Part shown: one piece after another, positions 1 through 64,000 of the stretch
Layout of the letters: each line of letters opens with the position of its first letter
How positions within the stretch are numbered: position 1 is the stretch's first letter
Assembly: GCA_964607765.1 (NCBI GenBank)
Contig: CAZSNT010000021.1
Coordinates: forward strand, 10,837-74,836
Source of the DNA: an uncultured Victivallales bacterium
GTDB taxonomy: Bacteria; Verrucomicrobiota; Lentisphaeria; Oligosphaerales; JABHEG01
Direction of reading: 5' to 3'
Length of the DNA stretch: 64,000 bases
The notes under the pieces: generated by a model
Told to the model about the DNA's origin: nothing
The model's database searches: none
Seen by the model: only the letters and a program-made list of their open reading frames with translations
Program-made: the position numbers and the translations under genes

Positions 1-3000
1 GAACACCGTCAGCACATCGTGCTCGGTCAGCGCCGGAACATCGTTCACCTTGATCGGAATCGTCTCTGTCGCCGACTGCGCGCCGCCCTTGCCCGGGCCG
101 CCGTTGTCGGTCGCCTCAATCGTCAACGTGTCGACGAAGTAGGAGAGCGGCGCCGCGTCGGCAGCCGGACGGTACAGCAGCGTGGCCAACGTGGCATTCA
201 AGTCCCCGAGCACACCCACCAGCTCCAGCGTAGCCGTGCCGTTGCCGGAGGCCTGGACGCTGCCCTGCGGCACCACGACCAGGACGGCGTTGGAAGCCTG
301 CTGTGCCAGGCTCAACGTCACCGTCATGGGACGGGCATCGGCATCGCCGTCGGACAGCACCACACTGTCGACAGCCAGCTCTACGCCCTCATTCGTCTCC
401 AGCGAGGCGGGAACACTCAGCTGCGGTGTGTCGTTCACCGGGTCAACCAGGATCGTGAACGAGCCCGTGACACTGCCGCCATTCGCATCGCGAACGGTGA
501 AGTCGAAACTGTCAGAGACCGTCTCGCTGCCGTCGTGCGCGTAACTGATTCTGGCCGCGTCCAGATCGGCCTGCGTGAAGGTGTCGCCCTGGCTCAACGC
601 TGCGCCGTCGCGGAACAGCGTGCCCGAGGCGGGAAGTGCGTCGAGCGTGTAGGTCAGCTCGGCAGCACCGTTGTCGGCGTCCGCGGCCGTCAGCATGTCG
701 CCCGTGATCACCGCCGTCTGTCCCTCGACCACCGTGGCAGTCAGGGCAACACTGTCAGCCGCAATGATCGAGATGTTGCCCGTGCCGGACCGGACGGTCG
801 CGCTGACAATGACGTCGCGGCCCGCGCCCTGAGCGCGGATCAGGATGTTGCCGGAGCCGTCTGCAACGATGTCGCGGGCAACCGTGATACTGCCGCTGTC
901 CGGGGTCGTCTGCACCACAATCGTGCCGTTCGCCGTGGTGGCCAACCCGGCCAGGGCAGCCACGTCCTGCTCGACGAACACCGTGCCGTCCAGCGCCATC
1001 CGCTGCACCGGGACCGTGCCCACCGTGCCAACCGTCAAGTCGTCGGCCTCGAGCACGTTGATGCCGCCCGCGCCGGCCGATGCGACCAGAACCCCGACCG
1101 CTGTGTCGATCGCGTCCGACGTGCCCACGCCCAGTGCGCCAACCCCGACCGCGGCGACCATGCGCAGTTCGGCAGCCGTGATGTCCACCGCACCGGCCAC
1201 GGCGTCCAGAACAGAGCCCGAAATGGCCGTGATACTGACCGAACCCGCACCCGCGTCAACCCCGGTCACACTCACGCTGTCAGCAGCAACCAGCCGGACA
1301 TTGCCACCCGCCGTGTCGATCTGTCCCGTTGCGGTGATCGCAATCGAGCCGGTGGTCGCTACAATCCGTACGGGCCCGCCCTGTGTCACCAGCTGTCCGG
1401 AGACAGTGACACTCTCGGCCTCCAGATCCACCCCGACAGCCGTCGTGGTGAAGCTGCCGTTCACAGCCAGGTGCGAACCTGACAACACCAGGATCCCGCT
1501 CAGCGGCGTCGTTGCGCCCACCGCACCATCGAACCGGATATCGCCTGCCCCGGCGACCAACGCCAGCCGGTAACCGCCGTCAACCGTGCCCTTGAACCAG
1601 ATCAGGCCGCCGGCCGCACCGGCGCCCATGCTCAACGTCACGTCGCCTGTCAGCACGACGTCGCCCGTGAACGTGATATCGTCCGCAGTCGTGGTGATGT
1701 CGCCTGCCAGATGCGTCGCACCGGCACCGTCCTGCAGGAACGCGCCGTCAAGCGTCATGTCCGCGGCCGCGGCCAGCGTCAGAATCCCCGCATTCGTCAC
1801 CGTGACACCGCCGCCTGCAGACGTGGTAACAGCGCCGCCGAATGAAACCGTGCCGGAAGCATCGATGTCCAGCCCCTGCCACGCAGTCGTGACCGCGCCA
1901 AGGAACTCGACGTCGTGCCCGTCAATCTGCAGCCCGGCCGCAGACGAAGCTGCCTGCAGGAACTCAACGTCGTGGGCGTCAATCTGCACGCCGCCCAGCG
2001 CCGCCTGGCCGCCAACCGCTGCGCCGAACGAGACATCGCCTGCCGAGCCGCTGTCAACGCGCAACAGGTGCGCACCGTCAACCGTCGCGTTGCCGTGGAA
2101 CGTGACATCCGCCCCCGCCTGGACCGTCCCGGAAGCCGTCGTATCCAGCAGCGCGCCGTCGGTCAGGGCAACCGCCCCCGTGAACGAGATGGGCGCGCCC
2201 GCGGTCACCACATCCCCGGCGATACTCACCCCGCCAGTCCCGTCCTGGGCAAACGCGCCGCCAAGGCTGAGACCGCTCGTTGCCGCGATGGTCAGAACGC
2301 CCGAGTTCGTGATCGTCACCGTGCCGCCGTTGCCCGCGGTCAGCGTGTCAACCGTGCCGTTCAGCGTCACCGCGTTGGTGATCAACGTCATGCCCGCGCC
2401 GGAGGCGGCCGCCAGAACGACGGGACCGCCGAACTGTGTAGTGCCGGTGCCGGCGCGCTGCGTCAGGCTGTCCGCGCTGAACGCGAGGGCCGCCGTCACA
2501 TTGCCGGCGCTCACAATCCGCACGTCGCCGAGCGCGACCACGCCGCCCACTGCGCCGGTGAAGGTGATGCCGCCCGTACCGGCGCGCAGCTGCAGGTCCT
2601 CGGCGTGTGCTGCAGAGCCGTCGAGTGTCTGCTGGAACGTGATCGCCGCGCCGGATGCCGCGCCGCTGTTCGTGGTGTCGAACAGCACGTCATGCGCATC
2701 CGTGAGAGTCACAGCAGAGCCAAAAGTGATTGCGGCCGCGGCCGTCACAATGTCACCGGCAGTCTGAACGGCGCCCGCACCGTTCTGGACGAACGCGCCG
2801 GCAAGCGTCATGTCAGCGCCCGGAGCGATGTCCAGCAGGCCGGCATTGGTGACGGTGACCGTGCCGCCGTTGCCGCCCGCCAGCGTATCGATCGTGTCGT
2901 TCAGCGTCACCGTGTTCGTGGTCAGGGCCAGGCCCGCACCGGTCGAAGCGTTCAGCACGACCGGGCCGTCGAACTGCGTGTCGCCCGTGCCGGACTGCTG

Positions 3001-6000
3001 GGTGAAGCTGTCTGCGGTGATTGCGGAGTCCGCAGTCACGTCGGCAGCGCTGATGATCGTGATCGCGCCCAGCGGTACCAGACTGCCCACGGCGCCGTCA
3101 AAGTCGATGTTGCCGCTGCCGGCGCGCAGCCGCAGGGCTTCCGCGTAAGGCGTCGTGCCGTCAAGCGTCTGCTGGAACGTGATCGTGGCGCCTGCAGCCG
3201 CGCCGCCGTTCGTCGTGTCCAGAAGCACGTCGTGCGCGTCAGTAACCGCAACAGGTGAGCTGAAGGTGATGGCAGCGGCATTGGTGGCCACGTCGCCCGC
3301 GGCTTGAACCGCACCCGCGCCGTTCTGGACGAACGCGCCGTCAAGCGTCATATCCGCGCCCGGGGCGATGTCCAGCAGACCGGCGTTGGTGATTGTCACC
3401 GTGCCGCCGTTGCCGCCCGCCAGCGTGTCAATCGTGCTGTTCAGAGTCACCGTGTTCGTGGTCAGGGCCAGACCGCTGCCCAGCGATGCGCGGAGCGTGA
3501 CGGGCGCATCGAACTGCGTGTCGCCCGTGCCGGCTGCCTGCGCGATGCTGTCCGCTGTGACCGCCCCCGCGAATGTCACATCCGCCGCTGTGCCGAAGCC
3601 GATGTTGCCGATCGGAGCCGTGCCGCCGACGGCTGCAGCAAACGTGATGTTGCCCGTGCCGGAAGCCAGGCCGATGCTCTCGACGTAAGGCGTGGTTGCG
3701 TCCAGCGTACCGTTGAACGTGATGTTGCCGCCGGCCGCATCGCCCGTGGACAGCGCCACCGCGTGCGCGTCAGTAAGAACAACAGCAGCACCGAACGTGA
3801 TGTCCGCGCCGGCCGTGACGATGTCGCCGGCAGTCTGAACCGCGCCCGCGCCGTTCTGCAGGAACGCGCCGTCCAACGTCATGTCAGCACCCGCAGCGAT
3901 GTCAAGCAAGCCGGCGTTCGTGATCGTCACCGTGCCGCCGTTGCCCGCCGTCAGCGTGTCAATCGTGCTGTTCAGCGTCACCGTATTCGTGGTCAGAGCC
4001 AGGCCGACACCCGCCGATGCAGCCAACACGACCGGGCCGTCGAACTGCGTGTCGCCCGTGCCCGCATGCTGCGTGATGCTGTCCGCGGTCATTGCGACGT
4101 CCGCAGTCACATCCGCCGCGCTGACGACAGTCACATCGCCGACCGGCACCGTGCCGCCCACAACGCCGTCGAAGTCGATGTTGCCCGTGCCCGCCCGTAG
4201 CGTCACATCCTCGGCGTTGGCTGTCGTACCGTCCAACGTCCGGACAAACGTGATGGTGGCGCCCGCCGCCGCGCCGCTGTTCGTGGTATCGAACAACACC
4301 CCGTGCGCATCCGACAGCACGACAGCGCCCATGAACGTGATCGCTGCGCCGCTGGTCACAATGTCGCCGGCCGTCTGCACGCTGCCTGCGCCGTTCTGCA
4401 GGAACGCGCCGCCCAGCGTCATGTCGGCGCCCGGCGCGACGTCGAGGAGCCCGGCATTCGTGATCCTCACCGTGCCCGCGTTGCCGCCTGCGAGCGTGTC
4501 GATCGTGCTGTTCAGAGTCACCGTGTTCGTGGTCAACGCCAAACCGGTGCCCAGCGTTGCCAGGAGCACGACCGGCGCGTCAAACTGCGTGTCACCCGTG
4601 CCGGCAAGCTGCGTGATGCTGTCCGCCGTGACCGCAGCCGCGAACGTCACATCCGCGGCCGTGCTGATGCCGATGCCGCCCACGGGCACGATCGCGCCGA
4701 CCGCGGCGCTGAACGTGATGCTGCCCGTACCGGATGACAGACCAATGCTCTCGGCGTAGGGCGTGGTCCCGTCAAGGGCCGCGTTGAACGCAATGCTGCC
4801 GCCGACCGCGTCGCCCGTAGACACGGCAACCGGATGTGCGTCGGTCAGCGTCACAGCGCTCTGGAACGTGATGTCAGCACCGGCCGTGGTGATGTCGCCC
4901 GCCGTCTGCACCGCGCCCGCGCCATCCTGGAGGAACGCGCCGCCCAGACTCATATCGGCGCCCGGCGCGATGTCGAGCACGCCCGCGTTGGTGATGGTCA
5001 CCGTGCCGCCGTTGCCGGCAGCCAGCGTGTCGAGCGTGCTGTTCAGAGTCACCGTGTTCGTGGTCAGGGCCAACCCCGTGCCGGCCGAGGCATTCAACAC
5101 AACAGGCCCGTCGAACTGCGTGTCGCCCGTGCCGGACTGCTGCGTGATACTGTCCGCGCTGAGTGCGAAGTCCGCAGTGACGTCGGCCGCACCGAGGATC
5201 GTGACATCGCCCACCGGTGTGGTGCCGCCCACGACCCCGTCAAAGTCGATGTTCGCAGCGCCGGAGTTGAGACGCAGATCCTCAGCGTGCGGCGCGCTGC
5301 CGTCCAGCGTCAGTGTGAAGGTGATCGCAGCCCCGGCCGCGGCGCCCGAGTTGGTCGTGTCGAGCAGCACGTCGTGTGCGTCGGTCAGGACCACGGCCCG
5401 TTCGAACGTGATCGCAGCGCCGGCCGTGACGATGTCGCCCGCAGTCTGAACGCTTCCCGCACCGTTCTGCAGGAAGGCGCCGCCCAGCGTCATGTCCGCG
5501 CCCGGCCCGATGTCGAGCAGCCCGGCATTCGTGATCGTCACCGTACCGGCGTTGCCCGCCGTGAGCGTGTCGAGCGTGCCGTTCAGCGTCACCGTGTTCG
5601 TAGTCAACGCCAGGCCGACGCCGGCCGAGGCGTTCAACACCACGGCCCCATCGAACTGCGTGTCACCCGTGCCCGCCTGCTGCGTGATACTGTCCGCGGC
5701 GATTGCGGAGTCCGCAGTCACGTCGGCCGCACCGATAATCGTGACATCGCCCACCGGCGTGGTGCCGCCCACGGCCCCGCCGAAGTCGATGTTCCCCGCG
5801 CCCGCATTCAGACGCAGATCCTCGGCGTACGCCGTGCTGCCGTCGAGCGTCGAGCCAAAGGCAATCGCGGCACCGGCAGCCGCGCCGCCGTTCGTCGTGT
5901 CGAACAGCACGTCGTGAGCGTCGGTCAGGATCACGGCGCCCTGGAACGTGATACCGGCACCGGCGGTGACGATGTCGCCCGCGGTCTGGACGGCGCCCGC

Positions 6001-9000
6001 GCCGTCCTGCAGGAATGCGCCACCCAGGCTCATGTCAGCGGCAGACGCAATGTCGAGCAGGCCCGCGTTGGTGATCGTCACCGTACCGCCGTTGCCCGCC
6101 GTGAGCGTGTCAACCGTGCTGTTGAGCGTCACCGTGTTCGTGGTCAGAGCCAAGCCGACGCCGAGCAGCGCCCGGAGCGTGAGCGGCGCGTCGAACTGCG
6201 TGTCACCCGTACCGGCAAGCTGCGTGATGCTGTCCGCCGTGACCGCGCCGGCGAACGTCACGTCCGCAGCCGTGCCGATGCCAATGCCGCCAACCGCGAC
6301 CGCGCCGCCGATGGCAGCGTTGAAGGTGATGTTACCCGTACCTGAGGCCAGGCCGATGCTCTCGGCGTAAGGCGTGGTGCCGTCGAGCGCGGCGTTGAAC
6401 GCGATGCTGCCGCCGGCCGCGTCGCCCGTGGACAACGCAACCGCGTGCGCGTCAGTCAACGTCGCCGCGCTCTGGAAGGTGATGTCCGCGCCGGCCGTGG
6501 TGATGTCGCCCGCCGTCTGCACCGTGCCCGCGCCGTTCTGCAGGAAGGCGCCGCCCAGCGTCATGTCCGCGCCCGGCGCGATGTCAAGCAAGCCGGCGTT
6601 GGTGATCGTCACCGTGCCCGCGTTGCCGCCGGTCAACGTGTCGATCGTGCTGTTCAGCGTCACCGTATTCGTGGTCAGAGCCAGGCCGACACCAGCCGAT
6701 GCAGCCAACACGACGGGGCCATCGAGCTGCGTGTCGCCCGTGCCCGTCTGTTGCGTGATGCTGTCCGCGGCAACTGCGGAGTCCGCAGTCACATCAGTCG
6801 CGGAGGCGATGGTCACATCGCCCACCGGCGTGGCGTCGCCGACAATGCCGTCAAAGTCGACATTGCCTTCCCCAGCCCGAAGCTGCATGTCTTCGGCGTT
6901 GGCCGTCGTACCGTCCAACGCCTGGGAGAACGTGATAGTCGCGCCGGCGGCCGACGCGTCGCCATTTGTCGTATCGAAGAGCACAGCGTGCGCGTCTGTC
7001 AGGACAACATCGCCGCCGAACGTGATCGTGTCGCCGCTGGTCACGATGTCGCCCGCGGTCTGAACCGCACCCGCGCCGTTCTGCAGGAATGCGCCGTCCA
7101 ACGTCATGTCCGCGCCCGGTGCGATGTCGAGCAGACCGGCGTTGGTGATCGTCACCGTGCCGCCGTTGCCCGCCGTCAGCGTGTCGATCGTGCTGTTCAG
7201 CGTCACCGTGTTCGTGGTCAGAGCCAAGCCCACACCGGTCGACGCAAGCAACGTCACCGGTCCGTCGAACTGCGTGTCGCCCGTACCGGCATCCTGCGCA
7301 AAGGTGTCCGCCGTGATTGCGGAGTCCGCAGTCACATCCGCGGCGTTCGCAATGCCGAGGCCGCCCAGCGGCACGGAGCCGCCGACAACGCCATCGAAGT
7401 CGATGTTGCCCGTGCCCGCCGCCAGACCGAGATGCTCGGTGTAAGGCGTGGTGCCGTCAAGTGTAGAGCCGAACGTGATGGTGCCCAGGCCCAGGCCGGT
7501 TGTGAGGGCCACGGCGTGCGCGTCAGTCAGCGTCACGGCCGCACCGAACGTGATCGCGTCACCGGCCGTGGCGATGTCGCCGGCGGTCTGGACCGCGCCC
7601 GCACCGTTCTGCAGGAACGCGCCGCCCAGTGTCATGTCCGCGCCCGGCGCGATGTCGAGCAGACCGGCGTTGGTGATCGTCACCGAGCCACCGTTGCCTG
7701 CGGCCAGCGTGTCGATTGTGCTGTTCAGCGTCACCGTATTCGTGGTCACCGCCAGGCCGACGCCAGCCGACGCACGGAGCACGACCGGGCCGTCGAAGCG
7801 CGTGTTCGCCAGCCCAGCCTGCTGCGTGATGCTGTCCGCAGCAACTGCGGAGTCCGCAGTGACGCTGGCAGCATCGACGATGAGTACGTCACCTATCGGG
7901 ACGAGGCCACCGACCACGCCGTCGAAGTCCACGTTGCCCAGACCGGCGGTCAGCGTCAAGTCTTCGGCGTACGGCGCGCTGCCGTTCAGCGTTGCCATGA
8001 ACGCGACCGTGCCGCCGACCCCACTGCCCGTGCTGAGCACGACCGCGTGCGCGTCGGTCAACGTGACCGCGCTCTGGAAGGTGATGTCGCGGCCGTTCAT
8101 CACAATGTCGCCCGCGGTCTGAACCGCACCGGCGCCGTCTTGCAGGAACTTGCCGTCCAGACTCATGTCCGCGCCCGGCGCAATGTCGAGCAGGCCGGCG
8201 TTCGTCACCGTGACCGTGCCCGCGTTGCCGCCGGTCAGCGTGTCGATCGTGCTGTTCAACGTCACCGTGTTCGTGGTCAGGGCGAGGCCGACACCGGCGG
8301 ACGCCTCCAACACCACGGGGCCGTCGAACTGCGTGTCGCCCGTACCGGCCTGCTGCACAATGCTGTCCGCGGCAATTGCGGAGTCCGCAGTGACGTCCGC
8401 GGCAAGCGTGATCAGCAAGTCGCCCAGTGCCGCAGTGCCGCCGACCACACCGTCGAGGTCAACGTTGCCCAGTCCGGCGGTCAGGGTCAGGTCCTGACTG
8501 TGGGCCTGCGTACCGTCGAGGGTCGAGCCGAAGGCGATCGAGCCGCCGACTGCGTCGCCCGTGGTCAAGACGACCGCGCCGGTGAGTGTGACCGCGCCCA
8601 GGAAGGTGATGTCGTCGCCCGTAGTCGTGATGTCGCCGGCCGTACGGGCAGCCCCGGCGCCGTTCTGCAGGAACGCCCCGTCCAGGATCATGTCGGCGGC
8701 GATATCGATATCCAGCAAGGTCCCGACCGTGATGGTGACAGTGCCGTCGTTGGTCGTTGTCACCGTCTTGTTGAGTGCGACGGTGTCGGCGCTGATCGCC
8801 ACCGGACCGTCGATCCGGGCCTCGCCGTTGAGCGTCACGGTCCCGCTCGCGGCGAGCACGGAGAACGCATTCAGGTCCAGCGTGGCAGCACTGGTCGGGA
8901 AGTCAACATTCCCAGCCGTGGCAACCGTCAGGTAAGCCGGCTCGGTCTCGTCCACACCGACGCTGCCGTTGAAGGTCACATTGCCCGTTCCGGCCGTGAC

Positions 9001-12000
9001 CGTCAGGCTGTGGTCGTCGGCAAGTGCAGTACGGATGTCCGCCAGACTGACAGCACCGTCGTTCGTCGTTATCCGGCGATCGCCGGTCAGGGTCAGCGTG
9101 GACTGCGTGATCGTCACGGCAGACGCCTGGCCCGTGGTCTCGATGTCGTTGCTCAACACCACGTCACCGGCGCCGTTGAACAGCACGTTGCCAGCCGCCG
9201 TGATCTTCGCACTGACCGTTGCCGCGCCCGTATTCGTCACGGTGACGGCGCCGGAGGTCGTGCCGGTGACCGGAGCGTTGAACGTTGCCGTACCAGCTGT
9301 TGTAACGGTCAGATCCGCGGCATCGAGCGCCAGGCCGCTGCCGGCCAACTCGAAGGCGGCGGCGCTGTTGATGACCACATCCTCGGTCGACGCGGTGGCG
9401 GCCGAGCCGGTGGTGATCGTGGTATCGGCAGCAGCGGTCGTGCCGACCGTGACAGTCGCCTGCGAGGCCGTGTTGGCCATCGAACCGGCCGTTGCGGTCA
9501 GGGCGACCGCCCCGCCGCCGCTGACAGCGCCGGCAGCACCGTCGAACAACAGGTCGTTCCCGGCCGTGACATTGATCAGTCCGGCGCCCGTGGTCTGCAC
9601 CAACGCACTCAGCAGCACATCGCCCGTGGTGCTGTCAATGTCCATCTCGCCATCAGTCGTCTGCACGCCGGCATTCACATCCACGTGCCGCGCCGCGCTC
9701 AGCGTGAGCTTGCCGTTCTCGGCGGATACTGTCGCACCTACCACCAAGTCAGCGGCCGCCCCCGTGGTCTCGGCTGCGAGCGTGATGGTGCCCGCACCAG
9801 TGGTCGCCACCGCCTCACTGACGGTGAGCGACCCGTTGACCGTCCGCTGTGCGATGTTGCCGCCGCCTGCTGTGTGCCCGGCCAGCGAGCCGGCGGCGGC
9901 AGACGCCGTCGTCGTCGCAGCCGCGTTGACGCGCGCGATCTGAACGGTGCCGACCGTGCCGATGACCACAGCCGTGGCATCCGCCACGTACATGCTGCCC
10001 GTTCCCACGCTGCCCGCAATGGTCTCGACCTCGGTCTCCACTTCGTTGTCCGCGGCGCCGATGCCGATCCCCGCCGTCAGCCGCACGGAAGCGGCCGTTA
10101 CGTCGCTGGCAGTGTCGCCGGCGTTGGCGGCGTCCGTGATGCTGCCGCTCTGTGCCGCGACCCGGACCTCGCCCCACGAGGCTTGTGCCGCGCCGGTGCT
10201 CGCGTCGAGCAGGCCCAGGATGACGCCCTGCCCTGCCTCGTAGCTGATGTTGCCGCCCGTGCTCGCGGCCGAAGCTGTCGCCGCCATCGTGATCGAGCCG
10301 ACCGCAGCGAGTACGTCAATCGTGCCGCCGGCAGTCTGGATGTGTCCGGCTGCGTTCTGGGTCACGTCGCCGGTGGCCAAAACGGAGATGCTGCCCGCGT
10401 CGGTGACGGATACGGCGGCGTTGAGCGTGACGTCGCGGTCGGCGCCTTGTGCCTGCAGCAGAACATTGCCGCCGCCTGTCGCGCTGACGCCGACTCCGTC
10501 GCTCGCTGCGCCGGCGATCTGGTCGTTGTAGTCGTCAACCGTGATGCTGCCGCTGTCCGGTGTCGTGCGGAGCACGATCGAGCCGCCGCCGGTGGTCGTC
10601 AGGTCGCTCTGCGGCCCGGCAGTCACGGGGCTCAGGGCGTCGTCCGTGCCAACCTTCTGTACGGTCACAGTCACCGTGCTGACAGTGACATCGTCCGCTT
10701 CGAGCAGGTTGATGCCGCCTTGTCCGGCCACGGCCGTCACCACGTCCACAGCCGTATCGAACGGCTCCGACGTCGCCTGGCCGAGGGTGCCAATGCCAAG
10801 CTCGGCATCCAGCAGCAACCCCGCCGCGCTGACGTCGACGAACGCCTCGCCACCGTCCAGAATGCTGCCGTCCTCGGAAATCAGAGCCACGTGGCCGGCG
10901 CCGGCATCGACCCCGCCCACGGACACGTTGCCCTTGGCCTCGAGCCGGACATTGCCGCCCGCCGTGACCACGGTCGTGCTGTCAGCCATGCCGATCGCCC
11001 CGGCCACCGCGTCCAGAAGCACGGAGCCGCCCGCCGTCGTGATGCTCACCGTACCCGCCGCGGCTCCGATCACGCCGGTCCCGTCATTGTCCGGGGCGTT
11101 GGTCGCCGCAACCGGGCCGTCCTGCATGTCGTTCACCGCGGCGATGACTGTGGCAGCCCGGGTGATGCCGCCGTGGATGGCCACGGTCACGGTGCGTGTA
11201 CCGGCATCGTAGGTCGCCACAGCCGTATCGGCGGCCACGTTGGTCGTGTCCTCGACGATGCGGACCACAAGCCCGTTCTGCGCCACGCCGCCCGCGGTCG
11301 TGACAAGGGCGATGTCGTTGTCCAGTCCAGCCGACTCGAGGAGCGCTGCAGCCGGGATCGCCTCCATCCCGCTAGCCGCGACGGACGCGACGGCGCCGGC
11401 CGCATAGACCAGACCGGAGCCGTCGTTCGGCGCATCCACCGTGTTGTCCAGCGCGGCAGTGAACGTGCCGTCGGCATTGATTGCCGCAACGATCGCGTTG
11501 GCGTCCGTTTCGCCCACATTGATCCCGATTGTGAGGGTGGTGGAGTCGGCGTCGTAGGTTACGTCCGCGTCGTTGCCCGTCACCGGGGCGTCGACCAGCA
11601 GGAGGGTAATGGTATCGCTGTTCGGGGTGGCGCCGGCCCAGGTCACGCGCACGTCATTATTTGTACCGAGCGCATACAGCACGGCGCTGTTGGTGAGCGT
11701 CACGCGGCCCAGGTGAGCCTGCGCTGACACCAAGTTGCTGCCGTCGTTGTCCGCATCACTCGTCGTGTCGAGCGTCGCAGTGAACGTGCCCTCGGCGTTG
11801 ACAGCAGCGACCACGGCGTTGGCGGTCGTCTTTCGCGGCTCGATTGTCCCCGTGCCGTCGTTGTCCGCGTCGTTGGTCGTGTCCAGCGTTGCAGTGAACG
11901 TGCCCTCGGCGGTCACGGCAGTCACCACTGCAGCGGCTGTGGTCACGCCGGGATTGATGCCGATGGTCAACGTGTTGCCGGCTTCGTCGTAACTGACAGA

Positions 12001-15000
12001 GGCCGTGTCGCCGACCAGTTCGGCGTCGGTGACCAGGAGGAGTCTGGCGTCGTTGTAGGCATCGCCGGGCACGGTCGACTCGAGCAGGATGTCATTGTCC
12101 GCGCCGGTCGAGGCGAGAACGACGCTGGCGGCAACAGTCTCAGTGCCGTTCGCGAAGACCTCAATGTCGCCCGTGCGCACGGTATCACCCGCATTGACCC
12201 TGATCACGAGCGCCCTGGTGAGCGCGTCGTAGGCTACCTGAGCCGTGTTGCCGGTCACCTGCGGATCGTCCAACACCAGAACACGAACGCCGTTGTAAAC
12301 GTCGCCGGGCAGGCCGGACTCGAGCAGCACGTCATTGTCTGCGCCGGCCGAGGTGACGACCACGGCGGATGGTGCACTGAGGCCGCCGCCGGTCGTGACC
12401 AGTGCGTCGGTCATGCTCACCGGATCGTCACCTGCGATGTCCGCGTCCGGATCCAGCGCCACGCTGCAGCCGTGCGCAGGATTCACGGTGCCGACTGTGC
12501 CGCCGGTCGTGACATCCTCGAACGTCGTGGCGGCGAACGTGCCGAGCCCGCTGTTCACATCAGGATCGTACAGAGACGCGGCGAACGGGACATTGGCTGC
12601 GTCGTCGTTCACGGCATCGATGACCTGGAGCGCCGTCGAGCCGTCGGTGCCGAACTCGATGCCGATTGTGAGCGTGTTGGTGCCGGCGTCGTAGGCGGCA
12701 GTCTCGCTGCCCTTGTCCGCAGTATCGGTGAACACGACGTTCAGACCATTGTAGTCGGTGCCGGCCGTGTCGGCCGTGAATGTGAGCTCATTGTCGGCGT
12801 CGGCGGGGTCAATCGTGCCTTCGGCAACGCTGGAGTCGCTGAACCGGCCGCCGCTGGTCACGCCGCTGAACGTCTCGGCTGCAAACGTGCCCGAGCCGTC
12901 GTTGTGACCGGGGTTCATCAGCGACGCGGTGAACGGCACGTCCGCGCCGCCGTTGACAGCGGCGATCACATCGAGGGCTGACGAGCCATTGGCACCGGCC
13001 TCGATGCCGATAGTCAGGGTCTTGGTCACGGCGTCGTAGGCGGCGGTCTCGCTGCCCTTGGCTGCGGCGTCCTCGAACACGACCGTCAGATCGTTGTAAG
13101 CGCCGCCGTCGGCTTCGGCCTCGAACAGAACACTGTTATTGGCCCCGAGCGGATCGATCCAGCCACTCGCCGCGGCCGCGGCCATCGTCGAGCCGCCGCT
13201 GGTGACATCGGCAAACGATGTGTCGGCGAACGTGCCCGAGCCGTCGTTGTTGTCAGGATCCGTCAGCGAAGCAGTGAACACGTTGCCCGCTTCCGCGTTG
13301 ATGGCGGCAACTACTTCAGCGGCAGTAGACCCGGTCGAACCGAACTCGATGCTGACGGTCAAGCGGTTCGCGCCCGCGTCGTAGACAGCCGTCTCGCTGC
13401 CCTTGGCCACGGAGTCGACCAACACAATCTCCAGCCCGTTGTACGTCTCGCCGTCAGCATTGGGCACAACCGTGATCTCGTTGTTCTCACCGACCGGGTC
13501 GATGGAGCCGGCAGCCGCAGCCGGCGACTGCCCGACAGCGGCAATGATCTGGTCCGCGGTGGTGACACCGTTGTTGATGGTCAGGGTGAGGGTCCTGGTC
13601 AGTGCCGTGTAGGCAACACCGGGCGCGCCGTCGCCAACGGCAGAGTCGTGGGCCAGGAAGACATTCAGGCCGTTGCCTGCCAGGCCCGGATCCAGCGTGG
13701 TGAAGAGCAGCCCGTTGAGGACAGCTTGCGCGTACGTCGCATCGAGTCCACCGGACAGCGTCACGGCCACCACATCAGCCAGCGGCACCTGCTGAACAAT
13801 GTCCCGCGGCGCGATGACCGTGACGTGACCGTCGGCCGTTGTGATGTCCTCGGCGATGTGAACATCCGCGTCAGTGCCGACAGCCTGGAGCCGGACATTG
13901 CCGCTGCCGCTGATCGCGATCCCGGCCTCTCCGGCGGCGACGGTCAGGCTGCCGGCCGTCGTGCTGACCAGGACGCTGCCCTCGCCATCAACGTGCGTCT
14001 GGGCCAGGCGCGCCACGGACAGGTCGTCGCGGGCGCCGTCGAGCTGGGTGACCACGATGTCACCCATGAGCCCGGTGTTCGTTGCCTCGAGAACGGACAC
14101 GTCGACATCGATGTCCTCGTCGGCTGTCACAGCACCCACGCCGCTCGCAGCGGAAGCCGTGAACCGGCCGGCCGTAACCACATTCGCACCCTCGGCAGCC
14201 GTGCCGTCGGTGATCGGACCATTCGCTGCGGTGACCGAGACATCCCCGTCAGCGCTCTGCAGCACGGACAGCGTCACGCCCTGACCACCGGAGTAGCTCA
14301 GCGTGCCGGAAGCGGTCGTGGTCGTTACGCCGTCGGCCATTTCGAGCAGTCCCGCGGCCGCTGTGACGGATACCGCGTGGGTGCCGGTCGCCTGTATCGA
14401 GCCGTTGATCGTCTGCGTCACGTTGTTCGCCGCATGGATGCTGATCGTGCCGCCGCTCACGCCGGTGTTGACCGTTACGTTGCCGGAACCGTCCGTGCCG
14501 GCCGAGACGTCGATCCGGTCCGTGGCCTCGACTGCGGCGTTCATAACGACATCCGCCGCACTGGTCAGCGTAACCTGACGCGGCGGGTCAATGGGCCCGT
14601 TGATCGTGACCGTACCTGCCGCGGTGACCGTGAAGTCCACACCGTCAAAGGCCAGGCCCTGTGCACCGAGCGTGAAGGCGCCAAGGCTGTTGACCACAAT
14701 CGCCTGGGTCGATGCCGTCGCCTTGCTGCCCGTGCTCAGCACGATGTCGGCTGCGCGGGTGGTGGCCATGGTCACCGCAGCGGCGGATGCCACGTTGGCC
14801 AGCGAGCCACTGGTGGCAGTGACCGTCAGCGCGCCGCCGCTCGACAACTGGCCGGACACGGCACTGGCGGTACTGGTGCTCGCCACAGCGATGATGCCCG
14901 TACCGTTCGGATCGAGCGCGACGTTCAGCGTCGCCGTGTAGGGCAGTCCGGCAACCGCGTTGATCGCCGCCACGACCGTAGTCGACGTCGTCTGCCCCGC

Positions 15001-18000
15001 ATTGACCGAAATGGTCAGCGTCCGCGCTGCTGCATCGTAAGCCGCCGTCCCTTCGTCATCGGTCAGGTTGCTGTCGTCCACGACGCTGACAGCCAGGCCG
15101 TTGTGAGCGGCGCCGACGCCGTCCGACGTCAGTACAACCGCCGCATCGCCGGCATCCGTAAGCAACAGGGCGTAGGCCACGCCGGCGGTATCGAACAACA
15201 CGTCGTTGCCGGCCACCACGTCAACAGCGCCACCCAAACTGCTCACCGGCGCGCCGATCGTCAGAGTCCCGCCGGTCGCATCGATGTCAGCTCTGCCCGC
15301 AGCCGTGCTGACCGGCGCATTGACATCGACGCTGCGCGTGGCTGTCAGTGCCAAACGCCCGGCGAGCGCCGTGACAGGCGCGTTCACAACCACGTCGGCG
15401 TCGGCAGCCAGTGTCCGCAGCATCACCAGCCCGGCCGCTTCACCCGCAGCCACTGTGGCGGCCGTGTCAATGATGCCTGCCCCACTGTTGCCGGGAGCCG
15501 GGGCCGCGACGAACGGTGTGCCGGCTGCGTTGATGAGACCGATGAGGGCGTTGGCAGTCGTCGCACCATTGACGACCTTCAGAGCCAAGACTTTGTTCAC
15601 GGCATCGTAGGGCAGTACGGAAGCGCCGGTGCCGTCGTCCACCAGGATAATCGTGACGCCGTTCAGAGCATTGCCGGCGGTTGCGGCAGTCAGCAGCACA
15701 TCGTTGTTCGGTCCAGCCATCGGGATAACACCGACCGCGGCGATCGCGTCGACGCCGCCCGCCGTGACGACAGGCAGCGTGTGAACCGTGCCCGCACCCG
15801 TGCTGACCGCCACATTCGACGCGGTGAACGGGATGGTATTGCCAACGCTGTTGATCTCGGCGACAATCGCATTCGCATCGGTCACGCCGCTGCTGATGTT
15901 GATCGTGAGCACGCGATCCGCCGGGTCGCTGTCGTCGTATACGGCCGCCGCATCGTTGCCGACGACGGTGCCGTCGTCAATGATCCGGATCGTCACGCCG
16001 CTGAACTCGGGCGACGCGCCCTCGGCCTCGAGCCGGATGTCGTTGTTGTCGCCCAGCGGCGTGAGCGCGGCCACTGCGGTATCGGACACGCCGCCAGCGG
16101 TCAGGACCGGTTCGGGCGCCGTGACCGTACCCAGCCCGCTCTCGCCGTCCAGCAGAGCGCCAATGAACGGGATGTCGAAGCTGTTCGGCCCGGTGTTGAG
16201 TTGGTCGAGTACGGTCTGTGTCGTCGTGACGCCGCTCTGAACCTTGATCGTCAGGATCTTCTCGGTCACGTCGTACGTTGTGGACGCCGCGCCGTTGGTC
16301 AGCGCCGCGTCGTGTTCCAGCACGACCTGGGCGTCGTTCAGGCCCTCGCCTGCGGCGCTCGCCTCCAGCTCGAAGTCGTTGTTCATGCCCTCGAGCGTGA
16401 TCGTGGCGGCCGCCACTTCCGTGTCCGTGCCGCCCGATGTCAGCACCACGTTGTTCTGAACTGTGCCGGACCCGTCGTTGCCGGTCTCGATCGCGGTGTC
16501 CAGAGCCGCCGTGAACGTGCCTTCCGCCTGGACCGCAGCGATTATGGCGTTGGCGTCCGTCACGCCGGTACTGATCCGGATCCTCAGGAACTTGTCGTCC
16601 GCATTGTAGATGGCCGTCGCCGAGTTGTCCGTGATGTCGTCGCTGTGCGCGAACTGGATGGTCACACCGTTGTAGTCCGTGCCGGCGGCGGCGGCCGTGA
16701 TGGTCAGATCATTGTTGTCGCCGGGCAGTCGTGCCGCTGCAGTGGCTGCGACGTTCGTGACCGATGTGGTCGCGGCCGTGTGGATCGTGCCCGAGCCGTC
16801 GCTGCCGGCGGCGTTGGCAGCCGTGAACGGAATGGTTGCGCTGTTCGCACCGGCGTTGACCTCGCCGATGACAGTCGCGGCCGTAGTAACGCCGCTGTTG
16901 ATCGTGATGGACAACGTCGAGCTCCCGGCGTCGTAAGCCGCGGCAGTCGTGTCGCCCGTGAGGCTGGCATCGTCGAGATAGCGGATCGTTACGCCGTTCG
17001 CCGTGACGCCGGCCGTCTCGGCCGTGAACACGATGCCGTTGTTGTCGCCCAACGCGTCGAGCGTGGCCGTGGCCGAGACAGCGTCCGCCCCACCCGTCGT
17101 GACGAGCGCGCTGCCGGTCACGGCGCCGTTGACCGTGATCGAATCGGCTTGGGTCTCCAGCACGATGCTGCCCGACGCCGTCGCACCGAGCCCGGTCTGT
17201 TCAGCGTCCACAGTCGGTGTGGTCAGCCCGTTCGTGCCGACGCGGTTGACGGTGACCGACACGGCGCCCACCGTGATGGCGGCGCTATTGGTCACGGCAA
17301 TCCCGCCAGAGCCGGCCGACGCAGTGAGCAGCGCGACGGTCGTGTCCAGCGCATCAGCGACGGCTCCGAACTCACCGACACCGATGCCCGCTGTCAACCG
17401 TGCTTCGGCCGCAATCAGGTCCACATCCGAGTCGCCGCCATCGGTGACCGAGCCGTTGACGGCAGTCACGCTGACCGCACCCGCACCGGCGTTCAGGCTG
17501 GCAACGGCAATGTCCGTACCGGCCCGGTAGCGCACATCGCCGCCGCTGCTGGCAGAGCTGGTGCCGTCGGCCATGGCGATGCCCCCGGTCGACGCTTCGA
17601 CGTCGATCGTGCCGCCCACGGTTGTCACGTTCGCGCTCTGAGTGACGGCGTCTGCTGCCCGTACGCTGATGCTGCCGGTGGCGCTCTGAACGGCGGTATT
17701 GAGTGTGACGTCGCTGCCCGCGCCCTGAGCCAGAAGCAGGATGTTGCCGCTGCCGTGCGCGTTCACGCCGAGCCCCGCGGCCTGCGAGCCGTCGTTGATC
17801 GTGATCGAGCCGTTGAGTGTGGCAAGCACGATCGAGCCGTTCGCCGTGCTGGTCAGATCGGACTGGGCAGCAACATCCGAGACGGCCGGTGCGACGGCCG
17901 AGCCGTCCTGTGCAACGCGCAGTACGTCCACAGGCGCCACGGTGTCGACGCCGACATTCGTCGCATCTTCCAAACTGATCCCGCCGCCGCCCGTGGTGGT

Positions 18001-21000
18001 GGCCGCAGTGACGGTGACGGCCTCGGTCTCGACAGCGTTCGCGGCCGCACCCAGCGCACCAACCCCGGCTCCCGCACTCAGACGCAAGCCGTTGGCGTAG
18101 ACGTCGACAGTGTCGGCCCCGAGAGCCCCGTCACCGTTCGCATCGTGGAAGTAGACGCCTGTCTGACTGCCAAGCTCGAGACCCGCGATCTGGTAGCCGT
18201 TCCCGCCATCGTGGATCCGGGAATCCACATCGGCGTCATACTGCCCGGAGACGCCGCCCGTCGCGTCCAGCCACAGATCCTCGCCTTGCGTGTAAAGCTG
18301 GTTGCCGTCCGCGTCGTAGTAGTAGAGGTTCGTCTGCAGGCCCTGTTCCGGACCGACGACCTGGGTGCCGTTGCCGCCGTCGAACAGGAGCGTGTCTATG
18401 CCATTGTCGTATCGTGCCAGCCGGCTTCCGAGCTCGTCACGCCAAACGTCCTCGCCCACAGTGTAGGCGCTGTTGCCGTCGGCATCGTGGTAGACGACGA
18501 GCGTCTGGATGCCGGCCTCAGGCGTGATCACGTAGCCGTCGCCGCCGTCGGAGAGCTGCGTGTCGATGCCATGGTCGTACTGCCCGACCGTGCCGCCCGC
18601 CTCGTCACGCCACGCATCTTCGCCCGTGCTGTAGAAGGTGTCCGCGTCCGCGTCGTAGTAGTAGACGCCGGCCTGGGAACCGTCTTCGCCGCCCGTGATC
18701 TGGTAGCCGTCACCGTCGGCGCTGATCTTGACGTCGATGCCATCGTCATACTCTCCGGCCGTGCCGCCGCCCATGTCCTGCCAGAGATCCTCGCCGGCGG
18801 TATGGACCTGATTGGCGTCCGCGTCGTAGTAGTAGAGCCCGCCCTGACTGCCCTGCTCCGGCCCGATCTGGTAGCCGTTGCCGCCGTCGTACACGCGCGT
18901 GTCAATACCATGGTCGTATTGCCCGGCCGTGCCGCCCGCCTCGTCGCGCCAGACATCTTCGCCGGTGGTGTAAGCGGCGTCGGCGTTGGCATCGTGGTAG
19001 TAGAGTCCGTCATTGCGCCCCTGCTCGGCGCCGGCGATCTGGTAACCGTCGCCGCCGCCCAACACGAGCGCGTCCGTGCCGTCGTCGTACAGTCCCGCGC
19101 GGCTGCCCGCCCCGTCGCTCCAGATGTCCTCGGTGTCGTCGTGGGCTCCATCACCGTCCGCATCGCGGTAGTAGAGCCCGGTCTGGATCCCGGTCTCGGC
19201 ACCAGCAATCTGGTAACCGTCGCCGCCATCGGTCAGCTTGGTGTCGACGCCGTCGTCGTAGCGGCCGGCCGTGCCGCCCGCTTCATCGCGCCACACATCT
19301 TCGCCGGCAGTGTGCACGCCGTCCTGGTTCGCGTCGTGGTAGTAGACACCGGTTTGGATGCCCTGCTCGCCGTCGGCGACCTGGACGTCGTCGCCACCGT
19401 CGTGGACCAACGCATCAACGCTCTCGTCGTAGACGCCGACCGCAGCGCTGCTGCCGTCGCTCCAAATGTCTTCATCAGTCCCCGTCCCGGCGTCGCGGAT
19501 TGTGCCGGATGCTGCGATGACGGCCACGCTGCCCCAACTCGCCTGGGAGGCGGTCGTGCCCGCGGCCCTGTCCGCGGCAGTGCGTGCGTCCAGCGTCCCA
19601 AGCACAACGTCATCGGCAGCCGTGACGCGGATGTTCGCGCCGTCCGTGCGGACGAGGGCGGCACCTTCCATGCGGACGCTGCCGGAGTCGCCCGTCATCC
19701 CGGCCTGCATGTCGACTGTTCCGGAGCCGGCCGTAGCCACCACGCTGGCGGCTGCCTGGTCGATGTTGTCGGCGGACAGGACGGAGATGCGGCCCGTCTC
19801 CGAGCTGACGCCGGTGTTCAGTGCGATGTCCGCAGTGCGACCAGCAGACGCGGTCTGGATCAGGACGTTGCCCGTGCCGTCCGCGGCGATGCCGGCACTG
19901 TCGGCCGGCGCCGTGCCGTCGTTGACCGTGATGCTGCCGTCAACTGTACGGAACACGATCGAGCCGTTGCTGCCGTCGCGCGTGACCAAGTCGCTCTGGG
20001 CTGCGGCATCTGCCTCGTCCTGCGTGGTGCCATCGGCGAGCAGGCGCACGACCGGAACCGTGCCGACCGTATCGACAGCGACATCGTTGGCGTCGACAAG
20101 GTTGATACCGCCCGCGCCGGCAGACGCGGTCAGCGTGGCGACGTCGGTCTCGACGGCGTTCGCACTGCCGCCGAGAACACCGACGCTGGTGTCGGCGTAG
20201 AGGCGCAGCGCCGCGGCGTACACGTCAACGACGTCGTCTGCTGCGCCATCCGTGATGGAGCCGCCGCTCGCACGCAGACTCACATCGCCCCAATCGGCCT
20301 GGTCGGCGCCGTCACGCGCATCGAATAGCCCGACCGTGATGGTGGTATCAGCGACGTAGCGGATATTGCCGCCCGCGGTCACGGCGCGTGCGCCGGAACG
20401 CATCTCGATCGCGCCGGAGCCCGTTTCCACGTTGATGCTGCCCGTGCCGGCGGTGATGATGTCGCCGTCGGCCATCTGCAGCACGTCATGCTCGGACAGC
20501 ACAGTGATGTGTCCGCCCTCGGACTTCACATCCGCGTTGAGCTCGACATCGTGGGCGGCGCCGACCGCCTCGAGCAGGATGCCGCCCGTGCCATCAGCGT
20601 AGACACCCATGCCGTCAGCCGGCGCTGCGCCGTCGTTGACAGTGATTCCGCCACCCGCAACACCCGTACGCAGAACGATCGAGCCGTTGCTGCCGTCGCG
20701 CGTCACCAGATCGCTCTGACTGGCAGCATCGGCGTTCGCGCTGGCAATGGCGTCGCGGGCAACGCGCTGGGCTTGGGCCGTGCCGACTGTGTCCACACTC
20801 ACGCTGCTCGCGTCGAGCAGGTTGATACCGCCCGCGCCCGCCGAAGCACTGAGGACGCGTGCCTCGATGTCGACGGGGCTGTCTACGCCCTCGCCCAGCG
20901 TCCCGATCGCCGCGCCCGCGTAGAAGCGAACGCTGTCAGCGTAGATATCCACGACCGTGTCGGCTTCCGAGTCGAGGATCGAGCCGCTGTCGGCGCGGAC

Positions 21001-24000
21001 ACTCACCTCGCCCCAATCAGTCTGCGTGCCGCCCAGACGCGCGTCCAACTGGCCGAGCGTGACGGAACCGCCGGCGCGGTAGCGCAGGTTGCCGCCGACC
21101 GTCGTGGCGGTCGCGGCGGTGGCCATATCGACCGAGCCGGCCGTTGCTTCGACATCGATCGTGCCGGCGCCGGTCGTGGCAATGTCGCCGGCGGCGGCCT
21201 GTGTGACATCGTTGGCGGCAATGACGGTGACATGTCCCGTGCCGGAGACGACTGCCGCGTCGAGGGTGATGTCCGCCGTGGCGCCGGCGGAGGCAGCCTG
21301 CAGCAAGACATTGCCCGCGCCGTGCGCGTTGACGCCGATGTCGTTACCAGGCGTTGTGCCGTCCGACACGGTGATGGAGCCGTTCACGCTGCGCAGCACG
21401 ATCGAGCCGTTTGCCGTGCTGATCAGATCGCTCTGCGCGAGCGGTTGCTGCGCGCCGTCTTCGTCACGGATCGTGCTGCTGCCGCCGGTCTCATTGCTGC
21501 GTTCTACCGCCACGGACGACACGGTGCCAACCGTCACGCCTGTCGCATCAACAAGGCTGATGCCACCGCCGCCGGAGGTGGTCTGCGCTGCGATCGTGCC
21601 GACCTCCAGATCGATGGCGTCAGTGCCCGCGCCAAGTGCGCCGATTGCCGTCCCGGCAGTGAGACGCAACTGGTAGGCGTAGACGTCCGTCACGCCGTCG
21701 TCATAGAGCCCGGAGGCGTCGGCATCATAGTAATACAGGCCTGCCTGCGCGCCGTTCTGCATGCCGCTGATCTGGTAGCCGTCGCCACCGTCGGACAGCG
21801 GGGTGTCGGTACCGTTCTCGTAGACACCCTCCTGGCCGCCCGCCTCATCGCGCCAGATATCGTCGCCTTCGGTGTAGCCGTCAGCGTTCGGGTCGTAGTA
21901 GTAAACGCCTGTCTGAGTGCCCGTTTCGCCGCCACTGAGCTGATAGCCGTCGCTGCCGCCAAACACAGGCGTGTCGATGCCGTGGTCGTAGACGCCGGCT
22001 GTGCCGCCGTCCTCGTCCACCCAGAGATCTTCCTCGCCGGTTCCGGCAGCATCAGAGATGGTGCCGTTCGTGGCGATGATCGCGACCAACCCCCAGTCAG
22101 CCTGTTCGGAGAGCGTGCCGACAGCGCGGTCTGCGGCGGTCCGCGCATCGACCAGTCCAAGCTGCACGTTGTCCGCCGCCTCCAGGCGAATGTTCTTGCC
22201 GTCAGTCCTGACGATGGCCGCGGCTGCCATGGTCAGGTGGCCGGTACCATCCGTACCCGCCTCAACGTCAACTGTGCCGCTGTCCGTCGAGATCAGGCCG
22301 TTGAGCAGTACATCATCGCTGCCCAGCACGGAGATGTCACAGCCGCTGCTGCAGACCAGATCCTCGACCGTCAGCGTGCCGGCAGCCCGATAGAGGATGT
22401 TCCCGGTCTCGGTCTCGCCACGCGTACCGTCAGCCATTGTCAGGGCGCCGTTCAGGGCCTCGACGTAGAGGAACCCGGACGTCGCGCTGATGTCCGCGTT
22501 CTGCGTCACGGCGCGCGCGCTGCGGAGCGTGATGCCGCCGCTGCGGGAACTGATCGAGCTGTTCACGACGACATCGCGGTCCGTACCCACGGACTCGACC
22601 CAAGCGCTTCCCGTGCCGGCGACGCTGACGCCACTGCCGCCAAGCGTGATACTGCCGTCGTCCGTCTTGAACACGACCCCACCCGTGCCGTCCACATTGG
22701 ACTGTTCCAGGCGTGTGACGAGTGCATCGCCGCCCACACGCGTGATGACGATGTCGCCGGCCGTACCAGTGTTCAGCGCACTGGTCTCGGGGCTGTCGAT
22801 GTCCAAGTCGCCGTGGTCGCCGGCCGTGGTGCCGAGGCCGGACACGGCCGTCAGCGTAACTGTAGCCGCAGTGATATCCGCTGCGCCGTCGAGAGCCGCG
22901 TCCGTCACGGCGCCGCTCGACGTCAGAACAACGTCGTTCGAGCCCGCGTCCACAACGCCGACCGCAGTGCTGCCGGCGCTGACCGTGATATCCCCGTCCG
23001 CCGTGGTGACGCTCGTGAGAGTGACAGCGTCCGTCTCGGTCAACTCGATGTCGAAGCCGTCCGCCGCGCCCGTGTCGCCTGTTGTCTCGGCGGTGACTGT
23101 GTCGACGGCCGTGTTCAGATCGATCCCTTTCGCCGCCGTCGCAGTCAGGTCCGCGCCGCTGATCAGCCCCGTGCCCTCGGTCTGATCGATCCGGCCGTAG
23201 GTCGCCGTCAGGTCGACCGCGCCGACGGCGGTCACGGCGCCGTCGGTGAGTGTGATATCGCTGAGTGCCTGCACAGTCACGGAACTGCCCGCGCCCGTAC
23301 CGGCCAACGCGCCGCCCTCGAAGGTAACGTCGCCTGTTCTCGCCACGCCCAGGACCGTATCCGGCGCCGTTGCGGAGCCCGTCACGAGGATGTTGTCCGC
23401 GTAGACCCGGAGCTGCTCCGGCAGCACGGCCAGTCCGATCTCCGCATCGCCTTGTGTGCCAGGATCGTCCGGACCGGCGACTGCCGAGGCGACGAAAACG
23501 GTAACCGGGTCGCCGTTCTGGTCAACCGTGGCGTCGGTGATGGCGTTCACTATCTGGGAGCGCGTGCTGGCAGCCGTTCCGTCCACCGCCTCGGTCAGTT
23601 GAGCCGTCACTGTCAGTGTCCGGTTCACCGTGTGGAACACAGACGTTTCCGCACCGGCAGCTACACCGTCAACCACGACGACTGAGACACCGTTGTAGTC
23701 GGCGTAATCGGCGGCGCCCACGTTCTCGGCCGTGACAAGCACGTCGTTACCGGCGCCGGAGAACTCGAGCGTTGCGGTGGCCGCCACATCGTCCGCGCCG
23801 TTGGCTGTCTTCGACCCGATCACGGTCTCGAACCTGCCGACGCCGGCGGTGTAGTCCAGACCGGCAGTTGCGATGAGGGGGCCGGTGCCGTAGGCATACT
23901 CTCCGCCACCACCGTTTACGTCGATGCTGTGGTCCGTGACTTGGTCGCGCACGGTGACCGCCCGGGTGTTGTCCAGGTCGACCTTGATGGTCAGGATCTT

Positions 24001-27000
24001 GGCGACGTCGTCGTAGTACGCCGCCGCGATGTCGCCGCTGACCGTGCCGTCGTCCACGATCTTGATGATCACGTCGTTGAAGGCGGTTCCCTGCCCGCGC
24101 GCGGTGAACACCAGATCGTTGTCGCTGCCGGGCGAGACGATCTCAACGACGGCCGACGTCAGGTCAGACGCCCCGGCCATGCTCACAGGCATCTGGTCGG
24201 GAGCCCAGCCGATCACCACTCGCGCGAAGCCCTCTGCCAGCGCGGCCAGATCGGCAGTGCCAAGGTCGAGCACGCCCGTGTTGAGTCCGGCAGCGCTGCC
24301 CACCTTGATCGGGGTAACCGGCGAACCGGGCCGCAGCGTGATGACGCTGGTATCGGCAACGGACGCGGACACGGTGTCAACGCCGCCGACGAAGTCGATC
24401 TCATCGGCTGAGAAGGTGAGATGCCCACCATTGACCGAGACCGTGCTGTCGAAGCGCAGTTCCGGCGCAGTCAGATCGGCGGCGCCGACGGTCACAGCGC
24501 CGTCGAAGTGCGTGGACCCAGCGCCCCATGCCTGCGTCAGTGTACCCGTCACGGTCACGGCGCTGTTGAACCGGACCTGGTCAGCTGCCACGATGGTCAC
24601 GTTGCCGCCGCTGGTGACAGCGCCGTCAGCGGTGAACGTGCCGGCGTTGCCCATGTCGATCGTGATACTGCCGAGACCCGACGTCTCCACATCTCCGTGG
24701 AAGACGACCTGGGACGATGCGGTGATGGTCACCTCACCCGCGTTAAGGTCCTGAGCCGGGCTGCCACCTGACAGCGGCTTGCCGATCTCGACCGTACCGG
24801 TGGCCGACTCGATCTTGAACTCGCCGGTCAGGGCGATGCTGCCGTAGATCGTGACGTTGTGCGCGGACCGGATGGTAACGGACTCGAGGGGGACGGACGA
24901 GCCGATGTCGCCCTGGATCACAATGTCGCCCGTGCCGGCATTGAGGACCAGGTGCTCACCCTCTTCCGGGTCGCCGGTGAAACCGTCGATGTTGCCCTCG
25001 ATCAGGATGCGGCCGCCTTCCGGGCCGGTGTCGAGGGTGAGCGTCTCACCGTCCGACAGCACGGCGCTGTCGTCCATGAGGATATCGTCCGCATTCGTGT
25101 AGGTGCTCCCGCCCTGCCAGACCGTAGTGCTGAACGACCCGATCAGATGAACCGTGGCGTTGTTGCGGGTACTGAACGTACCGACAACCGTGATGCCGCC
25201 GCCGAGCTTGGGCGAGCGGATGGTAACCGAGTCGCGGAACGCGTAGGTCCCTACCTCGACATCGTGGCGTCCGTCCGCACGGCCGATCGTGATGCCGTCC
25301 ACGCCGTCGACCACGTCATCGGCGAACCCGTCCATGAGCAGGTCGAGTTCGCTGCTGTCCAAGCTGAAATCGCCTGCAGCGCCGTCGCCGACGCCGATGC
25401 TCTGCAGCACGTTGAGCGGCTGCAGCGTGAGCGTGCCGCGGTCATCGTCGTGGCCGCCGACCGTGCCGCCGTACCAGCTGCGGACTTGCGCGTCGATATC
25501 AATCGAGTCGGTGGTGAGGATGATGTCGCCGCCGCCAGCTTCGATCACACCAGCAACCTGAAGTACGCCGGACAGGTTCCGGACCTCGATGTCGCCGCCG
25601 CCGGTGGTCAAGCCGTTGATGGTCACACCGTCCACTTCGGTCACATGAATGACCGCGGCGCCCGCGGTGGTGACCTGGATCGTATCGACCTGAGTGACGA
25701 TCGGCTGCGCAGGCGAGCCGAACCCGCCCTCCACGACGACGGTCAGGTCCTCAGCCCGAATCAGTGCCAGGTCGCCGGCGCCCTCGGTGACGTCGAGAGT
25801 CTGCGGCACGGTGATCAGCGAGTCACCTGTCAGACTCACTGAGTTGGCCTGGAGCTGAGCACGGACCAAAATCGACTTCGCCTCCAGGCTGACCGTGTAG
25901 TCGGCTGCCCCATCGTTGAAGCGGTCGACATCGCCGGAAACGGTAACCATACCGAGCAACTCAGCACCGTCCTTCAGCGAGACGGCCAGGTTCTCAATCG
26001 ATGTCAGGTCGATCGGCACGCTGTCCCACGTGAAGACGTTGCCCGCCATCTCGACGGTCGTTGACGTGTCGCGAGTCAGTTGCAGGCTGTCTTCCTGGGC
26101 TGTACCGATGATGGCTTCGATGCTGTTCACGTTGTGGTCGACGGAGTTCGCGCCGGACGTGGTGCCGACGCCCAGATCCACGGCAACAGCAGAGGACACG
26201 GCCGAGAAGTCGAGGGTGTCTGAACCGCTGTCGGTCACAAGCTCGTTGACCGTGTCGTCGCCCCAGCCGTCACTGAAGATGAACGTGTCGCTGCCGGTGC
26301 CGCCGCTGAGCACATCGTTGCCTGCCGCTCCCTGCAGCGTATCGTCCCCTGCCCCGCCGTAGAGCCGGTCCGCGCCCGCGCCGCCGTTCAGCGTGTCGTT
26401 GCCGATGCCGCCCGCGGCCAGCACAGGTACGCTGATGCCGGTGCCGATCGTGAGCGCATCGTCGCCAATACCGCCGTCGAACAGGATTGCAGCGATGTCG
26501 GCGACCGCGAAATCGTCGGACGCGTCGAAGGCCTCGACCCGGATCGTGTCGCCGCCCGCGTTCTCGGTGAACACACGCGCAGCCACGTTACCGCGACGCA
26601 GCGTGAAGGTCTCCGCCACATCCACGCCGCCGCCGATGGCCAGTCGGTTCCAGGCGAAGGCGCCGGCGCTGAGCACGAGGGTGTCGCCCGCCAGACCGGT
26701 GAACGCCGTGCCGTCTTTCGCCGTGATCGTCGCGTCGTCCACAATGTGACCGAGGGAGTGCCCGTCAGGCGCCGGGTTCGTGTCAAACGTGCTGCCGTCC
26801 AGGCTGAGGAACGTGAGTTCCATGAGCTCGCCGATCGCGCTGATGTCAGTGATCCGGTTGTGGTCCGCACTCAGGCGGGTGAGACTGATCGGTTCTTTCA
26901 GGTCGTCGAGGTGCGTGATGTCTGTCTGGAACGCGTTGTGCCCCGTGGCGCCCGGCAGCACGAACAGACGCGTGGGACGCTGGGTGGCCGCGCCGTTGCC

Positions 27001-30000
27001 GAGCCAGCCGGAGTGATTCGCAGGCGACGTGTCGTAGGCGTAGTCGTTGTCACCTTCATCGAAGGACCAGCGCCCGATCAGGTCATCGGTCCGGAGCGAT
27101 GTTTGGTCAGCAGCCACCAGCGCAGCCGTCAGGTCGTCTTCCCAGATCCGCACGTCGTCGAGGACGCCACGGAAGTGCGGGTTGTCGGCGTCGCGCGCGA
27201 AGCCGATGGCGAGGCCTGTTTGCGAGAGCAGATTGGAGCGTTCCTGGGTGTTCTCGCTGGCCCTGAGCACGCCGTCGATGTAGAGGGCTTGGCCGCCTTG
27301 CCCGACACCAAGGGCGTCTGCGCCAAACACATACGCCACATGATGCCACTGACCGTCGGCCAGGCTCAGGCCGCTGGACTGGATGGACGTGCCGTTAAGT
27401 TCGGCACTGATGTTGCCGTTGCTCAGCATGATATTGCCCGTGCTGTCGTTGCTGCCCAAGACCCCATCGACGATGGAGAACAGGCCGAACGATGTGCCCC
27501 CCGGCAGGTTGGCGGGGGCCAGGAAGCGGAACGTGACCGTGAACTTGTCCTCGGGCACATTGACCGTCACGCTCACCACGTCGTCGTTGCCGTCGAAGAC
27601 GAGCGCACCGGCGCCGTTGTGGTCAACTGACAGATTGACGAGCTGGTTCAGCCCGGTCGACACGCCGGTCTGGGCGTCATTGGCCGGCTGCAGCAATGCG
27701 AAGTCCGCAACGCGGTTCCCGTTCAGGTTGAGGGTTTGCGCGTTGCGCGCGAACTGCAGCCCGGTCAGGTCGACGATGCCCAGGTTGTCCAGCTGCAGGT
27801 CGATGAGCGTGGTCATGTCGCTGACACGTATGGCCTCTCCCACATACGGCCGGCCCAGGTATGACGTGGTGACCGGGGTATCCAACGCCTCGGCAATGCC
27901 GGCGCGGAGTGCGTCATCGGGGATGTGCACCTGCGGATCGATCGATGTGAGCGGTGTGTTGCTGATGTGTGCGGTGGGCGGCAGGATGAAGCGTTCGTAG
28001 GCCGCGAGATCTCTGACTTCCTTCGGCTCGGCCACGAACGTGTCCTCGCCACTCTCGCCGTAGAGCTGGTCGTGATCGCCGCTGCCGAGGATGGTGTCGT
28101 CGCCGTCACCGCCATGGATCTCGTCCAGGTCACGGTCCGGGTGCGCGGTGCCCGCCGTGGGCACATCCGCGGTGACGGAGAACGCGACATCGGAGACATT
28201 CCCGGTAGTGCGGTAGAGCACCTGTCCGGCATCAGCTTCAGCAACGAAGAACAAGACACCGTCGGCCGCAACGAGCTGACCGAGTGCGGTGGCGTCGAGC
28301 AGGCGCTGCGAGCCGGCTTCAGTACCGTTGCTCATCCAGAGCGCGTTGCGCGTGGTGGCTACGAAGACAGTGCCGCCCGCAGCGACGAGCGTGTCCGCCG
28401 CAGAGTCCAGCGTCACGACCGGCACGGTGCCTTCCGCCGTCCCGTCGCTCTTCCACAGCACATCGATGTTGCCCTTGGCCACGTGGAAGTACGCTGTTGT
28501 GCCGACCGCTGCCAGTTCGCCGGCCGTCCCGTTGAGTGCCCGAACCAAGGCGGTGCCCGCAGCCGTACCGTCGCTCTTCCACAGCTCGTCGCCGTCGATC
28601 ATCAGGAACAGGTTCTCGTCGACAGTGGTCAGGCCGGTGACCTCGTCGGGGAGCGTCCTGACGAACTCGAGCGAAGCACCGTCGGTGCGCCACAACATGG
28701 GATACGTGGCGTTGGCCGTGATGAAGTAGAGCGAGTCGGCGAGTACTGTTGACAGCCCAATCGCGCCGGGTGCATCATCGACAACCCGCTGCGCCGTGGT
28801 GGCACTGCTGGTCCAGACCTCGTAGGCGTCGGCCCCCGTCTTGACCGTGAAGTGCAGCACATCACCTTCGGCTCCGAGCAGGTCCGCCTCACCGACGAAG
28901 CCCGTCTGGACCTGGCTGGTGCCGCCGAGCGTGCCGTCCGTCACCCAGAGCTCCACGCCGGTGTTCACCACGGTGAAGAACAACTTCCCGGCCGCCGTGC
29001 CGAGCAAGTCGCCCTGGGCTCCGGCCAGGCCGGCCCCGGGCACAACGGCATCGATGCTCTTGAGCAGTGTGGCTTCGGTGTCCTCGCCCTCGCTCTGATC
29101 GTGCCGCCAAAGCTCCAGCTTGTTGACGCCGTCGAACACGGTGTAATACACGGCGCCGTCGAGGGCAACAGCATCGTCGGAATCGCTCGTGCCGAGATTC
29201 AGCGTCGTGACCGCGCCCGTGCCGGAGTCGTTGCTCTTAAACAGTGCCCCGTCCACGGTGAACAGCAGTGTGCTGCCGGCGGCCACCAGGCCCTGCGGGG
29301 CAGCACTGAAGGTGTCGACTGCAGCGGTGGTGGCCAGCGTGCCTTCGCTGGACCACAGTGCGTTGCCTACCGTGAAGAAGAGCTTGCCGCCAACGGCGGT
29401 CAGGTTCTGGGCCGCGCCAACGGTGGCGACCTCGACAGCGAACACGCCGTCAGACACCCACAAATCCGTGTTGACCAGGAAGAACAGGCGCGTGTCCACG
29501 GGTGTAAGGTCGGTGATGGATGCGCCGATGGAGGTCGCGCTGTCCTGCTGCGTGATCTCGACCGTGCTGACGCCGTTGCTGCGCCAGAGCGCGCTGCCGC
29601 CGATGGTGAAGAACACGTTGTCGCCAACGCTGACCACGCCGGCGGGCTGCTCCAACGTGCTGCCGGCGGCATCGGTGACCGTGTCGACAGCCACGGTGCC
29701 GGCGGGATCATAGACCTTCAGGTAGTACGTGCCGCCTTCGAGGCGCGTCAGATCAAAGATGGATCGTCCCTCGGCAACAACGCCGCCGCCCTCGTTGTAG
29801 AGTGTCCCGAGCACGCCGGTCTGCTCGCCGAGCGTAGCCTGCACATTGACCACGCCGGCAGAGGCCGTGCCGCTGCGCGAGAGACTGATCTGCGTGGCAC
29901 TGGTGAGGCGCAGCGTCATCCAGGTGAGACCGTCCGCCAGCAGCGCCCGGACGGCGGTCGTCAGATCCGCCTCACCTGTGCCGGGCGGAACGCGGAACGT

Positions 30001-33000
30001 GTAACGCGCCGGGGCAACGCGGTCCGCGGACGTGATGATGCCGTCGCCTTCCGCAGCCAGGACCTCGACGACCATCTCGGGAACGGCGACCCCGCCGAGA
30101 CGCGCGAGGTCGGCTGTGTCGCCGTCCTTGCTCTTCCACAGCGCGCCGTTGACCGTGAAGTAGAGCGCGCCACCGGATTCTCGCAGGTCATCGGGCGTGC
30201 GTACGGGCGCGCCGTCAATATCATTGACGATGGCTGTGCCGGCGGCGGCGCTGCTCCACAGGTACGTGCCGCGCGCGTTCTCCAGTCGGAAGAACAGCGT
30301 GCTGCCAACGGCGGTGAACTGGGTCGCCGTGCCGACCAGATCGGTCTTCTTTGCAGTCTGCCCTGGCCCGGTACTGGTCCAGAGCTGCAGATCGGAGCCA
30401 TCCTGCACGGTGAAGTAGAGCGTGCCGGCGACATTGGTTAGATCCGCGATCGACGTTACGGTTCCGGCAAAGGTCGTGTGGACCGCGCTCACGCCGTTGG
30501 CCGGGTCGCCGTCGGTCCGCAGCAGATCCCAGTCGGAGCCGTCCTTGGCCGCCATGTAGAGATAGCTGCCCGCTGCGGCGGCGGTCTGCATATCGCCGCT
30601 GAACGCGTCAACCTGTTCGGCGAGCAGGGATCCGGCCGTGGCGTCCACCACGTTCATGCGCGTGTCGCTGCTGCCCGGGGTGGCGAACAGCAAGCTGTCC
30701 CCGAGGCGGCTGAGCCCGGACGGCTCCGCGATCTCCGTTCTGCCGGTGATCCTGGACGTGCTGTAGCTGCCGTTCGCTTCGATCTTGTGGAACACGGAGC
30801 TGCCGGCCCAGTCCGCACCCAGGTACATGGCACTGCCCGAAACAGCCATATTGACCGGGTCTTCGATGTCACCCGCGAGCACTGTCTGCGGGTTGCCGCC
30901 GTCCGTTTTCCACAATACGCGCGTGCCGCCGTTGTCAGCAGCGTAGAACAGGGCACCGTCGAACACGACGAAGTCGCTGTGGTCGGTGCCGCCGCCGGTC
31001 ATGGCCTGAGTGCCGGCCGTTTCGCCATCAGAGCTCCAAAGCTGCGTGCCGCCGTCGTCAACGGTGAAGTAAAGGGCTTCATCGAAGGCCGTGAGGTCAG
31101 CCAGCGCGGTAGAGTCCGTGCCGGTGGTGATATCCTCCACCATCTCGATGGTACCGGAGAGCATGGGCAGCGGGATCTCGATGGTCCCCGCCGGGCCACC
31201 GTCCTCGCCCGAGGCGCGTGAGGCAACCAAGTCCGGGATATCAGTGAACCCGGGATCATTGATGGCGTCAACGACATGCTGAGCGGTGGTCTGTCCGGGC
31301 TCGATTCTGATGCGCAGTTCCTGCGTCTCCGGCAGGAAGTCCACCTGCTCGCTGCCGGCCTGAGCACCCTCGACGTAGACAATGCGTATCCCGGTGTAGA
31401 GCCCGGAGCCGCCGGGGATGCTGAGAGCTACGTCATTGTCGCCGCCCGCCGCGACCAGCGTGCTGATCACGCTCCCGTCCGCGCCAGCCTGGACCGTGCT
31501 AAGGGCCGTCAGCGTGATGGTGCCGCCGTCGCCGGCCTCGGTGTAGCTGGCTGTCACGGGGATCGTGCCAGCATTCGAGCCGCTGTTGATCTCGGTGATG
31601 ACGGCATTCGCCGTGGTCTCGCCTTCATTAATGTAGACGGTGACGGTCCCGTCACCGCTGCTGTCGTACTCTGCGAACGCGTCGGCGCCCGACACGCGTC
31701 CGTCGTCGAACAGCCGGACTGTGATGTCGTCGCCGGCGGCGCCAGCGGTCTCCGCGGTGAAGCGCAGATCGTTGTTGGCGCCGGAGAACGTGAGATCGAC
31801 CCAGGATGCCACCGCGTCGCTGCCGTTGTCCGTCACGGTGGTGGGCGCGGACAGAGTCTCGGTGGTACTGCCGGTGGTACCTGCCGTGAACAGATCCTTG
31901 AAGCCGGTCGTGCCGTTGATGGCGTTCTTGATTGTAACCGCCTGGGTCTGGCCGCTGTCGATGCGCACGGTCAGCCGGTCATTCGAGTCATCCCAGTTCG
32001 TAGTGGCCGCGTTCCCGGAAACGCTGCCATCATCAATGATGCTGATGGTGTAATCGTCGTAGGCCGTGCCATCGGTGTCGGCTTCCAGCGTGATGGTATC
32101 GCCGTCGCCATCCAGGTTGATCGTGGCAGTCGAGGGGACTGTGTTCACACCCGCAGTCACCTCTGTCTCGGTGTACTCCGGCTCGAAGACTCTGGTTGTG
32201 TCGCCGCCGGACGCGTAGAACTCGGTCACGCTGTCAATGGCATCAGCGATATCGGACGTTGTCGTGCTGCCGTCCTGGCGGATGTTGAGTGTGATCAGGC
32301 CGTTGCTGTAGGAGGCGGTTGCCGGACCGCCGGAAGTCAGCGTGGCACGGATGTCGATGTCTACGTCATCGTAAGCCGTTCCCGAGTTCGCGGCCGACAG
32401 CGAGATCGTGTCGCCCTGCACTGAGAACGACCCGGTGGCACGAGCGCCCAAGCCGCCGGTCGCGACGTCTGAATATGTCGTTGCCGAGGTCACGGACTTG
32501 TCGTTCTGACCGCCGGATGCGGCGAATTCGTCCAGCGCATCGATCGCGTTGGCCACGTCCTGTGTCGTAGACGTGCCGTTCGAGCGAACGTCCACAACGA
32601 TGTTCGCGTCGCCGACCGTGTACGTGGCCTCGGCGTCCTCGCCAGCTCCCTTGTTCTTGGTGATCGTCACGCCGACGTTGTAGGTCGTACCGTAGTGGAC
32701 GGCCTGAACCATGATATCAGCGCCGTTCTGGTCCGCGCCCGGATCGAATGTGCCGACGGCTCTGGCCGGCCCAGCGGCATCGCCGCCACCGGACGTCTCG
32801 TTGTTATAGTCGCCGACGAAGACCTTGGTGGCATCGCCGCCGGACGCGTAGAACTCGTCGACATCGCTGTTGATGGCGGCGGCGATCGCGGACGTGTCGG
32901 TCGTGCCGTCCCTGCGGATACTCACAGTGATCACGCCGCTGTTGTAGGAAGCGGTAGCCGGCCCTCCGGAAGCCAGCGTAGCACGGATGTCGATGTCCAC

Positions 33001-36000
33001 ATCGTTGTAGGTCTGGCCCGAGTTCCAGGCGCCGAGCGAGAGTGCGTCGCCCTCCACCGTGAAGGAGCCTGAAGCGCGCGCGCCCTTCCCGCCCGTCGTG
33101 ACGGCTGCGTACGTGGTTGCCGAGTTGACGCCCTTGTCGCCTTGGCCGCCGGACGCGGTGAATTCATCCAGCGCATTGATTGCATCGGCCACCTCGTCAG
33201 TCTTCGACGAGCCGTTGGTGCGGACATGCACCACGATATTGGCGTCGCCGACCGAGAACGTGGCATCGGGGAGGCCGGAGCTCTTGTCCTTCACAATCTG
33301 CACGCCCACATTGTAGTCAGCACCGTCGTAGACGGCATTGACCGTAATGTCGGTGCCGTCGCTGCTGCCCGGATCGAACGTGCCGCTGGCTTTGGCGGGG
33401 CCGCCTGTGCCGTCCGTGCCGCTGGACGTCTCATCGTCGTAGTCACCGACGAACACCGTAGTCGCGTCGCCGCCGGACGCATAGAATTCCGCCACGTCGT
33501 TGTTGATGGCGCCGGCAATGGCGGACGTCGTTGTGGTACCGTCTTGGCGGATATTGACGGTTATCGTGTTGGCGACTTCGTCGTAGGTGGCAGTTGCCGG
33601 GCCGCCGGCGGCCAATGTGGCGCGGATGTCGATATCCACGTCATCGTAATCCGCGCCTGAGTTCCAGGCACCGAGCGAGATCGCATCGCCCTGCACGGAG
33701 AACGATCCGGTGGCGCGGGTACCGAGGCCGTCGGTCGTGACGTCTGAATACGTCGTTGCCGAGGTCACAGCCTTGTCGTCCTGGCCGCCCGCCGCAATGA
33801 ACGCATCCAGGGCATCTATCGCATCGGCCACGTCCTGTGTCGTGGACGTACCGTTTGAGCGGACGTCCACGACGATGTTCGCGTCGCCGATCGCATACGT
33901 TGCCTCCGCGGCCTCGGCAGCTCCCTTGGTCTTGGTAATGGTCACGCCGACGTTGTAGGTCGCGCCGGTGTAGGCGGCCTGGACCATGATGTCAGCGCCG
34001 TTCTGGTCCGCGCCCGGATCGAACGTGCCTCCGGCTCTGGCAGAGCCGCTGCCGTTGCTGCCGCCCGTTGTCTCGTTGTTGTAGTCGCCGGTGAAGACTG
34101 TGGTGCTGTCGCCGCCGCTGGTGGAGTTGAACGCGGTCAAGTTGTGGATGGCATCCCTGACGTTCCTGGTGGTTGTCGAGCCGTCCTTGCGGATGGCGAC
34201 AGTTATGGTCTTGCTGGCGTAGGACGCGCTCGCCGTCCCGGAAGCCAGCGTAGCCTCGAGTACCACATCCACGCCGTTATAGGCCGTACCGACCTGTGCG
34301 GCCTCAACGGTTATCGTGTCGCCCTCGATCGGGAATGTGAACTTGGCTTTGACGCCATCGTCGCCACCGGCCGTGACCGTCTTGACCGCCGTGACCGTGC
34401 CGGACGGGGTGCCGGTGACAGTGACGGGGCTGGAGCCGTAGTCATTCACGCGTGTCTTGACGATGGACTCAGTCGTGGTGCCGCTTTTGACCTTGATCGT
34501 GAGGATCTTGTCGTTGCTGTCGTAGGACACGGACGCGTTGTTGGTGGTGATCGAGCCGTCGTCCAGGTACAGGATGTCAATGCCGTCGCCAGCCGCCCCT
34601 ACAGCGGTCGAGGACTTCACGGTGAAGGTCAGGTTCCCGAGCGTGGCGACCGACTGTTGGGCGTCCGCGCCGTTATCGGTCTGCCCGATGAAGAAGCCGA
34701 TCGTGCCGTCGCCGCTGTTCTCACTCGCATTGACCGACGCAGTGAAAGGCACGCCGGCGCCGGGAGCATTGATGGCGCTGAGGATGTCGTTGCGCGTCGT
34801 TCCCTGGCGCACCTCGATGACGAGGATGTTGCCCGCCTCGTTGTAGGAAGCAGCGGCATCCGTGCCCAGACTCGCGTTGTACTCGAGACTGACCTGCAGG
34901 TTGTTGTAGTCGTCGGTTGCGGAGTCCGCAACCAGGTCGATGTCGTTGTTGGCCCCGGAGATACCGATAAGGAACTGAGCGATCGTGCCCGGCACGGCGG
35001 GATCCACGGCCATGATCCCGGCCGGTGTGACGCTGACCGTACCGGTGCCGCCCTCGAGCGGCACGAGATCGAATTCGCTGACCGCATCAAGCGCGGTATC
35101 GATCGTGTTGACAGTGGTCTGATCGTTGTCGATGTAGATGAACAGCGTGCTGCCCAGGTACCGAGCCACTGCGCTGTCGCCCGACAGCGAGTTGCCTGCG
35201 CCGTCCGTGCCGTCATCGACGAACATCACCGGGATGCCTGCATACAGATCACCCGACGCGGTGGCATCAATCCGCATGCTGTTGTTCGCGCCGTCCGGAT
35301 CGATGGTGACCGAGGCGTAGCCGGGCCGCAGGCGCCACAGCTCCGCGCCGTGGTCATTGTCGTCAGCCACGAAGAACAGCATGTCGGTGCCGCCGGCCAC
35401 TGCCACCGTGGTCAGCTGCGATATGGTCTTGGCCGGCAAGCGACCCTCTGCCAGAGTGAAGTTGCGCAGCTCGATGGTTGTGAGTGCCGTTCCGCTGCTC
35501 TTCCACAGCTTCGTGGTGTACCCGCCGTCGTAGTCGACGAAGTAGAGTTCGTTCTCGAACATCTCGAAGTCGGACAGGACGTGGTTTGCACCGAACTCCT
35601 TGACCAACGTCGTGTTGTCCTCGGTGCCGTCCGTGCGCCAGAGCTCACTGTCGCTGACGCTGAAGTAGAGCCAGCCCAGACCGGACGGCGTGATGTTTGC
35701 CGGGGCCACCACTTCGTCGCGAGCGCTGTCGAGCAGTTTCGCGACGCTGTTCTGATCGCCCTGCCACAGGCGCGGGCTCCCGCCCGAGTCGGCCCGGAAG
35801 TAGATCTTGTTGTTGAACACGACCAGTTCGCCGAATGAGGCGCCACCCGCGCCGGAGTTGACATCGGCTGCAATCTGTGTCTGTGCCTGCGTGCCGTTGG
35901 TCTGCCACAGTTCGGTGCCGGAACTGCTGTCGTCCGCAGTGAAGAACAGCCAACTCCCGAGCGCGGTCAGCCGCTCCGGGTCGAGGAGCAGGCGCCCGTC

Positions 36001-39000
36001 AGACGACAGCAGTATGTCCGTGCCCGAGGCGTCGCTCTTCCAGAGCACGGTTTCGCCCTCGTACTCGGCCGCGAAGTACACGGCCGAGCCGACGACGGTC
36101 ATGTGCGCCGGCGAGTAGACGGGTGTCGCCTTGACGACAGGCTGCGTGTTCGCCTCGGCACCGTCCGTGCTGGACCAGAGCATCGGGGTGCCGCCGAGGT
36201 CGCCGCGGAAGAACAACTTGTTGCTGACTGCCACGAGTTCGCCGACGGCCGTGGGTATGACGCTGTTGTCATCCAGGTCCTGTCCCGTCACTGCGACGGT
36301 GCCGCCCGCGGTCCCGTCACTGACCCACAGCCGTGCCGCATTGCCGGTGCCGAGCGTGAAGAACAGGCGTGAGCCAACGGCGACCGTGCTCTCCGGCACG
36401 GACGCAATCTGTTTGACAGCGGCTGTTGTGACGGCCGTGCCGTCGCTCTTCCACAGCTCAACGGTGCCTGTCGTGCCGTTCTCGACCGCGAAGAACAGGG
36501 CGCTGCCGACGGCTGTGAGCTTCTGCGGCGCGCCGGCCGTCACGCCCGTGACCATGACGGTGCCGGGCGCCGTCCCGCTGCTCTTCCAGAGCTGCCAGCC
36601 GTCCGTCGGGTGGTTGACGGTGAAGAACAGCGTGCTGCCCGCAACAGGAACGACGTCCACAATGTGTTCCGGCATGGTGACGGCGTCGCCGGCGAGCGCT
36701 TCGAGATGGAGCACGACCTGGGCCAACACGCTCGGATCATCGAGGTACGGGATGAAGCGGCTGAGATCCACTTCGATGATTCCCGTGCTGCCGGGACCAA
36801 CTGTGAGGTCGTCGCCGGTGAGGGTCACGGTTCCGTCATCGGCCACCGTGCCGTCGCGCACGGGCAAGTTGACCGTCATCTGCACGCCTGCAGCCGGGGC
36901 CAGTTGCAGGGAGTTTCCGGGCACACCATCACCGAGCGTGGTGAATCGGTACCACCGCTCCGACTGGCCGGCGGTCAGGTAGTAGTTGGTCGTGTCCAGC
37001 ACGCCGTTGCCGTCATGGTCGTAGTCAGCGAAGACGTCGGCCTGCCCCGTTCCCCTGTCCACCAAGTAGTAGCCGCTGCCAGTGATGGTGCGGTTCGAGA
37101 TCAGGCGGTAGCCGCTGGCGGGCATGGCTTCGCGCATCAGCGCGCCGTAGATCACATAGGTTCTGCCGGCGTCTTCCTTGACCGCGCTCAGGAACCCGTC
37201 AACGCCCGGCGCACCCACCAGCAAGTCATCCATCCCGTCAGCGTCCAGATCGACATTCGGGGAGCCTGCGAGCTGGCCCAGGTTATCGAATTCGGACTCC
37301 GCTCCGAGCGTTACGTCCGCATCGGCGAGCAGCAGCGCGCTCGTGTTGCCTTGGGCAACGGAGTAGAACACGTACACTCCGCCGCTCTGCAGGTTGTCCA
37401 GTATGGTGTTCGGGCTCACCTGGTAGGCGGGCGGCTGCAGCGTCGCGGTGGTCTGCACGGCGCTCTTCTGCCCGATGGCCAGATCCTGCTCGCCGTCCCC
37501 GTTGAAGTCGCCGCCCGTGGCGGTCAGGTTACTGACGAGGGAGGTGCTGCCCAACTGCCCCGCGGACGCCTGCATGATGATCAGGTCCGCCGTGTCGGAC
37601 GCGTCCGCCGCAACGGCGGGAGCGTTGGCGGCGGCATAGTCTGCCGAGCCGAAGAACACGAGCATGCCGCCGGTCGCTGTGCCAGCATCTTCCCGCAGAC
37701 GGCTGACCGCAAAGTCGTCGTACCCGTCATCATTGAGGTCGCCGAGGGCAAACGCGCCCGCGCCCAAGTCCGTATCCGTGACGTTGAGCACGGCGTGCTG
37801 CTGGAGCACGATGGCATCTTCGGTGGTGAGTGACACGTCGAACAGGTCACGGAAGCCGTTGGTGTCCGCCATGGCCGCCCGTGCCCCTTCGGCGGTCGTT
37901 ACACCGTTCTTGACGCGCACGGTCAGCGTCTTCGCGCCAACGCTGTAGACGGTCGACACGGGGCTGCCATCGGCGAGGCCGTTGTCGTTGATGAACTCGA
38001 CGGTGTAGGCGTCAAACGCGTTGGTGGTCGCCTTGGCTTCGACACGCAGCGCGTTGTTCGCGCCGCCGAAATCGAACACGACACTGGCCGGCACGTTAAC
38101 CGAGCCGCCGGAGGTCTGCGCTTTCGCAAGGACGTGTTCGTCAGCGAGACCGCTGATGTTGCTGACCAGGCCCGTCCCCGTGTTCGGTGTCACCTGCCGG
38201 CCGGGCACCAGGTAGGCACGGCCATCGGTATTGGCCACGCCCTCGAAGTGACGATTCACCAAGGCGATATCGTCCAGGCTGTCACCGTTCACGTCGCCGG
38301 CGATCACGGCCTGCAGGTCACTGTCGAAGTCCGGAGCGAAACCGAACAGCAGCGACCACTCGGCCAATGCGCCCACATGCGTGCCGGCCGAGTCGGTGAT
38401 CTTCAGTCGCCAGGTGCCGTTCGGGTTGTCGTACATGAACCCGACCGGAGCCCCGCCGCCATCGAAGCCTGCAAGCGTCTCGGCCGGCCGGAACGGGCCG
38501 GAGAACGGTGCTGCGCCCATGGTGATTGAGATGTCCGCCTGGTCGTCCAGGATCAACGGCATGGCCTGAGTGCCGAAGTTGGCATTCTCACCCCCAACGC
38601 CGCTGAACAACAACACTTCGTCGCCGTCCGGATTGATCAGCCACGCCTGCAGGTCGGACACATCGGGGTGCGTGATCTGCAGCCGCACATCCACATCCGT
38701 GATGGCCTCGGGCAGACCACTGACGGCCAGGTCTGCGTAGGTCGGGCTGGTACCGATGTCCAGCGACCAGTCGTTGATGGTGCCCTGGAAATTGCCCTGG
38801 CCATCGCTTACCTCCAGGTACCAGCCGCCGTTCAAGGCATTCCCGGCCAGGCCGTTGAAAGCGCTTAGCGCCCCAGCCGTTTCCGGTACGAATACGCCGT
38901 TGTAAGGAGCTGCACCGGCCTGTATGTGCGTTCCGCTGGGCGCGTCGTCGTCCAGCGTCAGGCTCGTGATATTGTCGCCCGTGCCGCCGACGTTGCTGAA

Positions 39001-42000
39001 CAACTCGACGCGCCTCGAGCCGTCAGGGTTGACCAGCCAGACCGTCAGATCCTCGACATTCGGGTGCGTGATATCGAGCGTGACGTCCACGTCCGTGATG
39101 ACCACATCATCCAGGCCGTTGACCGTGACCGACTCGCTCTGAACGGGTTCATTGGTACGGATCAGCAACTGCCAGTCATCGACCCGACCGACGGCCTGGG
39201 GCTGCAAGTCGGTCTGCAGGTCGGTCACGCGCAGCGTCCATGTGCCGGTGGGGTCTGCCCCGTCAAACGCGTTCAGCTGGTTGCCGCCGGGGTTGAAGAC
39301 GCCAGTGTACGGCGGTGTGCCTGCCTGAATGCTGATGCCGGCACCCGCATCCAGCCACGTGTTGCTGTAATCCTGCCCTGCACCCCCGATCCCGTCAACC
39401 AGCGTGACGTAACCGACGGTCGGGCTTCTCAACTCAACCTTCACATCGGAGAGGCGGTAGTGGTCTATGTCGAGGAACAGGTCGACATCGGTGACGGTGC
39501 CTTCGAGCGATGCGGGCACATTGACGGTGTAGGTGGTTGAACTGGCCGCCTGAGTCTTGACCGTCTGCACATCGAGCTTCCAGCCGTGCAGCCAGCCTTT
39601 GTCGCCGCCGAGCCGGTCTCGGATCTCCAGCGTCCATGTGCCGGCCGGATCCTCCCCACGGAGCCTGGACAAGGCCTGCTCGGGCTTATAGGAGGCGGTG
39701 AACGGAGCAGTGCCGGATTGGATGTAAGTGCCGGCCGAATCGTCGAATACAGTGTCACTGGAATTGAGCACGCCATCGATCGTGCCGAAGTTGTCTCGAT
39801 AACTGCCCACGCGGTCGGCGAGGCGGATCCGGGTGCCCTGCGGGCTGATCAGGTAGATGTCGAGGTCGTAGTCGTAGGTGTGCGACAGCTGCAGCGTCAC
39901 GTTGACGTCGTTGATGATGCCGTAGTCGTCGTCCGGAACGGCGCCGCCGCCCGGGAGCGTGAAGTCGGCGCCGTCGAGGTCAATCTGAGAACTGATGGTC
40001 TTGTAGTCGGTGATGAACATGCCCGGAGTCTGGTCACTGGGAGTGACCGTGCCGACGTTCGTGCTCGTCCACGGGAACAGCGACTCGGTGGGTACGACCT
40101 GGTAGCCGTAGATGCCGGGCCCGGTCCAGCGCAGATCGACGTTCGAATGAGAGCTGTTCTCGAAGTACTCCATCTGGATCATGTACTTCTCGCCTTCGGT
40201 GAGGGTCACCGGACGCGAGTTGTGCGCTGTGAAGCCCTGGTCGTGCCATGCGTCCACGAGTATGTCCTCGTCGAAGACGCCGTTGTCGTCAACGTCGATC
40301 CAGAGCCTGGCCCCGTCGTCACTGACCGTCTGGAACGTGTAGTTGCCGGTGTGGCGCACCTGCACGTAACCCTTCCAGCGCACGGAGAACTGGTCTGCGT
40401 CCACGGCGCCGCTCCAGGGAGTGCCGGTGGCCCAGCGCCCATAGACTTGAGAGTCGATGCGCGTGCCGGCTAACGTGCTGTTGCCCAGTGTGCCTGTTGC
40501 GCCTAGTCTCCGGATCTCGGCTGGGAACCAGAACCACCCGTCCGTGTAGAAGTCGTTGTAATACCAAGCCCGGAGTCCCGTTCCGACCGGATACCACTGT
40601 GAGAGACTCTCCTCAGGATACTCCGGTACGGCATCCGTGATGTTGCCTGTCGTACCGGCATCGAGCAGTCCGACATGCGACTGGACGGCGCCGCCGGTGT
40701 AGTGCAGCGGCACAGCCGCATCGGCTGCGGATGCGAACTCGCTCAGCCGCGGGATGCGCATGGGCAGGCCTGCGGCACTGAACGTGGTGGTGAACAGGTC
40801 GAGGTCCACGAGCGCATCGCCGACGGTCAACGTCGTTCCGGCCTGAATGTCCGCGCCGGCGAACATGTAACCGTAGCTGTTGGTGGCCTGTCCGGGCATG
40901 GAGGAGAAGGCCAGCAGGTCGTATTCGGGCTCGCCCATATTCGTGACGTTCCCGCTCCAGTTCAGGATGAACACGGAGGCGTTGGTCGGGGTGAAGTCTG
41001 CATCATCGAGCTCTATGGTTGCAGTGCGGTACGGCTCGAGCGAGGCGCCCGTCCAAGTGCGCGGCAGGACCTGGCCGCCGAACACGACTGTGATGACCGA
41101 CTTGCTGCTGCCGTCGCTGTGGCGGATGAAGGCCAGATCTGTCTTGCCGTCACCGTCCAAGTCGCCCATTCGCGACGCGGGCCGGCCAATGGTGGTCACG
41201 TCAACAATGAAGTCCGCCGCTGCGCTGACGTCCTCGAGACCGGTAATCCGCACCGGGCCGAGGAACACATAGCTCGTATCCTCACCGTAGACCACTGCAT
41301 CGTCTGCGCCGTCGCCATCGAAATCGCCGATGCCCTGAGCGTACTGCAGGCGGTCGTCCTCGCTGCTGCCCTCGAGAGCGAAGGCGTCATAAGCGTCGTG
41401 ACTGCCGACGGTCGTGTCGCCCAGGTCGATCCCTGCGTGGCCACCGGAGGTCACGCCGGTGATGTTCGGCGTGGCCAAGTCGTATTCGTAGTAACGGCTC
41501 TGCGCCGCCGTCGTTTCCTCGGCCTCGTACTCGACCGGCTCGGAACCGTAGTACAGGTGAATCTCGCGGCCGAGCGGTTCGGCCAGGGCGATGTCGGCCA
41601 CCCCGTCGTTGTTCACATCCTGCGGCCCCACGAAGAACAGCGCGGACAGCGTGTCCTGGGCCTCGGGCGCTACGTACCGCGGTCGATCCGTCTCGAACAC
41701 CAAATCCGGAGTTCCGAAGCTCTGGACAGTCCACGCAGCCCGACCGAAGAAGACCTGGCCGACCTGGTGCGCGAGCAGCCTGCCGTCCTCCACCAGCCTG
41801 GGCGATGTCTCCCACCCCATGGCTGCGATGTCCGCAACGCCATCCCCGTCAGTGTCACCAAGCTGCCGCAGCATGTGCGCCTGCGGCAGGGCCAGGAATG
41901 CGACGGCTGTATCGTCCAGCATCAAAACGGACCCGCTGGTGGCGGAGCTGGCGGCGAACTCGTCCTCGCCGTCACCATCGATGTCTCCGAGGCCGGCGAT

Positions 42001-45000
42001 GTAGTGCCCGGTCAAGTCCCTGCCGGTCGCGATCGTGAGGCCGGCGCCACCGGCTGCGCCGCTGTACCGCGAACTGCCGCCGTAGTAGACGAACACGTTT
42101 TGGCCCGCGCCGTTCGCGAAGGCAACGTCATCGTAGGTGTCGCTCACGGTGCGATTGACATTGCCCACGCCGGCAGCGGCCGACAGCCCGGCAACAGTGA
42201 AGACGGCGTCCCGCTGTGCCAGACTCAGTCTGGCCGTTACTTCGACGTCATCGACATACCAGCCCTCGAGATTGTTGATCTGGTTGTCCACGCTGTCGAA
42301 TTCGAATCGGATCTTGATCGTCTGGCCCGCGAACGCGCTCAGGTCGACGGTGGCAGCGTGCCAGCCGCTGCCTTCCTCAGACAGCGTCAGCACGCCGGCG
42401 GCCGGGTCGTTGGAGGCCAGGAGCGTGCTGGTGGTGAAGTTGTCGGTGGACACAAACACTTCGGCCTGGTCGAACTGGGCCGGGAGTTTCTCGGTGCGCA
42501 GGAAGTAATTGAACTTCAGCGATGCCGACACGATGCCTGTCAGATCCACGCTGTCCGACGTTGCCGTGCCTGTCACGCGGGCGCCCGTGTCGTACGTGCC
42601 GGCTTTGAGGCCGGTGGACTGGCCGAAGTAGAGGCTCCAGGATGCGCTGTGTCCGACATCGGCGGCACGCCTGTTCGTGCGGTGCCACAGGTCGCCGGCA
42701 ACAGTGAAGTCGTCCAAGTCCGTCTCGAACTGCGCAACCAGCGGCGAGTCGGGCGCCCAATTGTCGCGGCCGTAGTAGAGGTAGGCGCTATTGCCCTGGG
42801 TGACAATCAGATCGTCCTTACTGTCATCGTCGAGGTCACCGGCCCAGACAGCCTTCAGCGTACCTGCCGTGCCGCTGACGATTGCGAAGTCCGCATCGCC
42901 GAACAGATCCACCGCTTCCGCCCAGTGCTTGTCGCCGAGCAGCACGTAGACTGCCTGCTCGACATCCTGCGGCGCGGCGCCGTCTGCCCGGGTTACAGCC
43001 ACCGCGATGTCGGCGTAGCCGTCGCCGTTGTAGTCGCCGGGCTCTGCGAAGAACGACTGCACGCTCGAGCCGGTGGCAGGCTGCAGCACGGGGGCAGGCA
43101 GAGCCACTGTCACGCTGTCAACGCCACCCTCGGTGACATCCGCGAAGTCGCCGATGCCGACGGCGCCGGCCCCGTCATTATTGAGCTCGACAGCCGTGTG
43201 CAGCGATGCGACGAACGGAATGTCAGCGTCGCCGTTAATGGCGTCGACAACGGTCTGGGCCGTGGTCTGCCCGTCGTCAATGGTGACGGTCAACGTTCTG
43301 CTGCCGTCATCATACGCGACTGCGGCGGCGCCCGCGGCAGCGCCATCGACAAGTGAGACGGTCACGCTGTTGTAGAGCGCTCCGGCATACTTGGCTTCGA
43401 GGCGCAGATCGTTTTTCTCGCCGTTCAGCAGCAGCGTGGCCGCTGCCTTCACGGACTGCCCGTCGAGCGTGACAGTAGCCGTTTCAGCCCCCGTACCGAA
43501 GTGGATGCGGGCGTAACTGGTGCCACCGCCGACGCTGTCCTTGACCGCCGCGATGAAGTCGGCGTAGCCATCGCCGTTCACGTCGCCAACGGGGATCGCC
43601 ACCGGTTTCCAGTCCCAGTCCTCGGTGGTCAGCTGGACCTGGCCGTCAGCAGCGGCCACGTCGCCGGTCTCGCCGACGCCGGAGACGGCATCGTTGCTGA
43701 ATTCGAGTTTGTACTGCCCCATTGCCGGCGCAACGCCCAGATTGTCCTGGGTCAGCGAGAAGCCAAGCTGAGCGGCGTCCTGACTCGAGGAGAAGGCGAT
43801 CTCGAGTTCGCCGTAGTAGGACGAGATGAACCGAAGTCTGAAACCTGTTGCCACAGCGACGGCATCCACGCTGACAACACCATTCAGAGAAGTCCCGGCA
43901 ATCGCCGTGTTGATGTCGGTCGCCAGGTCGGCCACGCCATTCTGCGGCGGACCGTTGTCCAGCGTGCTGGCGCGCGGCAACGTGACGTCAACCGGATCGC
44001 GCCCGTCAAACGTGACAGTGAAGGTAATGTCGCCGACGTCAGCGGGGACCTGACCGTTCGGGGCGGCCGGCTCGGCGTCTGCCGTGACTGTTTTGGAGAG
44101 GACATTGACGACGTGCAGCAGGTAGTAGTCCGGCACGCCGCTGAACTGCTCGACCGGCGTGATATCCAGGCCAGCGCCGTCGTCATTGTCGCGCGCGGCG
44201 AACAGGAACACGCTGGCCGCTTCGTGGCCTGCGAACAGCTGGCGCATCTCGCTGCTGTCGAACACGACGTCGATCATGGCCAGCGTCAGACGCGCCGCAT
44301 CCGCGTTGCCGAACTGCTCTGCGGCGTACGGCGTCGGGATGATGTACCAGTCACTGCGGTCGCCTTCATGGAAAGTCAGGCCGTCTATCTCGGTCTGCTC
44401 ACCGGCTCGCGGTGTGACGGCCGGCAGCATGGCGGCGTAGGCGACGTCGTCGTTGAAGCCGCTGGCGCTGTTGCGTTCGACCAGTTCGTAATCGTCCGGC
44501 ACATCGGCCGTGTCGCCGGCGAGCAGGTCTATTCCCGCGCCGCCGTCGATATAATCATTGCCGCGCCCGCCCGCGATGAAGTCGGAGTCTGCGCCACCGC
44601 TGATCACGTCGTCGTAGGCGCCGCCAAACAGCTTGTCATTGCCCGTGCCGCCGTCGATCTCGAGCGAGCTCAGGAGGGCGTGCTGCTCCTGGTCGCCCTC
44701 GTCAATGCCCCACTCGCTGTCAACGTTCGGGAACGTGTAGCCCGAGTCGCCGTGAACAATGTCGTCGCCGCCGCGCGTCTGGATGACGGTCTTCTCCACG
44801 CTGTGTGCCTGGTAGAACACATACGTCTGGGAGTAGATGCTCTTCTGGCTCGGCGAGGTCTGGCCCGCGGTGAGGCCCAACTCGGCAGAACTGACACTGT
44901 CGACCTCGATGCTCAGGTTCCGGGCGAGGTACGTGGTGTTGAAGACAAGCCGCCCGTCCTCCTGGCCAACGACGAGGCGATCGGTGAGGTCGGTCGGCTG

Positions 45001-48000
45001 CCCGCCCTGTGTCGCCGTGCGCATGGCTGCTTCGATGTCCGCGACAAGGTCGTGGATGTTCGTGTTGTTGGCGTCCGTCGGAATGGTGACGGTGACCGCA
45101 CCGGCGGCCTCACCCAGGTCGAGTACGAGCGTCGTGTTGCTGGTGAGAACACCGTTCAGAGGCGGCGCGCTCGTGGCCGCCAGCACGGAGCCTGCGACCG
45201 TCTCGGTCTTGAACGACTGGTTGGCCGTGTCCCAAACGAGAGCGGTGAACTCGTACCGGTGCAGGAAGCGGTTGTAACGGATCGCCACGTGGTCCGGCAC
45301 GGGTTGGCCAAGGTGGTCGGTGTCGCCGCCGAGGAACAGGACGCGGTCGTCGCCGTCGTCGCCGAAGAAGGTGTCCACGAACGTGGGCACGTACGTCTGA
45401 TCGGAGTTCTTGATCTTCGGCAGTTCGTCCGGCAGCAACTGGAACGAGTCGTCACCCGGACCGCCGAACAGCAAGTCGGGCGCCTGCTCGTCGTAGCCGC
45501 CGGTGATCACGTCGTTGCCGGCGCCGCCGAAGATCCAGTCCTCGCCCGCGCCGCCGGACAGCACATCGTGGCCTGTCCCGCCGAGAATCACGTCCTTGCG
45601 CACTTGGTCGGTGCGGGTGGCCAAGTCGTGCGTCACGGGCGCCTGGTCGTCGTAGAGCTCGAAGCTCAGGCTGTAGATGGTGGGTACGCGGTTCGGGTTC
45701 GACACCCGCAGCAGATACGGCGTGTTGGCGGCCAAGCCGCTCAGGCCCATGGACCCGGTGGACTGCCCGGACAGGTCTTTGATGGAGTAGCCCGGATCGC
45801 CCACGACCGGGAACAGCTCGTACGTCGCCGGATTCCCGTCCGTGCTCTCGACCTTCACGTAGACCTGTCCCTTGGCCACGCCGTCGAGGGTCAGCTTGAT
45901 GTAGTCCTTCTGCGAGGTGTCACCGGTCAACGGGTTGGTGTCGGGGTCATTGAGGATCTGGCCGTCAGCATCGTAGAGGGTCATGGCCAGGTTGCCGCTC
46001 AGCTTCAGCAGGTTGAGCTTGGTCGCCGAGGTGCCCGCCGCCGCCAGATCGAACACGAACCAGTCCACGTCGTCTGCCGAGTGGAGCGTGAGCCCGACAA
46101 TCCGGCTCAGGTCCTCGATGTCATCGATCTCGAAGGCGTCCGCCTGGCTGTCGTTCGGGGTGGCGGACGCGTCGATCGAGTCGGAGCTCACCGTCACCGG
46201 GTCCATGTCATTGTCGGTCGGGCTCGTCCCGTCCGCTTTGAAGATAGCAAGCAGCAGACCGTCGATCTCAGAAGTGCTGACCAGAGACAGACTGGCGCCG
46301 GCACTCGGAGCAGTTGCGAACTGGAAGCTGTACCAGTCCGTGTCGTCCGGGCTGTCCATGGTCAGACCGGTGAAGCTGGTGTTCTGAGTGAGGTACAGGC
46401 TCGCGATGGCCGTCTGTCCGTCAGCGAAGTGCAGTTCCGTGACGGCCGGGTCATCGCTCTCGGCATGCACGAGCAGGGACGCGCGAACGTCTCCGCTGAT
46501 CGTGTAGAGCCGCAGCCTGTTGCCGTAGCGTCCGGCGCGCACCGAATCGCCGATGCCGGCAGCGCTCAACGCCAGATCCAGGTCCGCGACCAAGTCGTCG
46601 ATGTCCGTGTTGTCGCTCGTAGCGTCGGCCGACACGGTGACCGACACTTCGGGCTTGGCGTCGATGCTGATCAGGAACGTGGCGTCCGCGGTCAGCACGC
46701 CGTTGCTCGGCGCGTACCCGTAGATGGTGTCGTCGGACTGACCGTCGGTGAAGCCCAGGTTCTCCACTGTCTCCGTGCTGCCGTTGGCGGCCGCGACCGT
46801 CAGCGACTGCACCGCAGCCGCGTCTTTCGCAACCAGCTTGACGCTGCCGCCGCTCTCCGTGACAGCAACAAGCGCGTCCAGCCCGGCCGTCGTGATGGCG
46901 TCGCTGACGTCCGTGATCAGGTCGGACAGACTGCCGTTGCCCGTTGTCCCGGTCACGGTGACCACGGTCGACTGCTCGTTGACGGTGACCGTGAAAGCCG
47001 GATCGCTGCCGTCGCCGTGGTTGGGCAGCTCGAATACACTGAGCACATCGCCAACCAGCTCTGCAGGAACATCGCCCGTGACGAGCACGGCATTGCCCAC
47101 CGAATCGCCCGCCGAGTAGCCCAGGCGCGTGACAGTCAGCGCATCCGTCGCTGTCCCGCGAATCTCAATGGCCGTCACGTTCGCCGAGCTGGCCGGACCG
47201 ATGACCAGGCGGTAGGTCGCCTCGATCGGGTCGTACGTGCTGCTGGCCACCAGACTGTCGGCCAGCCCGGCTGCGGAGATAGCCGCGGTCAGGTCAAGCG
47301 CCAGGTCGATGGCGGTCTGGTTGTCGGCCGTTCCCGGAATGGCGACTTCCACGCCTTCCGTGTCGTTGTTGATGTAGAAGGTGACGGCCGGTGTGACGCC
47401 GTCAACGTCTTCGAGGACGTAGTCTGTGGCGATGTCTCCCTGGCTGACCAGCCACGGCTGACCGAACGCGTAGGCGACATCCGCAATGTCGTTGCGTGTG
47501 TCACCCTCGGTCATGTCGGGGAGGATCGCGTTGCCGGACATGATTTCGACCTGGTCGTCACCGGGACCGGCATCGACCCAGACAGTCTTCTGCACGGTCG
47601 GACCGACCGTGATGATGTCGTTGCCCCGCAGACCGTCGACGATGATTGCCAGGAAGTCGGCCTCGGGCGGAAGCAAGCCGCCCACAAGCTGGTTCTCGGT
47701 GTATTCGACACGCGCCTTGGACGCGTCGCTGTCCTGCTGGCGCCGCAGGCTGTCAAGCTGGATCTGACTGTCGCTGGCGTTCCAGATCGGGTTGCCGGAC
47801 TCATCGGTGGCGTCGAAGCTAAGCTTCACCTGGGCGGCGAACGTGTAGTTGCCGTTGTTGTTGCTCATCCGCGTGATGAGGTGCTGCCCGGCCAAGAGCC
47901 CCGGCTCCGTCACGAAGTCGACCGAAATCACATCGTCGACGTTGGTTGCGGCGTAGTACCAGACCTTGTCCGTTTCCCTTGCATACTGCTTCCACTCGTC

Positions 48001-51000
48001 GCCGGCCAGTCCACCGTCAAGGGACTCGAACGGGGTGCCGTCGGCCCGGTACATGGTGTCGTCGCCCTCGCGCCCGTACATGAAGTCCAGCCCCGTGCCG
48101 CCGTAGAGCGAGTCGTCGAACGGCCCGCCGAGCATGCGGTTCAGGCCGGTGTCCTCGAGCTCGTAGACGCCGCCGCCGTCGTTGTCGTAGAACACGGTCG
48201 GCACATCCGGGTCGATGTAGATGCCGAACTGGCTCACCAGCTGGAGGGAGACCTGCTTGATCGAGAGCGTAAGCCGGCTGCCGTTGCGCCCCGCTTCGAC
48301 CCGATCGCTCAGCCCGGCGGCGTCCAGAACGTCCGCCAGATCCTGAACCAGATCATCGACGGTGGTGTTGTCAGCAGTAGCAGCCACACTGATGGTGAGT
48401 GCAATCGCATCGCCGCCGCCCACGCGCAGCGAGAAGTGCGCATCGTCCTGGCCGTCGACGCCGGGGAGCTTGCCGTCGACGGGTGCGTCGCCGGAAGCCA
48501 TGATCACGGTCTGGCCCGTGCTCGAGACCGTGTCGAAGTGCAGCACCGTCTCAGCGGGATCGCCGTTCGGCGTGTCAATGGTCAGCCAGACACCGGCGGA
48601 CGTCAGCGTGATCCGGTTGCCTGCGGCTCCGGATTCGAGCTGGTTCCTGCCCGCAACGACCCAGTCACCGATGCCAGCCGCAACCAACGCTGTGTTGACG
48701 TCGGCAACCAGGTCGTCCAGCTCGACGTTGTCGTCTGTCGCGGACTTCGCAACGGTCACGTCCACGGCCGGGTTACCGGAGAGCACGAGCGAGAAGTGAG
48801 CATCCGCGCTGAGCCGGCCGTTGCTCGGTGCATCGGCCGTACCGGTGACCATGGCCACCGCTTCCGGATCGGACATGTCGGTAATCTCGGCGTACAGGCC
48901 GTCCGCCAGGTTCATCTCGGTGATCGCCGGATCGTTGACGCCGCCCACGTTCGGGTCGCGCGACCACGCGTACAAGTAGCTGACGCCCTGGCCACCGATC
49001 AGGTCATCGTTGCCCTGCCCTGCGAACAGGTGGTCCACGTCATCCGGCACACCCATGCCCGGGCCGCCGTCGCCCCAGATCATGTCATCGCCGCCCAGGC
49101 CGTACAGCCAGTCACTGCCTTTGCCGCCGTCGATCCGGTCCCGGCCGCCCGTGCCGCGCAGCGTATCGTTGTCCTCGCCACCGTCCAGCACGGCGATCCA
49201 GTCGTTGCTGCGCTCGGTCAGGGCCGAGACGTCCAGAGCGCTCTGCCCCTCGACAAAGTCGATCGTGTCGTTGCCGGCGAGACCGGAAATGCGGAACTGC
49301 TCGACCATCGGCGTGCCGTTGTCATCACGCCATCCTCCGAGGAGAATCCGTGTCCCCGTGGCGTTCTGGTAGTGAATCCGCATCTGTTCCACGGCGAGCT
49401 GCCCGTCGGGGAAGCCCAGATCCGTCAGCCCGATCGAGCCCTGCTCGCCGCCGCTGAAGTTGCTGATCTTCATCACGCCTGTGCGGCCGGAGCCCGCCGA
49501 TACCAGCGCAATGCTGGTCCCGCGTACGACCGCTTCGGCTTTGCCGGCCAGATCCGAGTTGCCGATCGCTGTGTTGATCTCCGAGACCAAGGCATCTCGT
49601 GTCCCGTTCGCCGTTACCGTAAGGGAGACGCTCTTGCCGTCGAGCGTCAGGTCAAACGTCTGCTTGAAGCTGACCGCGCCCTCGATCGACACGGACGAGA
49701 TGAGTGCCACCTCCTCGGAGATGCGGATCGTGTCGTGGAGCTGCGACGCCTCAATCAGCAGAATATCGGTCGCGTTGTCGTCGAGCACATCGCCCTTGCG
49801 GCTGTTGCCGTAGTGACCGTCAACTGTGTCACCGAACACGCTGTAGGCATCGCTCACGTCCATGGTCATGATGTCGATGCCGCCGCCACCGTAGAGGGTG
49901 TCGTTACCGTCTTGGCCTTCGAGCAGGTCCGTATCGGCGCCGCCCCAGAGCTCGTCGTTGCCGCCGCCGCCCAGCAGCTCGTCCTCGCCGCTGCCGCCGT
50001 ACAGCTTGTCGTTGCCGCCGGTGGTTGCGGCGGAGCCGTTCTCGCCGTAGAGCGGGCCGGCCAGGTGCTCGCCGTGCAGGTAGTCGTTGCCGCTGCCGCC
50101 GTACAGCACGTCACCACGCAGGTTGCCGTAGAGCCGGTCAACACCGGCGCCGCCGTCGAGCAGGTCACCGATCTTGTCCTTCTCGACAGCGGCGTCCGTG
50201 GTAGGAGCGAACGCAAAGAGCACGTCGTTGCCGGAGCCGCCCCAGACGCGCTGCCCGGCCTGGCTGCCGTAGACGCGAGCAGCCTTCGTGCTCTCCGGTG
50301 CTTCAGCCGCGTCGGGATAGAGGAAGTCGCTGCCTTCTTCGCCGTAGAGATGATCGATGCCGGCAAAATTGGTTTCGCCCGCTTCGAACACGGCCTGGGC
50401 CTGGGCTTCGAAGCCGTAGTCGCCGCGGACCTTGTCATTGCCGGCGCCGCCACGCACCACATCGTCGTCGCCGCCGCCGGTCACGAAGTCGTTTGCCGCG
50501 CCGCCGTCCACGTAGTCGTCGCCCTGGTCACCGTTGAGGGCATCAATATCGCCGCCGCCGAAGAGCCAGTCGGTGTCCGCGCCGCCGTAGAGCAAGTCGC
50601 TCCCGTCGTCGACTTGACCCGCCATCGACTGGCCGGCGACAGCCACCGGTGTGAGCAGCGGGGGCTGGTACCCGGTGGGATGGTTCGCCTCGGCCTCGGC
50701 TGCGTAGGGCGGCAGCGTCATCTCCGCCTCGCGCTCAGCTGTGTCGGCCCAGCGGAAATCAGGCTCGAGCTTCGTTTCCAGGCCGCCCCACATCACGTCC
50801 ATGCCGGCCTCGCCGAACAGCAGGTCGTTACCGGTATTCCCAACGATGAGGTCATCGGCCGGGCCGCCGAACATGATGTCGTTGCCAAGCCCGCCGTACA
50901 AGTCGTCGTTGCCGCCGTTGCTGCCGCCCGTCGATTCAATGCCGTCGAACGGGCTGGACACGGCGTAGGTGTCGATGTTCAGAGTCAGCACGGACGGGAA

Positions 51001-54000
51001 GGAGTCGATTTTGGCTGTCTCCACTTCGCCGTTGTCGCCCAGGATCACGTCGACCGCGGCGTCCAGAAGGCCGCCGTGGATGGCGTCGTCGCCCGGGCCG
51101 CCGATCAACACGTCACTGCCGCGGTTGTCCACGTTGATGTCGATGGCGTCGTCGCCGCCGTACTGCAGGTGAAGCGACTCGAGCTTGTCGACCGCAGGCA
51201 GACCAGTGCCGGGCACCAGGCTGCGGTGCACGTAGCCGCAGTCCCCGAACACGAAGTCGGCGCCGTCGCCGGCAAAGATCGTGTCGCCCTGGTCAGGATC
51301 GGGATCGGTCGCCTGATCGAAGCCGTCCGAGCCGCCGAGGATGATATCGGCGCCCTTGCCGCCCCGGAGTGTGTCGGAGCCGCCGTGCTCGGGTGCCGTT
51401 GAGTAGATGTCAAACGCAGTGGTCTGTCCGTCCTCACGGATCACCGCACCGTTGTCGCCCAGGAGGATGTCGTCGCGGCCGTCGTCTGCCCCGTCGTTGT
51501 ACCCGCCGATGATCGTGTCGTGGCCTGTGCCGCCGATGATCGTGTCGCTGCCGACATGGCCAGTGACGTCGATTGAGTCGTCGCCACCGTACGCGGTGTC
51601 GCGGGAGTCCATCCGCACCACAACCTGATTATTGTCGCGCGTGACAAGGGCGCCGTCACCGAACAGGATGTCATTGCCCGCGTCGCCATCAATCGTGTCG
51701 CCGCCCACGTCCTTGGCATCCGTGTCGCCGGTGCCGCCCAGGATGATGTCGTCGCCCGGGCCGCCTGTGATGGTGTCGCGGCCGCCGTACTCGGGCGCCG
51801 TGGTCATGAAGTCGTAGGAATCGCTCGAGCCGACGTCGAAGAACATCATGCCGTTGTCGCCAAGAATCGTGTCCGCCGCGCTGTCCGGGCCGCCGGCGAT
51901 CGTGTCGTGGCCGCGGCCGCCGATGATCGTGTCAGCCCAGCCGTTGCCGGTGAGGTCAATCGAATCGTCGCCGCCGTAAGCCGTGTCCCGCGACTCAATC
52001 TCCGTAATCACCCGACTGTTGTCGCGCGTGATGGTCGCACCGTCGCCGAACAGGATGTCCTTGCCGTCGCCGCCGATGATCGTATCGCCGTCAACGCCGT
52101 AACTGTCGTCGCCGCCCGAGCCGCCCAGGATGATGTCATTGCCGGCACTGCCCTGGATGTCGTCAACGCCGCCCAGGGTCGGCTCGATGGACCAGATATC
52201 GAACGACGCAGCCGTGCCGTCGTCCATCACGACCACGCCGTTGTCACCCAACAACACGTTGACAGCCACGTCGGTCGCACCGCCGCGAATCGTGTCGTCG
52301 CCGTTGCCGCCCAGGATGATGTCCGCGCCCAGAGCCCCGGTCAAGTCAATGCGGTCATCGCCGCCATAGGCCGGGTAGGTCGCCTCAATCCGGGTGACCG
52401 TCCTGCTGTTGTCGCGCGTGATGTAGCCGCTGTCACCCAGAATGATGTCCGCGCCCGCGTAGCCGTCGATCACATCCCCGCCGCCGGCCGCGTGCTCGTC
52501 CGTGCCACCGCAGCCACCAAGGATGATGTCGGCACCGGGACCACCCGCGATCGCGTCCGTGCCGCCGTACGTGGGCTCGGTCGAATACACGTCATACGAG
52601 GCAGCCGTGCCGTCGTTGAAAATGATGACGCCGTTGTCACCGAACAGGATGCTGCCGGACAGGTCGTCCGTGCCTGCGTTCAACGTGTCGTTGCCCGTCC
52701 CGCCCAGGAGCGTATCGACTCCTCCGTGCCCACTGACATCCAACTGGTCGTTGTCACCGTAGGCGGGCGCCGTTGTCTCGATCCGCGTGACGATCCGGCT
52801 GGCATCGCGTGTGATATAGCCGTCGTCACCCAAAATGACGTCCCTGCCCTGATCGCCCTGGAGTGTGTCACCCTCTTTGCCGGCGGTACTGCCGCCCGTG
52901 CCGCCCAGGATGAAGTCGTCGCCCGCACCGCCACGGATCAGGTCGAAGCCACCTTCGTTCGGGTCAGTTGAATAGACGTCGTAAGAAGCCGCGGGATCTG
53001 CCGGGTCGTTGTACACCACGACGCCGTTGTCACCGAGCAGGATGTCTGCGCCGCGGCCGCCCTGGATGTCGTCGTCCTGCGTGCCGCCCAGGACCAGGTC
53101 GTCGCCGTCGCTGCTGACAATCGTATCAGGCCCGCCAATGGCGCCGACATCTTCGCCGTGCCCAATGGTCTTGACACGGATCACGGTGTGCGTGGCATCA
53201 CGGGTGACCCAGCCGCCGTCACCCATGATGACATCGCTCTCCACGCCGCCTGTCAGGACGTCGCCGCCGAAGCCGCCGATCAGGATGTTCCAACCGGCCG
53301 CGCCGCCCACGATGGTGTCCCCTGCCCCGGTGGCCGGGTTGGTGGTGTAAACATCGTTGGAAGCGCTGTTGATGTTGGCGACGCCGTTGTCACCCAGGAT
53401 GATGTTCGTCCCCAGCGGTGAGGTGATGCTGTCACTGCCCGGGCCGCCCATGATGACGTTCGCGCCCGCACCGCCGTCGATGGTGTCCGCGCCGCCCACG
53501 GCGCCATTGGGATCGTCCTGGCCGCCCGTCCGGATCTGCGTCACGACACGGCTCGCGTTGCGCGTGATCCAGCCGCCGTCGCCGAGGATCCAGTCGTCAC
53601 CCACGCCGCCGGTGATCTGGTCCTTGCCGGCACCGCCGATCAGGATATTGGAGCCGTCTGTGCCGCCCGTGATCACGTCACGACCTGCCACCGCGGAGTC
53701 CGTGCTGAACACGTCAGTCGCTTCCGCACTGCCGTCGTCTCGGACGACCACCCCGTTATCACCCAGGATGATGTTGTTGCCGCTGGCTGCGGTCAGTGTA
53801 TCGCCGCCGGCGCCACCCAGGATCACGTCGTCACCCGGTCCGCCGTCCACGACGTCCGCGCCGCCGCCGCTGCCGCTGGTCGACACGCGCTGGACCGTAT
53901 AAGCGGCGTCCCGCACGATCACGCCGAGATCGCCTACGATGATATCGTCGTCTGTCCCGCCGAAGATGGTGTCCGTGCCCAAGCCGCCCAACAACACGTC

Positions 54001-57000
54001 CGCAGCCGTTCCGCCCAAGATCGTGTCGCTGTTATCGTCGCCGTAGATCGTGATGGGGCCAACAGCGCGGGACGCATCGATCAGATCATTGCCGGACTGC
54101 CCGTGCACGACCAAGTTGCGCGGCTCATCCTCCGTCACCAGAACCGTGTCGTTGCCGCCGCCTGCATTGACTTGGGTCACTTCTATCCAAGGCAACGTGT
54201 CACGGATACTGCGTATCTCGATGTTGTCGTCGCCCGTGCCTGTGGAAATGGTGACGCCATTGGAGAACGCCCTGCCCACGGCGTCGTAGACGCTCTGGTA
54301 CCGGCCGCCACTGGCCGTGTAATTGATCCGCACGGGCGCCAGCCCGGTGATGTAAGAGCTCGTGATCAGGACGTTCCGATCAGCGTTCGGATCGCCCGCA
54401 TCGCTCACGACCAACACGTTCTCCGTGCCGCTTCCGGCATCGATATTGAGCAGGCCGGTAACATCGTCCAAGGACACGCCGTCGGAGTAGACGGAGATGG
54501 CGTCGTTTCCACCACGGGTGTAGAGATTCGTGACTGGTGTCGTGCCCTTGATGCGGAACTCGTCGCCTCCCGACCCGAGACGGATATTGAGCGTCTCGGC
54601 GTTGGTGTACGTCATGCCCTTGGTCGGGTCGTTACCGGACATGTCCAGACCGGTGAGCCGCGTGTTTGTCAACACGCCGGCTGCGGCACCGGTATCCGCT
54701 GTGGTGTCGGCCCTGTCGTACACGTTGATCGTGTCTGCGCCGTCCGCAAAGACCTGGTCGAGGCTGACGGCGCGCGTCAGCGGCCTGGGCGCCGTGCGAT
54801 TCACCGGGATAGTGGCGGGGTTCGGCGTCGGCGTGATCGTCTTCTGTCCCTCGTTGTCGTAGTAAAGCAGTCTCCCTTGGTTGTCTCTGATCTGGATGTC
54901 GTCCTCAATGACGTAGCCGTAGTCATTGATCACTGCCACCTGCGCAGCAACAACATCACCCACACCGGGGATGCTCTGAACGAACAGGAACGGGGCAGTG
55001 TATTGGACCCCGCTCTGTGTATTGACGTACACGTGCGGCGCGTTCTGGACGAGATTGACCAGGCCTTGGTCGTTGGTGTCGTACATGTAGTACTCGCTCG
55101 TCTCGTAGACGTGGCGATCAGTGTCGATTGTCAGCGTACCGTTGATGCGGTCGAGTGAATCGACGCTGGACGCAACGTTCACGGTGTCGGAGCCGCCGCC
55201 GGTGTAGATCGTGGTCTCGCCGACGTTCTCCTGCAGGTTGATTGTGTCGTTGCCGCCGCCGGTGATCAGTGTCAGCCCCATGCCGTCCGGTACGTCTTCG
55301 ACAGTGACCCGGTCATTGCCGTCCGGCAGATGCATCTCCAAGTCTTCGAAGCCATCGAGTTCGATCCCGTAGAAGGGCACGGTGTCCAGGCCGGTGCCGG
55401 TAGGCAGCCCTGCCCCTTCGAGTGTCTGGAACGTGTCGTAGAGCAGGTTGCCGTCCTCGTCTTCCTCGTGCTCGAACACGAAGTTGCCCTCGTCGTCTTC
55501 ACCGGTCTGCCCCATGCGCGGCAGTACGCGAGTACGCAGGTAAGCAGGCGCGGACGTGCCTTCCGAGTTGTGGAAGATGAGCTTGTCGCCTTCCTCCTCG
55601 AACTGATCGCCGCCCACAATGGTCAGCTGCCCCCGGATCTCACCCGACACGTCGTAGTTGGCCGGTTCCTTCAGCGCGATCGGCGGCGGATCGACAATCA
55701 CCGGCTCAGGCGTGACCGTCTCGAACCTGGGCTCCCAATGGCCGACCTGGTAGTCGATGCTCAGGTTCTGAATCCAGACACGAACGTAACTGCGCCAGCC
55801 CCACCAACTCCAGCGTCTGTAGGCATGCGCCCAATCATAGTCGATGTCGACGACGCGGAACTCAGGATTGCCCAGCTTCAGACCGCTGCTGATCCAGCTG
55901 ATGTACCTGTCCACAGCCGCGTCGATGTAGCTCTGGTTCGTCCCGTGGAAGTACCCCCAAATGCTCTCCCAGAACGACATCCTGAACTCGAAGTGGGCCC
56001 AGGGGATCGTGATGGAGCGGTCTTCCCAGACCAACTCCGGCGGCAACTGCACGACATAGGAGGGCGGCTGGTACTCGTACTCCGGCGGATCGAACAGCAA
56101 CGGGGGTGGATCGCCACCGATGTGGATGGTGTCGTCACCGGTGCCGCCTACCACACGCGTCTCGAACTGATCGCTGGTGCTGAGGATGTAGATCTGGTCC
56201 GGGCCGCCGGCGCCGTCCACCTCGATCGACTCGATCTCGACGAAGTTCGTGATTCGCCCTGCGCCGGCGATGTACAGATCCGTCACGACAAACACGTCGC
56301 CGATCGGCGTGCCGATGACCACGATGGTGTCGATGCCCGGGCCGCCGTTGATGGCAACGGGCGCGTTCTGCAGGTACTCGTACCGATTCGTGCCGGTGCC
56401 GCCGAACATGGTGGACAGGTTCGTCACCTCGTCCGGATTGTCCGGGTTCTCCTTGAGCACGAGGAACGTCTTGAGCACGAATCGGTCGTTGCCGGCGCCG
56501 CCGTGCAGCCACAGCTTCGCACGGTTGTGGTTTACCTCGTACCGGTCGTTCTGGTCGCCGCCGAGAACGACGGTGATGTTCGAGTTGCCGTTGGTCATCT
56601 TGTCGGTATCGGCGACCGGGATGCCGTCCGGATATTCGGGCGTCTTGTTGCCGGTGTCGGGCTTCATGGGCACAGTGCCGATGACGACTTCATCGTCGCC
56701 GCTGCCCATGTCGATCTGCGTGAACGCGGCCGTGTCGTCGAGCAGGAAGTTGTCGTTGCCGGCACGGCCGAACACGTACAGACGTTCCACCTTGGAGAAC
56801 GAGATAGTATCGTAGCCGACCCCATCCGGATCGCCCACGGTCACCGTGCCGGAGCGTGTGTCGCCGCCGCCCTGCGCCTGCAGCCACATGCGGTCGTCGC
56901 CGCTGGTGCCGCTGATGGTGAGTTCGTCGAAGCCCGATGTGCCGCCCGAATCCGAGATGATGTATGTTGCCCCGCCCGTGCCGGTCGGGTTCAGCAGGTA

Positions 57001-60000
57001 GTATTCGGTGTTGGTCGTGTAGGAGTTCCCGTCGTTGTCGAGGATAACCATGCCGGACCAGCCGTCCACGGCAACCGGCGTGCCGCCCACGTAGATGGTG
57101 CCGTCGCGGTCGCCCACCACCATGAGGTTGTTGCGTTCGCCGCCGTGCAGCTCGGCTTCCTCGAAAATCCCTTTCAGGTCCTCGACGACGGCGTTCTTCG
57201 CATAGTTGTCGCCCGTGTCCCTCAGCGGGTATATGACCGGCGCCGGGAACTTCGCGTACTCTTCGTTGTCCGGATTGCCGTCGTTGTCGCCGTCGTAGCT
57301 CAGGCGATCCTCCTCATCCTGTTCGTCAGTCCGGATGGACTTGAACATGGTGCCGCCATCGTCGCCCAGGATCGTGCCGGTGACGAACTTGCTGTCGAAC
57401 AGCGACATGTCGGTGTCCTGCTCCTCGAGCAAACGGTCCGTGCCGCCCGCGTCAAAGAACTGATCCCAGCCCTCGCCGCCGCCGACCACATCGTTGCCCA
57501 GGCCGCTGTCCAGAACATCGTTGTAAGGCGAGCCCTTCAGTTCGTCGTTGCCCGTGCCGCCGACCAGCGTGACCGCAATCAGATCCTGCGGCAGGATGCT
57601 GTCATCGTTCGGGTCACGCGTTCCGAGGCCGGCGGCATTCAGCACGTCGTTGCCGGCCTTCGCGTCGACGATGACCGCATCGCCTTCGTCGCGCTGGCTG
57701 TTCTGGATCAGGAATTCGTTGACGCCTTCCCGGTTGATGTTCACATCCTGCATCAGCCACACGCCCGCGCTCGGATGCTCCTTCTCCGGGTTGACTGCCG
57801 TGAAGATGAAGCTGTCATTGCCGGACGCGCCCTCGATGCGCAACACGTCGCCGTCGCCGTCGTCGGAGACTACCAGGTGCGGAATCTCCACCTCCACATC
57901 ACCCGTACCATCGCCATCGACATCGTCCCACACGGTGGTTGTGCCGGTCTGCACAATGCTCTGGCCAAAGTCCACGGTCAGCTTCTGCACGCCCGAGCCA
58001 CTGAGGTCGAACGCAGTGATGTCGTCTGCACCGTCGCGGGCATCAACCGTGATCTCTTCGATACTGCGCCCGGTGATGGAGTCTGTGACCGCGCCGTCCT
58101 CGACCCAGGCAACGCGAACCTGGCTGGCTGCAGGGGAGGTGACGTGCAGCATGTCCGCGTCATCCGTGCCGGTCACAACAAAGACGTCCGTGCCGCTGCC
58201 GCCGTCGACGGTGGCGTCGACCGCATCGCCGAAGGTCCAGCGGATCAGATCGTCGTCATTGCCGCCATAGACGGTATCCGCGCCGCCGTTGCCTGTGATG
58301 TCGTCTGAGCCTGACCCGCCGTTCAGTGTGTCATTGCCGGGGCCGCCCACGAGGATGTCGTTCCCGGAGCCGCCTGACAGATTGCTGGTACTGGTGCCCT
58401 TGTGACGCAGCTGATCGTTCCCGGCGCCGCCCACCATGGTCACTGGAACGTCGACCTCGGTGCCGGCCTCCAGATAGTCGTCGCCGTTACCGCCGTCCAG
58501 CAGGACACTGCCCGTGCTCGGATCGCCGTTGTAGATCAAGTAGTCGTCGCCGTCCTGGCCGTAGAACTCAACCGGCGATTTGACCCGCATTCCGTCCTTC
58601 TCGCGCACGGCCACCAAGTCGTTGCCGGACGCGCCGTAGGCCACGATCTTCTTCACGCCGGTGTACTTCTTGCTGTAGCCCATCGTGCTGACACGCACGG
58701 TCTCGCCTTCCGGATAGGTGGGATCGCCGCCCACGTGCTCGATGGTGAACGACTCGTCCACGTCGTCCTCGGCAATACCGCGGCCGTCTCTGTAGTTCGT
58801 GGTGTGGGCCCTGTCGCCCATGTTCAGGTAGAGCGTACCCGTGTTGGCGTCGAGCTCGGCCGGCCGAACCACCGGCGGCAGCTGGATGTAGCCCAACGTA
58901 AACCTCGCGGTCTTCTTGATGGTAATGAAGAGGATCTTGATCTTTGCCGTGACCTTGAACGCCAGCTTGATGCGCGAGCCTGGCCCGCGCGTGGCCGTCA
59001 GCGTGGCGTTGAACGAGACCCCGGCCAATGTGATGCCGAACACCTTCGCCTTAACGCTCGCACTGAGGCTGACACCGAACTGCCTGTCAGTGAGCCAGAC
59101 ACGGAAATTGAAGCCACCGATCAAGCCGAACGAACGGCTGCCGATCACCATGTCGCCGCCCATGCTGATGTCGAAGTGACCGTTCGAATTCAGCCACCCG
59201 TTGGCCCCCAGCGAGCCGACGAAGAAATCCACGTTGGCACTGAAACCGATGGCCCAGTCGCCGGGCATGAGGTTCTGTGTGTAGCTCCCCCAACGGAACT
59301 GGCCCCCGCCTACCTGGACCTTGAACCCGGCGTTCAGCTTGATCACGCCCAGGACCTTCAGCTCGCCGTGCAAGTCCAAGAGGAAGGAGTTGGCTCCGAT
59401 CGTGGTGCCGCCCACCACCTGGCTGCGGGTGCGCGTGTTGACCTGCAGTGTACCGGAAGCGGAGATGCTGAAGATGTTGAAAATACTGACGTCCAACGAA
59501 ACGGCGACCTTGATGACCACGCCATCGTCGTAGACGCCCGCGAACAGATACGCAGACGCATCGATCGGCCCCAGATTGACTGTGACTTGCCCCTCGATCG
59601 AGAAGGAACTGCCGGATGCCCGGATTTCCAGCGAGCCACTCGCTGAAGCGAAGCCGAGGAAGTTGATCGATCCGGCGATGCGTATTCGGACGCCGTCGCC
59701 CACGGTCACCTGTGTGCCGCTGGCAAGAACCACTTGTCTGGAACGCCCGCAGGTGTTCACCTCAAAACCGGCTTCGCCGCTGAAACGGATTCCCTGATCG
59801 CTCCCGAAGCCCGCGTCCAGCTCCAGCGCAACGCGCGCGACAACGCCCTCTCGGTCAACCATCAGATTGCCCGCGGCGTCCAGGTGGCCGAATGGCCCAA
59901 GCTCAAGCGTGCCCTGGAGCGCAAGATCCAGGCCCTCCGTACTGAACTTGAGCCGGAACCATGCCTCGACCACGAACACGCTGGCAATGGTCATCTTGCC

Positions 60001-63000
60001 GTGCGCGTTGATGATCACATAGGGCCCGGGATCCTCCTCCGTGCCGTCGAGCTTCGGCGCGCCGGCCGCGATGATGAAGCAGGACTGAGTGCCATCGTCC
60101 GGACAGGTCTCAAGCCTGTTGAGCGTCTCGTCGGTGAGGTACTTCCTGAAGCTGTCCGGGACCTTGAACTGCTGTTGCTGGCTGGTCGTGTTGACGATCA
60201 CCCGCGCGCTCAGCTCAACGCTGAAGATGTCTCTGAGCACGGATGCATTGCCAATGCTGACCCCCACCTCGATGTCACAGGCGAAGCCGTCCGAGTTGAT
60301 GACCAGAACGCCGAGCGCGCTGAAGTCGAAAATGCTGAAATCGTCAGGGCCAATCTGCAGCTCGGCGTTGACGAACAGGTCCAGACCATCCGTACGGATC
60401 TCAAGGATGAAGACGCCGCTGAGGCGGAACATCTCGGCGCCGTCTTTGCCCGCGTTGAACACGAGCATGCCGGCGATCTGGATCTGGATGGTCTCCTTCG
60501 GGATGACGTACTCCTCGAAGTCGTCAGGCCCGTAAAGGATGGTGATGGTCTTGTCGCTGGACATGCTGTTGACGACGAAGTTGACATCCGCCGCCAACTC
60601 GATGCCGATCTCACGCAATCCCGGGAAGTCCGCCTGCAGACGCGCGACGCCAACCACGCCGTTCCGGTTGATCTCCAGGTAGCCGAAAGCGAGGACCTCG
60701 CCCAGCGGGCCAAGCTGCATGCGGGCACTGATCTGCAGCTCCAGCTTGTCCATGCTGACTTCGAAGCGGAACGCGCCCTGCAGCTTGAACATCTGCGCAA
60801 TCGTCAGCGTGCCCGCGCCCTGGATGACCACATACGGGCCGGCAGTGCCTAGTGTGCCGTCGATCTGCGGTGGACCGCGCGGGACGTTCACGTAGTACTT
60901 GCCTTCCGAGGCATGCACATCCAGCTGCTGGCCGAGCACACTGTTCGTCTGCACGATGTACTCGTTGCCGTCAGCGTCCGTGAGCTCCCATCTGTCCTCC
61001 TTGTAGATCTTGCGCACGGCCACCGCACCAACCAGCGGCAACCCCTCAGACGCAAAAGCCGCCGCCAGTGCGTCAGGCACGGAGCCGCCGTCCAGTGCCG
61101 TCACCATCGAGCCGTCGCTGTCCTCCACGCTGAAGTGCACATCGCCGGTGCCGAACTCGAGGCTGTCGACAAACTCCTGATCCAAGTACCCCTTCTGCGG
61201 ATCGAGGAAGATGTCCGGGATGCGGAAGTCAAGGTACTTCCCAGACGTGTTGACCCACAGATCGAACTCCGCATCGAATTCGAGGATCTCGGCCGAGCCC
61301 ATGGTCAAGCTCAGGTTGAGCTGCAACGCGAATCCCTCGTCGTTGAGCAGCAACACGCCGAGCGCATCGAATGTGAAAAGCCGGAAGTCCGGCGGACCAA
61401 GGTCCAGGTCGGCTTTCACGAACACTTCCACGCCCGCCACGCTGATCTTCATGTAGAACACGCCGCTCAGACGGAACAGTTCCGGGTCGTCGTCCTCGAT
61501 CGGCGGGATCCTGAACGTGAGCACGCCAGCCGCAGCAATGGCGAACGTGAACGGGTCGAGCACAAACGTCTGTCCCTCGCCGGCGATACTGAGCTGATTG
61601 CCGTCCTTGTCGACGAAGTACTGTTTGTTGTCATCACCGTTGTCGATGATCTTCCACTTCTTGCCCGACTCCACGCCTTGGACCGTGATGCTGTCCGTCA
61701 ACTCAACGCCGTTGTCGATGAATGCCTGCTTCAGTGCTGCGGGAATCGTCTTCTTGAAGCTGTCCGGCGAAAGGTCTGCCGGCAGTCCGGAGCTGATGCC
61801 GTTGTCCTCGGTGACAAACAGCTCGTCGCCTTTGATGCCTTCGAGGAAAATGGTCTCGGTCTTGGTCTCGTGCGTGGCATTGATCTGCAGCAGGTACATG
61901 GCATTCGCATGAATACCGATCTCCCTGAACTTCTCAAGGTTAGTCTCAAGTTTCAGAACCCCCCAGAGCTGAAGGAAGCTCGTCCCGAAGATCGAACCGC
62001 CACCGGTGTCATCACCTGGATTGTCACCGATCCCCAACACGAAACGGCCGGCCGCGCTCGCGATATTGCCCAAGTAGATCAGCTCAAGTGTGCCGTTCAC
62101 GTCAAGAGCAAAGCGGGCCTTCGTGACTGCGCCCGTATCCGGGTCGAGAATGAAATCGACGCTCAACTCGGTCATGCCGCGAATCGCAATGAGTGGGTCA
62201 GGCGTACCGTCACCGTTGTAGTCCGGGGTCAACCCCGCTGCATTCAACTCGAAGAAGCCCGACATCCTGAAGACAATGGATGCGGCCTGTGATATGACGC
62301 GGAAATTGTCGCTGTGCGCGATGTTCCGATTGCCGGCCATGTCTTCCCAACTGTCGACGAGGAACCGGACGGTGACGAGCCCATCCTCCAGTTCGCCGGT
62401 GAAGTAGAACCGGAACACATTGTCACCCAGATCCTCCGCAACGCCCGTGAACGTGACGTTCCCGGCCCCCTCGCCGTTGAATGCAATCTCGTGTCCCGTG
62501 TCCGTGATGCTCGCCGCGTTCAGACCCTTGCCGGTCACGTCGTTGAACAGGACATCGATGTAACCCCTGTCGCTCAGCAACACCCGATCAATTGTGTCGT
62601 GGTGCCCCGGGTCAACCAGCGTGGCGGTCGGAGTGGCGACGGTGAACTGTCCCTGAGCCGCCAGGTTGTAGAAACCGCCCGTGTCCTCCCAGGCACTCAC
62701 AGCGAAAAGCACAGCCACGTCGCCCGGCAGGAAGGCGCCGGTGAAGAAATAGCGGAACGTGTAGTTGAGGTCGTGCACCTCCAGGCCATGCGCCCGGCCA
62801 CTGGCGACCCGTGTGATCATGTACTCGCGATCGTCGGCAGTATCGGGCGTGCCGCGCGAGTCCGTGACCCGCCACTCGGCCCCGGCTGTCACCACCGTCA
62901 CCGTCACGCCGTCGTCCGACAGCGACCGACTTGCGGACTTGAACGTGGCACGCAGTGCGTCCGGCACAGCGCCGCCGTCCAAAGCCGCACTGAGACCGGC

Positions 63001-64000
63001 GTCGTCCACGCTGAACAGGAACTCACCCGGGACCTTCACGACCTGGTCCGGGCCGTTCAGGATCTCCACATCGGCAGCGCCGCCGCCGTCGAGCACAAAC
63101 TCGGCGCCCTCGTCGGTTATGCTGCTCTCAACGAGATCGTTGCCGGACGTGGGTGTAAACGTCACATCGATGTAGCCCTGACCGTTCATCTCGGACGGGC
63201 CCTTGACGCTCGACGCAAGGTCGCCAGCCAATGTGGCCGTCGGGCCCTGGAGTAGGAAAGTCTCGGTCTCGCCGGCGTTCGCGTTGCCAAGGCTGTCCTC
63301 GAAGATCCCGGACTCGAAGGTTACCTGCCACTCGCCCGGCGTGAAATCGAGCGCCGCAGGAATCGCGTACCGGTACATGCCGTCAGGCTGCTTCTCTGGC
63401 GGGCCGCGGATCTCCCAGGACGTGCCGTCCCCCCTGGTCACGGTCATCACGAGCGTGCCAGCCGCGATGTCGAGGACGGAGGACTCGAGAAGTTCCCCGT
63501 CGGACGGAGGTCTGATGTTGACGTCGAAGTAATGACGCTCGTTCAGCGTGGCCACGTCGAAGTTGCTGCCGTCTGACGGGTCGACCAAATCCGCTGTCGG
63601 CCCCGTAACCGTGAAACGCTGGGTGGACGCAGGATTCGCGTAGCCCGTGTCGTCCAGCCACGAGCCGGCCGCAAAGTCAACCGTCACCTCGCCCGTGGTG
63701 AACTCGAAGTCCGACGGCAGCGCGAAACGGTACTCCGAGCCGTCCTGAGTGCCTGGGCCATGCACGTCGAGCGTCCTGCCGTCAGCCAGTGTCAGGGTGA
63801 AGACAAGATCGCTGTCACTCACGCTGTCTTCGTCCAACTCGCCGCCGGGCGCCGGGAGGTACTGCACACCGATCGTCTTGTTCGCGTTCAGGGTCCCCAC
63901 GTAGACCGTACCCCCATGCTCCGGGAACGTCAGCACGGCCTGCGCATCCTGAACGGTGAACGAAACGGTTGCTTCACGGTTGCCGTTCAGCGCGTCATCG
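1..64000 (-). CDS. Internal segment of one giant ORF (21,333 complete codons, both ends outside the window); mosaic extracellular repeat / adhesin-like fibre protein
   Basis: Hand translation of the reverse complement in the phase with codons at 3k+1..3k+3 is stop-free over every stretch I translated: contiguously nt 63999-53341, 51480-46981 and 40620-37681, plus >80 single 60-nt lines spread from nt 36700 down to nt 1. It always yields domain-like sequence (e.g. nt 60-1 IPIKVNDVPALTEHDVLTVF). Track logic: every listed minus-strand ORF begins at a coordinate = 0 or 2 mod 3, none in phase 1. Because the track lists start-to-stop ORFs, a single in-frame stop would have produced a very long listed ORF. 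All long plus-strand ORFs (starts 19, 1915, 6445, 13648, 20488, 43501 ..., all = 1 mod 3) are the codon-aligned antisense shadow expected of a GC3-rich gene that almost never uses TTA/CTA/TCA. Confidence 0.9.
25..420 (-). other. Cadherin-like / 'tandem-95'-type Ig module ending in ..VNDVP
   Basis: nt 420->25 reads LSVPASLETNEGVELAVDSVVLSDGDADARPMTVTLSLAQQASNAVLVVVPQGSVQASGNGTATLELVGVLGDLNATLATLLYRPAADAAPLSYFVDTLTIEATDNGGPGKGGAQSATETIPIKVNDVPAL. The layout G.a.L.L.G.L..LN..L..L.Y.P......D.L.I...D.G.....I.I.V.DVP is typical of ~100-aa modules in very large RTX-type adhesins (recognised by eye). Confidence 0.55.
421..710 (-). other. Cadherin-like domain
   Basis: nt 710->421: VITGDMLTAADADNGAAELTYTLDALPASGTLFRDGAALSQGDTFTQADLDAARISYAHDGSETVSDSFDFTVRDANGGSVTGSFTILVDPVNDTPQ. 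This carries the classic LTYTL / FTQADLD / Y.HDGSE / DSF.F.V.D / VNDTP signature of bacterial cadherin-like domains. Confidence 0.7.
711..1500 (-). other. Beta-helix-like 'SAGAGGIN' cassette (one copy of a dispersed ~330-370-aa unit)
   Basis: nt 1080->1021 SAGAGGINVLEADDLTVGTV. The flanking sequence is G/A/T/V/D/S-rich with short alternating strands, matching the cassettes at 10.7, 18.0, 20.1, 20.8 and 21.6 kb. Confidence 0.5.
1500..8800 (-). repeat. 13-14 tandem ~535-nt (~180-aa) coding repeats, two subtypes that mostly alternate; beta-strand-repeat 'stalk'
   Basis: One full unit was translated (nt 7680->7081): TITNAGLLDIAPGADMTLGGAFLQNGAGAVQTAGDIATAGDAITFGAAVTLTDAHAVALTTGLGLGTITFGSTLDGTTPYTEHLGLAAGTGNIDFDGVVGGSVPLGGLGIANAADVTADSAITADTFAQDAGTGDTQFDGPVTLLASTGVGLALTTNTVTLNSTIDTLTAGNGGTVTITNAGLLDIAPGADM... 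The antisense marker catgtc.gcgcccgg.gcgatgtc.agca.gccggcgtt.gtgatcgt recurs near 1760, 2270, 2810, 3350, 3881, 4420, 4960, 5492, 6040, 6570, 7106, 7631, 8160 and 8690. Confidence 0.85.
8800..11060 (-). other. Beta-helix-like region including one 'GGINL' cassette
   Basis: nt 10740->10681 VTAVAGQGGINLLEADDVTV; nt 10500->10441 DGVGVSATGGGNVLLQAQGA. Boundaries are approximate. Confidence 0.45.
11080..13620 (-). repeat. Array of ~8 'TLTV..TTA..V..AIN' modules (~80-105 aa each)
   Basis: nt 13500->13261 DPVGENNEITVVPNADGETYNGLEIVLVDSVAKGSETAVYDAGANRLTVSIEFGSTGSTAAEVVAAINAEAGNVFTASLT; nt 11820->11761 NAVVAAVNAEGTFTATLDTT; nt 11520->11461 NVGETDANAIVAAINADGTF; nt 11220->11101 VATYDAGTRTVTVAIHGGITRAATVIAAVNDMQDGPVAAT. 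Confidence 0.7.
13640..14930 (-). other. Beta-helix-like segment
   Basis: nt 14520->14461 DRIDVSAGTDGSGNVTVNTG. Composition and strand periodicity resemble the other cassettes; only sparsely translated. Confidence 0.35.
14940..17100 (-). repeat. Array of ~7 AIN modules
   Basis: nt 16980->16801 YLDDASLTGDTTAAAYDAGSSTLSITINSGVTTAATVIGEVNAGANSATIPFTAANAAGS; nt 15000->14941 AGQTTSTTVVAAINAVAGLP. Confidence 0.65.
17100..18100 (-). other. 'GGIS/INL' beta-helix cassette
   Basis: nt 18000->17941 TTTGGGGISLEDATNVGVDT; nt 18120->18061 GADTVDVYANGLRLSAGAGV opens the cassette; nt 17160->17101 LETQADSITVNGAVTGSALV. Confidence 0.5.
18105..19480 (-). repeat. Eight tandem 56-aa (168-nt) Tyr/Asp/Gly-rich 'YYYDADGDG ... 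GEDVWRDE ... YD.GIDT ... GYQI' repeats, family unassigned
   Basis: nt 19200->18781: AETGIQTGLYYRDADGDGAHDDTEDIWSDGAGSRAGLYDDGTDALVLGGGDGYQIAGAEQGRNDGLYYHDANADAAYTTGEDVWRDEAGGTAGQYDHGIDTRVYDGGNGYQIGPEQGSQGGLYYYDADANQVHTAGEDLW. The GLYY-to-GLYY spacing is exactly 168 nt. Confidence 0.8.
19480..21690 (-). repeat. Two to three consecutive 'SAGAGGINL' beta-helix cassettes
   Basis: nt 20160->20101 NAVETDVATLTASAGAGGIN; nt 20880->20821 SPVDIEARVLSASAGAGGIN; nt 21600->21541 GTIAAQTTSGGGGISLVDAT; nt 19980->19921 RDGSNGSIVFRTVDGSITVN; nt 20700->20641 RDGSNGSIVLRTGVAGGGIT. Confidence 0.6.
21690..22040 (-). repeat. Second, short (about 2-unit) array of the 56-aa YYYD repeat
   Basis: nt 21960->21841 GGSDGYQLSGGETGTQTGVYYYDPNADGYTEGDDIWRDEA; entered from ..IIATNGTISDAAGTGEEDLW (nt 22080->22021). 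Confidence 0.7.
22040..23400 (-). other. Divergent beta-helix cassette
   Basis: nt 22200->22081 GKNIRLEAADNVQLGLVDARTAADRAVGTLSEQADWGLVA parallels nt 19620->19501 AADDVVLGTLDARTAADRAAGTTASQASWGSVAVIAASGT. Confidence 0.45.
23420..24200 (-). repeat. Two AIN-type modules
   Basis: nt 24000->23941 KILTIKVDLDNTRAVTVRDQ. The surrounding sequence read by eye follows the module pattern (..NRTLTVTAQL...IVNAI..). Confidence 0.45.
24200..25900 (-). other. Beta-helix-like segment of a different flavour
   Basis: nt 24960->24901 GEHLVLNAGTGDIVIQGDIG; short G.I.I.G.I strands throughout; only sparsely translated. Confidence 0.35.
26250..26480 (-). repeat. RTX (hemolysin-type Ca-binding GGxGxD) nonapeptide block
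   Basis: nt 26400->26341 NDTLNGGAGADRLYGGAGDD, continuing ..TLQGAAGNDVLSGGTGSDTF by eye. Confidence 0.75.
26760..27860 (-). other. Leucine-rich-repeat segment interrupted by a LamG jelly-roll
   Basis: N-side LRRs, nt 27840->27601: GEAIRVSDMTTLIDLQLDNLGIVDLTGLQFARNAQTLNLNGNRVADFALLQP...GLNQLVNLSVDHN. C-side LRRs, nt 26940->26761: ..ITHLDDLKEPISLTRLSADHNRITDISAIGELMELTFLSLDGS. Confidence 0.55.
27120..27615 (-). other. LamG / concanavalin-like (Laminin_G_3-type) domain
   Basis: nt 27600->27541 VFDGNDDVVSVTVNVPEDKF; nt 27360->27301 ADGQWHHVAYVFGADALGVG; nt 27180->27121 PHFRGVLDDVRIWEDDLTAA. These are the three hallmark LamG_3 motifs, in canonical order. Confidence 0.75.
28000..28140 (-). repeat. 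Short RTX-like Ca-binding turn cluster
   Basis: nt 28140->28021 PDRDLDEIHGGDGDDTILGSGDHDQLYGESGEDTFVAEPK. Confidence 0.6.
28200..31130 (-). repeat. ELWxxDGT-type repeat (beta-propeller-like) block 2, >=15 blades, with a non-blade insert near 29.7-30.1 kb
   Basis: nt 28620->28561 DENLFLMIDGDELWKSDGTA; nt 30420->30361 LYFTVQDGSDLQLWTSTGPG; nt 31080->31021 EALYFTVDDGGTQLWSSDGE. Confidence 0.7.
31130..35330 (-). repeat. Array of 13 AIN modules (~105 aa, ~310-nt period)
   Basis: nt 33900->33781 TYAIGDANIVVDVRSNGTSTTQDVADAIDALDAFIAAGGQ; nt 35340->35041 ..LWRLRPGYASVTIDPDGANNSMRIDATASGDLYAGIPVMFVDDGTDGAGNSLSGDSAVARYLGSTLFIYIDNDQTTVNTIDTALDAVSEFDLVPLEGGTG. The '..G.TT...V..AI(N/D)' core recurs near 35100, 34790, 34480, 34180, 33850, 33530, 33210, 32900, 32570, 32260, 31950, 31600 and 31290. 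Confidence 0.7.
35340..36700 (-). repeat. ELWxxDGT-type repeat block 1 (about 10 blades)
   Basis: nt 36600->36541 GWQLWKSSGTAPGTVMVTGV; nt 36480->36421 NGTTGTVELWKSDGTAVTTA; nt 35940->35881 TADDSSSGTELWQTNGTQAQ; nt 35400->35341 VAGGTDMLFFVADDNDHGAE followed by LWRL. Confidence 0.75.
36960..38330 (-). repeat. FG-GAP (integrin-alpha-like) repeats with one AIN module inserted (37.80-38.09 kb)
   Basis: nt 38340->38221 FAPDFDSDLQAVIAGDVNGDSLDDIALVNRHFEGVANTDG; nt 37800->37681 QHAVLNVTDTDLGAGAFALGDLNDDGYDDFAVSRLREDAG. Inserted module, nt 38100->37801: VNVPASVVFDFGGANNALRVEAKATTNAFDAYTVEFINDNGLADGSPVSTVYSVGAKTLTVRVKNGVTTAEGARAAMADTNGFRDLFDVSL. Confidence 0.7.
38330..39950 (-). repeat. Four tandem proprotein-convertase-type P domains with no protease domain in view
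   Basis: P1: INDVNVTLQLSHTYDYDLDIYLISPQGTRIRL...GTWTLEIRDRLGGDKGWLHGWKLDV (39930->39560). P2: VTDVDLFLDIDHYRLSDVKVELRSP...GTWTLRVTDL...VDDWQLLI (39500->39140). P3: ITDVDVTLDITHPNVEDLTVWLVNPDGSRRVELF...GGWYLEVSDGQGNFQGTINDWSLDI (39095->38745). P4: ITDVDVRLQITHPDVSDLQAWLINPDGDEVLLF...GTWRLKITDSAGTHVGALAEWSLLF (38705->38345). All were translated contiguously. Confidence 0.8.
40075..40590 (-). other. PA14 domain
   Basis: nt 40590->40081: GLRAWYYNDFYTDGWFWFPAEIRRLGATGTLGNSTLAGTRIDSQVYGRWATGTPWSGAVDADQFSVRWKGYVQVRHTGNYTFQTVSDDGARLWIDVDDNGVFDEDILVDAWHDQGFTAHNSRPVTLTEGEKYMIQMEYFENSSHSNVDLRWTGPG. This matches the canonical PA14 motif string (FS.RW.G.....G.Y.F....DDG.RL.ID ... Y.I..EY.E......L.W). Confidence 0.85.
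40700..43640 (-). repeat. FG-GAP repeat region (~8 Ca-binding loops; integrin-alpha-like propeller) carrying an AIN module (43.19-43.48 kb) and a jelly-roll insert
   Basis: nt 43620->43561 DWDWKPVAIPVGDVNGDGYA; nt 43080->43021 ..FFAEPGDYNGD; nt 42000->41941 IAGLGDIDGDGEDEFAASSA; nt 41340->41281 AQGIGDFDGDGADDAVVYGE. AIN module, nt 43320->43201: VAYDDGSRTLTVTIDDGQTTAQTVVDAINGDADIPFVASL. Confidence 0.75.
42235..42690 (-). other. MAM-like / galactose-binding-like jelly-roll inserted between FG-GAP repeats
   Basis: nt 42720->42241: DLDDFTVAGDLWHRTNRRAADVGHSASWSLYFGQSTGLKAGTYDTGARVTGTATSDSVDLTGIVSASLKFNYFLRTEKLPAQFDQAEVFVSTDNFTTSTLLASNDPAAGVLTLSEEGSGWHAATVDLSAFAGQTIKIRFEFDSVDNQINNLEGWYVDDVE. The pattern W...Y.G...Y......S..IDL.....L.F........D...V.VS.D.......W....VDLS.(F/Y)AGQ.I.IRF.F.S......EGWY.DDV is shared by MAM-like domains of secreted metalloproteases. 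Confidence 0.6.
43650..49860 (-). other. Mixed region: ~9 AIN-type modules alternating with short RTX/EF-like Ca-binding blocks and PPC-like domains
   Basis: AIN-type: nt 48840->48601 ..SADAHFSLVLSGNPAVDVTVAKSATDDNVELDDLVADVNTALVAAGIGDWVVAGRNQLESGAAGNRITLT; nt 48420->48241 ..HFSLRVGGGDAIALTISVAATADNTTVDDLVQDLADVLDAAGLSDRVEAGRNGSRLTLSI. RTX: nt 49140->48961 ..GGEDNDTLRGTGGRDRIDGGKGSDWLYGLGGDDMIWGDGG..GQGNDDLIGGQG; nt 45600->45481 RKDVILGGTGHDVLSGGAGEDWIFGGAGNDVITGGYDEQA. Confidence 0.6.
45790..46340 (-). other. Two PPC-like (bacterial pre-peptidase C-terminal type) domains
   Basis: nt 46380->46201 TSFTGLTMDSPDDTDWYSFQFATAPSAGASLSLVSTSEIDGLLLAIFKADGTSPTDNDMD; nt 46140->45781 ..DAFEIDDIEDLSRIVGLTLHSADDVDWFVFDLAAAGTSATKLNLLKLSGNLAMTLYDADGQIL...GQVYVKVESTDGNPATYEL. 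The hallmarks are D.DW(Y/F).F ... L.LYD..G ... YY/YV.V. Confidence 0.65.
49860..51400 (-). repeat. Classical RTX nonapeptide (GGxGxDxL/I/F) region
   Basis: nt 50040->49861 [60 protein letters not shown]; further blocks at nt 50940->50761 (GGSNGGNDDLYGGLGNDIMFGGPADDLIVGNTGNDLLFGEAGMDVMWGG) and nt 50580->50401. Confidence 0.85.
51400..54000 (-). repeat. ~14 RTX-derived ~65-aa units (two alternating subtypes, ~130-aa super-period) built on 'D(T)I.GG.G.D.I.GG...D.ILGDNG'
   Basis: nt 52080->51721: IIGGDGKDILFGDGATITRDNSRVITEIESRDTAYGGDDSIDLTGNGWADTIIGGRGHDTIAGGPDSAADTILGDNGMMFFDVGSSDSYDFMTTAPEYGGRDTITGGPGDDIILGGTGDT. nt 53940->53341 shows IVGDLGVIV / ILGDNGVVV / ILGDGGWIT / ILGDNGVAN at ~190-nt spacing. 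Confidence 0.75.
54000..55250 (-). other. Beta-roll-like 'LGSGGDEF / GGGNDT' segment
   Basis: nt 54660->54481 RLTGLDMSGNDPTKGMTYTNAETLNIRLGSGGDEFRIKGTPVTNLYTRGGNDAISVYSD; nt 54240->54121 GTGDDNIEIRSIRDTLPWIEVTQVNAGGGNDTVLVTEDEP; nt 55260->55141 GGGNDTINLQENVGETTIYTGGGSDTVNVASSVDSLDRIN. Confidence 0.5.
55690..56040 (-). other. Trp/aromatic-rich island (12 Trp in ~115 aa), function unknown
   Basis: nt 56040->55681: PELVWEDRSITIPWAHFEFRMSFWESIWGYFHGTNQSYIDAAVDRYISWISSGLKLGNPEFRVVDIDYDWAHAYRRWSWWGWRSYVRVWIQNLSIDYQVGHWEPRFETVTPEPVIVDPPP. Confidence 0.8.
58200..58520 (-). repeat. RTX nonapeptide block
   Basis: nt 58560->58201: GQDGDDYLIYNGDPSTGSVLLDGGNGDDYLEAGTEVDVPVTMVGGAGNDQLRHKGTSTSNLSGGSGNDILVGGPGNDTLNGGSGSDDITGNGGADTVYGGNDDDLIRW. 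Confidence 0.8.
58870..62290 (-). repeat. Three to four modules (~270-345 aa) of an unassigned, beta-rich, Lys/Phe/Ile/Leu-enriched type; locally lower GC
   Basis: nt 61482->61306 ELFRLSGVFYMKISVAGVEVFVKADLDLGPPDFRLFTFDALGVLLLNDEGFALQLNLSL aligns with nt 60435->60253 EMFRLSGVFILEIRTDGLDLFVNAELQIGPDDFSIFDFSALGVLVINSDGFACDIEVGVSI. Related half-units: SIVFRMSGFFELNAAGL (62280), TLTIAQMFKLQGAFRFEVSMDKLELQISARMQLGPLGEVLAFGYLEINRNG (60810), KMTIASVFVVEAWFRLKFSTEGLDLALQGTLELGPFGHL (59990). Fully translated, no stop. Confidence 0.7.
62290..64000 (-). repeat. Tandem Ig-like / beta-sandwich modules (N-terminal-most sequence in view; continue upstream of nt 64000)
   Basis: nt 63620->63230: RFTVTGPTADLVDPSDGSNFDVATLNERHYFDVNIRPPSDGELLESSVLDIAAGTLVMTVTRGDGTSWEIRGPPEKQPDGMYRYAIPAALDFTPGEWQVTFESGIFEDSLGNANAGETETFLLQGPTATL. 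The same ending recurs as FRYFFTGAFLPGDVAVLFAVSAWEDTGGFYNLAAQGQFTVATPTATLVDP (62755->62605) and FRFYFTGELEDGLVTVRFLVDSWEDMAGNRNIAHSDNFRV (62355->62235). Confidence 0.6.

Follow-up and report, generated by a model that had tools for sequence, protein, structure and literature searches.

A 56–57-residue tandem repeat with a conserved EF-hand-type loop in a giant, RTX-rich bacterial surface protein

A Tyr/Asp/Gly-rich tandem repeat of 56–57 residues, present in two arrays of a giant bacterial protein, is probably an uncatalogued Ca2+-rigidified β-hairpin repeat of giant secreted or surface proteins that would serve as an extender and might also offer a binding surface. The repeat is rare and possibly represents a new fold. 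Its family is undescribed in Pfam-A 2025, NCBIfam 2026, and the PDB. Each unit harbors a strongly conserved 12-residue loop of the EF-hand type, and a segment of the larger array is modeled with confidence as an all-β structure. Both arrays interrupt, at the same loop, copies of a longer β-strand module that makes up the stalk of the host protein.

Host gene and repeat arrays

The window, i.e., the whole stretch of 64,000 nucleotides analyzed, is occupied by one reading frame on the minus strand:

1..63999, minus strand: single open frame of 21,333 stop-free codons that extends past both window edges

The minus strand is assigned as the coding strand because this frame is open over all 63,999 nt, has coding-type base composition at the three codon positions (GC1/2/3 of 0.64/0.49/0.83), and encodes strong Pfam domains, while the long plus-strand ORFs all lie in the frame exactly antisense to it. 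The latter (13648-20328 and others) were considered as genes and rejected as antisense shadows on the same grounds. The GC content of the window is 60–69%, with ~67% at the repeat.

The product is a giant adhesin-like, RTX-rich surface protein. Its RTX nonapeptide repeats are matched by Pfam in 13 stretches (3e-63) and in further places, and four proprotein-convertase P-domains (P_proprotein, 3e-45) are found along with FG-GAP, FG-GAP_3, PA14, InhA-like MAM, Laminin_G_3 (LamG_3), Cadherin_3, and Big_9 domains. Its composition favors G, A, T, D, and V, and there are 9 cysteines in 21,333 residues. The 5,000 residues around the repeat have zero Pfam matches. The initial annotation overlooked this context, in which the repeat is a module inserted in the β-strand stalk of a protein whose gene exceeds 21,333 codons and spans the entire window.

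A profile HMM built from the first array delimits the repeats as follows:

18112..19494, minus strand: array 1 of the 56–57-residue repeat, giant-protein residues 14836-15296
19351-19494, minus strand: N-terminally truncated unit of array 1, residues 14836-14883
19180-19350, 19009-19179, 18841-19008, and 18670-18840, minus strand: first four of the seven full units of array 1
18502-18669, 18331-18501, and 18160-18330, minus strand: last three full units of array 1
18112-18159, minus strand: C-terminal stub of array 1, 16 residues
21682..22053, minus strand: array 2, residues 13983-14106, unit HMM matches at E 9e-17 and 1e-19
21910-22053, minus strand: N-terminally truncated unit of array 2
21742-21909, minus strand: full unit of array 2
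21682-21741, minus strand: stub of array 2

The arrays thus comprise ~8.3 and ~2.3 units, respectively. Matches of the unit HMM to array 1 range from E 1e-20 to 1e-31 overall and from 1e-26 to 1e-31 for each full unit. The initial annotation, which placed eight units at 18105-19480 and a second array at 21.69-22.04 kb, was essentially right on the first and located a real array in the second. Its consensus is seen in the minus-frame translation, which is stop-free throughout array 1 (read downwards, with each codon starting at a window coordinate that is a multiple of 3); a typical unit in the minus-strand translation of 18000-19599 reads GLYYYDADANQVHTAGEDLWQDMGGGTAGEYDDGIDVKISADGDGYQITGGEDGSQA. 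The exact period of 168 nt does not hold. When unit boundaries are set by splitting at the (L/V)YY.DA anchor, the full units of array 1 measure 57, 57, 56, 57, 56, 57, and 57 residues, which corresponds to 171 or 168 nt; the TRF period is 171, with 5% indels. Both arrays are devoid of cysteine, as had been stated, in keeping with the cysteine-poor product as a whole.

Identity between units amounts to 56% at the protein level and 66% at the DNA level, and differing codons encode 36% of the residues that are identical between units. It follows that the array is ancient and maintained by purifying selection, and that chance, recent slippage, and an assembly artifact do not account for it.

Loop conservation, distribution, and predicted structure

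The most conserved feature of the unit is a 12-residue loop at unit positions 6-17 with the pattern D-x-[DN]-x-[DNS]-G-x-[YWF]-[DTS]-x-G-E. Column statistics were derived from 340 units of 90 proteins, which include 269 complete loops. Conservation by unit position across the 340 units is as follows:

Position 6: D, 97%
Position 8: D/N, 87%
Position 10: D/N/S, 96%
Position 11: G, 67%
Position 13: Y/W/F, 88%
Position 14: D/T/S, 82%
Position 16: G, 69%
Position 17: E, 93%
Position 20: W, 96%
Position 22: D, 89%
Position 31: Y/F, 97%
Position 32: D, 81%
Position 36: D/E, 89%
Position 42: G, 85%
Position 54: G, 90%

Among the complete loops, the residues at loop positions 1, 3, and 5 are kept in 269, 255, and 267 of 269; position 8 stays hydrophobic or aromatic in 252, and position 12 stays acidic (E/D) in 260. 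Positions 1, 3, and 12 are all kept in 247. The glycine at loop position 6 is kept only weakly (169/269 loops, 63–67% of units). The loop displays the linear motif, the hydrophobic position 8, and the acidic residues at positions 9 and/or 12 that characterize Dx[DN]xDG/EF-type loops, which form a motif class and not a homologous family. At least twelve structural contexts, unrelated to one another and among them β-hairpin “calcium blades”, show nearly the same mode of Ca2+ binding by Dx[DN]xDG (PMC3123361). By this sequence criterion, the unit loop is predicted to bind Ca2+.

The repeat is sparsely distributed. The giant protein itself is absent from the protein database searched, no near-identical sequence turns up among genome contigs, and the C-terminal 500 residues encoded in the window have no match among metagenome contigs. 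A word-indexed search of 5.8 billion proteins yields four relatives, and the unit-profile search of public and metagenomic proteins that had been proposed for the repeat returns 89 proteins at E≤1e-3 when carried out exhaustively with HMMER (profile A1, 1.84 billion representatives), 39 of them at ≤1e-10 and 12 at ≤1e-30. Many repeat proteins are 2,000–7,800 residues long, and most are multi-thousand-residue surface proteins with about 1.4 to 10 units per array. The closest relatives (P0001, P0010, P0011/P0115, and P0016) are fragments of one Tara Oceans mesopelagic sample, TARA_085_MES. The named sources, most of which belong to the PVC superphylum, are Kiritimatiellota, Candidatus Brocadiia, Lentisphaeria (two sources), a Verrucomicrobia MAG, and Thermodesulfobacteriota.

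Partner domains in these proteins are extracellular modules of adhesion or enzymatic type and comprise SdrD_B, InlB B-repeat, FGE-sulfatase, PPC, FG-GAP, LamG_3, MAM, CARDB, cadherin, Big_9, RHS, TSP3_bac, and peptidase S8. The TSP3_bac domain of the Lentisphaerae relative is separate from the repeat. One RHS-bearing relative, P0004, lies within an RHS gene cluster and is truncated by the edge of its contig.

Structure prediction with AlphaFold2 was carried out on a segment of array 1:

18427..19008, minus strand: modeled segment of 3.4 units, residues 14998-15191

When supplied with alignment A3, which has 35 rows of repeat windows drawn from family members, the segment is modeled at a pLDDT of 87.6 and a pTM of 0.65, with 104 residues at pLDDT ≥ 90 and all five models at 82–88. 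In contrast, modeling all of array 1 from the seven rows of alignment A2 gives a poor (pLDDT 46), unusable result. DSSP assigns strands and no helix to the 3.4-unit model, which is thus all-β, with approximately five short strands per unit at positions 2-5, 19-21, 30-31, 37-40, and 52-55. The EF-type loop is placed between strand 1 (LYYY) and strand 2 (DIW). The model has no helices flanking this loop, so the helix-loop-helix arrangement of an EF-hand is not seen. The secondary-structure string and the pTM are the basis on which a rod geometry and a packing of the aromatic residues are proposed below.

A Foldseek search of the same model against the PDB and BFVD, likewise proposed in the initial annotation, gives no fold match, a result to be read with the caveat that elongated repeat models are possibly scored poorly; propellers, RHS shells, and choline-binding solenoids are absent from the results. 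The suggestion of a Ca-stabilized β-hairpin stack or propeller is consequently retained in part. The short, hairpin-like strands of the all-β model and the canonical Ca-binding motif in the sequence are in line with a stack. A closed propeller is unlikely in view of the missing propeller match and of arrays that vary from ~1.4 to 10 units in the relatives, which suggest an open-ended fold.

Family assignment and alternative readings

Profile searches leave the repeat unassigned, as it had been called. At E≤10, Pfam-A has no match on either array except Choline_bind_3 (E 6.8, array 2 only), and NCBIfam returns nothing. A sequence-profile search of the PDB gives chance matches only (cytochrome c, E 0.19; FrpC, 0.8). 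When 35 family members are scanned singly against Pfam, no consistent family emerges; the best represented are Imm75, Dockerin_1, and DUF7932, each in 2/35 members with weak E-values (≥0.089 for Dockerin_1), and PF03527 “RHS” appears in 1/35 at E 0.15. EF-hand and CW_binding families match neither the arrays nor the 35 members. TSP3 (PF02412, PF18884) has no match on the arrays or in the members, and RTX PF00353 is absent from the arrays despite its strength elsewhere in the giant protein. The initial annotation had named a full-unit match to the YD repeat PF05593 as the outcome that would overturn its reading; PF05593 has no match on either array at E≤10 and none in the 35 members. The exclusion of FG-GAP, RTX, and TSP3, made at first by motif, agrees with these profiles.

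The ~57-residue unit could be one blade of an integrin-type β-propeller, i.e., a very divergent FG-GAP/VCBS “calcium blade”: the blade length (~60 residues) and the DxDxDG loop at the hairpin tip are alike, true FG-GAP repeats are present in other parts of the giant protein and in several of the relatives, and FG-GAP_3 is detected in 1/35 family members (E 0.18). However, the profile tests speak against it: set against 31 FG-GAP-type blades taken from these proteins, the unit is aligned by hhalign over just the seven DxDGDG columns, at a probability of 2%. Together with variable, non-integer numbers of units per array and the missing propeller match, this makes a divergent blade quite unlikely. 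An origin from YD/RHS- or choline-binding-type hairpin repeats, which build spiral sheets or solenoids, would instead give the aromatic residues a main role in binding ligands or the cell wall. The elements “G.YD.G.D” and “LYYYDADG” loosely recall the YD (YxYDxxGR) and choline-binding (WYYFDxxG) motifs, and the unit is very rich in aromatics and may comprise two similar halves of ~28 residues. The latter idea was also considered as a statement about the unit itself and rejected, since the similarity of the half-units is not significant (hhalign P 0.24). Three proteins (P0003, P0004, and P0047) contain RHS elements as well as the repeat, and P0003 has a pre-existing PF05593 annotation. However, the array of P0003 is at residues 269-342 and its YD repeats (YSYDGAGRL..., read from the sequence) begin well downstream. 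The period of 56–57 residues as opposed to ~20, the failure of PF05593 and CW_binding to match, the marginal Choline_bind_3 score, and fold searches that retrieve neither an RHS shell nor a choline-binding solenoid further render such a kinship improbable.

The biased composition (D, G, T, and A), the long antisense ORF on the plus strand, and the low-confidence full-array model could also be accounted for by an acidic, Gly-rich flexible or low-complexity linker, or by an artifact of assembly or strand choice. This reading is largely refuted and has very little left to commend it: 90 proteins strictly retain the aromatic and acidic positions, the codons for conserved residues have diverged, the model becomes confident once the alignment is deeper, and the minus frame runs without a stop through 64 kb with coding-type GC3 and strong Pfam domains. 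The Ca2+-rigidified β-hairpin repeat is the preferred reading and is developed below.

Stalk insertion, proposed role, and comparison with known systems

The stalk of the giant protein is built from a β-strand motif of ~85 residues, of which ~11 copies lie between residues 12683 and 20996. The motif has the pattern DWG.VS.RA.SGSI.D....D.VVDVYA..LRL.AG..IG.LG...A.ET.V..L.A.AG.GGI.L.DA..V.V.TVG and no Pfam match; its few homologues are 35–44% identical, and some are named “beta strand repeat-containing protein” by NCBI. Two copies are split, each with its N-terminal half before an array and its C-terminal half after it:

19450..19554, minus strand: N-terminal half split by array 1, residues 14816-14850, stalk HMM 2-35, containing ...SWGSVAVIAASGTIRD...
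17935..18132, minus strand: C-terminal half split by array 1, residues 15290-15355, stalk HMM 22-83, containing ...DTVDVYANGLRLSAGAGVGALG...GGGGISLEDATNVGVDTV
22018..22110, minus strand: N-terminal half split by array 2, residues 13964-13994, stalk HMM 3-32
21511..21699, minus strand: C-terminal half split by array 2, residues 14101-14163, stalk HMM 25-85

In both cases, the split falls at stalk HMM positions ~22-35, the array is entered at unit position 10 (...TG.EDIW), and it is left at unit position 16-19 (GVYFHDANGDG...DTVDVYA). The “EDIW” strand of the array and the “VDVY” strand of the stalk thus hold equivalent positions. As judged from these alignments, the arrays appear to join the stalk always in a single register, and an array may prolong the stalk sheet rather than hang off it as a loose loop. 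The TARA fragment P0010 has an array-to-stalk junction, detected with the stalk HMM, that is identical in kind to that of the window.

It is proposed that each unit forms a short β-meander, the first hairpin of which would be closed by the EF-hand-type loop, and that the invariant aromatic residues Y3/Y4, W20, Y31, and Y/W46 would form a small core between the hairpins. Ca2+ is abundant outside the cell and reaches ~10 mM in seawater. Its binding would lock each unit and turn a tandem array into a stiff, open-ended rod of variable length. Such arrays would probably work as Ca-dependent extenders or spacers through which the stalk gains length or branches, and their Tyr/Trp-rich, partly exposed surface may also bind a ligand, e.g., a glycan.

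A more far-reaching version of this proposal is tentative, and we regard it as doubtful. It holds that the repeat is a new fold, a Ca2+-clasped β-meander rod of 57-residue units confined to giant surface proteins (chiefly of PVC and other uncultured marine bacteria), in which variable arrays spliced into β-helical stalks would act as binding arms, Ca-gated and with an aromatic face, for the polysaccharides of prey or particles.

Giant bacterial surface proteins are largely unannotated, and the repeat would offer an annotation handle for ~90 protein clusters; alignments A1 and A3 could be the direct starting point of a Pfam-style family. The repeat would add another all-β context for the Dx[DN]xDG/EF loop. 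A fragment of three to four units (~200 residues) is small enough to be expressed for testing Ca-dependent stiffening in the giant adhesins of uncultured PVC bacteria. The mechanism itself would be unsurprising, as Ca-stabilized tandem repeats in giant adhesins are an already known theme.

At the level of the whole gene, ORFs of more than 64 kb are rare in bacteria, with predicted products of up to 85,804 residues that are commonest in Omnitrophota; the full-length giant genes all code for many transmembrane regions, and the majority also specify divergent SecA/DEAD helicase domains (West-Roberts et al. 2023, bioRxiv 10.1101/2023.11.21.568195). The present ORF resembles them in exceeding 64 kb, in its adhesion-type domains, and in its long unannotated stretches. 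It differs in that its DNA is 60–69% GC and the named relatives of its repeat are mostly PVC rather than Omnitrophota. Neither numerous transmembrane regions nor a divergent SecA/DEAD helicase is seen in the part of the giant ORF that lies within the 64-kb window.

At the level of the loop, unit positions 6-17 match EF-hand-type loops in D1, D/N3, D/N/S5, G6, a hydrophobic or aromatic residue at 8, D/T/S9, and E12 (Rigden et al. 2011, PMC3123361). In contrast to the EF-hand, the loop joins two β strands in the model, lacks helices, and is set in a 57-residue tandem repeat. FG-GAP/VCBS repeats (PF01839, PF13517) share with it a length of ~57–60 residues, a DxDxDG at a β-hairpin, and occurrence in large extracellular proteins, including the same polypeptides. 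However, the present unit places three more residues ahead of the next strand and has E as the twelfth loop residue, and, whereas FG-GAP/VCBS repeats close into 7-(or 8-)blade propellers, its open-ended arrays give no propeller fold match and show no sign of closure. YD/RHS repeats (PF05593) are likewise Tyr/Asp/Gly-rich β-hairpin repeats, and RHS regions adjoin the array in a few proteins, but their period is ~20 residues rather than 57, and the YxYDxxGR motif is missing from the unit. YD repeats are not known to contain an EF-type loop. The Cys-free arrays are also distinct from eukaryotic TSP3, with its disulfide-linked DxDxDGxxDxxD units, and from RTX, with its tandem GGxGxDxUx nonapeptides, as they are not matched by PF00353.

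A further parallel is found in the giant RTX adhesins MpIBP, LapA, and FrhA, which employ Ca2+-rigidified BIg-type extender domains, Ig-like modules of ~100 residues. The Ca-binding loop is of a known type, and tandem modules likewise have a familiar role in giant, RTX-bearing surface proteins that are poor in Cys. The repeat shares with these extenders a variable number of tandem modules, such a host protein, and a proposed Ca-dependent stiffening. In contrast, its sequence appears unrelated, its unit of ~57 residues is shorter, its predicted β topology is different, and its arrays are spliced into a stalk module instead of forming the main chain.

A giant gene and its antisense shadows

On the minus strand, positions 1-63999 of the window form a single stop-free ORF of 21,333 codons that overruns both window ends; the gene is therefore longer than 64 kb. 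Its product, the giant protein, contains only 9 Cys residues. Searches of the genome and metagenome collections did not turn up the source contig. Every ORF that the ORF finder lists at 250 aa or longer lies on the plus strand in frame 0, exactly antisense to the real gene, and the ORFs of this frame have a GC1 of 0.83. They are shadow ORFs of the minus-strand giant gene, and naive gene calling could wrongly annotate them as 28 genes. Examples from the ORF finder are as follows:

13648-20328, plus strand, antisense ORF
43501-51402, plus strand, antisense ORF
6445-11727, plus strand, antisense ORF

Domain organization of the giant protein

RTX nonapeptide repeats are very abundant in residues 0-4999 (window 49000-63999, minus strand; PF00353, E 3e-63, 13 stretches). 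This abundance suggests that the giant protein is Ca-dependent. Type I secretion is a possibility that the RTX repeats also raise, but the C-terminal secretion signal would then fall beyond the window. Other features of the frame are the following:

Giant aa 6449-6484, minus strand, additional RTX repeats (PF00353)
Giant aa 12530-12555, minus strand, additional RTX repeats (PF00353)
Window ~39500-43000 (giant aa ~6990-8150), minus strand, domain matches to an FG-GAP propeller, InhA-like MAM, PA14/GLEYA, and P-domains
Window ~1000-26000 (giant aa 12683-20996), minus strand, stalk module, a recurring beta-strand motif of ~85 aa in ~11 copies

The FG-GAP propeller (giant aa ~6800-7620), which has seven GD.DGDG..D loops, is interrupted by the InhA-like MAM domain and is followed by PA14/GLEYA and then by proprotein-convertase P-domains, the latter matched in four stretches of the giant protein (the best at ~aa 8030-8143). 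Together, these domains probably constitute a ligand-binding region of the protein.

The stalk module follows the pattern DWG.VS.RA.SGSI.D...VVDVYA..LRL.AG...GGI.L.DA..V.V.TVG, with a spacing of ~240-300 aa or more between copies. It has no match in Pfam, and its nearest homologues share only 35-44% identity; the module is itself a repeat family without Pfam assignment. A 5,000-aa chunk (window 5002-20001, minus strand) likewise gave zero Pfam matches.

Relatives of the 56-57-aa repeat

The closest relatives of the tandem repeat (proteins P0001, P0010, P0011/P0115, and P0016) are without exception short fragments, and they all come from a single Tara Oceans mesopelagic sample, TARA_085_MES. 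They are probably pieces of one orthologous giant gene that is broken up. Their lineage has W instead of Y as the aromatic residue at unit position 46.

Two further proteins, P0003 and P0004, harbor two repeat units between an NNIFY-type motif region, possibly a beta-helix, and an RHS/YD region. P0004 is encoded in an RHS-type neighborhood:

L003 1-12424 (ENA contig NODE_67, 176 kb), locus with repeat protein P0004

This locus also holds two further genes with RHS_repeat/TEN_YD-shell matches. Because the repeat stands beside an RHS/YD region in such a locus, it is, judging by sequence context, also used in polymorphic-toxin-type proteins.

What the first reader, a model, noticed from the sequence alone, without database searches (positions are those of the whole stretch)
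58870..62290. 3.4 kb of unassigned ~270-345-aa modules with a distinct composition
This block departs from the Gly/Asp/Thr/Ala-rich style of the rest of the protein. It is enriched in Lys, Phe, Ile, Leu and Glu, so GC is locally lower although GC3 codon preference is kept. It is built from a recurring element '(L/M)FRLSGVF........(L/V).(L/V)F(V).A.L..GP.DF..F.F.ALGVL..N..GFA' (61482->61306 versus 60435->60253, plus half-units at 62280, 60810 and 59990). It also holds most of the few cysteines I saw, including a CPDDGTQSC loop at about nt 60105->60079 and FACDIEV at about 60282->60262. I could not match it by eye to any named family. The strongly amphipathic strand pattern suggests a large beta-sheet, beta-taco or solenoid, possibly a lipid- or membrane-facing element. 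It is the best candidate in the window for a genuinely new fold or function.
Basis: seen in the sequence. Interest (0 to 1): 0.7.

Follow-up and report, generated by a model that had tools for sequence, protein, structure and literature searches.

The report
Giant amphipathic beta-ribbon module, unassigned
Inside a bacterial surface protein of more than 21,000 residues lies a 1,136-residue stretch predicted to form one long single-layer beta-sheet ribbon that is greasy on one face; it belongs to a widespread, unnamed family, and the closest solved look-alike is the lipid-wrapping belt of human ApoB100.

Summary
Window 58870-62277 (minus strand, aa 575-1710 of a stop-free 21,333-codon ORF) stands out in composition: K x3.6, F x2.5, GC 0.60 against 0.66, GC3 unchanged. 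It has the strongest period-2 amphipathicity in the protein (z 3.7). It consists of six tandem 105-145-aa units (internal E-values to 5e-27), a 175-aa cap and two ~89-aa insert domains.

No Pfam, NCBIfam or PDB sequence match exists for it or for 74 homologues. An exhaustive profile search still finds 695 cluster representatives in giant "calcium-binding" or hypothetical proteins of many phyla. RTX repeats usually follow the module and a conserved 440-aa domain precedes it.

AlphaFold2 gives confident models (pLDDT 84.7; 90.4 and pTM 0.80 for aa 1313-1715). They show an up-and-down meander of about 12-residue strands, with one face 87% L/V/A/F/I/G. Foldseek's best matches are the ApoB100 beta-belt (TM 0.39), then large outer-membrane barrels (TM 0.29 or less).

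A closed barrel, AsmA/TamB membership and functional cysteines are not supported. My best reading is an open-ended hydrophobic-cleft ribbon that needs a lipid or protein partner. Similar predicted sheets appear in two preprints on giant proteins, and function is untested.

The parts
58870..62277 (-). Whole amphipathic beta-ribbon module, aa 575-1710 (IVFRMSGFF ... FTLGYIQLPPV)
   Evidence: Translation; composition; AF2 model pLDDT 84.7; profile hits in 695 representatives
61849..62277 (-). Unit U1 (aa 575-717), the most divergent unit, with a Gly/Asp-rich loop
   Evidence: Unit alignment and HMM
61582..61848 (-). Insert domain D1 (aa 718-806), small alpha/beta domain at a unit boundary
   Evidence: DSSP of model
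61192..61584 (-). Unit U2 (aa 806-936), type A, contains LFRLSGVF
60892..61158 (-). Insert domain D2 (aa 948-1036)
60508..60876 (-). Unit U3 (aa 1042-1164), type B, contains MFKLQGAF
60139..60519 (-). Unit U4 (aa 1161-1287), type A, contains MFRLSGVF and FACDIEV
60064..60138 (-). 25-aa insertion with the CPDDGTQSC loop (aa 1288-1312); absent or without Cys in orthologues
59704..60063 (-). Unit U5 (aa 1313-1432), type B
   Evidence: AF2 model pLDDT 90.4
59395..59718 (-). Unit U6 (aa 1428-1535)
58870..59394 (-). C-terminal cap of the ribbon (aa 1536-1710), 12 strands, ending in the conserved F-T-x-G-Y-x-x-x-P-x-P
62764..63036 (-). Third copy of insert domain D (D0, aa 322-412), lying in the Ig-like array upstream of the module
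58240..58554 (-). First block of RTX calcium-binding nonapeptide repeats, ~105 aa after the module; part of the conserved cassette
   Evidence: Pfam HemolysinCabind; RTX lies downstream and almost never upstream in homologues

Best explanation
Structure (shown by sequence statistics and prediction). The region is one non-globular, open-ended repeat module. It has six tandem ~105-145-aa units plus a cap. Each unit contributes six ~12-residue antiparallel strands joined by 2-4-residue turns, followed by a short hairpin or helix. Together they form a single continuous up-and-down beta-sheet ribbon, by my estimate about 4 nm wide and about 30 nm long. One face is almost purely apolar and the other is polar and charged. 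A stripe of conserved Gly/Ala runs along the mid-line of the apolar face, flanked by conserved large apolar residues. I read that stripe as a longitudinal crease, that is, a hydrophobic cleft. Small ~89-aa domains are inserted at unit boundaries.

Function (inferred). An exposed apolar surface of this size cannot sit in water, so the ribbon must work as a hydrophobic contact surface. I think it most likely lies on or holds lipid: the producer's envelope, a partner cell's membrane, or bound lipid. That would be the way the ApoB100 belt works and, in cross-section, the way the Lpt and AsmA grooves work. The Ig-like arrays, RTX repeats and about 19,600 further residues would then project from it.

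The module is the core of a conserved cassette (domain X, Ig-like repeats, ribbon, RTX) found in giant secreted calcium-binding proteins.
For: Tandem repeats. AF2 models: pLDDT 84.7 and pTM 0.56 for aa 561-1741; pLDDT 90.4 and pTM 0.80 for aa 1313-1715. Both are almost entirely 12-residue strands in a meander.

There are 48 long strands. The apolar face is L22, V16, A14, F13, I12, G10 %, with mean hydropathy +2.5 against -1.1 on the other face. The alternation is kept in homologues in 22 of 22 strands (+2.65 against -1.34). On the apolar face, 94 columns are conserved large and 26 conserved small, and the small ones lie mid-strand.

Foldseek against PDB: the best hits are the ApoB100 beta-belt. 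The full model gives E 7.5e-13. The 403-aa model gives TMq 0.39 and rmsd 12 A over all residues. Closed barrels fit worse (TMq 0.18-0.29, rmsd 18-30 A), and TM rises as the barrel gets larger. The ApoB belt has 120 strands, mean length 11 residues, ~4 nm width and interstrand inserts, which is the same design.

Unit number varies between homologues (1-7, and 21 in one), which fits an extensible open structure. The cassette is conserved: X upstream, RTX downstream. A comparable 'extended beta-sheet with continuous hydrophobic cleft' bearing protruding domains is predicted for the LEPRxLL giant protein Cag_663. Four homologues of this module carry the LEPR-XLL leader.
Against: Nothing here tests lipid binding. 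I could not inspect the model coordinates, so the cross-section (flat belt or V-shaped cleft) and the degree of exposure of the apolar face are inferred only from Foldseek statistics and the Gly/Ala stripe.

All TM-scores are below 0.4, so the ApoB similarity is architectural and not a fold match. There is no sequence relationship (identity 8-9%; no Vitellogenin or ApoB Pfam hit).

The apolar face is more conserved at identity level than the polar face (0.62 against 0.42). That fits specific protein-protein packing at least as well as a fluid lipid interface.

TamB, LptA and VPS13 are not among the 50 best Foldseek hits of either model.
Confidence: 0.4

Rival explanations
1. Same ribbon structure, but the apolar face is covered by protein and not by lipid. 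Two ribbons would pack face to face, as a homodimer or against the X-domain sheet, or the cleft would close on itself. The result would be a rigid two-layer stalk or spacer of adjustable length within the giant filament.
For: Identity-level conservation and a fixed large/small pattern on the apolar face suggest knobs-into-holes packing. Unit number varies, as in a ruler. The Cag_663 preprint models dimerisation through the hydrophobic cleft. The family also occurs in an Actinomycetota-type genome, so no outer membrane is required.
Against: The AF2 monomer models match single-layer sheets best, not sandwiches. Tyr and Trp make up only 1% of the apolar face, which I judge unusual for beta-sandwich cores. 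No dimer prediction could be run here.
Confidence: 0.3
2. The module is a very large transmembrane beta-barrel that anchors the giant protein in the outer membrane, in the manner of an autotransporter, an inverse autotransporter or SprA.
For: The strands are 12 residues long and alternate apolar and polar. Foldseek lists SprA, LptD, usher and SlpA barrels. In P0142/P0164 the cassette lies near the C-terminus of a Sec-exported protein.
Against: TM to barrels is 0.29 or less and improves as barrel curvature falls. The number of units varies between homologues (1-7, 21), whereas a barrel family keeps a fixed strand number (established knowledge). There is no aromatic girdle: Y+W is 1% of the apolar face. 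Turns are tight on both rims. One family member sits in a monoderm-type genome. The module is internal, with about 19,600 residues after it.
Confidence: 0.05
3. The module is a divergent true member of the AsmA/TamB (RBG) or Lpt beta-taco superfamily and acts as a bridge-type lipid conduit.
For: It has the same up-and-down meander topology, a hydrophobic concave face and a mid-line crease signature (AsmA review).
Against: No AsmA, TamB, DUF490, OstA or LptC Pfam hit at E<=1 in the window or at E<=0.01 in 74 homologues. hhalign against E. coli TamB gives probability 0.2%. These proteins are not in the Foldseek top 50. Homologue N-termini carry LEPR-XLL or a Sec signal, and no AsmA/TamB family was detected in them. 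The units have 6 strands plus a hairpin, not 5 strands plus a crossing loop. The proteins appear to be extracellular, not periplasmic.
Confidence: 0.05
4. The module is a membrane-inserting toxin element. Its ~24 amphipathic hairpins would insert into a target membrane to form a very wide single-chain beta-pore, delivered by the RTX-bearing giant protein.
For: Amphipathic hairpins are the inserting elements of beta-pore-forming toxins (established knowledge). RTX repeats are adjacent. The Cag_663/665 proteins are reported to be transferred into a partner cell.
Against: No pore-forming-toxin family hit. AF2 confidently predicts a pre-formed continuous sheet, not a soluble prepore fold. Variable unit number argues against a defined pore.
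Confidence: 0.04

Closest known systems
ApoB100 beta-belt (human LDL; PDB 9ea7, 9e9r, 9bde, 9coo; Berndsen & Cassidy, Nature 2024, PMC11839476)
   Same: A single continuous antiparallel meander sheet of ~11-12-residue strands, ~4 nm wide and tens of nm long, with one apolar face, interrupted by interstrand inserts. It is the best Foldseek match for both models.
   Different: No sequence relationship (8-9% identity; no Vitellogenin/LLTP N-terminal domain). TM is only 0.16-0.39. This is a bacterial extracellular protein, built from a regular ~105-145-aa tandem repeat with a mid-line Gly/Ala stripe. Lipid binding is untested.
[quoted passage not shown]
   Same: A giant (>20,000 aa) calcium-binding protein with the LEPRxLL leader class. 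It has a predicted extended beta-sheet with a continuous hydrophobic cleft, small domains protruding at intervals, no match to solved structures, and relatives in Desulfobacterota.
   Different: Homology to this module was not tested because no sequence was at hand. That sheet spans ~13,000 aa, against 1,136 aa here. Its inserts are described as HK97-like, whereas here they are the ~89-aa D domain. It is known only from prediction.
'Antiparallel beta-helix' tubules of giant Omnitrophota proteins (West-Roberts et al., bioRxiv 10.1101/2023.11.21.568195)
   Same: A ~1,500-aa unannotated region of a giant protein, predicted as one long antiparallel meander with regularly spaced external helices or paired short strands. 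Here each unit ends in a short hairpin or helix.
   Different: Those are described as closed hollow tubules. The Foldseek statistics here favour an open ribbon. Homology was not tested, and none of the 30 named homologues is from Omnitrophota.
AsmA-like / RBG and Lpt beta-taco lipid-bridge proteins (TamB, YhdP, LptA; review PMC10345924)
   Same: An up-and-down meander sheet folded around a hydrophobic groove, built from repeats, elongated. This is a plausible model for how the module works.
   Different: No sequence or profile similarity. Not among the best structural hits. Different repeat anatomy, different N-termini, extracellular context.
LEPR-XLL (NF012209, 'LEPR-8K') giant RTX-type surface proteins
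   Same: Four homologues carrying this module start with the LEPR-XLL motif above the curated cut-off. The window protein has RTX, FG-GAP, PA14 and P-domain content typical of such giants.
   Different: The window lacks the N-terminus, so membership of this protein is untested. The leader says nothing about the ribbon module itself.

Membership tests
AsmA/TamB (RBG) lipid-bridge superfamily | Detectable sequence or profile similarity to AsmA, AsmA_2, TamB/DUF490 or Chorein-N models | tested here: not met
   No such Pfam hit at E<=1 in the window region or at E<=0.01 in 74 homologues. hhalign of profile A3 against E. coli TamB: probability 0.2%.
AsmA/TamB (RBG) lipid-bridge superfamily | N-terminal inner-membrane anchor followed by Chorein-N; periplasm-spanning protein | tested here: not met
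   The N-terminus is absent from the window. Homologues with N-termini carry LEPR-XLL or a cleavable-looking Sec signal, and the NCBIfam scans of them returned no AsmA/TamB family.
AsmA/TamB (RBG) lipid-bridge superfamily | Structural match to the beta-taco/groove (TamB 5VTG, TamAB, VPS13, Lpt) | tested here: inconclusive
   None of these is in the 50 best Foldseek PDB hits of either model. The mid-line Gly/Ala stripe is compatible with a groove.
ApoB / large lipid transfer protein family | N-terminal vitellogenin/LLT domain and sequence homology | tested here: not met
   No Vitellogenin_N, DUF1943 or ApoB Pfam hit. 8-9% identity in Foldseek alignments.
ApoB / large lipid transfer protein family | Continuous single-layer amphipathic beta-belt of ~11-residue strands with interstrand inserts | tested here: met
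   AF2 secondary structure, face composition, best Foldseek hits, belt parameters from PMC11839476. This is an architectural match only; TM is below 0.4.
ApoB / large lipid transfer protein family | Stable association of the apolar face with lipid | not testable with these tools
   Needs biochemistry or a structure.
Outer-membrane beta-barrel (OMP, autotransporter, SprA-like) | Closed barrel with a fixed strand number within the family | tested here: not met
   Unit count is 1-7, and 21 in P0117. TMq to barrels is 0.29 or less with rmsd 18-30 A.
Outer-membrane beta-barrel (OMP, autotransporter, SprA-like) | Aromatic girdles (Tyr/Trp) on the lipid-facing surface | tested here: not met
   Y 1.0% and W 0% of apolar-face residues over 48 strands.
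Outer-membrane beta-barrel (OMP, autotransporter, SprA-like) | Restricted to diderm bacteria | tested here: not met
   The full cassette is present on a 941-kb contig with 69.6% GC. Its cluster representative is named Propionicimonas sp. (Actinomycetota). Caveat: the contig comes from a MAG.
RTX / type 1-secreted giant adhesin | Blocks of GGxGxD nonapeptide repeats | tested here: met
   HemolysinCabind E 1e-34 and 3e-63 downstream of the module. This holds for the protein, not for the module.
RTX / type 1-secreted giant adhesin | C-terminal T1SS secretion signal and adjacent ABC/MFP/TolC genes | not testable with these tools
   The C-terminus and the neighbouring genes lie outside the window. 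No T1SS genes lie next to homologues in L002, L004 or L005.
LEPR-XLL giant proteins (NF012209) | N-terminal ~24-aa LEPR-XLL motif | not testable with these tools
   The N-terminus lies beyond the window. The feature is met in homologues P0028, P0134, P0045 and P0117.
Rhs/YD-repeat shell | YD-repeat sequence motif (Pfam RHS_repeat) and a spiral cocoon | tested here: not met
   No RHS_repeat hit. No Tc, Rhs or teneurin structure in the Foldseek top 50.

The most novel reading that the evidence does not exclude
Bacteria of many phyla carry an independently evolved counterpart of the ApoB100 beta-belt. It would be a single-layer amphipathic beta-ribbon of adjustable length, set in giant extracellular calcium-binding proteins, that lies on or wraps lipid (own envelope, vesicles or a partner cell's membrane) or offers a ~30-nm hydrophobic groove between cells in consortia. 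This would be a new way of coupling a cell-surface filament to membranes, and a new protein family and fold class that is absent from Pfam and the PDB.
Probability: 0.25. Interest if true: 0.85.

Novelty: new variant of a known kind. Interest (0 to 1): 0.6.

Why it matters
Giant bacterial proteins are mostly unannotated sequence. This module is a clean, confidently predicted, conserved piece of that sequence: at least 695 cluster representatives across Thermodesulfobacteriota, Planctomycetota, Verrucomicrobiota, Methylomirabilota, Gammaproteobacteria, Bacteroidota and an Actinomycetota MAG. It has no family name and no solved relative.

A 30-nm single-layer sheet with a fully apolar face is physically demanding. 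Finding what covers that face (lipid, a second chain or a partner cell) would show how these filaments are anchored or what they carry. The solved structure that matches it best here is eukaryotic ApoB100, so a bacterial version would be a tractable model for beta-belt and lipid interactions. The 403-aa fragment aa 1313-1715 (pTM 0.80) is an obvious construct for expression and structure work. The family also deserves a Pfam or NCBIfam entry.

Tried and rejected
- Pfam and NCBIfam scans of the region at E<=1 gave only sub-threshold noise: DUF4192 at 18.5 bits, DUF5372.
- PDB sequence and profile searches gave nothing: ApaG at E 0.13, and zero hits for profile A3.
- The word-indexed homologue search returned only five fragments, even with alignments A2 and A3 as queries. 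The third search was in effect wasted. The exhaustive representative search was what revealed the family.
- Scans of genome contigs and metagenome contigs with the window protein found no relative and not the source contig. Alignments A2 and A4 were too divergent for the pattern-based locus search. The source organism therefore remains unknown; the nearest orthologues (47-58% identity) are from Thermodesulfobacteriota and Desulfobacteraceae MAGs.
- Foldseek against BFVD gave nothing useful (TM 0.34 or less).
- The profile of the D insert domain against PDB gave no significant hit.
- Cysteine/disulfide idea rejected: the Cys residues are not conserved.
- Closed outer-membrane barrel rejected.
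- AsmA/TamB membership rejected at sequence level.
- The plus-strand ORFs overlapping the region (414, 372 and 459 aa) were dismissed as shadow ORFs of a high-GC gene. The minus frame is stop-free for 64 kb and is the frame with homologues.
- I looked for model coordinates in the sandbox to measure curvature and exposure. None are provided.

Full report
WHAT IS THERE. The 64-kb window is a single stop-free reading frame on the minus strand, 21,333 codons long and open at both ends. The long plus-strand ORFs over the region are shadows of this high-GC gene. The finding corresponds to aa ~571-1710 of this translation.

The composition shift is real. Relative to the other 20,000 residues, Lys is x3.6, Phe x2.5, Met x1.7, Glu x1.5, Ile x1.5 and Leu x1.3, while Thr, Ala and Asp are depleted. 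GC falls from 0.658 to 0.603, while GC3 stays at 0.82 against 0.83. The change is therefore in the amino acids and not in codon usage, which does not suggest foreign DNA. The region ranks first in the protein for K+F+I+L+E. It also has the strongest period-2 (beta-type) hydrophobic moment (z = 3.7; 12% of 11-residue windows above 2.0, against 2.7% elsewhere).

ANATOMY. Self-comparison gives aa 810-931 ~ 1162-1284 (E 5e-27), aa 1042-1157 ~ 1313-1428 (E 8e-22) and cross-type matches (E 5e-11). Alignment and an HMM define six tandem units: U1 aa 575-717, U2 806-936, U3 1042-1164, U4 1161-1287, U5 1313-1432 and U6 1428-1535. Types A (U2, U4) and B (U3, U5) alternate, and a 175-aa cap ends in FTLGYIQLPPV. 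The unit HMM finds no further copy anywhere in the 21,333 residues.

Each unit ends in a conserved (V/I)-N-T-(S/T) motif. At two unit boundaries sits an ~89-aa insert domain ('D', consensus GD.LF...L..G..P..L...F...G..L...TV....G..W...D....Y). A third copy lies upstream among the Ig-like repeats.

The four cysteines of the region are 4 of only 9 in the whole translation. They are replaced by Ala or Thr, or fall in a deleted loop, in orthologues at 36-53% identity. The CPDDGTQSC loop is therefore a local peculiarity and not a functional feature.

NO NAMED FAMILY, BUT A LARGE ONE. Pfam and NCBIfam give nothing above noise for the region. The PDB by sequence gives nothing. The word-indexed protein search finds only five fragments from Thermodesulfobacteriota or 'Deltaproteobacteria' MAGs at 52-58% identity, plus one at 31%.

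The exhaustive profile search of 1.84 billion cluster representatives changes the picture. It finds 695 proteins at E<=1e-3, 442 at E<=1e-10 and 169 at E<=1e-30, many of them fragments of 2,000-7,800 aa. None of 74 mostly-module homologues has a Pfam family over the module, and their profile hits no PDB sequence.

Source names for 30 of them are 'hypothetical', 'calcium-binding' or 'beta strand repeat-containing protein'. They come from Thermodesulfobacteriota/Desulfobacteraceae (including an Olavius symbiont), Planctomycetota, Verrucomicrobiota/Opitutales/Akkermansiaceae, Methylomirabilota, Gammaproteobacteria, Bacteroidota and a Propionicimonas MAG. P0014 (7,829 aa) is colinear with window aa 1239-3084 at 47% identity, so it is an orthologous giant gene.

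CONSERVED CONTEXT. In large homologues, RTX GGxGxD repeats lie within 800 aa downstream of the module in most cases. An upstream repeat was counted in only one, P0024. The window shows the same arrangement.

A strongly conserved 440-aa beta-rich domain ('X', E to 1e-191) lies upstream in at least 20 homologues. In some it abuts the module directly (P0061, P0142, P0016). In others an Ig-like array separates them. By colinearity with P0002, X must lie just beyond the window's upper end.

Homologues with intact N-termini start with the LEPR-XLL motif (NF012209, above cut-off) or with a Sec-type signal peptide (P0164). The full X-module-RTX cassette also occurs on a 941-kb, 69.6%-GC contig. From my own knowledge of actinobacterial genomes, its neighbourhood (pepA, E2, lipB, lipA, DUF4191) is typically actinobacterial. 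Its cluster representative is named Propionicimonas sp..

PREDICTED STRUCTURE. With a 74-row alignment, AlphaFold2 models aa 561-1741 at mean pLDDT 84.7 and pTM 0.56. With 41 rows it models aa 1313-1715 at pLDDT 90.4 and pTM 0.80. Both are almost entirely beta. Strands of 11-14 residues are joined by 2-4-residue turns in a strict up-and-down meander. Each unit has six long strands, followed by a short hairpin or helix. The D inserts are small alpha/beta domains.

Over 48 long strands, one face is L22, V16, A14, F13, I12, G10 % (87% for these six; Y+W 1%; charged 3%). The other face is S, N, E, G, D, R, K, T, Q-rich. Mean hydropathy is +2.5 against -1.1. Homologues keep this alternation in 22 of 22 strands (+2.65 against -1.34). 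The apolar face is also the more conserved one (top-residue frequency 0.62 against 0.42). It has 94 conserved-large columns and 26 conserved-small (Gly/Ala) columns. The small ones sit mid-strand in roughly every second strand, forming a stripe along the ribbon's mid-line.

STRUCTURAL NEIGHBOURS. Foldseek against the PDB ranks the ApoB100 beta-belt first for the full model: 9ea7 at E 7.5e-13, then 9e9r, 9bde and 9bdt. SprA, LptD and the usher barrels follow, all at TM 0.21 or less.

For the 403-aa model the best TM is again ApoB100 (TMq 0.39, rmsd 12 A over all residues; 9coo_A gives 0.34). Barrels fit worse, and fit better the larger they are: 18-19 strands give 0.18-0.23, 24-26 strands give about 0.25-0.27, and the SlpA/SDBC barrel (30 strands, from my own knowledge) gives 0.27-0.29, with rmsd 18-30 A. 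I take this trend, together with the low rmsd to an extended belt, to mean that the model is an open, elongated, single-layer ribbon. It is then not a closed barrel, a tight tube or a folded-back sandwich. This is an inference from alignment statistics, because I could not obtain coordinates.

TamB, Lpt, VPS13 and Rhs/Tc structures are not among the 50 best hits. hhalign against E. coli TamB gives probability 0.2%. BFVD gives nothing.

HOW IT MOST LIKELY WORKS.

Shown: the module is a conserved, extensible repeat that encodes strictly amphipathic 12-residue hairpins, and it is predicted with high confidence to form one continuous sheet.

Inferred from strand count and spacing: the sheet is about 4 nm by 30 nm.

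Inferred from the Gly/Ala stripe: the sheet is creased along its mid-line into a hydrophobic cleft. This matches the 'continuous hydrophobic cleft' predicted for the LEPRxLL giant Cag_663.

Inferred from physical chemistry: an exposed apolar surface of this size must be covered.

I favour lipid or membrane as the partner (0.4). The reasons are the ApoB analogy in design (120 strands, mean 11 residues, 4 nm wide, interstrand inserts), the near-absence of Tyr, Trp and polar residues on the apolar face, and the single-layer character of the models. The close rival (0.3) is protein-protein burial, either a homodimer or packing with domain X. It is supported by the identity-level conservation of the large/small pattern and by the dimer model in the Cag_663 preprint.

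A transmembrane barrel is disfavoured on several counts. Unit number varies (1-7, and 21 in P0117). There is no aromatic girdle. Turns are tight on both rims. The barrel TM-scores are poor. One member sits in a monoderm-type genome. True AsmA/TamB membership fails every sequence-level test, although a groove of that kind remains a reasonable picture of how the module could work.

COMPARISON WITH WHAT IS KNOWN, AND NOVELTY. The family has no Pfam or NCBIfam model and no solved relative. The nearest solved analogue, ApoB100, is eukaryotic and unrelated in sequence. Two preprints describe predicted large hydrophobic or meander beta-sheets in giant bacterial proteins: Omnitrophota 'antiparallel beta-helix' tubules and the Chlorochromatium Cag_663/665 N-terminal sheets. 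The general phenomenon has therefore been seen in silico, though not characterised. Homology of those sheets to this family is untested.

I rate the module a new variant of a known kind. It is a well-defined, widespread repeat family that realises the beta-belt or beta-groove architecture in bacterial extracellular giants.

I put interest at 0.6. A structural biologist would find a bacterial ApoB-like belt surprising, and the 403-aa fragment makes the question directly testable. Against that, all functional statements are inference, and the main structural point rests on AF2 plus search statistics.

Noticed in passing
window 1-64000, minus strand: The entire window is one stop-free ORF of 21,333 codons, open at both ends, with only 9 cysteines. 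The gene is therefore longer than 64 kb, among the largest bacterial genes.
   Followed up: partly
window 62764-63036, 61582-61848, 60892-61158 (minus): An ~89-aa insert domain 'D' is present in three copies (invariant G, L, W and Y). It occurs in about 30 of 152 homologues, always in or next to the ribbon. It has no Pfam or PDB match and is predicted as a small alpha/beta domain.
   Followed up: partly
window 4000-18999 (minus; aa 15001-20000): Five thousand consecutive residues have no Pfam family at E<=1e-3. This is another large unannotated block of the same protein.
   Followed up: no
window ~39571-43038 (minus; aa ~6988-8143): A cluster of recognisable domains: FG-GAP repeats, an InhA-like MAM domain, PA14/GLEYA and four proprotein-convertase P-domains. 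Laminin-G and LRR-like hits lie further on (aa ~12184-12403).
   Followed up: no
window 62290-63999 (minus; aa 1-570): An array of ~100-120-aa Ig-like repeats lies upstream of the module, with only a weak choice-of-anchor-U hit (E 0.023). It is colinear with P0002 residues 440-998.
   Followed up: partly
beyond window end 64000; seen in P0002 residues 1-440, L004 4042-9981 and others: A strongly conserved 440-aa beta-rich domain 'X' precedes the module in at least 20 homologues and sometimes abuts it directly. X and the module may form one sheet that is interrupted by the Ig-like array. X has no precomputed Pfam domain.
   Followed up: partly
L001 22303-23875; L002 16191-17791: In two unrelated loci the giant gene is followed directly by a ~250-aa gene with collagen-like repeats and a second small gene. 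This may be a conserved partner.
   Followed up: no
L001 93-22230: The homologous giant gene around P0005 is split into overlapping plus-strand ORFs in different frames. This indicates frameshifts, either real or assembly errors. Many database 'proteins' of this family are therefore fragments with artificial Met starts.
   Followed up: partly
L005 10001-20554 (P0164): A complete 3,517-aa family member has a classical Sec signal peptide, and the X-module cassette lies near its C-terminus (about 229 aa follow). It has no RTX repeats and no Pfam or NCBIfam hit at all. It sits next to a two-component system.
   Followed up: partly
window 43501-51402 and 13648-20328 (plus strand): There are very long antisense ORFs (2,633 and 2,226 aa) opposite the giant gene. 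I treated them as shadow ORFs of a 65%-GC repetitive gene and did not examine them further.
   Followed up: no
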